Shown here: positions 1-64,000 of the stretch, one piece after another
Layout of the letters: every line of letters begins with the position of its first letter
How positions within the stretch are numbered: position 1 is the first letter of the stretch
NCBI GenBank assembly: GCA_973895155.1
Contig: OZ316899.1
Location: forward strand, 10,567,135 to 10,631,134
DNA: 64,000 nt
DNA from: Marsupella aquatica
Taxonomy: Eukaryota; Plantae; Marchantiophyta
Direction of reading: 5' to 3'
Made by a program: the position numbers and the translations under genes
Notes under the pieces: generated by a model
Told to the model about the DNA's origin: nothing
Database searches by the model: none
What the model saw: only the letters and a program-made list of their open reading frames with translations

Positions 1-282
1 CAAGGAAATGGATGGGGAAGACAGTTTTTGATTGCGACGCATGAAAATAACCCTAGTAAATGTAGTAAATATTGGATTCAGTTGTGCGTCTTCCCATGTT
101 GCTCCTGTGAGGATTTCTATAAGCGGCATTCGCATGGAAAGCCTTACATGTCTTGTAAACATATTCTTTGGGTTTACAAGAATGTTTACCATTTGAACCT
201 AGAGACTTCCGATGTAGTCAAGCAGCCTGTTTTAACTGTCACTGAAGTTTCCGATCTGATCCAAAGGGGAGTTGAGGTTTGA
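1..282 (+). CDS. C-terminal part of a SWIM zinc-finger protein, probably a DNA-transposon (MULE-like) ORF; 5' end outside the window
   Basis: Frame open from base 1; motif CxC-x(n)-CKH (CSCEDF...MSCKHILWV) is the SWIM signature. Confidence 0.65.
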   Translation, partial: QGNGWGRQFLIATHENNPSKCSKYWIQLCVFPCCSCEDFYKRHSHGKPYMSCKHILWVYKNVYHLNLETSDVVKQPVLTVTEVSDLIQRGVEV

Positions 283-1010
283 GATTGTCCAATTTAGAGT
301 GAGGTTTGGTTTTAATTTAAGGTTTTCATTGGTTTTTTATATATATTTAAGTACCGTTGGGAGTAGACGTTTTTTGTGCTGGTAGGAGACATGATATTTC
401 CACTCTATATGAAATGACCTTTAATTTATATATAAAACCAGATATTGGTTGATCAGTTTTGCTAGCGAGGTCGCTAGCTATATTTTTGGAAAAGTTTGTA
501 ACTGGTTGATGTTTGGACCCTGGTTTGTTACTCACTAAGAAAACAGTCATGTTGCCCCGATAAGGTTGGATATCATGTCTTTATAGACTTGGCTTTTTTA
601 ACAGTTGGCAGTTCTCCCTGAAATTACTGCCAACCTTGTAAGTTGGTTATGGTGCCAATTTTGTATGTTTATCTGAGATACCGATGACTCCCAATGTCCA
701 GACCCATATTCAAATTGAAAGTTAAACTCATTTCCAAGTGCTTTGGTGATGATCTTTATGTCTATTTCGGTGTCCGACTTGTTCTAAAAAAAAGTTACAT
801 TGACATACTTAACTCGAAAGGTTTATTAGGGAAATAGTAATGATTCAAATATGAACAGACTGTTGGATGGGTTTTTGCTAGCGAGGCTTGCTGTTACTAG
901 CGGCCAACAAGTTCAAACCTTGGTATGAGGAAAAAAAGACCCATTACAAGGAGTTTTTTTACTCGCAACAGCAAAAAAATTACTATTACGAGAAGATTTT
1001 TTCCTGTTTC
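1..1010 (+). mobile_element. Right end of a probable DNA transposon, apparently inserted in gag of gypsy C
   Basis: AT-rich stretch after the SWIM ORF switches abruptly to gag coding sequence at ~1007-1016; repeated TTTTGCTAGCGAGG motif (~457, ~873). Other end and TSD not visible. Confidence 0.35.
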
Positions 1011-1015
1011 CTCGC

Positions 1016-2728
1016 ATGGTAGTCATACCCGCGGTGAAAGAGTTCATGGTGCTGGCTGAGAAGGAGTTGAGTTCGACGGTGCGGACCATCATTGAGTTAG
1101 CTGAGGGCTGGGATGACTTTGACCAGAAGATGAAAGAGGAGTTCCAAGTGGAGGATGCTGATCGGGTCACGCGGGCTACCTTCTTGGATTGGGTGAATGA
1201 CAGGAACAAGAAGCTGAAGGGGCCGCAAGAGCTCCTAAGGGAGTTCAAGAGAAGGGTGTCTCAATTACCGAAGCGGGATGTGGGAATCATTGAGTTGCAG
1301 CGCTCGACGCTCTTCTTGAGGGCAGCCAATGAGGACCTTCGAGAGGAGCTTGAGAACACGATGGAGCTGCTGGAACCTTTGAGAGTTACCTTGTCTAACG
1401 ACTGGAACCAAGTTGAGAAAGCGGTGTCGAAAGTGAGCAATCAACACCGGTGGCGAGAGCTAGACAAGGAGGCTACCACTCTCGCCTAAGGCCGCCGAAA
1501 CCGATATTGAGGAAAGGGAAGCGAGAACCAGCAAAGGATGAGATCAAACCATCGGTGGATGATCTTGCGGAAATGATGCAAAACCTGAAGATCTTGGCGG
1601 CACATGCGGTCGAGAATCCAAAACCGAGGGTTGCTAGTGCTCCCGAGAGGAAGCGAGAGATGCAGAGGTGGCCATGCATGTGGTGCGACAGCAAAGAGCA
1701 TGACAAACGGGAGTGCCTGGACCTGAGGGAAGCTGCGGATAAAGGGCTGATCAAGTTCATCGGTGAAGTTTGCCGATACTGAAAAGCCGATTCCATTCAA
1801 CTCCAACAAGGGAGGCATGAAGGCTTTGGCTGAGAAGCGAGTTGGGAAGCGAGTCGAAGAGGCGTCCTCTTCGCACCTGGAAGCAAATGTTTACAATGTG
1901 GAGTTGGATGGCCCTGTGACAGAAACGGACAAGTTTTATAAGCGCTTGGTGGATCTGGTGCAAGAGAGATCCGGATGGAGTGACCCAATGCTGATCAATG
2001 CGATAACGGTTGAGGTTGGGGCTAGTTGGGATGCCTTAGTCGAGTCAAAAAGGAAGAAAACCAACGAGGATGACACTCTATCTCAATCAGGGGAACGAGA
2101 AAGGCGGGATACTCGAGACAAGGAAAGAAGGGTTAGGTTTGAAGAAGAGGAAATGAGCGAGAAAAAGCTGGAAAAAGGGAAACTGATCAGGAAGGACTTG
2201 GGCTGGGTGCTTGGCAGGGATGTGGACCAGGCCATGTACCCGGAGGTTGTAGCTGAGAAGTTCTGGACCCAACAGGCTCAAGGGTTTACCAATGCCGAGT
2301 TCTTTGGCAGTATGAGGCGGGAGATCCAGGAAGCGATATTGGAGAGATCCAAGAGGAAACGGATTTACAAAGAGGGCCCTCACACCTTGATGGGGGAGGT
2401 TGGCGAGACGGAAATTGGGAGTTTCCGAACTTACACTGCTGGGGCGTCCATGGGTTCAGGTAGTAAGCTTGCTGGCCCCAAAGAGTCAGACTTGGGGAAA
2501 CCAAAGAGGGTCAAGTCCCTTGAAGAGGAGCTCATGGACTTGGACGATGAGTTCTTTGATGCGGAAGAGGAGCTCATGGGAACCGGAAGCGAAGCTGAGT
2601 CTGTGGCAAACAGGGACCCGACTGAAGGGAAAGAGCAAGAAGGCATTACCGCGCAGTCGAGGACCATTCATGTCATGGGCTCAATGAAAGGAAACGGTTA
2701 TGCTTACCGAGATGGATACTGGGCTTGA
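1016..2728 (+). pseudogene. gag: gag of element C (frameshifted) with CCHC knuckle
   Basis: ORFs 1016-1489, 1450-1782 (CMWCDSKEHDKREC) and 1763-2728 in shifting frames. Confidence 0.8.
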
Positions 2729-2752
2729 GCAAGTCCGAAGAGCGAGTGCCAG

Positions 2753-3850
2753 TTGGAAGGAATGGAAGGCAAGGTGCAGACGCTCATTGATACTGGCTCG
2801 GAGATCAACTTGATGGATCCAAAGGTGTTTCAAAAGGGAAATTGGCCGGTGGATAATGAGTTGCTTTGGAGTGTGAACTTGGTGAGTTCAATGAAGGACT
2901 ATCTTTGGGGTGGATATCCGAATGTGATGGTGAAGTTCGGGAATGTCAAGCAGGCTTGTAACATTTTTGTTCATGAGCACTTGTCATTTTTGGTGATACT
3001 AGGCATGTCGTTCATCACTGAATGGAGGATGGAGACAAAGGTTTTGGATGATACTACCTTCATGGTGAAGGTTCGGAGCAAAGATGGGAAAGAGGTGGTT
3101 CAATTTTTGGCTGTTTTACCTGGAAATGAGAGGAATAGGAAAGGGTTGAGGACCGGGAGTGCCGACTCTGGTCCAGGTCCGGAAACGACTTGGCACTTCG
3201 CTGAAAAGAGTGGATCGGCGGAGTGCTCGTTCCTTAGCTCCTTGTGAAGGGGAAAACACGATGGATAATGGAGAGGATGAGCCACTCGAATGTGCAGAGT
3301 CTAACTTGGGAAGGGACAAGCTGGAGAAGGAGTTGGAAAGGCAGTACTTGTCTATGGCCATGCTTGTATACTCAAGTACCAAATACAAGACGGTCGACAA
3401 GAAGGTGAGGCCGGCGACGATACCTTTGCCGGACAATGCGATGGAGGTTATGGATTGAGCAAGATTGGAACCAAGGCTGAGGCCAACTGATCGGATAGGG
3501 CATAAATTTACTCAAGAGAGTTTGGTGAAGCTTAAGATTGGTTCGGATGGGTTGCTTACGGAGGTGGAGCAAGTGGCATTTTGAAAGATGATAATGGAGC
3601 ATGGCAAGGCATTCTCGTTTTTGATTGAGGAGATTGGTTGTGCGGATCCGAGTAAGGTGACACCGATGGTCATCTTTACTGTCCCTCATGTTCCGTGGGA
3701 TCTGAAACCGATTTTGGTTCCACGGGCTTTAGCTCCGAAGCTTGCAGAACTGCTTAAGGAGAAGCTGAGTGCTAGGATTCTCGAGAGGTCTGATGCTCCC
3801 TACTCGAACAGATGGCTTACAGTGAGAAAGAAGAATGGAAGCTTGAGGTT
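2753..3850 (+). pseudogene. pol: Aspartic protease and RT N-terminus of element C
   Basis: LIDTGSEIN protease motif; VPHVPW...YSNRW..VRKKNGSLRF RT start; internal stops. Confidence 0.88.
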
Positions 3851-4743
3851 TGTGGTGCATCCCATGGCTCCTTGAACCCAAGAAACCCTCCTCCACAAGC
3901 CGATTCCCGCAGGTTTCACTCTTGGGGAGGCCGGTTTTGTGGCTTAGCGGCATGGGACGCTGCTAACTTCGACTAACATTTGACACACATATACTGGACA
4001 GATCCTTCATTGGGTCATGAGATGTGAAGCCGGCCTCTTCTATGCCTTCCATTGTCCTCCTCTCCTGGTCTCCCTTTAGGTATGTTTGGATTCCGCCGCC
4101 GGAATGATCCCCTACTGGCTTGGGTAAGCCGCTAAGACCTCTTTCAACTCAACACATCCAACTCTTACTACCTTGCTTACTCCCTTCTTGGTTGATGTGG
4201 GCAATCTTCAAACAAGTTAATGCGACACACAAATAGCAAAAATGACTCCTTCTGACCGAGTTATACCATGCACTTGCCATACAAACAGTACTTCTCATAC
4301 ACAAGATCTGCAAACTAAGCCGTGAGGCCAACTCTATTCATCTCTTAAGTATGAGGAAACATGAATATACACACGGGTCACAGCATAACTAACCGAGAGC
4401 TTCTTTAACTACTTGATCCCAGCCCTGCTGGTGCACTAAAAACTTGCTAAGGAAGAAGGCCCTCAACCCCCCCGCTGCCCAGGTACTTATCCAGGCAGTG
4501 GATCCGCCCAATTCCTTGCAGCGTAAGCCTAAGCTAACCTGACCGTAATCTACCTATGTACAGCGAGGCAGGAGCACAAGTGTTGCTCTTACCAGTGGAT
4601 CCGCAATCCCACTAAGCTAAGTGTCAGGGCCGCCTCTTGGTCCTGATCCTAATTCTAACGTTGAAGATATGAGCCCGCCCTGCCCACTCACGCCTCCTCC
4701 CTCCACGTCCGCCCTCCTTAAAAGGAGCAGCCCTCCACCACCG

Positions 4744-5388
4744 TCATGGTAGTGGTGGCTGATCCTCAATGGACGCCCCCAACACTTCCTCCGTAACCAC
4801 TACCGTAGGTCCGTCCTCTGACAGATTACCTGCTCCAGACCAAGTCAACTCTCCATCGGCCTGACTGGGTCCACCCTCGGCTTTGGCCTCAGCATCGGCC
4901 ACGGCCTCCGATATGGTTACGGCTTCTACGGCCTGTTCTAGTGGTGGATTCGGTACACCGGCTTCATCACTGAGCATTCCGGCTTCGCCCTTGCCATCCC
5001 CGCCTTGTAGGACAGTTGGATCCTCTGTCGTGACCCTGCTTGAGGTTGGTGTCGGGTTTACCTCCTTGGTCACGATGGCTTGAGGAGCCGTGTTACTCCC
5101 CGACCCAAAAGGTTTTCGCTTTTTCTTCTTCCTTGTTTTGGCAACTGGTCCCTTCCCCTTGCCACTTACCTCCGGCACCGGTGCGAGTGCCTTGGCTTGT
5201 CCTTCGGCCAGTACTACTCCTGGCAACTTGGTTGCCCCTATTGGAGTTGGACTTGAGGAAGCCAAGCACTTAAATACTGCGGCCTGTTTTTTTAGCCGCT
5301 CCGTTTGGTTGTCGGCTCGCCGCTGTAAGTTCTCCATCTTCCGCGTGCTTTCATCCAACTCCTCCTACAATTCGTCCAGGTCCTTGCG
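4744..5388 (-). pseudogene. C-terminal part of the LTR-encoded protein in A1
   Basis: MENLQRRADNQTERLKKQAAVFKC...ASIEDQPPLP matches the C-terminus of the 1210-aa ORF in A4. Confidence 0.85.
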
Positions 5389-5519
5389 TGTGGCACATTT
5401 CCCAAGACCTCTAACCCCAAGAACTACCCTCAACCAATCATAAACCACTTGTTTATGTCCGTCCTCTTGCCTTATGGCAGCTATTCGGCTTGGAAACGCG
5501 ATACTCTCCTTCGATCCAC
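5389..5519 (-). repeat. Terminal (U5) 131 bp of the 3' LTR of B, cut off by CACTA-1
   Basis: Matches 21969-22099 and 42486-42616 with 6 substitutions. Confidence 0.9.
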
Positions 5520-5549
5520 CACTAGTAGAAACCGGGGGGTATTTAGACC

Positions 5550-5860
5550 CCATTAAACGACTATTCAGTACCGTATAGGACTTGGAAACGACTGGGAAGG
5601 ACTCTAGTCCTTTATAGGACTGCGAGTCGTATGTTTTGTTACTATAATCAACTGAGTCCTTTATAGAACTGGTTTATAAGTCGTTTAATAGACTGGATTT
5701 TCAGTCTATTTTAGTCTTTGTGTGGGTAGCTTTGGTGAGTCGTTTTTAGTCTTTTATGGGCTGCGATGATGAGTCGTTGGGAACGACTAAAAAGGTTATG
5801 GAGGGTAGTCTTTAAATATACTTTGTGGGGTATGTATAAGTCTTTTATGTCAACTGGATA
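5550..5860. repeat. CACTA-1 subterminal repeats (direct and inverted GACT/AGTC motifs)
   Basis: AAACGACT, GGACTCTAGTCC, GGACTGCGAGTCG and TAGTCTTT recur next to the TIR. Confidence 0.75.
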
Positions 5861-6345
5861 TGAGTGATGAAGACCCCACTATACTACTTGGAATGAACCC
5901 ACTCTTGTGCACAAATAACATATTGCATTCATGTTTTATTGTGTACTTGGAATGAACTCACTCTATAAGTTCACCATTCATCATGTTAACATTAGAATAC
6001 ATAGTTTCAGAAAGCCATCTTCTATACCATGTACACTAATATGAATTCACAGATTCAAACTTCATAGACTACAAAGAAGGTCACAAAGTATTCCTCTATA
6101 CCATACACACTAATACTGAAATGATAAAATAGATTCAAGTATCATAGACAATCACCATAGAGCCATAGTTTGACATCAATCACTTGTTTCATACATACAG
6201 AATTCAGAAATATCAATGTCACACACAACGTCTCCTTCATCCTCTTTACCAAATGGAAAAATTGGTACAGATATTTCTTGGATCTTTCCAAGGCAATGTC
6301 AAAATGTGACACAATTCACATGATGCTATCTACACTTGCATTCAG

Positions 6346-9300
6346 TCACTGCAGACTAACACACTCTGATGGCCAGAGCACAAGAGATCCTACTGCATCT
6401 GCAATTATTTCCTGAGGTGGATCATCGTCTCTATTCGGAAATGGCAAATTACAATCAGATACAATCACTGTAGTCAACAACACTACTACATGGTCATCCG
6501 GGACCACTTTGCCATGGAATTTTGCATGATCCGGTCGCAAAATGCCTGTACCCACACATACCTGCGAGTCATCCTCCCATGATAGAAGATTATGGACTGG
6601 CTCTGCTGTGGCTATCACCTCCACCTTACCCTGGCTGTTTTTCTTGGCTTTCCTGGGTGGCTTATACATGACATTATTCATACCTTGGTTGCGAGTCATG
6701 ACTTTGGCACGAGTGTTTTGTGCTGGTGATCGAGAATTGACTACACTCTTCTTCAAAGAATCTGCATCCATATTTGACACTTCTGATTGTGTAGCAGGAT
6801 TTCCCTGCGACATCATCTCAGTATCTGCCAACATTGTACTTGCTTCAATTGAAGCATCTACAATCTTACTTGCATCCAATGTTGCTCCCAAGTTTCGACG
6901 TCGCTTCACCCTACTCCCACTTGGTTGAGAGTCTGTCAACTCTGCATCAACTACAATTCAGTGTCATGTCCAACATAAGTCAATCACTCATCACATGTGC
7001 TAAATGTACATGTCACCAACCACAAAGTTGTCACTATCTCCTTACCATTATGAACAGCCTTCTTCCCCTTCTTTGCCATTGCCATATGCTCCATGTCTGC
7101 TTCTGTTGATCAATAAACACACCACAATATTCAGGTTGAATCTATTAACCACTGAATTGTTGCTCAACATTCATATAGAGGAATTTAAAGCATCAGCTTA
7201 CCTGATACCTCCTTGGCTATGGTCACTGAGGCACTGGGCACATCTTCTTCATTATTGCTCTTTGAATCACCTGATACATCAATCATGATGTCACTTCAGA
7301 TCCCAGTTCATCCAACCAGTTCTTACAGAAAAGATTACCTCCAACCGGCTTAAGCTTCACAAAACTCCATGCACTTTTCAAATGTAATGTATTGGATCAT
7401 AGCAGGTTACCTGTCTCAGCAACCTTCTTGCCCTTCTGCTTACTGATTACAGGGTCCTTCTCTGCCTCCACTCTTCCTGCATTCAAACCATTCACTCAAT
7501 TCATGAAAACTTACTTCTAACATTTGAACATAGGACACAATGAACAATGGGCCGGTGTCATTTCCATACCTGTGTCAGATTTGCCAATTCCCTTTTTTGT
7601 TAACAAGGGCACACTTTGTACAATGTTGCCCTCATTGTTTGGTTGGGAACCACCCAATTTTTCAATCACAAGCTTGAAATTAGATTCCACTGATGCAAGA
7701 AGGTTCGCTACAGATGCCTCCACAATATCCAAACGATCAGCCAATTTACTTTCCACTCGAGGGAGTCCACACTCTAATGACTTCAACCGTTCACACATCT
7801 CTGTGAGAGTTGTAACAGTTCCCTGTCATAACACAGCTTACATATCTCAGATAACTGTCCCCAAGAACTGGTTGCTTACTTCCTACTACATTTCTTTCTG
7901 ATGCTCAAGGCCAAATAGTCACAGAACATACAGAATTACAACATAATCACCTGTTTGGAAGTTACACTTGTCACCTCACTCCTTTGTTTCATGAACTCCT
8001 CTCTCACTTCTTGTGCTGATGGTTCTTCACCTGTCAATTTCTTCTGCAGTCCACATCAACATACATATGAATGAAACCAAGTGTTGATTGTCAATGAAAA
8101 TGTAATAATGGTAGCAAGATGATAAGTTTGAGGCTTACTATCAGGCATGTCACTGCCTTACCAATTGTTCTTTCACTGGAGCATAACTTCCTCTCCCAGC
8201 CTGTGAAAGGTGTTTCACTTTGCCTCGAGCATTTGACATCAGTTCACTCTTGCTCTGTCCAGCCTCCGACATGAACCCTTTGATTAACCGTGTCCATTGA
8301 TCCAGTTCCAATGATGGGGGTGGTGGCATTCTCCTGTTAGAACCATTGTCTATCCACATCCTTTTCAACCTATGCCTCTCTTGTTTCAAAATCCTCATTG
8401 CATAATCTGATATGCAATCTTCAACTGGGCCCTTACCATCATTACCAACATACTCCCACCGTTCAAGAATGTCCTTGCAGATAGCAGCCCAATCAGCTTT
8501 GTTCTGACTCCTAAACTCTGTAATGCTCAAATCTAACCAACGCAATACTTCTCCTCTTAGGTCAGAATGCCAACGGTTCTTACCATCACATGTGGGAGTT
8601 ATCCAACCTTCAGAATTCACTTCTACTTTACCAAATTTGTTACTGTCTCCTGCCTTGGTACTCCCTGAAGCGCTACTAGGTGTCCCTCCACGGCCTGGTG
8701 TCCCCCCACGGCCTGGGGTCCCTCCACGGCCTGATCTCCCCCCACGGCCTGGATTGCATTGTCCAAACCTCCCTGGAGTCCCTGCACATTTACAGGATCC
8801 ATTTACAGTCACTTACATTAGGTAAGTATGAATCATAAATCCCGCTGCCAAATATACAGTGGACTTCAGAGCAATTCTGCAATGACCAAGTTACCTCTCC
8901 CTTGGCGCATAGATGGTTCTGGACCACCTGTCCTATTGCTTTGTCTTGATGAATTAGGGGCGTTTCTCCCGCCTGTGAATGATTGCCTCCTATCTGAACG
9001 TGGATGGCCTTTGTTGTTTTCGTGATTGTCCCAATCAGAGTCTGCATACCAACAGGTACATGCCACACTCATGGACCTGTAAGATAAACTCTTTGCCCTA
9101 GCTACACATCAGATAAGTGCATATTGAGCTAAATCTCTACTATCATCACAAAATCACTAGCACAAGGCACTTACTTGTCCAATCCTCCTCCTCACCTTTC
9201 CATTGCCCTCTGTACCCGTCTCTACCACGCTCTGGGTGTTCATATTCATCCCATCCATCTTCTGCTCCATCATAGTCATCATCATAATTATCAGGCGTCC

Positions 9301-9517
9301 CTTGCCAATAACTCTGGCTCCTTCTAGGGTATGGATTATGTGATTTCTCTCTAGCTGCCCACCTACCTGGGACTTGATGAGGGCCCTGTGCATCTTGCAC
9401 AGGTGCATTTTTCTGTGAGCCCCCTGCATCTGGGTCTCCATCCATATCCAATCTTTCCTCTTCACCCCACTCTCCAAGCCCCATGTCTGTCTCCATGTCA
9501 TCACCCTCTTCCCCCAT
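6346..9517 (-). CDS. TnpA-like (Ptta/En/Spm) multi-exon protein of CACTA-1; exon boundaries approximate
   Basis: 8150-8812 ends PPP..LDQWTRLI..F.SE...KSE.MS.AR (Transposase_24-like); last exon FHGK..PDD...LPFP...AVGSLVLWP (TNP1 C-terminal domain); GT-AG introns between exons. Confidence 0.75.
8679..8750 (-). repeat. 18-bp tandem repeat x4 encoding GRGG(T/R)(P/S)
   Basis: GGTGTCCC(T/C)CCACGGCCT units seen directly. Confidence 0.9.
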
Positions 9518-9694
9518 AGCTTCTGCACAGCACCCACAACCAAACAGGGAGAATCAGCACACTAAATTCAAAGTATCAATCAATTTCATGCATATCCAAC
9601 TATCCTAAACATCATTCCAGGCAGCAATTCCCGTTATGTGACTCTGTGCAGGTAGTCATCCTCAACCTCATACTTGCCAATCGCCAGCTGTTGC

Positions 9695-12600
9695 CTATTG
9701 CAAATCATCAACCTCATCATATTCCATTTGCCCAGGTTCATCATATGTCTCTCTCAATGTTAAGGGGATGTAGTCAGTCCCTGCCCGAGTTGGAAGTACA
9801 GTCTCATGACTAGGATGCTCGAATGCAGCATGGTCATCCAAACTGAACTCTACTTTACTTCCATCCATCCGCCTGTTCCGTGCTTGGCTATGGCATACCA
9901 CCCTCCAGCCATGTGACTCCTCCACATCTGCAAAGAAAGCCTGTTCAACTTGGCTAGGGAAAACAAAAGGCTCAGACCATTCTGGTACTCTGGACCTAAA
10001 ATTGGCCAACAAGAACCCATCATGATCACGCTTCATGGTGGCCCTTGGTCTCTGCCACTCTGATTTCACCCATGATCCCTTCATCAATATCACTGGGACA
10101 CTTGTGTTACCATAATTCAACACCCAAATGTCGGTCAACTCCCCCACGTAACCCATCTTCATCCACCCCCTCTGTTCTTCAGAGGTTCTCTGCTCAAACA
10201 CAGAAATCAAACCACAATCATATGATACACAATGGTCACCCTGCTCATCCCTCACTCGATAATGATTTCCATAAGCTCTCATCCGTTTGTAGGTCAGAAT
10301 AGACAATCGTGGTGGCACAGATAGAAGATACAAATCCTTCTCCATATCTGGGTGATGTCTACTATGCTCTCGAATTGTCACCCGAATCCACTGCTCGAAC
10401 TGTGGGAAGGGATCCTGCTGCCCAGAGTGTGCAGCTTTTTGCATATCATATTCCCTGCATTATGAGGTACAGGCATAGTTAGGTCTAAACAACACATGAC
10501 AACCTAAGATCACCCTTGGAACAGACAAGAAGCATCACAACAAAGGCAAGTCAATTCAATCACTCACCTCCACCATGGTTGCATAGGCTCTGTGTTTGCC
10601 AGCACATATGAATGAGCCTTGTCTCGAATCGCAACAGGCAGCTGAACAACACGTCCCACACCTTCAACAACCTCGCCACTCACTCCATCATCTTCACCAG
10701 ATTTCCAAACTCTTGTCATAGCTTCACCAGACCCAGCCATGTACTCTGTTAGGAATCCCAACGTCTCATCCTTAATGTACCCCAATGCCATGGAAGCCTC
10801 TGGCCTGTAGTATGTTCTCACATGACCTTTCAACAACTTCATGTATCGCTCCATAGGGTACATCCATCTGGTACTGACTGGCCCATACTGCCCTAGCTCT
10901 TCTACCACATGGATTAGGAGATGAGTCATAACATCAAAGAAAGCAGGGGGGAAGTATATCTCCAAGTCACAGAGGACATAAGCAGCATCCTGCTTCAACT
11001 GCTCCAATCCTTGGGGATCCCACACTTTCACACATATACGGCGAAATACATTGCACAGTCGAAGAATGACATTACGGACTGGTTTCTGCATGAGACCTCT
11101 GAGGCATAGGGGCAGAATGTGCTGCATCAACACATGGTAGTCATGTGTTTTCATACTGCCAAGTTTATTCTTTGTAATATGCTTCTTGAAGGCACCAGCA
11201 TAGCCAGAGGGCACTTTCAGACAGCTCAATCTATACAAGAATGTCTTCCATTCATCCTGTGTGCACACATAGGGAGCTTGGAACTTGAGAAGTACATTGG
11301 GATTGCTTGCATGGGGCTTCAACCAAAGGTGAGGGCGAATCCCCTTCTGTTGCATATCAGCTCGAACTGCTCCTGTATCTTTCTCACCCGACAAGAACTT
11401 CAGCAAGCTCTCACAAATATTTTTCTCAATGTGCATGACGTCCACATTGTGTTTGCTGGGCTCGAATTCCTGCACTCCACAAAGCAAAGAATTCAACAAC
11501 AGAAACACTAATTAACCACATAGGAGGATTGTAACCAACATCAATCCACCATTGCTCCAATCTAAAATTGCAATCATACAGGGGCTGGAGGCTAAGTACA
11601 TTACCCTCCAGTACTCCAACTCCAAGTCCATCAAGGTCTGTCTTTTCACACCGTGTTTCACCACTGGATCCTCAGGTTCTCGATCAGTGGCACTTCTCTT
11701 GTCCCAATCAGCCTTCCTGGCTGCCCACCTCAGGACTTGCTCTCTGGTGACCCTCTGTGGTGGGCCACGAAGCTCTGTTTTGTTGTTGAAGTGTGCAATT
11801 TGAGACCGTGTGTGCCTGTAAGGATGATCAACAGGCAGATACCTTCTATGCCCCTGAAATTTCATACTGTGCAGGGCATGCGACCACTCACTTGTCACAT
11901 TTTTCCCACATGGTGTGCACCCCACATAGCCCTTTGTCACTCGTCCAGATATGATGCCATGGCCTGGGTAATCTGCTATATCCAGCAAACAAATTGCATG
12001 CAGTCTAAAGGGGCTGGGTCGAAGAAGCCCCTTCAGAACATCATGGGTTAACACCCCTTCTATCCACAAAGTCTTCCACTCTTCCACTGCTGGAGCCAAC
12101 ATGATATCTATGAATTGCTCGGTCACAGAAGCTGGTCCAGGGATTAACAGCACCATCATGACAAAAAACCTCTTTGTAGTCATCCATGGGGGAAGGTTGT
12201 AATTTAGCAGCGTAACCGGCCAACATGAATAACGGTTGTTTTTGTCTCCAAATGGGTTTACTCCATCCAGTGATAGACCAAATCGAAAGTTCCGCTTCTC
12301 TGCAGCAAACTGTGGCCACCTCTCATCAACAAATTTCCAATGGTTGGAATCTCCAATGTGACGCTGCAGGCCATCACTGCTCTTGTTATCAGGAGTCCAT
12401 GTCATCAGCTTGGAAATGGCAGGGCATCTAAACAGACGTTGTAGTCTAGGAATGAGAGGAAAATGACGAAGAACCTTGGCAGGGTGTGTACATTTCCCTA
12501 CATTCTTGTACCTGTGCTTACCACAATGAGGGCATGTCAATTTATCTGCATGCTCTTTGCGAAAGAGAACACACCCATCAGGGCATGCGTCAATAGACAC

Positions 12601-13260
12601 ATAGTTCAGCCCAAGGTTAGACATCAATTTCCTAGCCTCGTACATATTTTTTGGAATTGAATTACCATCTGGTAACACATTTCGGCGCAGGAAGGTCAAC
12701 AACTCTGTCACAAATATATTGGGAACATTGTGAATGTCAAAGTCAGGTTGAGCTTGGCCGTCGCCAATGTGTGGCTGCGGTTCATTGTCCTCTTCTGATT
12801 CCACTGTGTCGTAAAAAGCATCAAGGTCTTCAAAAATCTCTTGAACCATTCTTGGGACATCCATCCCACCGTCCTCAGTGATTGCCTCTGCATCTCCATC
12901 TTGGTCATCTACGTTCTCATGTTGGACCCCAGGACCATCCTCTGCACAGTCTATGTCCTGCTCTACATAGTCTCTACGCCTAGCTGTATTAGAATCCACA
13001 AAGTCAGCTCTCCACTCTTCATCAGAGGAGTCTTCTTCTGCTGGTACATTCCAAACCCTCCACCGAGGGTGCCTTTCATGCCGCAGCAGGTGAAGGTGCA
13101 TAGTGTTCAAACTCAACGACTTGAATCCTTGGCACTGTGTGCATGGGCATCTCATCCTCCTACTCCTACCTTGGGCGGCCCGGGCTTGTTCACGCATCCA
13201 CAATTTAGAATCATGATGCCTAATCCTAAATGGGTTGTGAAGAGGCAACCTTGGAGCCAT
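9695..13260 (-). CDS. TnpD-like CACTA transposase, 3 exons (13260-11605, 11469-10568, 10454-9695)
   Basis: CPC..C, IDACPDGC, LSLDGVNPF, DVMHIEKNI, FFDVMTHL, WMYPMER, EPFVFPSQVEQ motifs; GT/AG sites keep the frame. Confidence 0.9.
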
Positions 13261-13586
13261 CACTATACACACGCACTCAGCACCCTGTCATTTTATTATG
13301 CAAGTGAAAAATACACTTCCTATTAAGGATTTCACCCCCGACTGTACTTGCCAAAATACGTAACGTTCCAAAAAAACAAAAAAACAACAAATATAGGTGC
13401 CTAAGTCATGTACCTATTCTCAAGTGAATGAGACAAAATTCCTAAATGTTTGAGGGTGTCAACTCCTCCGCTGTCCTCACATGTACTGCCTCTGCACGTA
13501 CATCCATGACCATATCAGAGTCCAATCATGTATAGTCATAGACACAGGTGCCAGGTGCGAGACCGGTGTGAGATGTCCTCATCTTA

Positions 13587-14156
13587 CTACCACATCAAAT
13601 ACGGATACCAATCCTGTTGTCGATGCCACTCAGCCCTGAGGTACTCAGGCATGTACATTAAGTCATCAAGGTCTAAACCCTGCTCATGCCATGGTGGTCT
13701 TCGATCCGTGCCTACAAGCAATGGCAGCAGTGCCCTCCATGGTGCACATGTTGCTACCAAGTCCCTCCACTGGGTACTAATTAGTCTATATTTGCAGATA
13801 TCTTGTGCGCCAGACACCACAAGAACCCTCGGCCAGACATGTGTAAGAACTATATCATCTGCCAAATCAGGCAACAAGGAACCACCTACAGCATCGTGCT
13901 TGTCTAACTCATCTGCTGAAAAGTAAATGTCCTCTTCCGACTGTGCATCCTCATTCACCACAGCATTCACAACACATCCAAGGTCTGCAGGCATTATCTC
14001 GGATGGAGCTACACTCTGTCTGGTTACCAATCCACACAAGTAAGCCCAAGCAGTAGCCATGCACGATGCAACCCGTAGGAGGACCCTACATAGGGCCTGA
14101 CGGTCTGGAAGAGGCAGCATACCCACCAAAGTCTTCAGCCAAACAGAGCCCAACAA
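13587..14156 (-). CDS. F-box-like protein (CACTA-1 cargo); start uncertain
   Basis: LLPDLADDIVLTHVWPRV...YRLISTQWRDLV resembles the F-box consensus. Confidence 0.55.
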   Translation of the reverse strand: MLGSVWLKTLVGMLPLPDRQALCRVLLRVASCMATAWAYLCGLVTRQSVAPSEIMPADLGCVVNAVVNEDAQSEEDIYFSADELDKHDAVGGSLLPDLADDIVLTHVWPRVLVVSGAQDICKYRLISTQWRDLVATCAPWRALLPLLVGTDRRPPWHEQGLDLDDLMYMPEYLRAEWHRQQDWYPYLMW

Positions 14157-14296
14157 GTAGATTCACAATCACACCCCACGCAGCAGGAAACAACAATCAC
14201 TTCAACTGCGACCAACCATGACAAGATGAGTTAGTTCAAGGATCACATTTATTACAAAATTGTGTTTTATACAAAAATATGAGGGACTCCTACTCC

Positions 14297-15160
14297 TCAC
14301 TCTCTCCCACCTTTGCTAAGCATACATCTCCGCTGAATCTTGGAGGGCCAGGCCTCAAAAATATCAAAGTCCCAAGCATTCTGTCGCTTCCCTCTAGCTG
14401 CTGATTCCAGAAGCCAATCAGGGGAAAGCACCCAAAGATTGTTGTTCATGACAAAATCACGCACTATTGTCTTAAAGAATTTTCTGCATATTTTCATGTA
14501 TGACAGACCTACAACATGAGTGGAGGTTTCTGTTAGACTCTCCTCCACTGTCCCACCTAGCTCAACAACTATAGACTTGTACAGTCTGCACTTAGTCTCC
14601 CCAATTCCTTCTTCTGCAAATACCACACTGAACCCCTTCATAATGGTATTTCTCTCCTTGCCATGCTCATTCAATATAGCATCTGCACGCATAGGATGGT
14701 GTCCTATGTTGACAACAGGTCCATATTGGACAGAAGCAAAGTTGGGTTTCTCTGCCGTTGCTTCATAGGCTTCCTTTTCAGCCAAAGCCTCTGCAGTGGC
14801 CTCCTCACTCTCCCACAACTCATATTGCTCAGTACTCTGTACACACCTATGTTTAACAGAATCGGTCAGCCAAGAGACTTCAACTACTTTTAGACCTTGG
14901 TTGGTAATGGCAGAATCAATGAAGGACCATGACCACTTGTTCATCACATCCAGCCATGTCCCCGCAACAACATGTGTAGTCTGTGGAGTGATGTCCTTGA
15001 CTTCAGTCCCATGGAACTCTGAGAATCGTTTTTGTACGATTGGCCAACTCACTTGGGTGAACCCATAGTGGCCAGGAATCAAAATGGCTTTGATTCCAGC
15101 CAACAGAGGCGGGTGGTCAACCTTTGTACGTTTTCTAGAGGCCATGTACACACGGGCCAC
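14297..15160 (-). CDS. Tandem BRCT-domain protein (CACTA-1 cargo); likely start MASRKRTK
   Basis: Two units with THVV...WL.(D/E)S (second has LGGTV); basic NLS-like N-terminus; intact 287 codons. Confidence 0.8.
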   Translation of the reverse strand: MARVYMASRKRTKVDHPPLLAGIKAILIPGHYGFTQVSWPIVQKRFSEFHGTEVKDITPQTTHVVAGTWLDVMNKWSWSFIDSAITNQGLKVVEVSWLTDSVKHRCVQSTEQYELWESEEATAEALAEKEAYEATAEKPNFASVQYGPVVNIGHHPMRADAILNEHGKERNTIMKGFSVVFAEEGIGETKCRLYKSIVVELGGTVEESLTETSTHVVGLSYMKICRKFFKTIVRDFVMNNNLWVLSPDWLLESAARGKRQNAWDFDIFEAWPSKIQRRCMLSKGGRE

Positions 15161-15738
15161 CTAATCACTGCAGACCGGAAGATAATGCGTTCACCTGATA
15201 ATCGGAGGGCCCTTAAAATGCTGCGTTTATAACTTGGTCCAGTCCAGTCGTCTGGTGAGTCTCTGCTCCGATTCCAAACGGGAGAAATATTGGGACAAAC
15301 GTACTAGACACCTGCAAGCATGCATCGTTTGAATATGTGCCTTCACAATATTGAAGGTGACAAGTGCAATTGTTTTGTGATGCCACATACAGATGTTGTA
15401 AATGGGCAGACATTCAATGAGAATACAAAATGTTGGTACACTTTAAGGGAATTCTCGCAAATTAAATAGCCTTGTAACTTATATGCTCATAATGAGAAGT
15501 CCTGATTTAATTTAAGCAGTGTCATGTAAGTCGTGATCAAAATGATTGCAGAGTTTAAAAAGTTCCTAGAAGGCTTAAGGGGAGTTTTTGAAGGCATGTA
15601 CCCAGGAACAAGTAATGAACTTAGGGTACTTGTTGCCGAAGCATCCTCTCCTACAGAGGTCCTTCTTCTCAAAATTGGAATGTCTGCAATCTCCAAGGTA
15701 TCCACATCAGGTGCACTATGCATGTACATTATTCAGGT

Positions 15739-16419
15739 TCAAAGCCAAGAAATGTGATCTCTCATGGGAGTGTGCAAAGTAGGATCTATGGCATGGCGAT
15801 GACAATAGAAGATCCATCGATCAACACCATGTGCAGAGTGATCATAGATGTGTTTGTCACAAGCATAGCCTTCTGCTTGACGCTCCTTCAAACAATGAAA
15901 GTGCCACATGGTGGGACACCTAACACAGTGGACTATGTCCACCCAGAAATCTTCATCGTGCTGACCACATGCCTTGCACTTATGAAGTGGGCAAGCTGTG
16001 GCAAGATCGGGCAAACATGAAAAACAAAAGAACCTCACACAATATCTGTCAGGGCATTTCCTAACAAGTGGTGGAGCATCAACAGAGCCCTCATAAGACC
16101 CCAACTTCCCACACTGTGCACACTTAGCCTGCTTCTCCAAACAATCAGTGCACATCCAGCCTCCCTGGTGTGCTGACGGGAGGCCCACCCCTGGACAGTT
16201 GTTTTCTGCAGCAAGGTCAGACTCCGGGTTGAGGTGGAAATGCCTCATGCAAGGGCCCTCACATATGGCTAAGCCACCACCATCGTCACAAATGGCACAA
16301 CAATGAGCTGCCTTCTGGAAAATCTGACTTGCGGAGAAGTTACTACCATCTGGCCCAACTACACCTGTGTTGCTCACCTCTGTCCCCCGCTTCTTGGCTC
16401 GGATTTTAGGGCGTGCCAT
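15739..16419 (-). CDS. EDM2-like (NSD-type) PHD-finger cluster protein (CACTA-1 cargo)
   Basis: CAICDDGG.L..CEGPCMRHFH, CPLHKC, C.RCP..WH..CL, YC..H.ID..L.TP.RDHI; NLS RPKIRAKKR; intact ORF. Confidence 0.82.
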   Translation of the reverse strand: MARPKIRAKKRGTEVSNTGVVGPDGSNFSASQIFQKAAHCCAICDDGGGLAICEGPCMRHFHLNPESDLAAENNCPGVGLPSAHQGGWMCTDCLEKQAKCAQCGKLGSYEGSVDAPPLVRKCPDRYCVRFFCFSCLPDLATACPLHKCKACGQHDEDFWVDIVHCVRCPTMWHFHCLKERQAEGYACDKHIYDHSAHGVDRWIFYCHRHAIDPTLHTPMRDHISWL

Positions 16420-17088
16420 GCCTACGCATGAGACAGATAGTACAATTTAGCAGAGTGCACGGACAATACAATTTAGTGCAGTGTACAAAAAGTACAGTGT
16501 AGCATATAGACTAGAGTGGCAATTGCTACTGCAATGAAATGTTCACACACATGTGCAGAGTAGACATACTTTTTGGTTTGTTGAGCCCACACTAAAAACT
16601 GATCCCCTCGTACAATAGCTCCACCTACACCTCAATTTTGTGGCTATGATTCACCAAAGGAGATCTGCAACAAGATTTAATGCATTTGAATCACATACAA
16701 TAGTCGTGACATGTAAAACAGGCATTTTTTGAACAGGATTGGTATCAAGCACTGTGATCAGGGTTGTAATTTATACATCCTAAATAGGCTATGATAGTGA
16801 ATGAGACAAATAAGTTAGGCAGAAATCACTTTTTCCAGGTTATCACATGGCCCATTAATTCCAGTCTTTGAAAGGAGACTTTTAAGTGAGCTTGCTAGCC
16901 TCTTAAATTAGGATATTGTACTTAGTGCAGCCATAATAGGATAAGTTATGTACTGTTGACCCTAAACCCTGGACCCAAAATTGCTCATAATTCAAAATCT
17001 TAAGTAAATATCCTCTCTGTTCAAGTCAAAGTGTTAAGTTATAGGTCAATGGTCTCTGGTTTGTGCATGCGGTGTGACAAGTGGTCCT

Positions 17089-17538
17089 CTAGAGCGTGTG
17101 ATCCAAACATGTGTAGACACCAAAGTGACCGGTGGTGGGGTCTGGGAGGGCAGGACAAGTGACATCGCCAGGCACACTGCAGGATGGCGAGTGGTTCCAG
17201 ATGATACATTGTGCTCTGTGAAAAAACCGACATCCAAGAGAACGGTCATCCAACTCTAGGCCAGAAGCCCTACAGGCAGGACAGTCATATTGGCAACTGT
17301 GCACACACCCTTGGGCCCTAATTTGTGGCGGGTCATGTATGAGAGACAGAAATACCAAGGATGTTGGGAAGGGTGGAGAAGCAGGTACAGGCCGGCTGTA
17401 GTTGTTCCTGGCAACAACTGGGTACTCAAAGTACCATGCAGACTGGGCTGGAAGGATCCCAAGTCTGACATACTCAAGGCGCAACATCTCTGCCTTGCGT
17501 GCAAGCCGCACATGTTCAGCGTTGCGGGTCCTCACCAT
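17089..17538 (-). CDS. Hypothetical Cys/His-rich protein (CACTA-1 cargo)
   Basis: 149-aa ATG ORF co-oriented with the other cargo; CVHSCQYDCPAC...C.FFH...C. Confidence 0.4.
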   Translation of the reverse strand: MVRTRNAEHVRLARKAEMLRLEYVRLGILPAQSAWYFEYPVVARNNYSRPVPASPPFPTSLVFLSLIHDPPQIRAQGCVHSCQYDCPACRASGLELDDRSLGCRFFHRAQCIIWNHSPSCSVPGDVTCPALPDPTTGHFGVYTCLDHTL

Positions 17539-20500
17539 AAGTGTTGCTTTTGTGGAGATGTCGTGTGTTCACGTCCTCTGATAAGCACCTTCGATCAGCA
17601 AGGTGAGCAGGAGCTGTACTTGCCTCACCAACAGCAACCAACTTTAAATTATCAGTTCCCACTCACTGTGTCATTCCATTGGTTCCAGCTAGGGGTCACA
17701 GTGTAAACATAGCATGAAACACTCCTAATCAACTTGCTTACAAACTACAATATCCAGAAAGAGTGAAAGTCTCACCCTCCAGTGAGCAGCAGAGAGGTAG
17801 TTCACTAGATGTGTTGATGTGCAGTTAAACCTCCACTATTGCGTACTTCTGGTGTATGCTGCTAAGAAGAAGACATATTAGTAGCAGCAAATTGCAAATA
17901 ATGGCCATAAGCAAACCGTGAGAGTTTGCAGAATGCTACGACAAATCCATCACAGCAGTGCTCCACAGGAATGAAACCAAGCAAAATTTGGTGACCTCGG
18001 CCAATGACAAGGCCAATGTAGTGAACAATCCTTGACCGATCAGGATATGGATTGGAATTACAATTAGTCAGCTCTTCTTCTTTGTTTTCTAACTCTGGGG
18101 GAAATGAGCATGACCAGGGAATTCTTTGAGAAATAGAAGTGCACAGGGAAAATGAAATTGGCTCATTCAGCTGCGCAAGACCGGCCATTGCAGCAAACTT
18201 GGACAGTTGTTCCGCAATACATAAAATACCCTGACTTACATGCAATCGATACAATCTGCTTCTGTTGGCTGTCCTACAGCTCACGGTAGTGCCGTTGGGA
18301 TAGGGTAAGTGAATATTGCCATAGCTGAAGCACATTGAGCTTGCAGCAAGAAGTGAAGGAGCATGGCCAAAAGCAGAAAAGACAGACAGGTTTTACAAGA
18401 AGAAACTAACAACCGCCAATCTGCTCAAATCCGCTGCATAGATCAAACCCTCCAAACTACACAGCCCTCCTTTGAAAACAATCCAATGTGCTTTGGCTGG
18501 TGGATGACAAGGACTGGGAGAAGAGGAAACGTCTACACAATCAATCCCAATGACGGGACACAGAGACCAGGCACAGAGAGGATTTGTGCTTAGACAAAAA
18601 CCACAAATTGTAGCATGGGCGCCATAGCATTGGGCGGCAATGGGAAGAATTACATCAAATGAGTGGACAGAGAATGAACAGTCCGGTTATAGGCAAACAG
18701 CGACTGATGCCCTGATGCAATGAAACACGCATTGACATAGCGGAGGGACATAAAAACTACATAAGCCAACTTACTGACCTTTTAAGGCCCACAATTTCAA
18801 GGGGAGGGACAAAGACAGCAATAACAGACGCAGAGACAAAGCTGTACTCTGTCAATTGAGTAGGCAAGTGGGTGGGTGAAGATCAACAACCAATGTAGCA
18901 GCGCAACCAGAGTAGCAACAAAGAAGCAGGTTGCCCTCAGTCTCCTATTTTTCAAGCAGCTCGTGCTCGCGGTCAATCTCCTATTCTGCAAGCAGCTCAC
19001 GCTCGTCCCTCTTGTTCTGCAAGCAGGTCATTCTTGTCGGCGATGGTGCAAGCTGTCCTCCTAAACTCTGACACTCAAAATGAAAAGACCAAGCACCTCC
19101 AATCTGTTTGATCCCTTCCGCAAGCAGCCGAGCGGCAGACGATAATGTAGGGATCAAGAACCAAGTGCCAGGCGGACATTGCACAAAATGAGGACCGGGG
19201 GCAGAGACAAAATCTACCGAAATCTACCGAAATCTACTTCTTGGGGTCCAGCCCACGGATGGACATCATGCAAGGTGGTCAAAAATGGTAAGTGCAATTG
19301 TTGGAGAGTTGTACTCGCGATTACTAACGGTGCATCCACAAAACGCGTCATCAAGTTGTCAGTGCGGCCACAACAATTTTGACAGTCTCAGGATCACAGG
19401 TCCACAAACAAGTTGCAAATGAAGACACACAACGTCCAGGAGGGAAAGTCCGCAACACTAACCCTTTGTAAAGCCCCCGAGCTTACCTTCTAGCTGCCGA
19501 CGCAAAGAGAAAACCTACTCGGACACTGAAGCAACCCTAAACTCAAAGTCTCACCTTAGCGCAACAACTCCTGGATTGGATTCAGCTAGCTCAGGCTCAA
19601 TGAAGCATGTCGCCTCGGGCTCTCCGGATCCTCCCAAGGCAGCAAACAAGTTAGGGTCCATGGTCCTTGTACCTTCACCGCACCGTTGTGTCCTTCCCAA
19701 TGCCTCCTCTGTAGTTGCGTCTTGTCTGCAACTCTACAGCTCCCCGTGTTGCTCTGCCGCACTTAGTTATATTCCAACGCCCGATCGTGACCAAAAAGAG
19801 TTTTCTCCTGCTGGACAGCACTAGGCATTTGTTCAATCTCTTGATCACGCGTAAGCAGCTATAGGTATGAATCACTCAGTTGGCAGCTCAATACGCTTAC
19901 AGCAAGAGGGCGCAATAGGTAGAAGCTCGCGCTACCTAGACCAGCACAAGGACAAAGCATTAACATTGAAACTGTACCATGGAGCTGGAGAAAACCACAG
20001 AGTAATTGAAGCCTAACAATACCCTTCTTAGCTCCCGACTCCAAACTCTCGGCTCCCAGTTTGCAAGAACAAGCACTATGAAAATATGGATTCCCACATT
20101 GACTGTGTCCGCAGAACAGATGCAACCCGCATGCAACTTCACCAGCTCAACGGCAGCTTGACAACTGAAGGACCTCCCAATGAGCCTCACGGCCTCCCGA
20201 TGCTCGTTATGGGTGCAGCAAAAGGGTCTATACCACAACTGTGACCGAGATTGTCACCCAAAACCTTGAAGAAACCCCAACCTCCGACTCCTCAAACTCC
20301 GACAAGCTCCTCACGAACGTTGCAGCAGCCACAACCTTCTTCGCCCTACCAGCCAAAAACTAAATGTCCCTAAAGGAGATCGAGCAGGAATGCAGGTCTA
20401 TGAATAGACTGCAAGCGCAAGGTTAGATCACTGCAACTGCCTGAACACTGCTCCTCAAGAGCATAAACAAGCACATAACGCGCGGGAAGTTCACTCCGCA

Positions 20501-21946
20501 ATGGTCGCAAAAAGTGGGCAACACTGAAAGGAAAACCCTACGTAAAACCCCGAACACTCCACCCCTCACGTTCTAAGTTCAATGACAATGGCGAAAACTC
20601 CAAAGAGACTCCCAAAGTGAAGTTTAGTGCCTGAAACCGAATTAGGGGAAGCCACTCAGCCTTACCGTTTGAGTGAGCCGTTGAGTGTCACCCAAAGTGG
20701 GACAAAGCTACAAAGTGTTACTGCATGGCCAACTTAGGCAATGAATGGTCATATTTGCACATACATGGTCGGTAGTGACATTTTATTGCACGCCGTAATC
20801 AGGATTAAGGTTGCCCAACATTATATCCGGTCCTAAAATGCAATATTCCCGGTGCAAGAATGTGACCTAGCTCTAATGTATGAAAAAGGACCGGTACAAA
20901 TCTACCTTTGTGCATCTTGACCTTTTATAGATGGATTTAGTAATGGCCAAGAATATCTTGACCATCCCTCCATGGTCCAACCTCCATGAACCCCACTTCA
21001 TTAAACCCAAAACCTTTTTGGTCACAAATAAGGACATTTAATGAGTTATGCCCCTTGCTATCACCCTCTTTATAGATTTATTTTTTTGTTTGAAATTTTA
21101 CATTTATTCCGCGTGAACCCCACGGATGGGGGAACCAGTAGGCCAAATGGCATCATAAAACCTCAACACCCAAAGGAGGCAATAACAAAGAGTTACTCAA
21201 CCAGGGTCATCAGATCAGGCAAAGATTGCGAAGCCGTTCTTCTAGTGGTCCATGCAACAAGTAACAACTAGGGAATAAGCACTAGAAGGCGCAGTAGGTC
21301 AGCATAGTGTAAGTGTAAAGTGTCAAAGCATTGTCTAGTACTAAATTAATCCACCTGATTAGTAAGAAGGGGGTGTATACTGTAATGGGAAAAAGAAAAA
21401 AAACCAAGGCATGAGCAAGGGCCACCAAGAGTGGTGCAGCTATAAGCTATAGGGATTGAACACAATGCGGGGGGGGCAGTGGCACTATGTATGAGGAAAT
21501 CACGGGAGTATCGGTGTCAAATGAGTCGACAAAACTCCCAGATAGCCACACAGTATAAATCAATCTCACAGAAGGCTGCCATCAATGGAGGAAACAATTT
21601 GACACGACCCACATCTGAGAGTGTGAATTCGCTCGATCTCCAGCAGTTCTTTGGCACTCGATAGACGTCGGTGCTTTCGGCTCAAAGATGAAGGAGAATT
21701 ACCCCTCCTCAACATAGAGTGAACATTACCCATGATGTGCTAGACTATTCACCCTTCACAAAGTAGCAAGGTTACTTCTCATAGTCTTTTAGTGAACCAT
21801 AAAACTCTCATAGTCTTTTCTAGTCTTCAACAAAACCGGTGCAATGGGTGCGAGTTGTTTTAAGTATGGAAAAAGGACTTAGTGGGCATAGTCCTATAAG
21901 GTATGGTCCTAACTCTGCGCAACAAACAATTCACAAGTAAGAATGC

Positions 21947-21964
21947 CCCCTCCATCTAGCGCCA
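21947..21964 (-). promoter_or_regulatory. Duplicated tRNA-Asn primer-binding site
   Basis: Minus strand TGGCGCTAGATGGAGGGG; identical to 42464-42481. Confidence 0.75.
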
Positions 21965-21968
21965 AAAA

Positions 21969-24900
21969 TGTGGCACGTTTCCCAAGATCTCTAACCCCAA
22001 GAACTACCCTCAACCGATCATAAACCACTTGTTTATGTCCGTCCTCTTGCCTTATGGCAGCTATTCGGCTTGGAAACATGATACTCTCCTTTGATCCACA
22101 CTTACCGGACCGATTCTTTCACTGGGCTTGTGAATTGTGCACAACTGAGACACCTAATTCCTCTTTAACTTCTTCAGGTATATTTGTATTCTGCCCCCGG
22201 AATGTACCTCTACGGCTTAATTTCTTAAGCCGGCTGAAGGTCTTTTTCAGACTGACTCAACCCACACTTCACCGACTAACACTCTCAATCCTCACTTTTC
22301 TCTCAGAGTTTGATTGGGCAGTTTCCAATCAAGACAATGCGATTGTATTTTGCTCAACAGTTCACCCTATCTGACTTAAATCGATCAAGCAACAGATATC
22401 ATAATACTCAATTTCTTGGATGGCAAGAATCTGCGAACTATGCAACAAGGCCAACTCAATTCAAACAATTGCTCAAAAATCCAAGGGAACTGGTGGTTTA
22501 CTGATACCCTGCGGTCTAGATTTAGCCGAGAGCTTCCTGTGCTCACAACAATACAGATTAACACTAAAGCCTTGACTAAGAAAAAGCCCCCGAAGCCACG
22601 CTGCCCAAGTTTTTATCCTTGTAGCGCATCCAGGGAAAAACAACGGAAATCCTAACCACCACACATGGCCTTCCACCGCGATAATCCTACCAAAAAACTA
22701 TCACCTAAAAACTTGAATAGCCCGGAACCCTGTGTGAACCGAGCATCTACTACTACCTAAGCCGACAGGGCGCTACTTGCCCTGTCCCATCCTACAACGG
22801 CCGCGCCCTTCTGGCCCAAGCCCTTCTCCTGCCGCCACGTCCTCCTTCCAACCGATGACTGGCCCTCCTTAATTGTCAGAGGACCGGGGGTAAGTCCGAA
22901 TCTTCCGACTCTGCACCTTCTCCTGCCATCGGCCCCGGCCTGACCCCTTCGGCTTCCTCGACTTTGGCTTCTGGTTTGTCGGCCCCGGCCTCGGTCTCGG
23001 CATCGGCATCTGCATTGGCATCCTCCTGGGAAACGGCTTGGAGAGCCTTTGCCTTAACTTCCTCAATCCAAGCCTCTTCCCCAATGCGCTCGGTCTCGAT
23101 AACCCATGGTTTCACGTTCTGTGCGTCCATAGAAGCAGTACCATCATCTAAACCTGTTACCGCAGCTCCAAGTTGATCCGCAGTACTTACCTCTACCACA
23201 GCTGCCTTCAGGGCCACAGTACCACAAATGTGAGCGGCCATACTCTCGACTTCCTCCGGAGTGGCTTTAAGGGCCTTAACTTTATTATCGCCTGGCCCCA
23301 TGAACGTCTTTGCCAAGTCTGCCACCAACTGCATGGCTTTGTCCTCAGTCACGCTTGTCAACAGGGAGCTTGGCTTCGGCTTTGGCTTCACTATATTTCC
23401 GCCTACCATACTATTGACGGGAAGCCTTTCAGTTGGTGACCCATATCCCGCTTCGACATACTTCTTTAATTTCTGCGTTTGATTGTCGGCACGCCTCTGC
23501 AACCCGATCATCTTATCCTTGGCCTCCTCCAATTCCTGAGATACGTCTTCAACTTCATTGTTAAGCCGTAGTATCTCGGCCCTGGCCGTCTTCAACTCCT
23601 CATTTAAGATCTGCACGATCTCCAACTCTTGCTTATCTACAGCTGCTTTCAAGGAGTCGTTGATACCTTCCAGTTTTTTGACCTCGTTCGTCTATGCCTG
23701 CTTTGTCCTGGTTAGCTCCTCCTGAAGCTCCTTGCGTATCTGCTGAACCTGGTTTAGGTGATCATTGGCCGCCATGCACATGGCGTCATCATGCTTCTCA
23801 CGCATGGCCTCCAACCGGTCGAGTAACTTATCATACTTCCTTTGGGCTTCTGCAAGGCCTTCTCGCTCTAGGTGGCCTGCTCCTTAGCCGTCTTCTTGAG
23901 CCTCTCAACTTGGCGATTTAAACCCTATACTTTTGCTTTTGAATCGGCTAACTCCAGCTCTATCTTCGTCAACTTTTCCTTGATCTGCTGGTTATCCAAT
24001 TGGTAGTTTTCCAATTGGTTGTTTGCCACTTCCAATTCCTGTTGCTTAGCCAAGAGATCTGCTGAGTTGGTTGACCCGACTTTGTCTTAGCAACTTTGGC
24101 CTCCATGGAGCGAAGCCGAGCGATCACTTCCTCCTTCTTCAGTCGCTCCAATGTCATTGCCTCCTCCAGTCTCATCTGATCAGCCATTTCCTTTCTAAGA
24201 AATGGCCCGGATTCCAACTCGTTGCCAAAGATTTCTAAGGCGAAGAGTCCACACATGTCTCCATACTCCTTAGCCCAATTTCTTGCATAGTTTGACCTCC
24301 CAGGTGATACTGGCATCTGCCATCGAGGTCGTCTCTCCCAAGCTTCTGCCCGTAATTGATCAAAGTCAGTGAGAGGTTCGGCTTGCCTCTCACTAAGCCG
24401 TCTTATTCCTTCCGGCCACTCTCCTCCTGGTAGCTGGCATTCGTGTTCTGCATTCCGGGCCCCCCACTCCTTAATCTTCTCATGTAGCCCGGCTTCAGCT
24501 TCCTTCATCTTGTCGAATTCCAATGGCGTCACATCTGGTGGAGGAGATTCTGGCATTTTCTGGTCCTCTGGTTTGCCATAGAAGACCGCGGGAAGTCTTC
24601 TACAAAACCTTCCCATCGTTCTAACTCCTGGGACCGGCCTCTCCCCGTGATTGACATAGTCGTCGTCGTAATCATCCACATTGACCTGACTACCTAACAT
24701 GCCGGCCTCTCCTCCAAAGCTCCCGATCTCCTCCTCTGAATATTGTTGGGCTGCTGCTGGTTGACCTTCCTCCACGGGTCCGTTCACTTGGGCTCTGTTA
24801 GAAGCTCTTACTACTGGCCTTTCCTGGCCTCGGCTTACCTCCTCATCTGTCTCTGAATCCATTCGCTTGTCATATTTCTTTCTCTCTTCGACAGTCATCT

Positions 24901-26571
24901 TCCTCTCGACCAACTGGATGCCTGCATATGGATTATTGCGAGTAGGCCGGCGTAACGGATTTCTCACTACATCATATGTTACTACCTCTGGCTCCTTGAT
25001 AGGGAAATGCTCTCGTTCTCATGTTGCCTATGTTACCGACCTCCTCCCGTGGCGTCGTATGTTTAGAGGCTCCTCGTCCTCCTCCACCTCCTCAAGTGGT
25101 GCAGTGATCTGCATCCGCTCCTGTATAGGCAACACTGGTGCAAAAGACTGGCTTCTTGCATATCGGCAAAGTAATTGCAGATGGTACCCTAGTCTGGATA
25201 CCGCTCCCTCCCCAATGCTTTGCTTCTCTTTGTTTAATGCCTTCTTCAACTGCATTAAGAGATAGCCGTTGTAGTCTTGGCTTGCATCGATATTCTCTAC
25301 CAAAAATACCTGGGCTTTGCCGATTTCTGCTCTCGGCAAGGTACAATGCAATGTGACTCTCAGAAAATCAATCAGCTGCCCTATATGTGGGTTGGTACAT
25401 TGATTCCTGAAAAACCCATTCTTAGTGGAAATGACCTGAACTGGTCATCCGGCAACGTCTTCCTCTGTTCCACCTTTGTCTTCCTTCCTGTTGGTAAAGC
25501 GAACACGGCTTCGATAAGCGCAGGTGTTAATTCGAACACCTTTCCATACAGCAGCGTTGTGCTGGAAGAAGCCTCCCAGCATCCCACGAAGTCCAACAGA
25601 TCCTCATCCGGTATGTCTACCATTCTCCAAGAAACCTGACAAAGCCCTCCAACCCAGTGTCATTCATATATCGTGCATATTTATTATCTTGAACGGCACT
25701 GAGGACCTCATCCTCATCTCTTGCGAACTGTAATTGTAAATCGATAGGTAACCTGTTCGCCCACCCTGTCATGTTTTTATCTTCTACAGCCCGATCTCTA
25801 ATTGGCCCGGATTCCATCTTGATTGGTCTCTCCGACCTAGTTTGCTTTGCTGGAGTTGCAGATGCCGAAACTCCCTTGCACTTCATCTCATCAGCGCCTG
25901 AATACTCCCAAGAATAGTTGCCTTCGTCCACTTTGCAGTGTGACCCTTCAATTCCCAAAGTGGTTGCCCGGCGTTCTTGATTGCCTCCCTGATCCCCACG
26001 ACCTTATTCTCCCGAATTAGCAATTCGTCAAGCTCCGCACTGGTGGGAGTCCACAAGAACTTTTCCAACACCTCCTCCGTATCTACGAATGTCGATTTGT
26101 GAATTCCCCATAATCGCGCAAGCTCTGCTCGTTCTCTGGCTGCGCACTCCGGCTCAACGTCTTCATACATAGGTATCAGCTGCCTTGCTTCTTCAAGCAA
26201 ACAACCCCAAAACTTCCCTGCCTGATTCACCGTGTTCATTCCACCGAATGCCAAGAACTTGCGCAATTTCCCAAACCACCTCCCCTGATCGATCGGCAGC
26301 TGATTCCACCTCCCTAGGTTGATCGAACAAGCAATTGCACTAGTGTACAGAGTGTCGGTCCCCTCCCTATGAAGCCGTCTCCTGATGGCTTACCTGATCA
26401 AGCCCTGATTAGGTCATAACCCTAATCCCACTTAATCGCGACCGTTGGATCAGATCCCATCACAATTTCCCCCGAACATATTGCAATCGGCCTTGATCCT
26501 TATACCTTATCTTTATTTAGCCATTATTTTAGGCTTAACTAAGTACTTCGTGATCCTGGCACGGCATCACA
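21969..26571 (-). repeat. Full-length LTR of B (4603 bp)
   Basis: TG...CA ends; PPT abuts at 26572; homologous to 42486-44435. Confidence 0.92.
22876..26266 (-). pseudogene. LTR-encoded protein of family B (frameshifted)
   Basis: Fragments 25883-26266, 25617-25958, 25381-25623, 25028-25351, 23969-24967 and 22876-23652 align in order to the A4 1210-aa protein (e.g. LPRAEIGKAQV, DYNGYLL, VSRLGYH, LQRRADNQT). Confidence 0.88.
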
Positions 26572-29500
26572 TAGCTCCCCACTTAATTGTGAAGCGTCCT
26601 TGCAAACATCTTCAAATTCATACATGTAGTATTTTTTAAGCCTATCATAATGTACTCTTATGGGATAAACCTCGCTCGTGATATTGGCTAGTTGGACTGA
26701 CCCATTGGAGAACATCATCTCCACTTTGTATGGTCCTAACCAGCGAGTGTAAAGCTTCCCAGGGAATTTTACGTACCTGCTGTCATACAGTAACACTAAA
26801 TCTCCAGTCTGAATACAAATTGGCCTTAGCTTCTTATCGTATCTTTGCTTCATTAGTTCCTGTCGATACTTCAATCTTTCTGATGCTATCAACCTAGCCT
26901 CCTCCAATGCTTCCAATTGGTACAACCTTGCTCTCCTGCTTTCGGCCTCCGACAGACGTTGTCATATAGTAACTCGATAAGTGGGAACCTCCAATTCCAT
27001 TGGTACCAAGGCCTCCTGCCCAAACGTTAGGAAATAAGGTGTATGCCCCATAGTCGTTTTGTAGGCCAAGTTGTAAGCAAAAACAGCAGTGTACAGCTTG
27101 TCATCCCAGTCATCCTTGTGGTCAGATACCGTCTTGTTCAGTATCTTACCAATGATTCCATTTGCATGCTCGGTAAGTCCATTGGCCTTAGGATGATAGG
27201 GAGTTGTAGGCCGATGCCGAACTAGATATTGCTCATTAAGCCGACCGACGATATTATTTAGGAAATGAGTCCCCCGATCGCTGACCAGCTCAAGAGGCGC
27301 CCCATACCTGGTGAAAATCTGCTCGTATAAAAATTGAGCAGTTGTAACAGCATCATCTTTCATCGTCGGCCGAGCCTCTACCCATTTGGTGGCATAATCA
27401 GTGGCCAAGATGATGTACTTATTCCTCCGAGGATAAGTTTTTGGTTTTAGAGGCCCAATGTAATCAATCCCCCACTTCTCAAATGCAGCAAGGGGTAAAA
27501 TTGGATGCAATGGATGTCTACTGGCAGCCCTTGGTCCCCCCGCTCTTTGACAAGGATCACACTCCTTAATGAATTGATGAACATCCTTGTGCAAGGTTGG
27601 CCACCAGTCCAATATCTTACGTGTGGTAACTACTGGTGCAAAATGACCTCCGGCCTCCTTGCCGTGCATTGCTTCCATTACCTTTCGGGTTTCATTCCTC
27701 TCCAAACATCTCTGGAGATTACCAGATGCTCCCAGTCTATGCAACACTCCCTTGATGACCTGATAACGTGCTGCTTTTTGCAAAAACACAGCCTTCTGCT
27801 CTCTGGTCCATGCCGTATTCAGTCGTGCTGTACTCAAAAATCCCAATATCTCGGGGTACCAAGTATTCAAATTTTTGATCTGAAAAAATTCCTCATCCGG
27901 AAAACGGTCGTCAATGCAATCTGTTGCTGGGTCACCTAGTACCCTAGAGAAGAAATCAGCATTTGCGTGTAACTTTCCAGGTTTAATCCTTAATTTGTAA
28001 TCAAATTCTTGCAACAGAAGTATCCATCGGGCCACTCGTCCTGTAAGATCCGGCTTATTCACTAAGTACTTCAACCTTTCATGATCTGTATGGAAGATCA
28101 CACGGTACCCCAATAAGTAATGTCGAAACTTTTTACATGAGTAAATGACCCCTAATGCCTCCCTCTCTGTAGTCGTGTAGTTCTGCTCGGCTACAGCTAA
28201 CTGTCGGCTTGCAAAATAGATGGGGTGGTCCTTTCCCTTATCATCTAACTGACTTAGAACGGAGTCGATGCAAAACCCTGAAACATCGACAAACACGTGA
28301 AAATCCTTATTCCAATCAGGTGCCATCATAACGAGTGCTTCAACCAGCTTTTGCTTCAACTGTATCACAGCCGTAACCCGTTCAAGTGTTGCTTCAAAAT
28401 CTGAACCTGCTTTGAGCATGTTGGTTAACGGCAGTGCTAGCTTGGCAAAATCCTTGATAAACCTGCGATAGTAACCAATACAACCCAAGAAAGATCTGAC
28501 ATCTTTTATATTCTTGGGCTGCATGATATCGAGCCACACGGCTAATTTTCCCTTATCAATTTCGATTCCCCTCTTGGATACCTTGTGTCCAAGCAGGACG
28601 CCCTGAGTTACTCCAAAGAAACATTTATCTGGATGTAACTTCAATCCCACCTGTCTGCATCTTTCAAAGGTTCTTCGTAAGTACTTGGCATGTTTGGACG
28701 CCTTCCCAAACACAGCAAAATCATGAATGAATATCTCCAGGAATTTCCTTAGGTAGTCGTGAAATATGTTAACCATCAACCTTTGGAACATAGCTGGCGC
28801 ATTACATAGTCCAAACGGCATCCGATTGAATACATAAATTCCCCACTCCGTAATAAAAGCGGTTTTGATCTGATCCTCTTGCCTGATTCTGATTTGGTTA
28901 TATCCAGAGTAGCCATCCATGAAAGAATACAACTCATGGCTAGCTACAGTATCTAGCACCATATCAGTAAGAGGTAACGGAAAATGATCTTTCAAAGTGG
29001 CGTCATTTAACTTCCTGTAATCCTGGCACACCCTTATCTTTGGCTTGCCATCCGGTCCTGCCTTCTTGGGTACAATGACAATAGGAGACACCCAGTCCAA
29101 ATGGAGAACTGGTGTAATGAAGCCGGCTTCTACCAACTTGTCGATCTCGGCCTTTACCAACAACGAGTACTTTGGGTTCATCCTCCTCATTGGTTGCCAA
29201 AATGATTTGGCTCCCAACATAAGGTCAATCCAATGTTCCCCCAATTTTGGGTCCACTCCTTGTAAATCAAGGTGACTCCAAGCAAAAACATCCTGATATT
29301 CCATAAGTAACTCACTGATCTCTTTTTCGATTTTGGGAGCAAGATCCCTACCCAAATTTACCTCCCGACCCTCACCCAACTTGAGCTTTCTGTATTGCTT
29401 TGATTGAATCATGTTGATTTGCTTCTTTAGAGTTGGATCTAGGTCTGCTTCCAACCTGGCCAACCTCATTCCTCCATATACTGGAATTTTGGGCTCCGCC

Positions 29501-31295
29501 CGCTCCCTTCCTTTCGTCACCTCCGCTGTTGAGTCTCCACCGGAAGAAGTAACTTGTTCAATGATGGTGTTGATCTCTGCTAGAGTAGATCCGTTCAGCT
29601 TCGGCTTCCCTTGTAGCCTTAGCATTTTCAACCTCATTTTTTTAGTAGCCGGTCGACACCTTAGCTCGCTCGGAACAATTGACTCCAAACTCGCTTTATT
29701 TATTGTGACAGCAGGTACCCTGATCGAATTGACTCGAACGCCTCTTGATTCGTCTGCGTAGTTGCCTGGTCTGCCGAGTGAGTCTTTGTAAGCGGAGTGA
29801 CCTTTTCATCAACCAGCGCTGCCGACTCCGGCCACTGTGCCACAGCGCTTGATGAAAATCCACCATCATGACGTTGGGATCCTGTGATAGAACAAGTTCC
29901 TCCACTTGAACCTGTGATTCAGTTTCTTTATCCATGATAATCGATTCCAAAAAGGCGGCCTCAATTGCGAAGCAGCTATCAGCCGGGACTTCCTGGCATT
30001 TTGAATCGCCTTCCTCTATGATAGGTTCCATCCGACTCTTCCTTGCTAACATTAATGGAATTGAAATGGGTTCTTCCTCAATTTCCGGAACGATTGGTCA
30101 TATGGAATCTGCGTCTCCCATCCAAAGTCCGTTGGGTGGTGTGTCAGGTCCAAACACACTTGCTTCTGATACCCCTGATAAGCATTCCAGCCAACGCACA
30201 TCATCAGCAGATTCTAACCCAGTATCATAGTCGTCTGCTTCACGAATCAACCTGGTTGCTTCATCCTCTACCTCCCATGACATGGTAATAGGTGGAGTTT
30301 CGAATGTAAACTATTTTGTGCCCCAGTTTTCCACAACTTTTGCAAGGTACAACCAGGGTCGTCCTATCAGCACCCGAAATGAGGTAGGGTTCACCGGCTT
30401 CATCACAATGTAATTGATGCTGAATGCGATACCACCAATCTCCGTGCGTATTCCTTTAAGGATGCCAGTGGGAACTACCTGATAGCCATTTGCCATATTC
30501 AGCACCCTTCCTGTTAATTCTGGTTTGAATCCCCAAGCCGCCGCTGTTGAATCAATCAGTATGCATACCCCAGACCCTCCATCAATTGGTACATGCATAA
30601 CCTTTTCTTTATTGATGATGATTGGTAAGCAAAGGGCTCCCCTATCCTCCTGAATCATCATGACATCCGTACGAGTGGCTACTCGAGGAAGCCTCGGCTT
30701 CCCAGCAATGGCTTTTTTCAACTGCTTCCGAAAATACGGGCTATTTTTTAATAATTGATCCACAGTAGCCGTAACGCGTGATTCCAACACATCCTTTGCC
30801 AAGTTGTATGGCACCAGCTGTTTCTCTGTGTCATCCTCCAGGGGTAATTTAATTGCTCTAAGAGGATTCTCCTGAGTTGGTAATGATTCTGGTTCCCTTG
30901 GTTTTAGAGGTGTGCTTGGTGAAGTCAGTGGTGACACACTTCTGTCCTCCACTGTCGTCTTTGAAGCAGAAACAATTTCCTCCTGCATTCGCTTGCCAGC
31001 TCTCTTAATATCCTTCTGGAGTGCAACCTCATTCTTGTCCTTCTCCAGCTCTACCAACTGGTCCTTCACACTAGCCGTGACTGCCGGAAAAAATAAATTG
31101 GGATGCGTTCGATCAAAATCACTATCCTAAGAAGGACTGGGATCACCAGGTACGACTTGCGGGTCCTCATTGACAGGGGCCTTGCCGTTAGAACCCGAAG
31201 ACGTGGAATCAGACGCATCTTCCTTCCACGGCTTCTGGTTCTTGATAATTCCCTCCCACCTTTGCTTCCTTCTGGTGGATCTAGTGGACACACGG
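26539..31295 (-). pseudogene. pol: pol (PR-RT-RNase H-INT) of B
   Basis: IDGGSG protease; DYRKLN, MPFGLCNAP, FIHDF (catalytic D changed to H); FEKWGIDYIGP, SDRGTHF, GPY; several stops. Confidence 0.92.
26572..26586 (-). promoter_or_regulatory. Polypurine tract of B
   Basis: Minus strand ..TTAAGTGGGGAGCTA|TGTGATG immediately before the LTR. Confidence 0.8.
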
Positions 31296-33198
31296 TGTGG
31301 TGCGTCCCATGCCTCCCCAAACCCAAGAAATCCCCTTGCTCAAGCCGATTCCCGCAGGTTTCGTCCTTGGCGAGGCCGTTTCCACGGCTTAGCGGCATGA
31401 GACGCTGCTAATTCTCCTTCAACTACTACTATTAACATTTTACACACATATACTGGATAGATCCTTCATCGGGTCATGAGATACTTAGCCGACCTATTCT
31501 AGTCCCTCCCTTGTATTCCTCTCCTGGTCTTCCATTAGGTATGTTTGGATTCCGCCGCCGGAATGATCCCCAATTGGCTTGGTTAAGCCACTAAGACCTC
31601 TCTCAGCTTGACACATCCAACTCTTACTCCCCTGCTTACTTCTATTCCTCTATTAGTTGATGTGGGCACTCTTCACACAAGTTAATGCGACACACAAATA
31701 GCAAAATGACTCCTTTTGACTGAATTATACCATGCACTTGCCATACAAACAGTACATCTCATACACAAGCTCTACGAACTAAGCCGTGAGGCCAACTCTA
31801 TTCAGTTCTTAGGTATGAGGAAACATGAATATACACAAGGGTCACAATATAACTAACCGAGAGCTTCTCTTACTACTTGATCCCAGCCCTGCTGGTGCAA
31901 CTAAAAACTTGCTAAAGAAGAGGCCCTGAACTCCCCGCAGCCCAGGTACTTATCCTGGTTGTGGATCCGCCTGATCCCTTGCAGCGTAAGCCTAATCTAC
32001 CTACTGTAATCTACCTAACTGTAATCTACCTATGTACAGCGAGGTAGGAGCACAAGTGTCGCCCTCACCCGTGGATCCAAAATCCCACTAATCTAAGTGT
32101 CAGGGCCGTCTCCTGGTCCTGATCCTAAGTCTAAACTTGGAGATCAGCGCCCGCCCTGCCCACTCACGCCTCCTACCTCCACGTCCGCCCTCCCTAAAAG
32201 GGACGGCGCCCTTACACCGTCACGACACCGGTGGCTGGTCCTCAATGGACGCCCCCAACGCTTCCTCCGTAGCCACTACCGTTGGTCTGTCCTCTGACAG
32301 ATTACCTGCCCCTGACCAAGTCAACTCTTCATCGGCCTGACTGGGTCCACCCTTGGCTTTGGCCTCAGCATCGGTCACGGCCTCCGATACGGCTACGGCC
32401 TCCCCGACATGTTCTAGTGGAGGATCCGGTACCTCGGCAGCATTACTGGTTCTCCCGGCCTCGGCCTTGCCATCTTCACTTCCTAAGACTGGTGGATCCA
32501 CCGCCGTGCCGATGTCGGAGGTTGGTGTCGGGTTTATCTTCTCGGTCACAACTGCTTGAGAAGCCGTATAACTCCCAGACCTAGAAGGTTTCCGCTTCTT
32601 CTTCTTCCCTATTTCGACAGCCGGTTCCTTCCCCTTGCCACTTACCTCCGGCATCGGGGTGAGTGTTTCGGCTTGTCCTTCGGCCAATACTACCCCTGGT
32701 AACTGGGTTCCCCCAATTGGAGTTGGACCTGATGAAGCCAAGCATTTAAATACTGCTGCTTGTTTCTTCAGCCGCTCCGTTTGGTTGTCAGCCCGCCGCT
32801 GTAGGTTCTCCATCTTCCTCATGATTTCCTCCAACTCCTCCTGGGTCTTGTCCAGGTCCTTGCGCGCCTCCTCCAGCTCCTTATTGGCTTCCTCCAATTC
32901 TTTCTTTAAGGTAGCCCTCTCCTCCTGGGTTGCTCTTAGCTCCTTGTCGAGCTCTGCTACACCACAGACTCCATCTTATTCATCTTGGCATTAGTCTGGT
33001 CGAGCTGGTCGTCCTTTTCACGCAGGTCGGCCTTGAAGCTGGCCGTCAGGGACGCAAGCTCCTGCTGCAAGCGCAATAATCCCTTGATAGGATTTCCCTA
33101 ACTCTGCTTCCTTCTGCTCAAGGGCTCCGCGGATATCTTTGAGCTCTCCTTTCAACGCCCTCTCCCTTCTCTGGTTCTCCGCCATGGCCCGATTGTTG

Positions 33199-36100
33199 TG
33201 TGGTGCGTCCCATGGCTCCCTAAACCCAAGAAACCCCCCAGCTCAAGCCGATTCCCGTAGGTTTCGCGCTTGGCGAGGCCGTTTCCGCGGCTTAGCGGCA
33301 TGGGACGCTGCTAACCTTCTACTACTATTGTTAACATTTTACACACATATACTGGACAGATCCTTCATCGGGTCATGAGATACGTAGCCGGCCTAATCTA
33401 GGCCTTCCCCTGTCTTCCCCTCTGTCTTGTTAGGTATGTTTGGATTCCGCCCCCGGAATGATCCCCAATAGGCTTGGTTAAGCCGCTAAGACCTCTCTCA
33501 GCTCGACACATCCAACTCTCACTCCCCTGCTTACTTTCCTTCCTTTTGGTTGATGTGGGCACTCTTCACACAAGTTAATGCGACACACAAATAGCAAAAT
33601 GACTCATTCTGACTGAGTCATACCATGCACTTGCCATACAAACAGTACATCTCATACACAAGCTCTGCGAACTAAGCCGTGAGGCCAACTCTATTCAGCT
33701 CTTAGGCATGAGGAAACATGAATATACACAAGGGTCACTGTATGACTAACCGAGAGCTTCTCGTACTACTTGATCCCAGCCCGGCTGGTGCAAACTAAAA
33801 ACTTGCTAAAGAAGAGGCCCTGAGCTCCCCGCTGCCCAGGTACTTATCCTGGTAGTGGATCCGCCATTCTTTGCATCGTAAGCCTAATCTACCTAACAGT
33901 AATCTACTTGCCCGAATCTACCTATGTACAGCAAGGCAGGAGCACAAGTGTTGCTCCTACCAGTGGAATCGCAATCCCACTAAGCTAAGTGTCAGGGCCG
34001 CTCCTGGTCCTGATCCTAATCCTAAACTTGGAGATCAGCGCCCGCCCTGCCCACTCACGCCTCCTCCCTCCACGTCCGCCCTCCCTAAAAGGAACGGCGC
34101 CCTTGCACCGTCACGACACCGGTGGAGGATCCTTAATGGACGCCCCCAACGCTTCCTCCGTAGCCACTACCGTTGGTCTGTCCTCTGACAGATTACCTGC
34201 CTTTGACTGAGTCAACTCTCCATCGGCCTGACTGGGTCCACCATCGGCGTCGGCATCGGCTCGGGAATCGGTTACGGCCTCAGCCTCGGCTACGGTCTCC
34301 CCGGCCTGCTCAAGAGGCGGATCTGGAATACCGGCCTCATTACTGAGTAGTTCGGCTTGGGCCGCACCACCCCCACCTGTGATGATAGCGGGATCTATTG
34401 CCGTATTCATGCCGGAGGATGGTGCTGGTTCTACCTCCTTGGTCACCACGGCTTGTGGAGTCGGATTACTCCTTGACCCTGAAGGTTTCCGCTTTTTCTT
34501 CTTTTTTGGTTCGGCAGCTGGTCCCTTCCCCTTCCCACTTACTTCTGGCACTGGTGCAGGTGGCGCGGCTTTTTCTTCGGCCAGTACCACTCCTGGTAAC
34601 TTGGTTGCCCCAATTGGATTTGGGCCTGATGAAGACAAGCACTTAAATACTGCGGCTTGTTTCTTCAGCCGCTCCGTTTGGTTGTCGGCCCGCCGCTGGA
34701 GGTTCTCCATCTTCCTCGTGATTTCCTCCAACTCCTCCTGGGTCTCATCCAGGTCCTTGCGTGCCTCCTCTAGTTCCTTCTGGGCTTCCTCCCGTTCTTG
34801 TTTCAAGGTAGTCCTCTCCTCCCGGGTTGCTCTTAGCTCCTTGTCGAGCTCTGCAATGATGACAGACTCCATCTAGTTCATCTTGGTGTAAGTCTGTTCG
34901 AGCATCTCGTCCTTCTCCCTTAGGTCGGCCTTGAAGCTGGCCGTCAGGGACGCAAGCTCCTGCTGCAGCGCCATAATCCCTTGATAGGATTTCCCTAACT
35001 CGGCCTCCTTCTGCTCAAGGGCTCCACGGATTTTCTCGAGCTCCCCCTTCAACGCCCATTCCTTTCTTTGGGTCTCCGCCATGGCCTGGCTGTTGGCTGT
35101 TATGTGGGCCTCCTCTGTATTCTTCAGCTCTTGCTTCCACTTCTCCCTCTCTTTGATCGTGTCGGCCAACTCTCCCTGCGTCTGAGTCAGTTTATCCTTG
35201 ATATTCTGATTATCAGCCTGCGCGGTGTCCAACTGCCCCTGCATGATGTTCAGCTCATGCCGTTTAATCCGCAGTTCATCTTGGGCTTTCTTGGCCGCCC
35301 TTAGATCTTCAATCTCGGCTTCCATCCTCCTAAGCCGCCGAATGACCTCGTCCTTCTTGCTTCTCTCTAAAGCCACCGCTTCTTCTAATTGGTGCTTCTC
35401 CAACTGCTCCCTATGGAAAAAGGGTCCTACCTCCAACTCCTCTCCAAAGATGCCGAGCGCAAGTTCCCCACACATCTCACCATACTCCATGGCTCTATTC
35501 TTAGCGTAGGTGGAGTAAGTAGAAGTGATCGGCATCGCCCATCGCGGCCTCTGCTCCCAAGCCGTCTTGCGGATCTCTTCAATCGTGGCTAGAGGTTTGC
35601 TTCCTTTTTTGGCTAGCCGCCTGATGTCCTCCGGCCAATCTCCTCCTGGTAAATCCTTTTCCCTAGCCAGGGCTGCCTCCTCTTCCTGCCTGATTCGCTC
35701 CTGAAATTCCTGCACCGTCTGTTTTATGCCGTCGAAGCTCGGGGGAGCAACATCTGGTGGGGGAGACTCAGGGCTACTCTGCTGGTTGGGGTCCCCTCGC
35801 ACTACCCTTGGAAGTGTGGGGACAAACCGGCCACAGGTCCTTACTCCTGGAACGTGATGGTCCGACCCATAGCCGGAATTATCATGGCTGCAGTCCTCCA
35901 CTGCCTCCTCTACTTCTGGGACGTCCGGCTTCTCCCTCTCCTCTTCGTCGGTAGGAGCTTCAGGCAATTCTGCCTCAGATTCAGAGCTTGAGATTCCCAC
36001 ATACATTCGAACACCTGGCTTGGATTCCGGCCTGATTCTCTCCTTGTCTCCAGCAAAGGGGTTTTCTCTTGTGAGCCGGTGTAGGCCTACCTCTGTAGTA

Positions 36101-37860
36101 GTGTCCTGCATTGTTGCCGTTGCCGTTGTTGTTGCCGATGCCGATTTCTTTTCTTTCTCCAGTAGTTTCAGCAGACTCTGCATGCCTGGTTGCTGCATCG
36201 GCAAGTCCTCCTTCCTGGGCCTAAACACCTGCTCGATCGTAGGGCTAACAGGTGGTTGAGGCTTCTCAGCCAACGGCCTCGGCGTTGGAGCTTCCTCGGG
36301 TGCCCTTACCTGCAGGGGAAGTACTGGGGCAAAAGTCTGACCTCTGGCATACCGGCACAACAGCGGCATGTGATAGCCAAGCCGCGACACGCTCCCCATG
36401 CCGATTACCTGCTGCTCCTCCTTTAAGATCTTCTTCAATTGGTTGAGGAGGTACCCGTTGTAGTCCCGGCTTGGGTCTGGCCTTTCTGCCAAATAGACCT
36501 GTGCCTTGCCGATCTCTGCCCTCGGCAAGTTACAATGCATGGTCACCCGCAAGAAGTCGATCATCTCTCCTATGTGCGGGTTGGTGCAGGTGTTCCGGAA
36601 GAAGCCATTCTTCGTTGATGGCCCGGGGAACGACCGGAACTCCTTGTCAGGCAAGGTCTTCCTGGTATCAACTTTGGTCTTATTGCCTATCGGCAAGCCA
36701 AACACTTCGGCAATTACCTTGGGAGTAAGATAGAAATCCTTCCCATATATCCTCGTGCAATTGGTCTCGGGTTCCCATGACCCCACGAATTCTAATAGGT
36801 CTGACTCCGGTACCTCCGGCTTCAGCCATGGTAATCTTACAAAGGCCTCTAAGCCGGATCCGGCCATGAAGCCTTGGTACTTCTTGGTCTGCATGGCCGT
36901 AAAGCATGCATCCTCCTCCCGTGCAAAATGTAGTTGCACCTCCACCGGTAGGGTTGCCGCCCAGCCCTTCCAGGTGTCATCCCTGGTTGGAATGGCCTTG
37001 ATGGGATCGACCTCCTCCTCTTCGGCTTCTCCCTGCCTCCTGCTCTGCTGCTCGGCTGGCTTCTTTGGTGCCGCCGACCTCGTTCTTTTTGCCGGGGTGG
37101 CTTCATCGTTGACGGCTCCCTTCCTCTTCATCTCTGCTGCCGTGGAGGTTTCTCCTAGCACCGTTGCCTGGGTCCACCTTTCCGTGCTACCCTTTAATTC
37201 CCAGTGTATGTCGTTGCAGTTCTTGATGGCCTCTCGGATGCCGACGATGTTGTCTTTGCAAAAAGAAGATCGTCGAGTTGATTGGAAGTAGGCGTCCACA
37301 GGAACTCATCCTTGATGAGCTCGCCTCCTAAGAAAGCCGTCTTCTGCAGCTCCCACAATCGAGCGAGCTCCTGCCGTTCTCGAGCTGCCCTTTCTGATTC
37401 CTCGTCCTCGTAAGTCTTGATGTACTCAGTTGCCCGTTCGAACAGGCATCCCCAGAAATGTGCCGCTTGATTGACGTTGCTCATACCCTCCTTAGGTCGA
37501 TCGTCGGTATCTACTCTCTCCCCGAGTGCTTGCCTAAGCAGCTGACAGTAGTTGGCCTCCCGTAGTCGTCTGCCTAGTTCGTGCTCGCAAATGAGCCACC
37601 ATCTCCTGCAAGCGCTCCTTACCCCTCTCTTCTGCCGGTCCTTCTTCCCGTTGATCCTTCCTAGCCGCCGACGCTTAACGCGCCCTAACCCTAATCAAGT
37701 TTTCACCCTCAGCGTCCTTACCTCCGGCCTCGGCCCGGGTTCCATGGTTGCCCCTAATGGTTTATATTTTCCTTGTTTTGTCCCTATACTAAGGTGTTCC
37801 TAGGGTGCCTTCCTGCTTTACCCACTTAACTGGCCGAGTGATTCCTGTCTAGGCATCACA
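33199..37860 (-). mobile_element. Solo LTR A3 (4662 bp), inserted in A2
   Basis: TSD TGTTG at 33194-33198 and 37861-37865; near-identical to A4. Confidence 0.95.
34111..37484 (-). pseudogene. LTR-encoded protein of A3 (one frameshift near 37264, one CAG>TAG at 34873)
   Basis: Direct comparison with the intact A4 ORF. Confidence 0.9.
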
Positions 37861-40725
37861 TGTTGGTTGCTAAGTGGGCCTCCTCTGCATCCCTTAGCTC
37901 TCGCTTCCATTTCTCTCTTTCCTTGACTGCGCCGGCCAACTCTCCTTGGGTCCGAGTCAGTTTATCTTTGATAATCTGATTGTCAGACTGAGCGGTATCC
38001 AACTGCCCCTTCATGATGTTTAGCTCATGCCGCTTAATCCGCAGCTCATCTTGGGCTTTCTTGGCCACCTGCAGGACTTCCACCTTGGCTTCCTTCTCCC
38101 TAAGTCGTCGGATGACCTCGTCCTTCTTGCTTCTCTCCAAAGCCACCGCTTCTTCTAATCGGTGCTTTTCCAACATCTCCCTCTGGAAAAAGGGTCCCTG
38201 CTCCAACTCCTCCCCAAAGATGCTGAGCGCCAGGTCCCCACACATCTCCCCGTACTCCATGACTCTATCCTTAGCATAGGTGGAGTAACTAGAAGTCATC
38301 GGTATCAACCACCGCGGCCTCTGCTCCCAAGCGGCCCTGCGGATTTCTTCTATGGTGGCAAGAGGGTTGCTTCTTTTTTCGGCAAGCTGCCTGATGTCCT
38401 CCGACCAATCTCCTCCTGGTAAATCTTTCTCTCTAGCCAAGGCTGCTTTCTCTTCCTCCCTAAGTCGCTCCTGAAAATCTTGTGCCGTCTGCTTTATGCC
38501 GTCAAAGCTCGGGGGAGCAACCTCTGGTGGGGGAAACTCGGGGCTACTCTGCTGGGTGGGGTCCCCTCAAACTACTCTTGGAAGCGTGGGGATAAATCGG
38601 CCACAGGTCCTTACTCCTGGAACATGATGATCCGACCCATAGCCGGAGTTATCATTGTTGTAGTCCTCCACCGCCTCCTCCACTACTTGGACTCCCGGCT
38701 TCTCCCTTTGTTCCCCTGGTCCTGTCGTGAAAACGGCCTTACAGATCACGGGCTCTGGTTCCTCTGGTTTCCAGGCTGTTGTCTCCCTATGCTCTCCGCG
38801 GGAAGGAGCCTTAGGCTGCTCTGCCTCTGATTCGGGGCTTGAGGCTCCCACGTACATTCCCACTCCCGGCTTGTGTTCCGGCCTAAATCTCTCCTTGGTT
38901 CCGGTAAAGGGGTCTTCCCTTCTGAGTTGGCTTAGGCCGACCTCTGGGGCAGCGTCCTGTATTGGTGCCGTTGCCGTTGCCGGAACCAGTGCTGGTGCCG
39001 TTCTCTTTTCTTTCTCCAACAATTTCAGCAGATTTTTCATGCCTGGTTGCTGCATCGGCAAGTCTTCTTTCCTTGGCCGAAACACCTGCTCGATCGTCAG
39101 ACTGTCGGGCTGGTTGGGCTTCTCTGGTGCCGGCCCCTGCTCCGGAACCTCCTCCGGTGCCCTTGCCAATAGGGGAAGTACTGGGGCAAAGATTTGACTT
39201 TTGGCATACCGGCACAACAGCGGCATGTGATAGCCAAGCCGGGACACGCTTCCCACGCCGATCACCTGTTGTTCCTCCTTCAAGATTTTCTTCAGTTGGT
39301 TGAGGAGGTACCCGTTGTAATCCTGGCTTGGGTCTGGCCTTTCTGCCAGGTAGATCTGAGCCTTGCCAATCTCTGCCCTCGGCAAGTTACAATGCATGGT
39401 CACCCGCAAGAAATCGATCATCTCTCCGATGTGTGGGTTGGTGCAGGTGTTCCGGAAGAAGCCATTCTTCGTTGATGGTCCTGGGAATGACTGGAACTCC
39501 TTGTCAAGTAAGGTCTTCCTGGTATCAACCTTGGTCTTATTACCCATCGGCAAGCCAAACACCTCAGCAATCACTCGGGGAGTGAGATAGAAATCCTTCC
39601 CATACACCCTCGTGGAATTGGTCTCGGGTTCCCATGATCCCATGAATTCTAATAAGTCTGAGTCCGGCACCTCCGGCTTCATCCATGGTAATCTTACGAA
39701 GGCTTCCAAGCCGGATCCGGCCATGAAGCCCTGGTACTTCTTGGTCTGCATGGCCGTAAAGCATGCATCCTCCTCCCGTGCAAAGTGTAATTGCACTTCC
39801 TCCGGTAGGGTCACCGTCCAGTCTTTCTAGGTGTCATCATTTGTTGGAATGGCATTGATGGGATTGACCTCTTCCTCTTCGGCTTCTCCCTTTGTCCTGC
39901 TCTGCTGCTTTGCTGGCTTCCTAGGTGCCGCCGACCTCGTTCTTTTTTGTCGGGGTGGCCTCTTCGTTGTTGTTTCCTTTCCTCTTCATCTTGGCTGCCG
40001 TGGATGTTTCTCCTAGCAAGGTTGCCTTCGTCCACCCCTCCGTGTTACCCTTCAACTCCCAGTGTAGGTTGTTGCAGCGATTGATGGCTCCCCGGATGCC
40101 GATGATTCTGTCTTTGCAAAACAGAAGGTCATCGAGCTGATTAGCAGTAGGAGTCCACAAGAACTCGGCCTTGATGAGTTCTCCTCCTAAGAAGGCAAAC
40201 TTCTGTAGCTCCCACAGTCGAGCGAGCTCCTGCCATTCTCGAGCTGCTCTCTCCGATTCTTCGTCCTTGTAAGTCCTGACGTACTCACCTGCCCGTTTGA
40301 ACAGGCATCCCCAAAAATATGCCGCCTGATTGACGTTGCTCATACCCTCCTTGAGTCGATCGTTGGTATCTGTTCCCACCCCGAGTGCTTGCCTAAGCAG
40401 CTAACAGCATTTGGCCTCCCGTAGTCGTCTGCCCAGTTCGTTCTTGCAAATGAGCCACTATTCCTCGCGAGCGGTCCTTACCCCTCTCCTCCTCTGGTCT
40501 TCCCTCCCGTTGGTCACCCCTAGCCGCCGACGCTTAGCGCGCCCTAACCCTAATTGTGTTCTCTCCCCCAACGTCTTTACTTCCGGCCTCGGCCCGGGTT
40601 CCATAGTCACCCTTAATTGTTTATATTTTCCTTGTTTTTGTTCCTATACTAAGGTGTTTCCAGGGTACACTCCTGCTTTACCATGTAAACCGGCCTAGTG
40701 ATTCCTGGCTAGGCATCACACACGG

Positions 40726-42425
40726 TAACAATCAGCATCAACATCTTCTTCGGAACAAGTGGACAGGGCGTCTGCTTCATTGTCAGAAGGTGCAAATTCT
40801 CCTCGTGCTTTTTCACGCCATCCTAAGTCAATATGATTCACCTGGGCTCCTCCCGGCATAGTTCCTGCTGGTAATACCTTTGGTGTGGCTTTGACAGGTA
40901 CAGCAGCCATCCCGGCTAACCAAATAGGGCATTGGGTAAGTATATGCCCTTCTCCTTTGCAACCCATACAAATCTTGACTAGCTGACCATCCACCTGCTT
41001 CCTTGCATTGGTGCACTCCCGGGAGAAGTGACCTGGTTGACCGCAGTTGTAGCATGCTGCAAAACTCTGAACATTTGGTTATGGAGGTGTAGTTGGATTT
41101 TGAATGATGCGGGGATACATCTCCCCTGCATTGGTTCTCAACGCTCCCCACAAGGAAGTGGGTCGGTTAGCCAAATCTTGGGCTCCGGCCTCACTAATGC
41201 CGAACACACTATCCGCGGCATCTCCAAGTATGTACTCCACCTCAAACTCCCCTATTGTTCCATTGGTTATCAATCGAACATGCTTTGTACAGAAATCCTT
41301 ATGATGTCCGGTGGTATAACAGTGAGCGCACCATACTGAGGTGTCATCGGCTGCCTCCTTCTCCACCGGCTTTGCGTTGGCTAATAATGCCTTCAGCTGC
41401 TCTGTGATAGTTGTTAACTGATCCGGAGATGCTTTCTTGGGATCCAACTTGGTTTTCACCTTTTCTGCAACCCTCTCTTTCTTTGTGATTTTCTTTTTCT
41501 TGCTCCTGTCACCATCCTCCGAGCTGGAAGATGTTTCACTCTTACTGGTATCACTCTCAGAGCTACTACTCTCCTCCTTGGCTTTCTTGGATCACTTCTT
41601 CTTGGCCTTTTTCTTGCCGGATTCCTCCTCTAAAGATGAATCCTCAGACTTATAGTGCTTTTTCCGGCTTGTGACATCAGCATTGATGTATAACTGAATA
41701 TCACAAATCACCTCTGCTAAAGACTCCAGATTCCCCTTCCTAATTGCGAAACTCATCTTCTGAGGTAGAGCATTAACCAACCACTGCAACTGCATCTCGT
41801 CTGATGCATTGGTCTTGGTTCGTCGCACCAATTTGTGGAATCGCTGCAAGAATTTTTGGAAAGACTTGTTCTCCTTGAATTGAAGCCGTCCTAGCTTCAA
41901 CATTGCCAATTCAGACGTCCCAATGGGACGGAATTCCTTGACAAATAGCTGCTTGAAGGTGACCCATTCATTCTGCTCCCCTGGTTCCAAATTGGAATAC
42001 CATGGTCGAGCCTCACCCTTAAACAACCCAGGTAGGATCTGCATCTTAATAGCGGACTCTCCATTAGCAGTTGCAGTCCCATCAAACTCCTCTAGCCAGT
42101 CATCCGGATCCTCCTCATGTTTACCATGGAATGCTTTGTAAAGGATTCGTGATCTCTGACTGAGCCGTGGTGCTGCTCGCCCACCAAATTGTGGATCCGG
42201 CTCACCCATCTCTTGCACTGGTGAACTGGGTTGGGTACTGGGCGCATTACTACTCAACAGATCCCCTTCCACGGTTTCCAGTTCCACTCCAAAAGTACTT
42301 CGTGAACCGCCGTTGTCGATTGCAGTCTTCACCCTCTTTGACTCTTTCCACCTCGCAATTTGTTGCAACCGTGCTTCTTCCCTTAGTGTTGCTCGCTCTT
42401 CTCGTGGTGTGAATTCATTCATCAC
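40726..42425 (-). pseudogene. gag: gag of B with three CCHC knuckles
   Basis: FHGKHEEDPDDWL..F, GEARPWY...W..FK..F capsid motifs; CAHCYTTGHHKDFC, CYNCGQPGHFSREC, CMGCKGEGHILTQC; internal stops. Confidence 0.88.
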
Positions 42426-42463
42426 CTAACTCTGCGCAACAAACAATTCACAAGTAAGAATGC

Positions 42464-42481
42464 CCCCTCCATCTAGCGCCA
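42464..42481 (-). promoter_or_regulatory. Primer-binding site of B, complementary to tRNA-Asn(GTT)
   Basis: TGGCGCTAGATGGAGGGG 4 nt after the 5' LTR; one mismatch to the plant tRNA-Asn 3' end CCCCTCCTTCTAGCGCCA (recalled sequence). Confidence 0.75.
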
Positions 42482-42485
42482 AAAA

Positions 42486-44435
42486 TGTGGCACGTTTCCC
42501 AAGATCTCTAACCCCAAGAACTACCCTCAACCGATCATAAACCACTTGTTTATGTCCGTCCTCTTGCCTTATGGCAGCTATTCGGCTTGGAAACATGATA
42601 CTCTCCTTTGATCCACACTTACCGGACCGATTCTTTCACTGGGCTTGTGAATTGTGCACAACTGAGACACCTAATTCCTCTTTAACTTCTTCAGGTATAT
42701 TTGTATTCTGCCCCCGGAATGTACCTCTACGGCTTAATTTCTTAAGCCGGCTGAAGGTCTTTTTCAGACTGACTCAACCCACACTTCACCGACTAACACT
42801 CTCAATCCTCACTTTTCTCTCAGAGTTTGATTGGGCAGTTTCCAATCAAGACAATGCAATTGTATTTTGCTCAACAGTTCACCCTATCTGACTTAAATCG
42901 ATCAAGCAACAAATATCATAACACTCAATTTCTTGGATGGCAAGAATCTGCGAACTATGCAACGAGGCCAACTCAATTCAAACAATTGCTCAGAAATCCA
43001 AGGGAACTGGTGGTTTACTGATACCCTGCGGTCTAGATTTAGCCGAGAGCTTCCTGTGCTCACAACAATACAGATTAACACTAAAGCCTTGACTAAGAAA
43101 AAGCCCCCGAAGCCACGCTGCCCAGGTTTTTATCCTTGCAGCGCGTCTAGGGAAAAACAACGGAAATCCTAACCACCACACACGGCCTTCCACCGCGATA
43201 ATCCTACCAAAAAACTATCACCTAAAAACTTGAATAGCCCGGAACCCTGTGTGAACCAAGCATCTACTACTACCTAAGCCGACAGGGCGCTACTTGCCCT
43301 GTCCCATCCTTCAACGGCCGCGCCCTTCTGGCCCAAGCCTTTCTCCTGCCGCCACGTCCTCCTTCCAACCGATGACTGGCCCTCCTTAATTGTCAGATGG
43401 CCGGGGGTAAGTCCGAATCTTCCGACTCTGCACCTTCTCTTGCCATCGGCCCTGGCCAACAGATCCTCATCCGATATGTCTACCATTCTCCAGGACAACC
43501 TGACAAAGCCCTCCAACCCAATGTCATTCATATATCCTGCATATTTATTATCTTGAACGGCACTGAAGACCTCATTCTCATCTCTTGCGAACTGTAATTG
43601 TAAATCGACAGGTAACCTGTTCGCCCACCCTGTCATGTTTTTATCTTCTACAGTCCGATCTCTAATTGGCCAGGATTCCATCTTGATTGGTCTCTCCGAC
43701 CTAGTTTGCTTTGCTGGAGTTGTAGATGCCGAAACTCCCTTGCGCTTCATCTCCTCAGTGCCTGAATACTCCCCAAGAATAGCTGCCTTTGTCCACTTTG
43801 CAGTGTGACCCTTCAATTCCCAAAGTGGTTGCCCGACGTTCTTGATTGCCTCCCTGATCCCCACGACCTTATTCTCCCAAATTAGCAATCATCAAGCTCC
43901 GCACTGGTGGGTGTCCACGAGAACTTTTCCAACACCTCCTCCGTATCTACGAATGCCGATTTTTGAATTCCCCACAATCGCGCAAGCTCTGCTCGTTCTC
44001 TGGCTGCGCGCTCCGGCTCAACGTCTTCATACGTAGGTATCAGCTGCCTTGCTTCTTCAAGCAAACAGCCCCAAAACTTCCCTGCTTGATTCACCGTGTT
44101 CATTCCACCAAATGCCAAGAACTTGCGCAGTTTCCCAAACCACCTCCCCCGATCGATCGGCAGCTGATTCCACCTCCCTAGGTTGATCGAACAAGCAATT
44201 GCACTAGTGTATAGAGTGTCGGTCCCCTCCCTACGAAGCCGCCTCCTAATGGCTTACCTGATCAAGCTCTGATTAGGTCACAACCCTAATCCCACTTAAT
44301 CGCGACTGTTGGATCAGATCCCATCACAATTTCCCCTGAACATATTGCAATCGGCCTCGATCCTTATACCTAATCTTTATTTAGCCATTATTTTAGGCTT
44401 AACTAAGTACTTTGTGATCCTGGCACGACATCACA
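42486..44435 (-). repeat. 5' LTR of B (1950 bp; ~2.65 kb internal deletion at 43457 removes most of the LTR ORF)
   Basis: Junction joins sequence equivalent to 22940 with 25595 over a CC microhomology. Confidence 0.9.
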
Positions 44436-44440
44436 TTGCA

Positions 44441-46700
44441 CGCCTCCTCCCGCTCCTTCTGCGCTTCCTCCAACTCTCTCTGGGCTTCCTCAAGCTTCTT
44501 TTTTAAGGTAGCCCTCTCTTCCTGGGTTGCTCTTAGCTCCTTGTTGAGCTCTGTTACAACCTCAAACTCCATTTTATTCATCTTGGTATAAGTCTGGTCG
44601 AGCTGGTTGTCTTTCTCATGGAGGTCGGCCTTGAAGCTGGCCGTCATGGATGCAAGCTCCTGTCGTAGCACAATGATCGCCTAATAGGATTTTCCTAACT
44701 CGGCCTCCTTCTGCTCAAGGGCTCTACGGATATCCTCAAGCTCCCCCTTCAACGCCCTCTCCCTTCTTTGGGTCTCTGCCATGGCCCGGTTGTTGGCTGC
44801 TATGTGGGCCTCCTCTGCGTCTCTCAACTCTCGCTTCCACTTCTCCTTCTCCTTGATTGCATCGGCCAACTCTCCTTGGGTCCGAGTTAGTTTATCCTTG
44901 ATAATCTGATTATCAGACTGCGCAGTATCCAATTGCCCCTGCATGATGTTTAGCTCATGCCGCTTAATCCGTAGCTCATCTTGGGCTTTCTTGGCCGCCT
45001 TCAGGTCTTCTACCTTGGCTTCTCTTGCCCTAAGCCGACGGATGACCTCGTCCTTCTTGCTTCTTTCCAAAGCCACCGCTTCTTCCAATCGGCGTTTCTC
45101 CAACATCTCCCTCTAGAAAAAGGGTCCCTGCTCCAACTCCTCCCCAAAGATGCTGAGCGCAAGTTCCCCACACATCTCCCCGTACTCCATGGCTCTTTCT
45201 TTAGCATAGGCGGAGTGAGTAGAAGTCATCGGCATCACCCATTGCGGCCTTTGTTCCCAAGCCGCCTTGCGGATTTCTTCTATCGTGGCTGGAGGGCTGC
45301 TTTGTTTTTCTGCAAGCCGCTTGATGTGCTCTGGCCATTCTCCCCCTAGTAAATCTTTCTTTCCTTCTCCAGCAATTTCAGCAGATTCTGCATGCTTGGT
45401 TGCTGCATCGGCAAGTCCTCCTTCCTCGGCCTAAACACCTGCTCGATTGTAGGACTGTCGGGCTGGGTCGGTTTCTCTGTTGCCGGCCTCAGTTCCGGAA
45501 CCTCATCTGGTGCACTTGCGTGCAAGGGAAGTACCGGGGTGAATATCTGACTTCGGGCATACCGGCACAACAGTGGCATATGATAGCCAAGCCGGGACAT
45601 GCTTCCCTTGCCGATCACCTGCTGTTCCTCCTTCAAGATTTTCTTCAATTGGGTGAGGAGGTATCCGTTGTAGTCCCGGTTGGGGTCTGGCCTCTCCGCC
45701 AGGTAAACCTGTGCCTTGCCGATCTTTGGCCTCGGCAAGTTGCAGTGCATGGTTACCTGCAAGAAATTGATTATCTCTCCTATGTGCGGGTTGGTGCAGG
45801 TGGTCCGAAAAAAACCATTCTTCGTTGATGGCCTTGGGAACGATTGGAACTCCTTGTCTAGCAAGGTCTTCCGGGTATCTACTTTGGTCTTATTGCCCGT
45901 CGGCAAGCCAAACACTTCGGCAATCACTCGGGGAGTGAGATAGAATTCTTTCCCATACACCCTTGTGGAATTGGTCTCAGGCTCCCAAGATGCCACGAAT
46001 TCTAATAAGTCTGAATCCGGCACCTCTGGCTTCAGCCATGGTAACTTTACAAAGGCTTCCAAGCCGGATCCGGCCATGAAGCCCTGGTACTTCCGAGTCT
46101 GCATAGCCGTAAAGCATGCATCCTCTTCGCGTGCAAAGTGTAATTGCACTTCCTCAAGGAGGGTCACCGCCCAGCCTTTCGAGGTGTCATCCCTTGTTGG
46201 AACAACATTAGTGGGGTCGACCTCCTCTTCGTTGGCTTCTTCTTGCCTCTTGCTCCCTTGCTTGGCTGGCTTCCTTGGTGCCGCCGACCTCGTTCTCTTC
46301 GCAGGGGTGGTCTCTTCATTGATGTTCCCTTTCCTCTTCATAGTGGCTACCGTGGATGTTTCTCCTAGCACGGTTGCCTTTGTCCACCCCTCCGTGCTAC
46401 CCTTCAACTCCCAGTGTATGTCGTTGCAGTGGTTGATGGCCTCCTGGATGCCGACTATTCTGTTCTCACAAAACAGAAGATCGTCGAGTTTGTTGGCAGT
46501 AGGCGTCCACAAGAATTCAGCCGTAATGAGTTCTCCTCCTAAGAAGGCACACTTCTATAGCTCCCACAGTCGAGCGAGCTCCCACCGTTCCCGAGCGGCT
46601 CTCTCCGATTCTTCGTCCTCGTAGGTCCCAATGTACTCAGTTGCCTATTCTAACAGGCATCCCCAAAAATGAGCGCTTGATTGACGTTGCTTATACCCTT
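44441..46700 (-). pseudogene. N-terminal and central part of the LTR-encoded protein in A1
   Basis: ORFs 45346-46512, 44681-45106 and 44399-44671 match the A4 protein. Confidence 0.85.
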
Positions 46701-47075
46701 CTTGCGTTGATTGTCGGTATCTGCTTCCACCCCGAGTGCTTGCCTGAGCAGCGGACAGTAGTTGGCCTCCCGTAGTCGTCTACTTAGTTCGCGCTTGCAA
46801 ATGAGCCGACATTCCTTGCGATCAATCCTTACCCCTCCCTGGCTGGTCTTCCTTCCCATTAGTTACCTATAGCCGTCGGCACTTAGTGCGCCCTAACCCT
46901 AATCGTGTTCCCTCCCCCGACGGTTTTACTCCCGGTCTCGGCTCGGGTTCCATAGCCACCCTTAATTGTTTATATTTTCCATATTTTTGCTACTACACTA
47001 ATGTGTTTCCAGGGTTTACTCCTTATTTTATCATTTAAACTAGCCTAGTGATTCCTGGCTAGGCATCACAAGGTT

Positions 47076-49782
47076 CATTTAGGATATGCAACCTCCGAAC
47101 AAGGTGACCATCAGGAATGTGGGAGTTGGGCCACTTGTGGATGAGTTTGTGGAGGAGTTCGCTAGGAGGGCAATCTACTCCATGGGTGATTTGTTTTTGG
47201 GTTACGACCAGTTCCAGTTGGCGCAAGAGAGCCGAGACATTATGACTATGAGGACCCCGCTGGGCCTCTTGAGGATGTGCACTCTTCCTCAAGGGGCGAC
47301 AAACTCAGTAGCGCGCATGCAAAATGCGATGAGTAAAATCTTGGAGCCGTTCATTCCGGAAAAAGCGAGACCGTTCATTGATGATGTCCCGATAAAGGGG
47401 TGCTTGGCTGAAGGGAAGGATGAGACCTTGAGGAGTGATGGGATCCAACAATTTGTGTGGGATCACATTACTGATGTTGAGGCGGTTCTCGAGAAGCTGA
47501 TTGATGTGGGAGTCACTCTTTTGGGGGAGAAGTCTGAATTCGGGATGAAAGAGGTGAAAGTTGTTGGGCAAATGTGCGGATCTTATGGAAGGAAGCCAAA
47601 CATGGATAAGGTGAGAGCTATTAGCGAGATGAAGGATTGCGAATCGGTGCCGGAAGTTTGGAGGTTTCTGGGTGCTTGTGTCTTTTACAAGATCTGGATC
47701 CCTCACTTCTCGCACCTGGCGGACCCGCTCTAGGAGCTGTTGAGGAAAAAGGTTAAGTGGAGATGGCTACCCAAGCATAGTGAAGCAATGGCTAAGCTTA
47801 AGAGCGCTCTCATGAGCCCGCCAGTTCTCCGAGCTGCGGACTATGAGAGCGGGCGACCACTGATCATGACTGTTGATGCGAGTCCGTTCGCAACCGGGTG
47901 GGCTGTTGGGCAAGATGACGAGAATGGGGAAAGGTATGCAATCAGATTTGGGGCAAAAAAACTTACCAAAAGGCAAAGGAGATATGCCCAAGTTAAGAGG
48001 GAGCTTTGGGGTGCCAAAGTGGCACTCCATCAGGAGAGGAACTATTTGATTTGGGCGCCGGTGGTGGTTGAGATTGATTGCCAATCGCTGCTGGGGATGA
48101 TTGCAAATTGTGACACGCCTGACATAGCGATGCTCAGGTGGATCGCTTTCATTCAGATGTTCAACCCTGAGCTAAGTCACATTGCAGGAAAGGATAATCC
48201 GGTTGCCGACATACTGTCAAGGGCGAGATTCGGAAATGAGGTAGCAACAAGAGTTGGCGAGGTGACCGGAACCGAAAGTGTTGGAAGTCTAGAGTTCAAG
48301 GAAGAACTCTACTCGGGAGAGTTGCTGGATATCGGGCGTTACATTAGCACTTTGGAGAAGCAACCAGAGTGGAGTTACCAGGAGTTCATCAAGATCCGGA
48401 AGAGATCTTACAAGTTCCTATTGAGGGAGGGCTACTTGTGGCGAAGGCATAAGGACCCAAGTCAGTTGTTGTAGAGGGTTGTGGATACTAAGGATGAGAA
48501 AGATTGAATTCTCAAAGAGTGCCATGATGCTGACATGGCTGGGCACAAAGGGGTGCATTCAACTTACGAGAGGGTTTGGAAGCTGTACTGGTGGCCAGGT
48601 TTATACTTGGCCGTTCGAGACTATGTCAAGACTTGCGAGATTTGCCAGTTTTACTCGAGGATCCAACATAGGGATGGATTGGTTCCGAGTTACCCTGTGG
48701 CTCTACACTTTCAATGGGCTGTTGATGTGGTGTACATGCCGAGAGAGAGCAATGGGGCGAGATACTTGGTTTTGGCGAGAGAAGACTTGTCTTCTTATGT
48801 GGAAGGGAGAGCGTTGGTTTTGAACACTACTGCTGCCGTTTGCCAGTTCATACTTGAGGATATCATTGCAAGGCATGGGTGCTTTACAAGGATCAGAGCT
48901 GATAGGGGGGAGCTCAGCTCCAAGGAAGCGCAAGAGTTTTCTGACCAATATCGCATCAAACTGAAGCTGACTTTGAGTTACAATCCGTAAGGCAATGGGA
49001 AATCTGAAAGGGGGCACATCCAGATTGTGAGCGCTTTGGCTAAGGCTTGTGATGGGGACTTGGGCAGGTGGTCAAGTCTCCTTCCACTTGCTCTGTTAGT
49101 GGATTGGATGACTTGTAGCTCAGTGACCTAAGACGTTCCGGCTGAGCTACTTACTGGGCACTTGCCGATGATGCCACTCGAGGAAGATGTTTGCAGCTGG
49201 TGACTGATTGGATGGAAAGATGAAGTTTTGAGAGAGGAGTTGCTGGCTTGAAAGATCGAACACTTCAACTTGTTACCCACAAAGATTGAGGTGGCTCGGA
49301 AGCAATTGAAGATGGCGAGGTTAAGGAACAAGGGCAGGTTCGACAGGACTCATCAGTTGAGGCCTGTCTTGGTTAAGGAAGGGGATTGGGTTCTGGTTTA
49401 CAAAAGTAAGTTGGACGAGCAACACTTGAGCCGAAACAAGTTTGCTCGGAGGTGGCAAGGTCCGTATGTGGTGGTTGCTGTTCATGCAAATGCAACCTAC
49501 ACTATTCGGGAGTTGGATGGAACAGTTCACCAAGTACCTTACGCAGGGAAAAGGGTGAAGATTTTCAAGAGGAGGACCGAGAAGGGAATGGACTCAAGTT
49601 CCGACTTGAGTGAATTTGAAGATGAGGCACTGGTCCAGGCGCATCTGTTGGACTTGAGTTTCAAAAGTGGCTTGATTGGTTCTGATTCGGATGAGTTGGA
49701 CTTCGAGTTTCTGGAAAGTGGAGTGCCTAAGGCCGAGTCTGAAGGCTTTGGGTTTGAGTTTCTTGAGGAGGAAGTGGTCTAG
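47076..49782 (+). pseudogene. pol: RT-RNase H-integrase of element C
   Basis: LPQGATNS, FIDDVP, VDASP..GW, HHCC (CHD..AGHKG..CEIC), ADRGE, GPY; stops and frameshifts. Confidence 0.92.
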
Positions 49783-49869
49783 GCGCATGGTTCAAGTTTG
49801 GACTCAAACTTAGAGGAAATCTGATGGATTGGAGCAGACCGGAGGCTACTCAGGTTTACTGGGGGAGGA

Positions 49870-50681
49870 TGTCGTGCCAAAAGATTTTGGCTCAGGAATG
49901 GCTTTTATAGGAGATGATGGGCAAGGCCTCCCGGTTGGGTTGCGTGCATGCTGACTCGGAGGGGCTGCTTGGTTGGATGGATTGAGGTTTGGTGATTGGG
50001 TGACTCGTCGTCACCAGGTTTGGTGTTTGGATGAGTCACCAGGCTTGGAGTTTGGATGAGCCTCGCTGATGGCAGCTGGCTCAGGCTGGATGGTTGGGTT
50101 TTCGATACTACTTAAGACTTGAGCCTTGGCTCATTGAGGTTGGTGGTTGTCTATTGAGATCTGTTGAGTTGCGTTCTGTGAGTTCCGCTCCGTTCTGCGG
50201 AACTTGACTATTGTGCGGCGGTTTTGGAGTTCTGGGCAAGTGTTGGATCCAGGTGTGGAGTTTTTGATCCAGGCGGGGATTTCTCAAGTTTGGAGTCTCG
50301 TCAATCCAGGCAAGGATTTCTTGAGTTTGGAGCCTCGCTGGTCCAGGCCCGAGTTCCGTGTGAGCTGTTTTAGACTAGTGGAGTAGCTAGTCGAGTTTTG
50401 GTTTTGTGAGCTAAGGAGGATAGTTTTTCCATCAGATTTTGAGTAGTTAGTCACTCGAGGAGTTCTACTCGACAAGTTAGAGGTAGCGGCCCTCCATAGG
50501 GCCAGCTACTAGACTCTTGCGGGCAAGCTTACTCAAGGGCACCTATTGTAACCTTTGTGAGAAAAGTAAAAAAATATAAAGGAATGAGAGTTCGCTCCGA
50601 AAAGTGCTTGTCGCCTGTCCCAATTGCAGCCAGAAACGCTTAATTTGCCTGAGGAGCCCCTAACTTTAAGTCCTCGCGACA
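49870..50681 (+). repeat. 3' LTR of C (812 bp)
   Basis: PPT GGGGGAGGA at 49861-49869, then TGTCG...CGACA inverted termini. Confidence 0.8.
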
Positions 50682-53216
50682 ACGTTACCCGTGTCACATA
50701 GCTCCCCACTCAAGTGTGAAGCGTCCTCGCAAACATCATTACGCTCATCATCCTGGTGAAAGTACTTCTTTACATGATCGTAACTGAATCAATTGGGAAA
50801 GAGGTCACCGATGTACGTTGATAGCTGTAGGGATCCGTTCGGGTACATCTGCTGGACAATGAAAGGTCTGAGCCAACGTGTGTGCAACTTTCCTGGAAAG
50901 TACATGTACCTGCTATCATATAGAAGGACAAGATCCCTAGTAGTGACGTCCACGTGTCGTAGTCCCTTGTTGTGTTGTTTCTTCATTGCTTCTTGCTTTG
51001 AAGCCACGCGTTGCGATGCCCATAATCTCTTTTCTTCTAGGCTGTCGATCTTGTACGCTTGATTGGATGAGCTAGCATCCTCCGTTAACCCGTGGCGGAT
51101 GCTTATCCATGGAGTCTTGACCTCAAACTCAACGGGAACGAGAGCATGTTGTCCAAAAACCAAAAAGTATGGACTATGGTTTGTAGTAGTCTTAAACGCC
51201 AAGTTGTACAAATAGACTACCGCGAAAAGCTTGTCATCCTAGTCTGTTTTGTGGGCGGCTACGGTTTTGTTGAGAATTTTTCCTACAATACCATTAGCCC
51301 GCTCCGCTAGTCCATTACATTTTGGGTGATAAGGAGTAGTCTTCCTATGTTTGACAAGGTATCGGTTAGTCAGCTTCTCGACCGTTTCATTCAAGAAATG
51401 AGTCCCGCGATCGCTCATTCCAACAGAGGTCCAAAACGGGTGAAGATCTGTTTGTACAGGAACCTGGCGGTGGTGGCTGCGTCATCTTTGACCGTTGCTC
51501 GGGCCTCCACCCACTTAGTTGAATAGTTGATAGCAAGAAGGATGTACCGGCAACGCCAACCTTGGGTTACAGGGGTGAACGGTCCGATATAATCAATGCC
51601 CCATTTCTCAAACGGGGCAAGAGGAAAGATCAGGGTAAGAGGGTGATTACCCGATCTGCGTGGTTTGCCCACCCTCTGACACAGGTCGCAACCTCGGATG
51701 AACCGGGCTACGTCGTGATGAAGCGTAGGTCACCAGTAACCCACATCCAGGATTTTGTGGGCAGTGATTACTGGGGCGAAGTGTCCCCCTGCCTCCTCCT
51801 TGTGCATAGCTCTCATGACGATGATTGTTTTGTTATATTCCAGGCATCTGCGGATCTTCCCGTCAACTCCTTCCTTATGCAAATGTCTGTGTATCATCAT
51901 GTAAGGCGCCGCCTTGCGCAGGAAGACTGACGCGGCCTCCTGGTTGATGTTACCTGGAATGCGGCCAGTTAAGAGAAAGGTGATGAGGTCCCCATACCAT
52001 GTCGGTTGGTCCATTTCAACGTGGAATAACTCTTCATCAGGAAATGCATCATCCACAGGTGCGTTGTTCGATCCCCCCTCAATCCTTGAGAAGAAGTCTG
52101 CATTCACGTGTGCCTTCCCAGGTTGTACCCGGACTTCATAGTCAAATTCTTGGAGCAGTAGGACCCAATGGGCTATTCTCCCCATCAAGTCCACTTTGTT
52201 TACCATGTACTTCAGGCTATCATGGTCAGTATGGAAAACTACCTTATATCCCAATAGATAATGGCAAAACTTTTTACACAAGTAGATGATCCCCAAGGCC
52301 TCTCGATCCGTGGGCAAATAATTTCTCTCCCGCAAATAGTTGTCGGCTCGCATAGTAGATGGGGTGGTCGCATTTCTTGTCGTCCAGTTGGCTCAGGACT
52401 GACCCGATGCAAAACCCATATACGTCAATGTACATGTGGAACTCCTTATTCCAGTTGGGGGTAGTCAAGATAGGAGCCATAGTTAGACGTTTTTTTAGCT
52501 CGTCAAAGCTGCCACTCGGCGGGGGGTCAGTTCTATGACTGCATCTTGTTTCACCATCTCGGTGAGGGGTAGGGCAATTTTTGCAAAATCCTGAATGAAT
52601 TGTCGGTAGTACCCCGCACAGCCTAAGAAAGACCGCACCGCCTTCTGGTCCATTGGATAAGGGACATTCATTCAAGCGGCTACCTTCTCTTGATCCACCT
52701 TGATGCCTCATTTGGATACACGGTGTCCAAACAACACCCCTTCCGTTACCCCGAAGAAGCATTTACCCGGTGCAGCTTCAATCTGACTTCCCTGCATCGC
52801 TTGAGGGTCCGCCTTAAGTGTTCTAGGTGCTGAGCAATTGTTCCAAAAATGGCAAAATCATCTATGAACACCTCCAAAAATTCTCATAGGAAATCATGAA
52901 AAATATTCATAATGATTCATTGGAACATCGTAGGGGCATTGCATAAGCCAAAGGGCATTCTTCTGAACGCATAGGTTCCCCCTCCGTTATGAAGGTGGTT
53001 TTGAGTTGGTCCGATAGTCTGATCCAGACCTGGTTATAACCCAAATATCCGTCTAGGAAGGTGTATACCTCATTTTGGGCTACCATGTCAAGAACCATAT
53101 CCGTGTAAGGAAGCGGGTAATGGTCTTTCCGAGTGGCGTCGTTGAGCTTCCAGTAGTCCTAGCATATTCAAATCTTGGGTTTACCATCAGGCCCTACTTT
53201 CTTGGGCACCACCACA
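50682..53216 (-). mobile_element. Gypsy element D (relative of B): degenerate RT-RH-INT, PPT and first 17 bp of the 3' LTR
   Basis: VVPKKVGPDGKPKI, PFEKWGIDYIGP; PPT region nearly identical to that of B; LTR start TGTGACAC at 50698; many frameshifts. Confidence 0.88.
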
Positions 53217-54070
53217 AACTAGAAGAATCCGAGGTGAACTGAGACCGCAATATGTGACTCATTTTGGCTCATGTGACTTCATTGTGACTCAACGTGACTT
53301 GACCCACGCTGTGACCCTTGGAGTTGCAAAAGTTGAGACCAAAAAATGGAAGTCACTATTGATACTGGGCTTTGCAACTTGCTTGATACCCATTTGTGAC
53401 TGATCTGTGACTTTATTGTGGAGTCTAGCCTTGTTTCTACGTGATTGCAATATGACTTTAACGAGTCACATGGTAAGTCACATACATGACTTGCTCGCAT
53501 TCAACAACGACTAGCGTGTGACCATTTTGTCAGGAGAGACCAATGGAGACCCTGGCCCGGGTCACACAATAGAACCATTTGGGACTCTATATACTCATGT
53601 TTATAACTAATAAGGTTCACATGCAAGTTGTAACCATGACTAATGAACACAGAGGGACAGTTCATAAGGAGAGAGAGCACTCCACATTACAATACATAGA
53701 AACCTGATGTTCTAACTTTAGAAATATAACACATAATTGAATACAAGAAATGAACATAGCATGAATGACATCCACATGAAAAAAAGCATCATATAAGCAG
53801 ATCCTACATAAAACATTCATAAGAATTAAACAAAATCACAATCTTGCTCTAAAATTTAGATCATTTGAATTCCAATGGAATAGTTTACAATGTGATCAAT
53901 GTAATTCAGACAAAATAGGAACTCATAATTGATGACTGCAGGATGAGATAACTGAAAGCACATGCATGATACTATGAATCTCAAAGAGGACATGATTCTT
54001 GTACTCCTTCTTGACATCTAAAATCTACATAACATGACTCACACTACAAACAAATAATGGCATGACATTG

Positions 54071-57000
54071 TTATGGATCCTCTATGAACTTGCTTGGCCA
54101 TAATACCAAAGAACCTGCAGCATCTCCAAGTGTCTTTTGAGGAGGATCATCATTTGTGTTTGGAATGGGAAGGACAGCTTTAGGTTTCACTAGTAATGTG
54201 ACTACTGAATAACCTGGGGGAATCCTCTTGCCATGGAACGTTGTGGAACCAACCTGCACTCTGCCAAATCCTACTCGTGTTCCACTCTCATCAACAGCTA
54301 ACAAGCCACTTTGTCCCTCAGCATTAGGTGCTTTCCCCACTTCCACCTTAGATCTTTCTGCCAGCACCGTTCTTGGAGGTTTGTATGAAACCTTTGACGT
54401 GGCTCTGCTCCCACCAGCAGACTTGCTTCGTGTGCGCATGCTTCCTCTCTTCACAGTAGTGAAGCTAGGCTCAGTAGGTTCCTCTATTAGGACTGTCACA
54501 GTAGCAGGTTCATCACCTAGGAGTGTCATACCAACTTACTCTTTGGTTGGTTTTATCTCAACAAGAGGCACACCTGTCATTGAGAATGATACATTCTGCA
54601 AATCATTTATCTCTGCAATGGAGTCAAGATCTACATAGCATGAATTTGGCTCAATGGTATCATTGTCATGCTTGCTGATATCCTCATTTGCCCCAACATT
54701 GATATCATCCACTCCCTTGCCAATGTCATCCTCATCCAAATATGGTTGACTGCCCTCTGTCAAACAAGTTGCTTGTACAGACTGCAACTTTGTTGCCTCT
54801 AAATTATAGCTCAAGTATTTGCCAGGTTCTCATACAAGTTCTTCTCTGCAGCACCTGTCTTATTCTCTATGGACACAACAACCACAATATATGTTACTGA
54901 AAATAACACATTCAACAAACAATGTCAATTCAAACTATACATTTGCTAATCATAACCCACACAGTTGTAAAGGCCTTACCTTCAAGCCTACATGTTGTTG
55001 GCATGCCAGAAGAGTGCATCGACTTTGCCACCTCAAGTGGTGACGGTGGAACTCCTGCAGAATTGGAATCAATTTTATCTCTCACCGACACAACAGCTTT
55101 CATTAATGTCTTGAAGTTCACATGGAACAAGTCAGTCAATGAATTCAAACGTTCATTGATCTCTGGAAGACATGTTTCGACAGCCTTCAAACGACCACTT
55201 ATCTCTGTAAGTGAAGATCCACCTCCCTACATGACACAGGGGTATAGGTTCAATCACTCCATATGAAATGTTGGGCAATATATGCACAATCAATGTTATA
55301 TACAGTGTACACCTGACATTCAATGCAGGTCATTCAATTACCAATCAGAACTCATATAACTTACATGCTTGGAGGATTCAGATGCACCCTCTTGAGCCCG
55401 GGTGTTCACAATTTCAGCCCTCAACTCTTCTTTTGAAGGGCTTTGCCCCAATTGGGCTTTCTGCACATGCATGGCAAACACAAGTTATCATTAATATTAT
55501 TCAGGGAACGTACACTAAAAAACAAAGTTTACATGTATGGGTTTACACTATAAAATAGTACATAGTGTAGCATAAATTACATAGCTAGGCCATTGATTCT
55601 TACCAAACGTTTTGTTGTCGGTGCAGTGCCGGTCCTTCTTGTCAGATTAGGGTTTTGAACACTCAACCTGGCCTCGGTCATCTGTGAACTCTTCTTTTTT
55701 GAAGCATCTGTTACAAAATAAGCTACTAACCTTGCCCACACTTTATCATCACAACTGGCTGGTGGAGGCATATCTGGCTTCTCCCCACCTTCCTTCCAAG
55801 CCTTATGCATTCTCCACCTCTCTTGCTTTATGATTTTACCTACTGTACTCTCTAGGCAACCTATGTCCACGCCATCATCACTGCCCACATAATTCCATTT
55901 GGCACCAACATTTTCACATACAGTCTTCCAATCTTTTGGATGCTGTTTTTTTTAATTAATAACACTCACATCTAACCAACGCAATACTTCATCTTTCAAA
56001 TCAGCATGCCATCGGTTCTTACGAGGACACTCAGCATCCACCCATTGTCTCTCATTCAACTTTATGTTCCCTTTCTTTGTCACCTCCCCTCGTGCACTGC
56101 TCTCGGTAGTACTGGGCGTTGTATTGGCCACCCCTTCATTCACCCTACCTGGGGTTCTAAAGCCACGTGGGAAAATACAATGCCATTCATGCTTGAGAAC
56201 TACATACAGCAGAATGGATGACGGCAACATTCAATGCTTCACTTCAAGAAAAATTCTTCAAACATACATACCTGTAGCTCGGCCTGTAGATGCCTGTGTA
56301 GGGACTGCACTCTGGAATTGTTGTGACCCTGGACCACCTGTCCAGCCTAGTACAAGGGCCGGATGATGTCACTTTCTAGGTATGTGTGTGCAAACATATG
56401 TACTGAAAACTAAGTACAAACTATAGGAAAACATATGAACATTCACCAACATACCTGGGCCCCTTTCGTGCTGCATCTGCATAGGGGCATTAGTGAATAC
56501 TTGAGTCGATGGTTCAACTGTCCAACCTGCACACATACATTTTCTATTATTATACATGTGCAGAATCCCCCCCACGTCAATGGACTCCACATATAATGAG
56601 TTCTTCCATTGCTGACAAGATCAGACATTACCTGCCCCTCTTCCAGCATTTGTAGGTACTGTATTTTGAAATCCCTGCCAATTACCTTCACCACCTTCCC
56701 AACCTTGTTCATTCCACGACCCACCACCATCCTCCCAACCTGGTTCAACCCATGTCTGTCCTTGTGGACATTGGAACTGATCATTACCAGCATTTGCCCA
56801 ATCAGGTTGGGCAGAATCTGCATGCAATGGCAGGTGGACAGAATTTCATGTTGTCTGAATCCAATACATCCCAAACAATGTCAAAAATTGATATGCAGTC
56901 TGAAATTCAGGAGTGTCATGCCTTCACAAATAACTGGCATATAGATATATACTCACATCCCCATGGTTGAGGTGGACGTCCATACCCACGAGACTGTGGG

Positions 57001-57211
57001 TTTGGACCTGCTCTGCCTCTACCACAGGCATAACCTAGAGTTGCCCCCTGCCATAGTATTGGGCACCAGCCTGGGATCTACCACTACTACCACCTCGCCA
57101 ACCTTGATCAGAGGTCAGCCCCCCCTGCTGGTATGGTGCATGCACAGGCTTTGCAGGCAAAACAGAACTAGCGGGACACTGCATCACATCACCAACTACA
57201 ATGTCAGGAAC
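54071..57211 (-). pseudogene. TnpA-like multi-exon gene of CACTA-2
   Basis: KNRWHADLKDEVLRWLD, KQERWR, last exon FHGK...NDDPPQ..LGDAAGSLVLWPS parallel CACTA-1; frameshift near 55950. Confidence 0.7.
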
Positions 57212-57274
57212 TAAGCAAGGTACATAGGGTGTAGTACTGAACATATGAAACCTCTCAACAAGAGTTTTTAACTC

Positions 57275-60200
57275 TGTGGTGCGTCCCATGGCTCCCTAAA
57301 CCCAAGAAACCCCCCAGCTCAAGCCGATTCCCGCGGGTTTCGCGCTTGGCGAGGCCGTTTCCGCGGCTTAGCGGCATGGGACGCTGCTAACCTTCTACTA
57401 CTACTATTAACATTTTACACACATATACTGGACAGATCCTTCATCGGGTCATGAGATACGTAGCCGGCCTAATCTAGGCCTTCCCCTGTCTTCCCCTGTC
57501 TTCCCCTCCGTCTTGTTAGGTATGTTTGGATTCCGCCACCGGAATGATCCCCAATAGGCTTGGTTAAGCCGCTAAGACCTCTCTCAGCTCGACACATCCA
57601 ACTCTCACTCCCCTGCTTACTTTCCTTCCTTTGGTTGATGTGGGCACTCTTCACACAAGTTAATGCGACACACAAATAGCAAAATGACTCATTCTGACTG
57701 AGTCATACCATGCACTTGCCATACAAACAGTACATCTCATACACAAGTTCTGCGAACTAAGCCGTGAGGCCAACTCTATTCAGCTCTTAGGCATGAGGAA
57801 ACATGAATATACACAAGGGTCACTGTATGACTAACCGAGAGCTTCTCGTACTACTTGATCCCAGCCCGGCTGGTGCAAACTAAAAACTTGCTAAAGAAGA
57901 GGCCCTGAGCTCCCCGCTGCCCAGGTACTTATCCTGGTAGTGGATCCGCCATTCTTTGCATTGTAAGCCTAATCTACTTAACAGTAATCTACTTGCCCGA
58001 ATCTACCTATGTACAGCAAGGCAGGAGCACAAGTGTTGCTCCTACCAGTGGGACCGCAATCCCACTAAGCTAAGTGTCAGGGCCGCTCCTGGTTCTGATC
58101 CTAATCCTAAACGTGGAGATCCGCACCCGCCCTGCCCACTCACGCCTCCTCCCTCCACGTCCGCCCTCCCTAAAAGGAACGGCGCCCTTGCACCGTCACG
58201 ACACCGGTGGTGGATCCTTAATGGACGCCCCCAACGCTTCCTCCTCAGCCACTGCCGTAGGCTCATTCCCTGACAGATTACCTGCCCTTGACTGAGTCAA
58301 CTCTCCATCAGCCTGACTGGGTCCACCATCGGCGTCAGCATCGGCTCGAGAATCGGTTACGGCCTCAGCCTCGGCTACGGTCTCCCCGGCCTGCTCAAGA
58401 GGCGGATCTGGAATACCGGCCTCCTTACTGAGTAGTTCGGCTTGGGCCGCACCACCCCCACCTGTGATCATAGCGGGATCTATTGCCGTATTCATGTCGA
58501 AGGATGGTGCTGGTTCTACCTCTTTGGTCACCACGGCTTGTGGAGTCGGATTACTCCTTGACCCTGAAGGTTTCCGCTTTTTCTTCTTTTCTGGTTCGGC
58601 AGCTGGTCCCTTCCCCTTCCCACTTACCTCCGGCACTGGTGCAGTTGGCGCGGCTTTTTCTTCGGCCAGTACCACTCCTGGTAACTTGGTTGCCCCAATT
58701 GGAGTTGGGCCTGATGAAGACAAGCACTTAAATACTGCGGCTTGTTTCTTCAGCCGCTCCGTTTGGTTGTCGGCCCGCCGCTGGAGGTTCTCCATCTTCC
58801 TCGTGATTTCCTCCAACTCCTCCTGGGTCTCATCCAGGTCCTTGCGTGCCTCCTCTAGTTCCTTCTGGGCTTCCTCCCGTTCTTGTTTCAAGGTAGTCCT
58901 CTCCTCCTGGGTTGCTTTTAGCTCCTTGTCGAGCTCTGCAATGATGACAGACTCCATCTGGTTCATCTTGGCGTAAGTCTGTTCGAGCATCTCCTCCCTC
59001 TCCCTTAGGTCGGCCTTGAAGCTGGCCGTCAGGGACGCAAGCTCCTGCTGCAGCGCCATAATCCCTTGATAGGATTTCCCTAACTCGGCCTCCTTCTGCT
59101 CAAGGGCTCCGCGGATTTTCTCGAGCTCCCCTTTCAACGCCCATTCCTTTCTTTGGGTCTCCGCCATGGCCCGGTTGTTGGCTGTTATGTGGGCCTCCTC
59201 TGTATTCTTCAGCTCTTGCTTCCACTTCTCCCTCTCTTTGATCGTGTCGGCCAACTCTCCCTGCGTCTGAGTCAGTTTATCCTTGATATTCTGATTATCA
59301 GCCTGCGCGGTGTCCAACTGCCCCTGCATGATGTTCAGCTCATGTCGTTTAATCCGCAGTTCATCTTGGGCTTTCTTGGCCGCCCTTAGATCTTCAATCT
59401 CGGCTTCCATCCTCCTAAGCCGCCGAATGACCTCGTCCTTCTTGCTTCTCTCTAAAGCCACCGCTTCTTCTAATTGGTGCTTCTCCAACTGCTCCCTATG
59501 GAAAAAGGGTCCTACCTCCAACTCTTCTCCAAAGATGCCGAGCGCAAGTTCCCCACACATCTCACCATACTCCATGGCTCTATTCTTAGCGTAGGTGGAG
59601 TAAGTAGAAGTGATCGGCATCGCCCATCGTGGCCTCTGCTCCCAAGCCGTCCTGCGGATCTCTTCAATCGTGGCTAGAGGTTTGCTTCCTTTTTTGGCTA
59701 GCCGCCTGATGTCCTCCGGCCAATCTCCTCCTGGTAAATCCTTTTCCTTAGCCAGGGCTGCCTCCTCCTCCTGCTTGATTCGCTCTTGAAATTCCTGCAC
59801 CGTCTGTTTTATGCCGTCGAAGCTCGGGGGAGCAACATCTGGTGGGGGAGACTCAGGGCTACTCTGCTGGTTGGGGTCCCCTCGCACTACCCTTGGAAGT
59901 GTGGGGACAAACCGGCCACAGGTCCTTACTCCTGGAACGTGATGGTCCGACCCATAGCCGGAATTATCATGGCTGCAGTCCTCCACTGCCTCCTCTACCT
60001 CTTGGACGTCCGGCTTCTCCCTCTCCTCTTCGTCGGTAGGAGCTTCAGGCAATTCTGCCTCAGATTCGGAGCTTGAGGTTCCCACGTACATTCGAACACC
60101 TGGCTTGGATTCCGGCCTGATTCTCTCCTTGTCTCCAGCAAAGGGGTTTTCTCTTGTGAGCCGGTGTAGGCCTACCTCTGTAGTAGTGTCCTGCATTGTT

Positions 60201-61943
60201 GCCGTTGCCGTTGTTGTTGCCGATGCCGATTTCTTTTCTTTCTCCAGTAGTTTTAGCAGACTCTGCATGCCTGGTTGCTGCATCGGCAAGTCCTCCTTCC
60301 TGGGCCTAAACACCTGCTCGATCGTAGGGCTAACAGGTGGTTGAGGCTTCTCAGCCAACGGCCTCGGCGTTGGAGCTTCCTCGGGTGCCCTTACCTGTAG
60401 GGGAAGTACCGGGGCAAAAGTCTGACCTCTGGCATACCGGCACAACAGCGGCATGTGATAGCCAAGCCGCGACACGCTCCCCATGCCGATTACCTGCTGC
60501 TCCTCCTTTAAGATCTTCTTCAATTGGTTGAGGAGGTACCCGTTGTAGTCCCGGCTTGGGTCTGGCCTTTCTGCCAGATAGACCTGTGCCTTGCCGATCT
60601 CTGCCCTCGGCAAGTTACAATGCATGGTCACCCGCAAGAAGTCGATCATCTCTCCTATGTGCGGGTTGGTGCAGGTGTTCCGGAAGAAGCCATTCTTCGT
60701 TGATGGCCCGGGGAACGACCGGAACTCCTTGTCAGGCAAGGTCTTCCTGGTATCAACTTTGGTCTTATTGCCTATCGGCAAGCCAAACACTTCGGCAATT
60801 ACCTTGGGAGTAAGATAGAAATCCTTCCCATATATCCTCGTGCAATTGGTCTCGGGTTCCCATGACCCCACGAATTCTAATAGGTCTGACTCCGGTACCT
60901 CCGGCTTCAGCCATGGTAATCTTACAAAGGCCTCTAAGCCGGATCCGGCCATGAAGCCTTGATACTTCTTGGTCTGCATGGCCGTAAAGCATGCATCCTC
61001 CTCCCGTGCAAAATGTAGTTGCACCTCCACCGGTAGGGTTGCCGCCCAGCCCTTCCAGGTGTCATCCCTGGTTGGAATGGCCTTGATGGGATCGACCTCC
61101 TCCTCTTCGGCTTCTCCCTGCCTCCTGCTCTGCTGCTCGGCTGGCTTCTTTGGTGTCGCCGACCTCGTTCTTTTTGCCGGGGTGGCTTCATCGTTGACGG
61201 CTCCCTTCCTCTTCATCTTTGCTGCCGTGGAGGTTTCTCCTAGCACCGTTGCCTGGGTCCACCTTTCCGTGCTTCCCTTTAATTCCCAGTGTATGTCGTT
61301 GCAGTTCTTGATGGCCTCTCGGATGCCGACGACGCTGTCTTTGCAAAACAGAAGATCGTCGAGTTGATTGGAAGTAGGCGTCCACAGGAACTCGTCCTTG
61401 ATGAGTTTGCCTCCTAAGAAAGCCGTCTTCTGCAGCTCCCACAATCGAGCGAGCTCCTGCCGTTCTCGAGCTGCCCTTTCTGATTCCTCGTCCTCGTAAG
61501 TCTTGATGTACTCAGTTGCCCGTTCGAACAGGCATCCCCAGAAATGTGCCGCTTGATTGACGTTGCTCATACCCTCCTTAGGTCGATCGTCGGTATCTAC
61601 TCTCTCCCCGAGTGCTTGCCTAAGCAGCTGACAGTAGTTGGCCTCCCGTAGTCGTCTGCCTAGTTCGTGCTCGCAAATGAGCCACCATCTCCTGCAAGCG
61701 CTCCTTACCCCTCTCCTCTGCCGGTCCTTCTTCCCGTTGATCCTTCCTAGCCGCCGACGCTTAACGCGCCCTAACCCTAATCGGGTTTTCACCCTCAGCC
61801 TTACCTCCGGCCTCGGCCCGGGTTCCATGGTTGCCCCTAATTGTTTATATTTTCCTTGTTTTGTCCCTATACTAAGGTGTTCCTAGGGTGCCTTCCTGCT
61901 TTACCCACTTAACCGGCCGAGTGATTCCTGTCTAGGCATCACA
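57275..61943 (-). mobile_element. Solo LTR A4 (4669 bp), inserted in CACTA-2
   Basis: TGTGGTGC...GCATCACA; TSD AACTC at 57270-57274 and 61944-61948. Confidence 0.95.
58196..61828 (-). CDS. Intact LTR-encoded protein (1210 codons; the conserved start is more likely MSNVNQ at 61570): PMD/Transposase_32-like core, acidic/Pro linker, long coiled coil, KKKKRK NLS
   Basis: Uninterrupted ORF; homologues in five other LTR copies from two families. Confidence 0.85.
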   Translation of the reverse strand: MEPGPRPEVRLRVKTRLGLGRVKRRRLGRINGKKDRQRRGVRSACRRWWLICEHELGRRLREANYCQLLRQALGERVDTDDRPKEGMSNVNQAAHFWGCLFERATEYIKTYEDEESERAARERQELARLWELQKTAFLGGKLIKDEFLWTPTSNQLDDLLFCKDSVVGIREAIKNCNDIHWELKGSTERWTQATVLGETSTAAKMKRKGAVNDEATPAKRTRSATPKKPAEQQSRRQGEAEEEEVDPIKAIPTRDDTWKGWAATLPVEVQLHFAREEDACFTAMQTKKYQGFMAGSGLEAFVRLPWLKPEVPESDLLEFVGSWEPETNCTRIYGKDFYLTPKVIAEVFGLPIGNKTKVDTRKTLPDKEFRSFPGPSTKNGFFRNTCTNPHIGEMIDFLRVTMHCNLPRAEIGKAQVYLAERPDPSRDYNGYLLNQLKKILKEEQQVIGMGSVSRLGYHMPLLCRYARGQTFAPVLPLQVRAPEEAPTPRPLAEKPQPPVSPTIEQVFRPRKEDLPMQQPGMQSLLKLLEKEKKSASATTTATATMQDTTTEVGLHRLTRENPFAGDKERIRPESKPGVRMYVGTSSSESEAELPEAPTDEEEREKPDVQEVEEAVEDCSHDNSGYGSDHHVPGVRTCGRFVPTLPRVVRGDPNQQSSPESPPPDVAPPSFDGIKQTVQEFQERIKQEEEAALAKEKDLPGGDWPEDIRRLAKKGSKPLATIEEIRRTAWEQRPRWAMPITSTYSTYAKNRAMEYGEMCGELALGIFGEELEVGPFFHREQLEKHQLEEAVALERSKKDEVIRRLRRMEAEIEDLRAAKKAQDELRIKRHELNIMQGQLDTAQADNQNIKDKLTQTQGELADTIKEREKWKQELKNTEEAHITANNRAMAETQRKEWALKGELEKIRGALEQKEAELGKSYQGIMALQQELASLTASFKADLREREEMLEQTYAKMNQMESVIIAELDKELKATQEERTTLKQEREEAQKELEEARKDLDETQEELEEITRKMENLQRRADNQTERLKKQAAVFKCLSSSGPTPIGATKLPGVVLAEEKAAPTAPVPEVSGKGKGPAAEPEKKKKRKPSGSRSNPTPQAVVTKEVEPAPSFDMNTAIDPAMITGGGGAAQAELLSKEAGIPDPPLEQAGETVAEAEAVTDSRADADADGGPSQADGELTQSRAGNLSGNEPTAVAEEEALGASIKDPPPVS

Positions 61944-62030
61944 AACTCTAAACTCCATACATCTGTGTTGCTTCAGAATTACTTTATTACACATCCCCTC
62001 ACTATTGTCCATGCAAACAATTCACATTAC

Positions 62031-64000
62031 TCATGGCAGAGGCACACTGTTGGTATCTGCATCTCTGAATTTGCCTCCTTCAGCAAATGCATCTACCCTT
62101 GTCACAGGAATGAAGTCCCCGCTATCATGAACTATAGGTACTTGGTCTGAACACCGATGATCAAAGGCACTATGAGAGTGTAAATGAAACTCAAGGTTTG
62201 ATCCTTCCATCCGACGTTGCCTGGCCTGTTTATGACACACTACACGTCAACCTGGGGAGTCTTCCACATCCAGGAAGAAAGCTTGCTCCACCTGACTGGG
62301 AAACACAAATGGCTCAGACCATTCGGGCAATTTCCCTCTGAAATTGGCCAGCAAGAAACCGTCGTTGTCTCTCTTCATGGTAGCCCTATTACCAAGCCAA
62401 TCCTGCCGCACCCATGAACCTTTCATAAGAATCACAGGATTGGACACCGCCCCATAGTCCAGAGCCCATATGTCAACTAATTCTCCCACATATCCCATCT
62501 CCATCCAAGCCATGTTGTGATTGTGGCTCTGTTGCTCAAATACAGTGATGAGACCACAGTCATTTGTCACCTTGTAGGCATTGTCACCATCCTTCACTCA
62601 AAAGTGATTCCCATATGCTCTCATCCGTTTGTAAGTCTTCACTTTCAGGCTAGGGGCATTAGACAGTAGGTAAATGTCTGCATCCATGTCTGGGTGGGTC
62701 TCGTGATGCTCTCTAATTGCCACTGTAATCCACTCCATGAAACCTGGAAAAGTTGTTCCTGCAGTGGGATGGGCCGCCTTCAATGACTCATACTCCCTGA
62801 ACAAACAACCACACAGCATTAGCTTGGGTAAATATGAACAGGTTGAAGGAGAAAATCACACGCACACAACATTTAAGCTCATGAACTGGATTATAGCACA
62901 TGTATGCACTCACTGTATCCAGGGTTCCATCACCACAGTGTTGTGCAATACAAAGTCATGTGCCAAGTCTCTCATAGATGTGGTCAGGTTCTTTGTGGTT
63001 GCAGCCCCTTCCAGTACTTCACCTATCACCCCTTCCTCCTCATCAGAATTCCACACCCTGGTCTTCACATGCTCATATTGTGCTATGTATTTGGTTAGAA
63101 ATCCCAGAGTCTCATCCTTGATGTAACCTTTAGCCATGCTTGCTTCAGGTTCGTAATATGTTCTCACGTGACCTTTGAGTAGCTTCATATACCGTTCCAA
63201 AGGGTACAACCAACGAGCACTCACAGGCCCAAATTGGTGTAGCTCTTCCACAACATGGACAAGTAGGTGGGTCATGACATCAAAAAATGCGGGAGGAAAA
63301 TAAATCTCCAGGTCACACAACACCTGAGCGACATCTTCTATTAGTTGTGGGAAGTGTGTTTCATCCCAAACCTTCACACAAATACGATGAAACACATCAC
63401 TGAGTTGCATGATCACATTACGAACAGGCTTCTGCAACAGGCCCCTTGGACATAAAGGCAACACCTGTTGCATCAACATATGGTAGCCATGGCTTTTCAT
63501 ACTACCAAGCTTTCTAGTCATGATATGCTTCTTAAAAGCACTGCCATAGTTTGAAGGAACCTTCAAAGAACTCAACCTCTGCACAAATAGTTGCCACTCT
63601 GTGTCTGTCAGAACATAGGGCGCTTGGTACTTCAAGAGCACATCAGCTCTGTGGGCATGTGGCCTCAACCAAAGATGGGGTTTCATTCCCCTCTGTTCAA
63701 GATCCAATCTTAGTGAACCAGTGTCTTTCTCTCCACACAAGAATCTGAGTAGACTCTCACAAATATTCTTCTCAATGTGCATAACATCAATGTTATGTTT
63801 GCTTGGCTCAAACTCCTGCACCATTGCAATGCAAAAGCGTCAGCAAATGCCTCAAGTTTAGTCTCTCTCTTCAAAATGAATGCACATGCTCTGAACCAAA
63901 ACATGTATCCCAATTAGCATCAACTCCAAGAGGCTTACCCTCCAATACTTGAGCTCCAAGTCCAATATGCTCAGTCTTTTTACACCATATCGCTTTATTG
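62031..64000 (-). pseudogene. TnpD-like transposase of CACTA-2 (3' exons)
   Basis: DVMHIEKNICES, FFDVMTHL, EPFVFPSQVEQ; same intron positions as CACTA-1; stops at 62598 and 62247. Confidence 0.9.

Follow-up and report, generated by a model that had tools for sequence, protein, structure and literature searches.

A Gene Maintained by Selection within the LTRs of a Liverwort Gypsy Family and Its Possible Role against Host Silencing

Introduction

What is a long terminal repeat (LTR) doing with a gene of its own? The question is raised by a repeat in the liverwort Marsupella aquatica. Solo LTRs are usually regarded as inert scars, and annotation of transposable element (TE) proteins passes over them, yet the repeat considered here, which we call A1, holds a whole 3.4-kb gene. 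A preliminary description, made from the sequence, took the architecture to be undescribed, and our literature search likewise found no description of it. Two wider matters bear on the locus: what the extra open reading frames (ORFs) of plant gypsy elements do has been asked for a long time, and anti-silencing of a sequence-specific kind has so far been shown for the VANC proteins of Mutator-like elements.

Results

A1 Is a Solo LTR with Relatives Nearby

The window analyzed is a stretch of 64,000 nucleotides of contig OZ316899.1. A1 has TG..CA termini and is flanked by a 5-bp target duplication, AACTC, at 57270-57274 and 61944-61948; we read it as the solo LTR of a Ty3/gypsy element outside the chromoviruses. 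The window also contains three sister copies and a related element, family B:

57275..61943, minus strand: solo LTR A1, 4,669 bp
33199..37860, minus strand: solo LTR A2, lying within A3 and flanked by duplication TGTTG, 98.3% identical, its gene broken by a frameshift and stops
31296..40720, minus strand: solo LTR A3, about 85% identical, split by A2, inserted in the gag of B, gene broken, duplication CACGG
3851..47070 (pieces 3851-5388 and 44441-47070), minus strand: solo LTR A4/A5, about 82% identical, internally deleted and interrupted by element B, with duplication AGGTT
21969..26571, minus strand: family B LTR, 4,603 bp, with a homologous but broken gene; polypurine tract (PPT) directly upstream at 26572-26584, primer-binding site (PBS) directly downstream
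26539..42422, minus strand: family B gag (41592-42422 and 30311-30988) and pol (26962-29637, tail 26539-26961)
42486..44435, minus strand: family B 5' LTR, internally deleted, in which the gene's N-terminal part is still present; its PBS lies at about 42464-42481

Each of the four A copies has its own 5-bp duplication, all four are solo, and only in A1 is the gene unbroken among the copies in the window. The preliminary description had called the unit an LTR with a sense ORF. The copy is a solo one, and with no family A internal region in the window the labels "LTR" and "sense" come from the homologous family B. They also draw on PBS-like loose ends that adjoin A termini in two (X6 and X4) of four runs examined out of 16. 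These resemble the PBS and leader of B at 19/30 positions each, the best or tied-best match in the window; on the PPT side the match was 16/30, a level reached by 99 of 127,940 positions.

Family B is a full gypsy element, with gag, reverse transcriptase, RNase H and integrase, that would measure about 15.7 kb with two full LTRs. Its units run in the order PPT-LTR-PBS, the LTR gene is in the sense of gag-pol, and the tail of pol ends 33 nt inside the LTR. The B gene is 31-58% identical to the A1 protein over residues 86-1028 (tblastn). A 5-bp duplication and the lack of both an archaeal RNase H and a chromodomain are traits shared with the Athila lineage. That lineage would further be marked by a tRNA-Asp/Asn primer; the PBS of B may be tRNA-Asn-like. 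The Phygy lineage, whose elements have a 4-bp NCGN duplication, lack an extra ORF and measure 7.7-10 kb, does not fit the 5-bp duplications, the extra ORF and the length of about 15.7 kb. In a pol tree built without lineage references, from which 9 of the 30 chosen rows were dropped for short coverage, B fell beside Calypogeia fissa (100/99), and their clade was separate from the angiosperm rows.

The Gene Is under Purifying Selection from Met87 Onward

The preliminary description had reported an intact gene of some 1,200 codons filling 78% of the LTR. Indeed, a single ORF of 1,210 codons (58196..61828, minus strand) occupies 77.8% of A1, but its first 86 codons do not behave as protein-coding sequence: dN/dS was 1.43 against A3 and 0.92 against A4, with low dS, and there are stops in A2, A3 and A4. 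Codons 87-1210, by contrast, gave 0.27 against A3, 0.23 against A4/5 and 0.34 against A2 (bootstrap ranges, 0.22-0.33 and 0.19-0.29), well away from the value near 1 that the preliminary description had named as contrary evidence. The ratio fell to 0.12-0.13 in residues 256-480, the core, and was 0.20-0.24 in a coiled-coil-like region farther on. Because selection covers codons 87-1210 and not 1-86, the protein is likely to be 1,124 residues long (72% of the unit), and these comparisons show that the LTR-borne gene has been kept by selection. The features of the unit are as follows:

61845..61850, minus strand: TATA-like ATATAA (LTR nt 94-99), by sequence pattern a candidate promoter for the gene
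61571..61828, minus strand: codons 1-86, open in A1, likely promoter or leader
58196..61570, minus strand: likely true gene, Met87 to stop, judged by dN/dS and a matching Met in family B
61163..61213, minus strand: bipartite nuclear localization signal (NLS)-like stretch, residues 206-222, by pattern scan; A4 and B each have a comparable basic stretch
60389..61081, minus strand: globular core, residues 250-480, with a predicted VANC21-like fold (AF2 model)
58712..59491, minus strand: long coiled-coil-like region, about residues 780-1039, by a simple heptad score and weak coiled-coil Pfam rows
58574..58588, minus strand: second NLS-like stretch, residues 1081-1085, by pattern scan
57275..58195, minus strand: non-coding LTR end, 921 bp, likely the element's promoter, R and U5
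57321..61425, both strands: 18 dispersed AAGCCG sites, candidate target word, 14 in the gene and 4 in the non-coding end

The core motifs quoted in the preliminary description are present in the ORF, and the coiled coil of about 250 residues and the NLS that it had noticed correspond to the heptad-rich region and the two basic stretches. It had also held that the protein is not env-like. No transmembrane segment was found (the highest 19-residue hydropathy was 0.82), which speaks against an env-like ORF. The LTR gene is a real, selected accessory gene of non-env type with a probably nuclear product, and, as had been proposed, it survives solo-LTR formation, the whole ORF being present in A1.

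The Core Is Predicted to Resemble VANC21

An AF2 model of the core reached a pLDDT of 88.9 and a pTM of 0.85 (an earlier model from 6 rows, pLDDT 38.8, was unusable). The homologue alignment comprised 36 matches less P0125 (a tandem-repeat false hit), P0129, P0144, P0150, P0153 and P0154. All relatives that bear names are from the liverwort Calypogeia fissa, CAM6090539.1 and CAM6082161.1 among them, and the arrangement of core plus coiled coil recurs in the distant homologues P0150, P0163 and P0165. Compared with 48,161 solved chains (VIA), the model matched VANC21 at Z 8.5, the next at 2.0, and just two chains reached Z 2, with the tool's warning that for helical proteins a Z below about 13 can reflect a common arrangement. 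The superposition aligned 204-206 residues at an rmsd of 4.1-5.0 and 8-11% identity. Foldseek, which had been suggested as a check, likewise placed VANC21 first, at a TM of 0.47 against 0.16 or less in the other listed rows, but with a weak E-value of 0.96.

The preliminary description had likened the core by eye to PMD and Transposase_32 domains. As a remote kinship this is supported by the modeled fold and by the leads in the Atlas (DUF1985, 0.89; PMD, 0.88), since VANC is described as carrying DUF1985 and binding short family-specific motifs (PMC5735166) and PMD-C is reported to resemble the DUF1985 of VANC (10.1101/2024.09.27.615353; PMC13547354). Membership in the Pfam sense did not hold up: a scan of the core at E<=10 gave no match to DUF1985 (PF09331), DUF287, PMD (PF10536) or Transposase_32 (PF20167). 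Transposase_32 was touched by one of the 36 homologues, at E 0.006, below the Pfam gathering cut-off, and a profile of the core against two Transposase_32 proteins was not significant (E 0.22 and 0.28). No match to the core came from a sequence-profile search among solved structures or, at E<=0.001, from a viral structure library, and residues 87-209 had no usable match in the Atlas. Word-based searches with the core returned nothing at the lengths covered (154-492 and 665-2118), and scans of metagenome and viral contigs for homologue loci gave none that was useful, L001 being only 32% identical.

A Hexamer Is Dispersed throughout the A and B Elements

AAGCCG ranks first among 2,080 hexamers in the A1 LTR, in the B LTR and in the unrelated gag-pol of B. 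A1 has 18 sites against 5.2 in codon shuffles. Out of sample, the B LTR has 15 against 3.7 and the B internal region 13 against 2.6, each above all 100 simulations, and within gag and pol of B there are 11 against 2.3 under synonymous shuffling (p 0.0002). The A and B sequences account for 94 of the 98 matches in the window, the other 4 lying in the roughly 31.5 kb outside them. Single sites are kept only slightly better than other CG hexamers (9/18 versus 0.40; 8/17 versus 0.34). The sites form no tandem array, 14 of the 18 in A1 being coding, and a motif search restricted to non-coding parts of the LTR, ATTAGG included, was negative.

Together, the VANC21-like fold and the element-wide word suggest an anti-silencing role, lending that option specific support. 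The reading that we favor, at about even odds (roughly 0.48), is that the LTR gene encodes a protein with a predicted VANC21-like core that would probably bind AAGCCG across the element and so protect the family against silencing by the host. Transcription of the gene, read from Met87, would start from a promoter within the LTR's first ~370 nt; the product, predicted to enter the nucleus and to oligomerize through its coiled coil, would bind the dispersed CG-containing word in all copies of the family; and binding would reduce methylation of the DNA, or Polycomb marks, at these copies, much as VANC21 acts on VANDAL21. The gene would have reached U3 once plus-strand synthesis began at a PPT lying upstream of a 3' extra ORF, in sense orientation and of Athila type. 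A solo LTR retains gene, promoter and target words as one unit, so that young ones such as A1 could act in trans. The broader proposition, that this is sequence-specific anti-silencing encoded by a retrotransposon, with a VANC-fold protein and a private word housed in the LTR and each young solo LTR a complete trans-acting cassette, is more tentative, and we would not yet bet on it.

Alternative Readings

The same DNA-binding accessory factor could instead trans-activate the LTR promoter or anchor the integration complex on family DNA rich in AAGCCG. Fold, NLS and word can be cited for this too, accessory ORFs have been proposed to work in the manner of retroviral regulators (PMC7264820), and targeting would suit the nesting of insertions within one lineage (A2 in A3, A3 in B, and B in A4/5). 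The AAGCCG sites, however, are spread over gag, pol and the gene with no cluster at a promoter, A1 and A4/5 are inserted in sequence lacking the word, and the sole solved look-alike is an anti-silencing factor. We consider this alternative unlikely, if a serious one.

A second alternative concerns where in the LTR the gene lies. If the element had no promoter other than the TATA-like motif at nt 94 of the LTR, the gene would belong to R or U5 rather than U3 and would head the genomic RNA, as do the 5' extra ORFs of Ogre and Retrosat2; such ORFs are reported to be common (PMC6317226; PMC3485330). ATATAA is the sole TATA-like match in A1 and is found in all four A copies, but B does not have the same match. 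The arrangement would, moreover, require about 4.5 kb of minus-strand strong-stop DNA and translation of gag behind a 3.4-kb ORF. The 921-nt end, meanwhile, is more conserved than synonymous sites (divergence 0.09-0.12 versus dS of 0.4-0.5; identity 80-98% per 50 nt) and so resembles a promoter-R-U5 segment, and pol abuts the LTR at the place of Athila's 3' extra ORF region. We therefore hold this placement to be rather unlikely.

Third, AAGCCG may be unconnected with the LTR gene, being a host-factor site or a context that escapes both methylation and decay, with the protein serving some other role. GCCG is enriched overall in A and B (11.8 versus 2.4 per kb), with AG, AT, TT and TA prefixes as well, and gypsy C, which has no such gene in the part examined, carries its own, less pronounced CG word, GCGAGA (p 0.08). 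C is also close to B in the CpG level of pol (0.60 versus 0.58), so that neither words nor CpG retention are unique to elements with the LTR gene. Against this, a genome-wide methylation blind spot should appear in C, D and the CACTA elements, where it is absent, and element D, which has the PPT of B and a pol 53-72% identical to B's, has 0 sites. The bases 3' of AAGCCG lack the preference for CC of a GCC box (C in 7/46). On balance, an unrelated word seems quite unlikely. The observed/expected CpG ratio was 0.68-0.71 in the A and B LTRs and 0.24-0.32 in CACTA and flanks; we do not use it as support, because CpG is similar in B and C pol and is confounded by age.

Finally, that family A units move as LTR-only units using B-type enzymes would fit the solo state of every A copy in the window but is very improbable, since long LTRs recombine readily and there seem to be A LTRs with an internal region attached, the X6 and X4 loose ends resembling the PBS and leader of B.

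Discussion

If the shielding model is right, the host's main route of retrotransposon deletion leaves a counter-defense gene behind, and VANC-type function extends beyond eudicot Mutator elements to bryophyte gypsies. With a VANC-like protein and its candidate target word both coming from a single retrotransposon, the question of anti-silencing is directly testable.

Accessory genes in or overlapping the U3 of an LTR are familiar from retroviruses, as in MMTV sag and HIV nef. These are far shorter and encode unrelated proteins that act on host cells rather than on chromatin. Among plant elements, the rice Retrosat2/RIRE3 elements resemble A and B, by description, in the length of their LTRs (above 3 kb) and in having an extra ORF, but their ORF0 is a separate ORF upstream of gag-pol in a different lineage (PMC3485330).

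Closer are the extra ORFs of OTA gypsies, described as PMD in Ogre, ORF1/Transposase_32 in Athila and Transposase_28 in Retand (PMC6317226, PMC7264820, PMC11963269, PMC11728184). Like A and B, their carriers are non-chromoviruses whose accessory ORF falls in the PMD-like group and has an NLS and a coiled coil; in the pol relative P0091, Transposase_32 plus a coiled coil lie downstream of integrase. The OTA ORFs are reported to sit internally, on the 5' or the 3' side of gag-pol, whereas the A/B gene lies inside the LTR and is present twice per element and in solo LTRs, and there is no 3' internal region.

The host PMD-C proteins MAIN, MAIL1 and MAIL2 would belong with the LTR protein to one structural family by way of the DUF1985 of VANC, and PMD-C proteins are described as forming protein-DNA motif modules that oppose Polycomb silencing (PMC5418596; 10.1101/2024.09.27.615353). 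They are, however, products of angiosperm host genes, with no sequence-level match to the LTR protein.

The nearest parallel is VANC21 of Arabidopsis VANDAL21 (PMC5735166; PDB 9LNK/9LNJ). It too is encoded by a TE and has a coiled coil, the LTR protein is predicted to share its nuclear location and to have a similar fold, and in both cases a short family-specific word accumulates in the cognate element. VANC21 is a DNA-binding demethylation factor, and the A1 protein is likened to it by predicted fold and word. VANC proteins carry DUF1985 and DUF287, neither of which is a Pfam match in the LTR protein, and are borne by Mutator-like DNA transposons and termed dicot-specific (PMC13547354), whereas the A1 gene lies in a gypsy LTR. 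The motifs of VANC21, as reported, form tandem arrays in non-coding DNA (PMC5735166), whereas the candidate word of A1 and B is a dispersed hexamer written into codons.

An Intact Gene within a Solo LTR

The analysis covered the window together with four sequencing runs and protein databases. Its subject is A1, a solo LTR of which, as the preliminary description had claimed for 78% of its 4,669 bp, one intact sense ORF takes up most of the length (77.8% as measured). The LTR identity of the A1-type unit is settled by family B, a related gypsy element whose LTR lies directly between a polypurine tract (before) and a primer-binding site (after), and whose homologue of the gene is 31-58% identical to the A1 protein across residues 86-1028. 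Self-comparison of the window revealed three further copies beside A1, none of which has an internal region and each of which is flanked by a 5-bp duplication of its own.

Family A units and family B LTRs in the window
57275-61943: A1, solo LTR, 4,669 bp, 5' TG and 3' CA, AACTC flanking both sides
58196..61828, minus strand: open frame in A1, 1,210 codons, unbroken
33199-37860: A2, 98.3% identity to A1
31296-40720: A3, interrupted by A2
3851-5388 and 44441-47070: A4/A5
21969-26571: B LTR, 4,603 bp, termini similar to those of A, broken homologue of the LTR gene
42486-44435: second B LTR copy, internally deleted, preceding gag and pol

The LTR gene is real. Over codons 87-1210, dN/dS lies at 0.23-0.34 rather than near 1 (0.27 against A3, bootstrap 0.22-0.33; 0.23 against A4/5, 0.19-0.29; 0.34 against A2), and in the core, at codons 256-480, it falls to 0.12 and 0.13 against A3 and A4/5. 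For codons 1-86 the ratios are 1.43 and 0.92 at low dS, other copies have stops in this part, and family B has a methionine at the position matching Met87. Thus, of the ~1,200-residue gene first described, the 1,210-codon ORF is indeed intact, but its first 86 codons are not under selection and Met87 is the likely start. Selection between copies mirrors active ancestors and need not apply to the solo copy; A1 is the only copy in the window in which the gene is unbroken. Residues 87-204 (61202-61570) and ~690-790 (~59300-59960), both on the minus strand, are further conserved regions that family B has as well and that are under purifying selection; neither has a Pfam match, and residues 87-204 also have no Atlas match.

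A Core with a Predicted VANC21-Like Fold

The nuclear localization signal, coiled coil and lack of an obvious transmembrane segment noted earlier were borne out: NLS-like stretches lie at residues 206-222 and 1081-1085, a heptad-rich region spans residues ~780-1039, and no transmembrane segment was found in the LTR protein (maximum hydropathy 0.82). The proposed likeness to PMD/Transposase_32 fared unevenly, in that the protein has no Pfam match to PMD, Transposase_32 or DUF1985, whereas Atlas gave leads to DUF1985 (0.89) and PMD (0.88, 14% of members), both under 0.9, and the fold comparison pointed to VANC21, the anti-silencing protein of VANDAL21. Searching 1.84 billion representatives with a profile returned 36 matches at E<=0.001, one of them a repeat artefact; one match reaches Transposase_32 (E 0.006), and among 20 looked up, the eight bearing a species name were all from Calypogeia fissa.

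The core, the globular part of the protein, was modeled confidently from 36 rows (pLDDT 88.9, pTM 0.85). Only two of 48,161 solved chains reached Z 2 against it, VANC21 at 8.5 and an unrelated design at 2.0. The VANC21 match, to a structure bound to its own target DNA, covers 204 residues at an rmsd of 4.1 and 9% identity, and a repeat comparison agreed. Foldseek likewise placed VANC21 first (TM 0.47 versus <=0.16 for others, E 0.96). Among helical domains a Z of 8.5 ranks as middling; it carries weight because it is the sole high match, covers nearly the whole domain and agrees with the DUF1985 lead.

We tentatively propose, with a probability of about 0.48, that the LTR encodes an AAGCCG-binding, VANC-like anti-silencing factor. 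Its own LTR promoter would drive the gene; the protein would enter the nucleus, oligomerize through its coiled coil and bind AAGCCG across family copies; silencing marks would be reduced, as by VANC; and solo LTRs would retain the complete cassette. That the protein is instead a trans-activator or an integration tether is somewhat unlikely: the NLS-like stretches and the DNA-bound match would suit such roles too, and it is the resemblance to VANC21 in particular that favors anti-silencing.

As to origin, P0091, an angiosperm pol relative, has, downstream of integrase, both Transposase_32 and a coiled coil. The top profile alignment of the core lands in this part of P0091 without reaching significance (E 0.22), and a second profile comparison also missed. 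The layout of P0091 and the position of this alignment hint, but do not demonstrate, that the LTR captured a 3' sense extra ORF.

Placement of the Gene in the LTR

A TATA-like ATATAA at LTR nucleotide 94 is common to all four A copies, and a transcript starting ~30 nucleotides past it would bypass Met1. Were this box the element's sole promoter, the gene would lie in R/U5, an arrangement compatible with either function that we consider unlikely. The 921-nucleotide non-coding LTR end diverges far less (0.09-0.12) than synonymous sites (dS 0.4-0.5), as would be expected of promoter, R and U5, and is consistent with a gene in U3.

AAGCCG as a Candidate Target Word

The short motif to which VANC21 binds builds up in the element that encodes it (PMC5735166, in the part available). 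A motif search restricted to the non-coding LTR parts found none. An element-wide search of A1 over 20 word shapes yielded AAGCCG, which was tested afterwards on other sequence. It occurs 18 times in A1 versus 5.2 in codon shuffles (z 5.5; null maximum 4.1 in 20 shuffles). Among 2,080 hexamers it ranks first in A2, A4/5, B's LTR (15 versus 3.7) and B's non-homologous interior (13 versus 2.6), 7th in A3 and 5th in B's deleted LTR; in the CACTA stretches and in the neighboring gypsies C and D its rank lies between 854th and 1,932nd. In A1 and in both the LTR and the interior of B, counts exceeded 100 of 100 simulations; the gag and pol frames of B hold 11 versus 2.3 under synonymous shuffling (p 0.0002), and 94 of 98 window matches lie within A or B. 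Both strands carry the word, irregularly spaced and amid a looser family of GCCG words; in older copies it is frequently lost through G-to-A at the CG.

Three observations count against a target word. The sites lie scattered instead of forming tandem arrays, individual sites are preserved only slightly better than other hexamers containing CG, and gypsy C has its own, weaker word (GCGAGA, 13 versus 3.7, p 0.08). That AAGCCG has no connection with the LTR gene we consider unlikely.

Gypsy C (1000-3850 and 47071-50681, plus strand, LTR ~810 bp) is the site of the A4/5 insertion, and its pol is distant from B's (23% identity). Gypsy D (50682-53400) shares B's polypurine tract, with 53-72% pol identity, no AAGCCG and 17 nucleotides of LTR visible; its word CGGGTA is not significant.

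Family A Copies and the Lineage of Family B

It is very improbable that family A is an LTR-only mobile unit, as copies without internal regions might suggest, for loose ends at the A terminus agree with B's primer-binding site and leader in 19 of 30 letters in each of two sequencing runs (X6 and X4). For X6 the two primer-binding sites outscore every other position on the plus strand of the window; for X4 there is a tie among 4 of 127,940 positions. On the polypurine side the match is unconvincing, at 16 of 30 letters, a score that 99 positions equal. The family is highly repeated, since the A1 stretch is present in at least 14 sequencing runs from several organisms and two runs hold 15,583 and 27,283 contigs with family sequence, figures that are not copy numbers. 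The surroundings of A1 (53401-57274 and 61944-64000) are CpG-poor and CACTA-like, with a DUF4218 ORF at 62910-63824, and are repeated in their own right in the sequencing runs.

In its RT-RNase H, B shares 67-68% identity with proteins of C. fissa and 54-59% with those of Riccia sorocarpa, and B groups with C. fissa (support 100/99; 22-row tree without lineage references, nine rows dropped), which makes a leafy liverwort the probable host. Pfam found no chromodomain or extra RNase H in B. B matches Athila in duplication length; Phygy was ruled out, having a 4-bp NCGN duplication and no extra ORF (PMC6317226, supplement file 3, as far as available).

Same-lineage nesting spans 3851-47070 (A2 within A3, A3 within B, B within A4/5). 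A second primer-binding site and leader follow B's 3' LTR (21908-21968), and 5389-5519 is the end of a third LTR; B has the look of an element with three LTRs in tandem, split by a CACTA insertion. Its duplication reads TTGCG/TTGCA, and its LTR differences amount to 1.75% at one end compared with 4.3% at the opposite end. The CACTA-type element (5520-21907), nested in B, starts with CACTA and has Tnp2-like and DUF4218-like ORFs; its opposite end is not evident.

Other features inside the CACTA element
14297-15145: ORF with two BRCT domains
15739-16419: NSD-like PHD fingers
13587-14120: weak F-box

Comparison with Known Systems

As the preliminary description held, extra ORFs of plant gypsies normally lie in the internal region, 5' or 3' of gag-pol, in the available portions of published surveys, which also report that Ogre carries PMD and that LTRs reach ~5 kb (PMC6317226, PMC7264820, PMC11963269, PMC11728184, PMC3485330). 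A liverwort genome paper, where accessible, lists lineages and nothing more (PMC12885004). The literature searched, which took in few subscription papers, Repbase entries or bioRxiv supplements, yielded no plant element with an LTR-internal gene, in line with the earlier statement that no such description was known, and no VANC-like retrotransposon system; the sole phrase match, in the text available, was a host gene within a maize element (PMC1560396). VANC is described, in the sections available, as structurally like MAIN/PMD-C and as dicot-specific, and TE-borne PMDs are proposed there, not demonstrated, as anti-silencers (PMC13547354, PMC5418596, 10.1101/2024.09.27.615353). The LTR protein would work as VANC does, yet is not itself a VANC.
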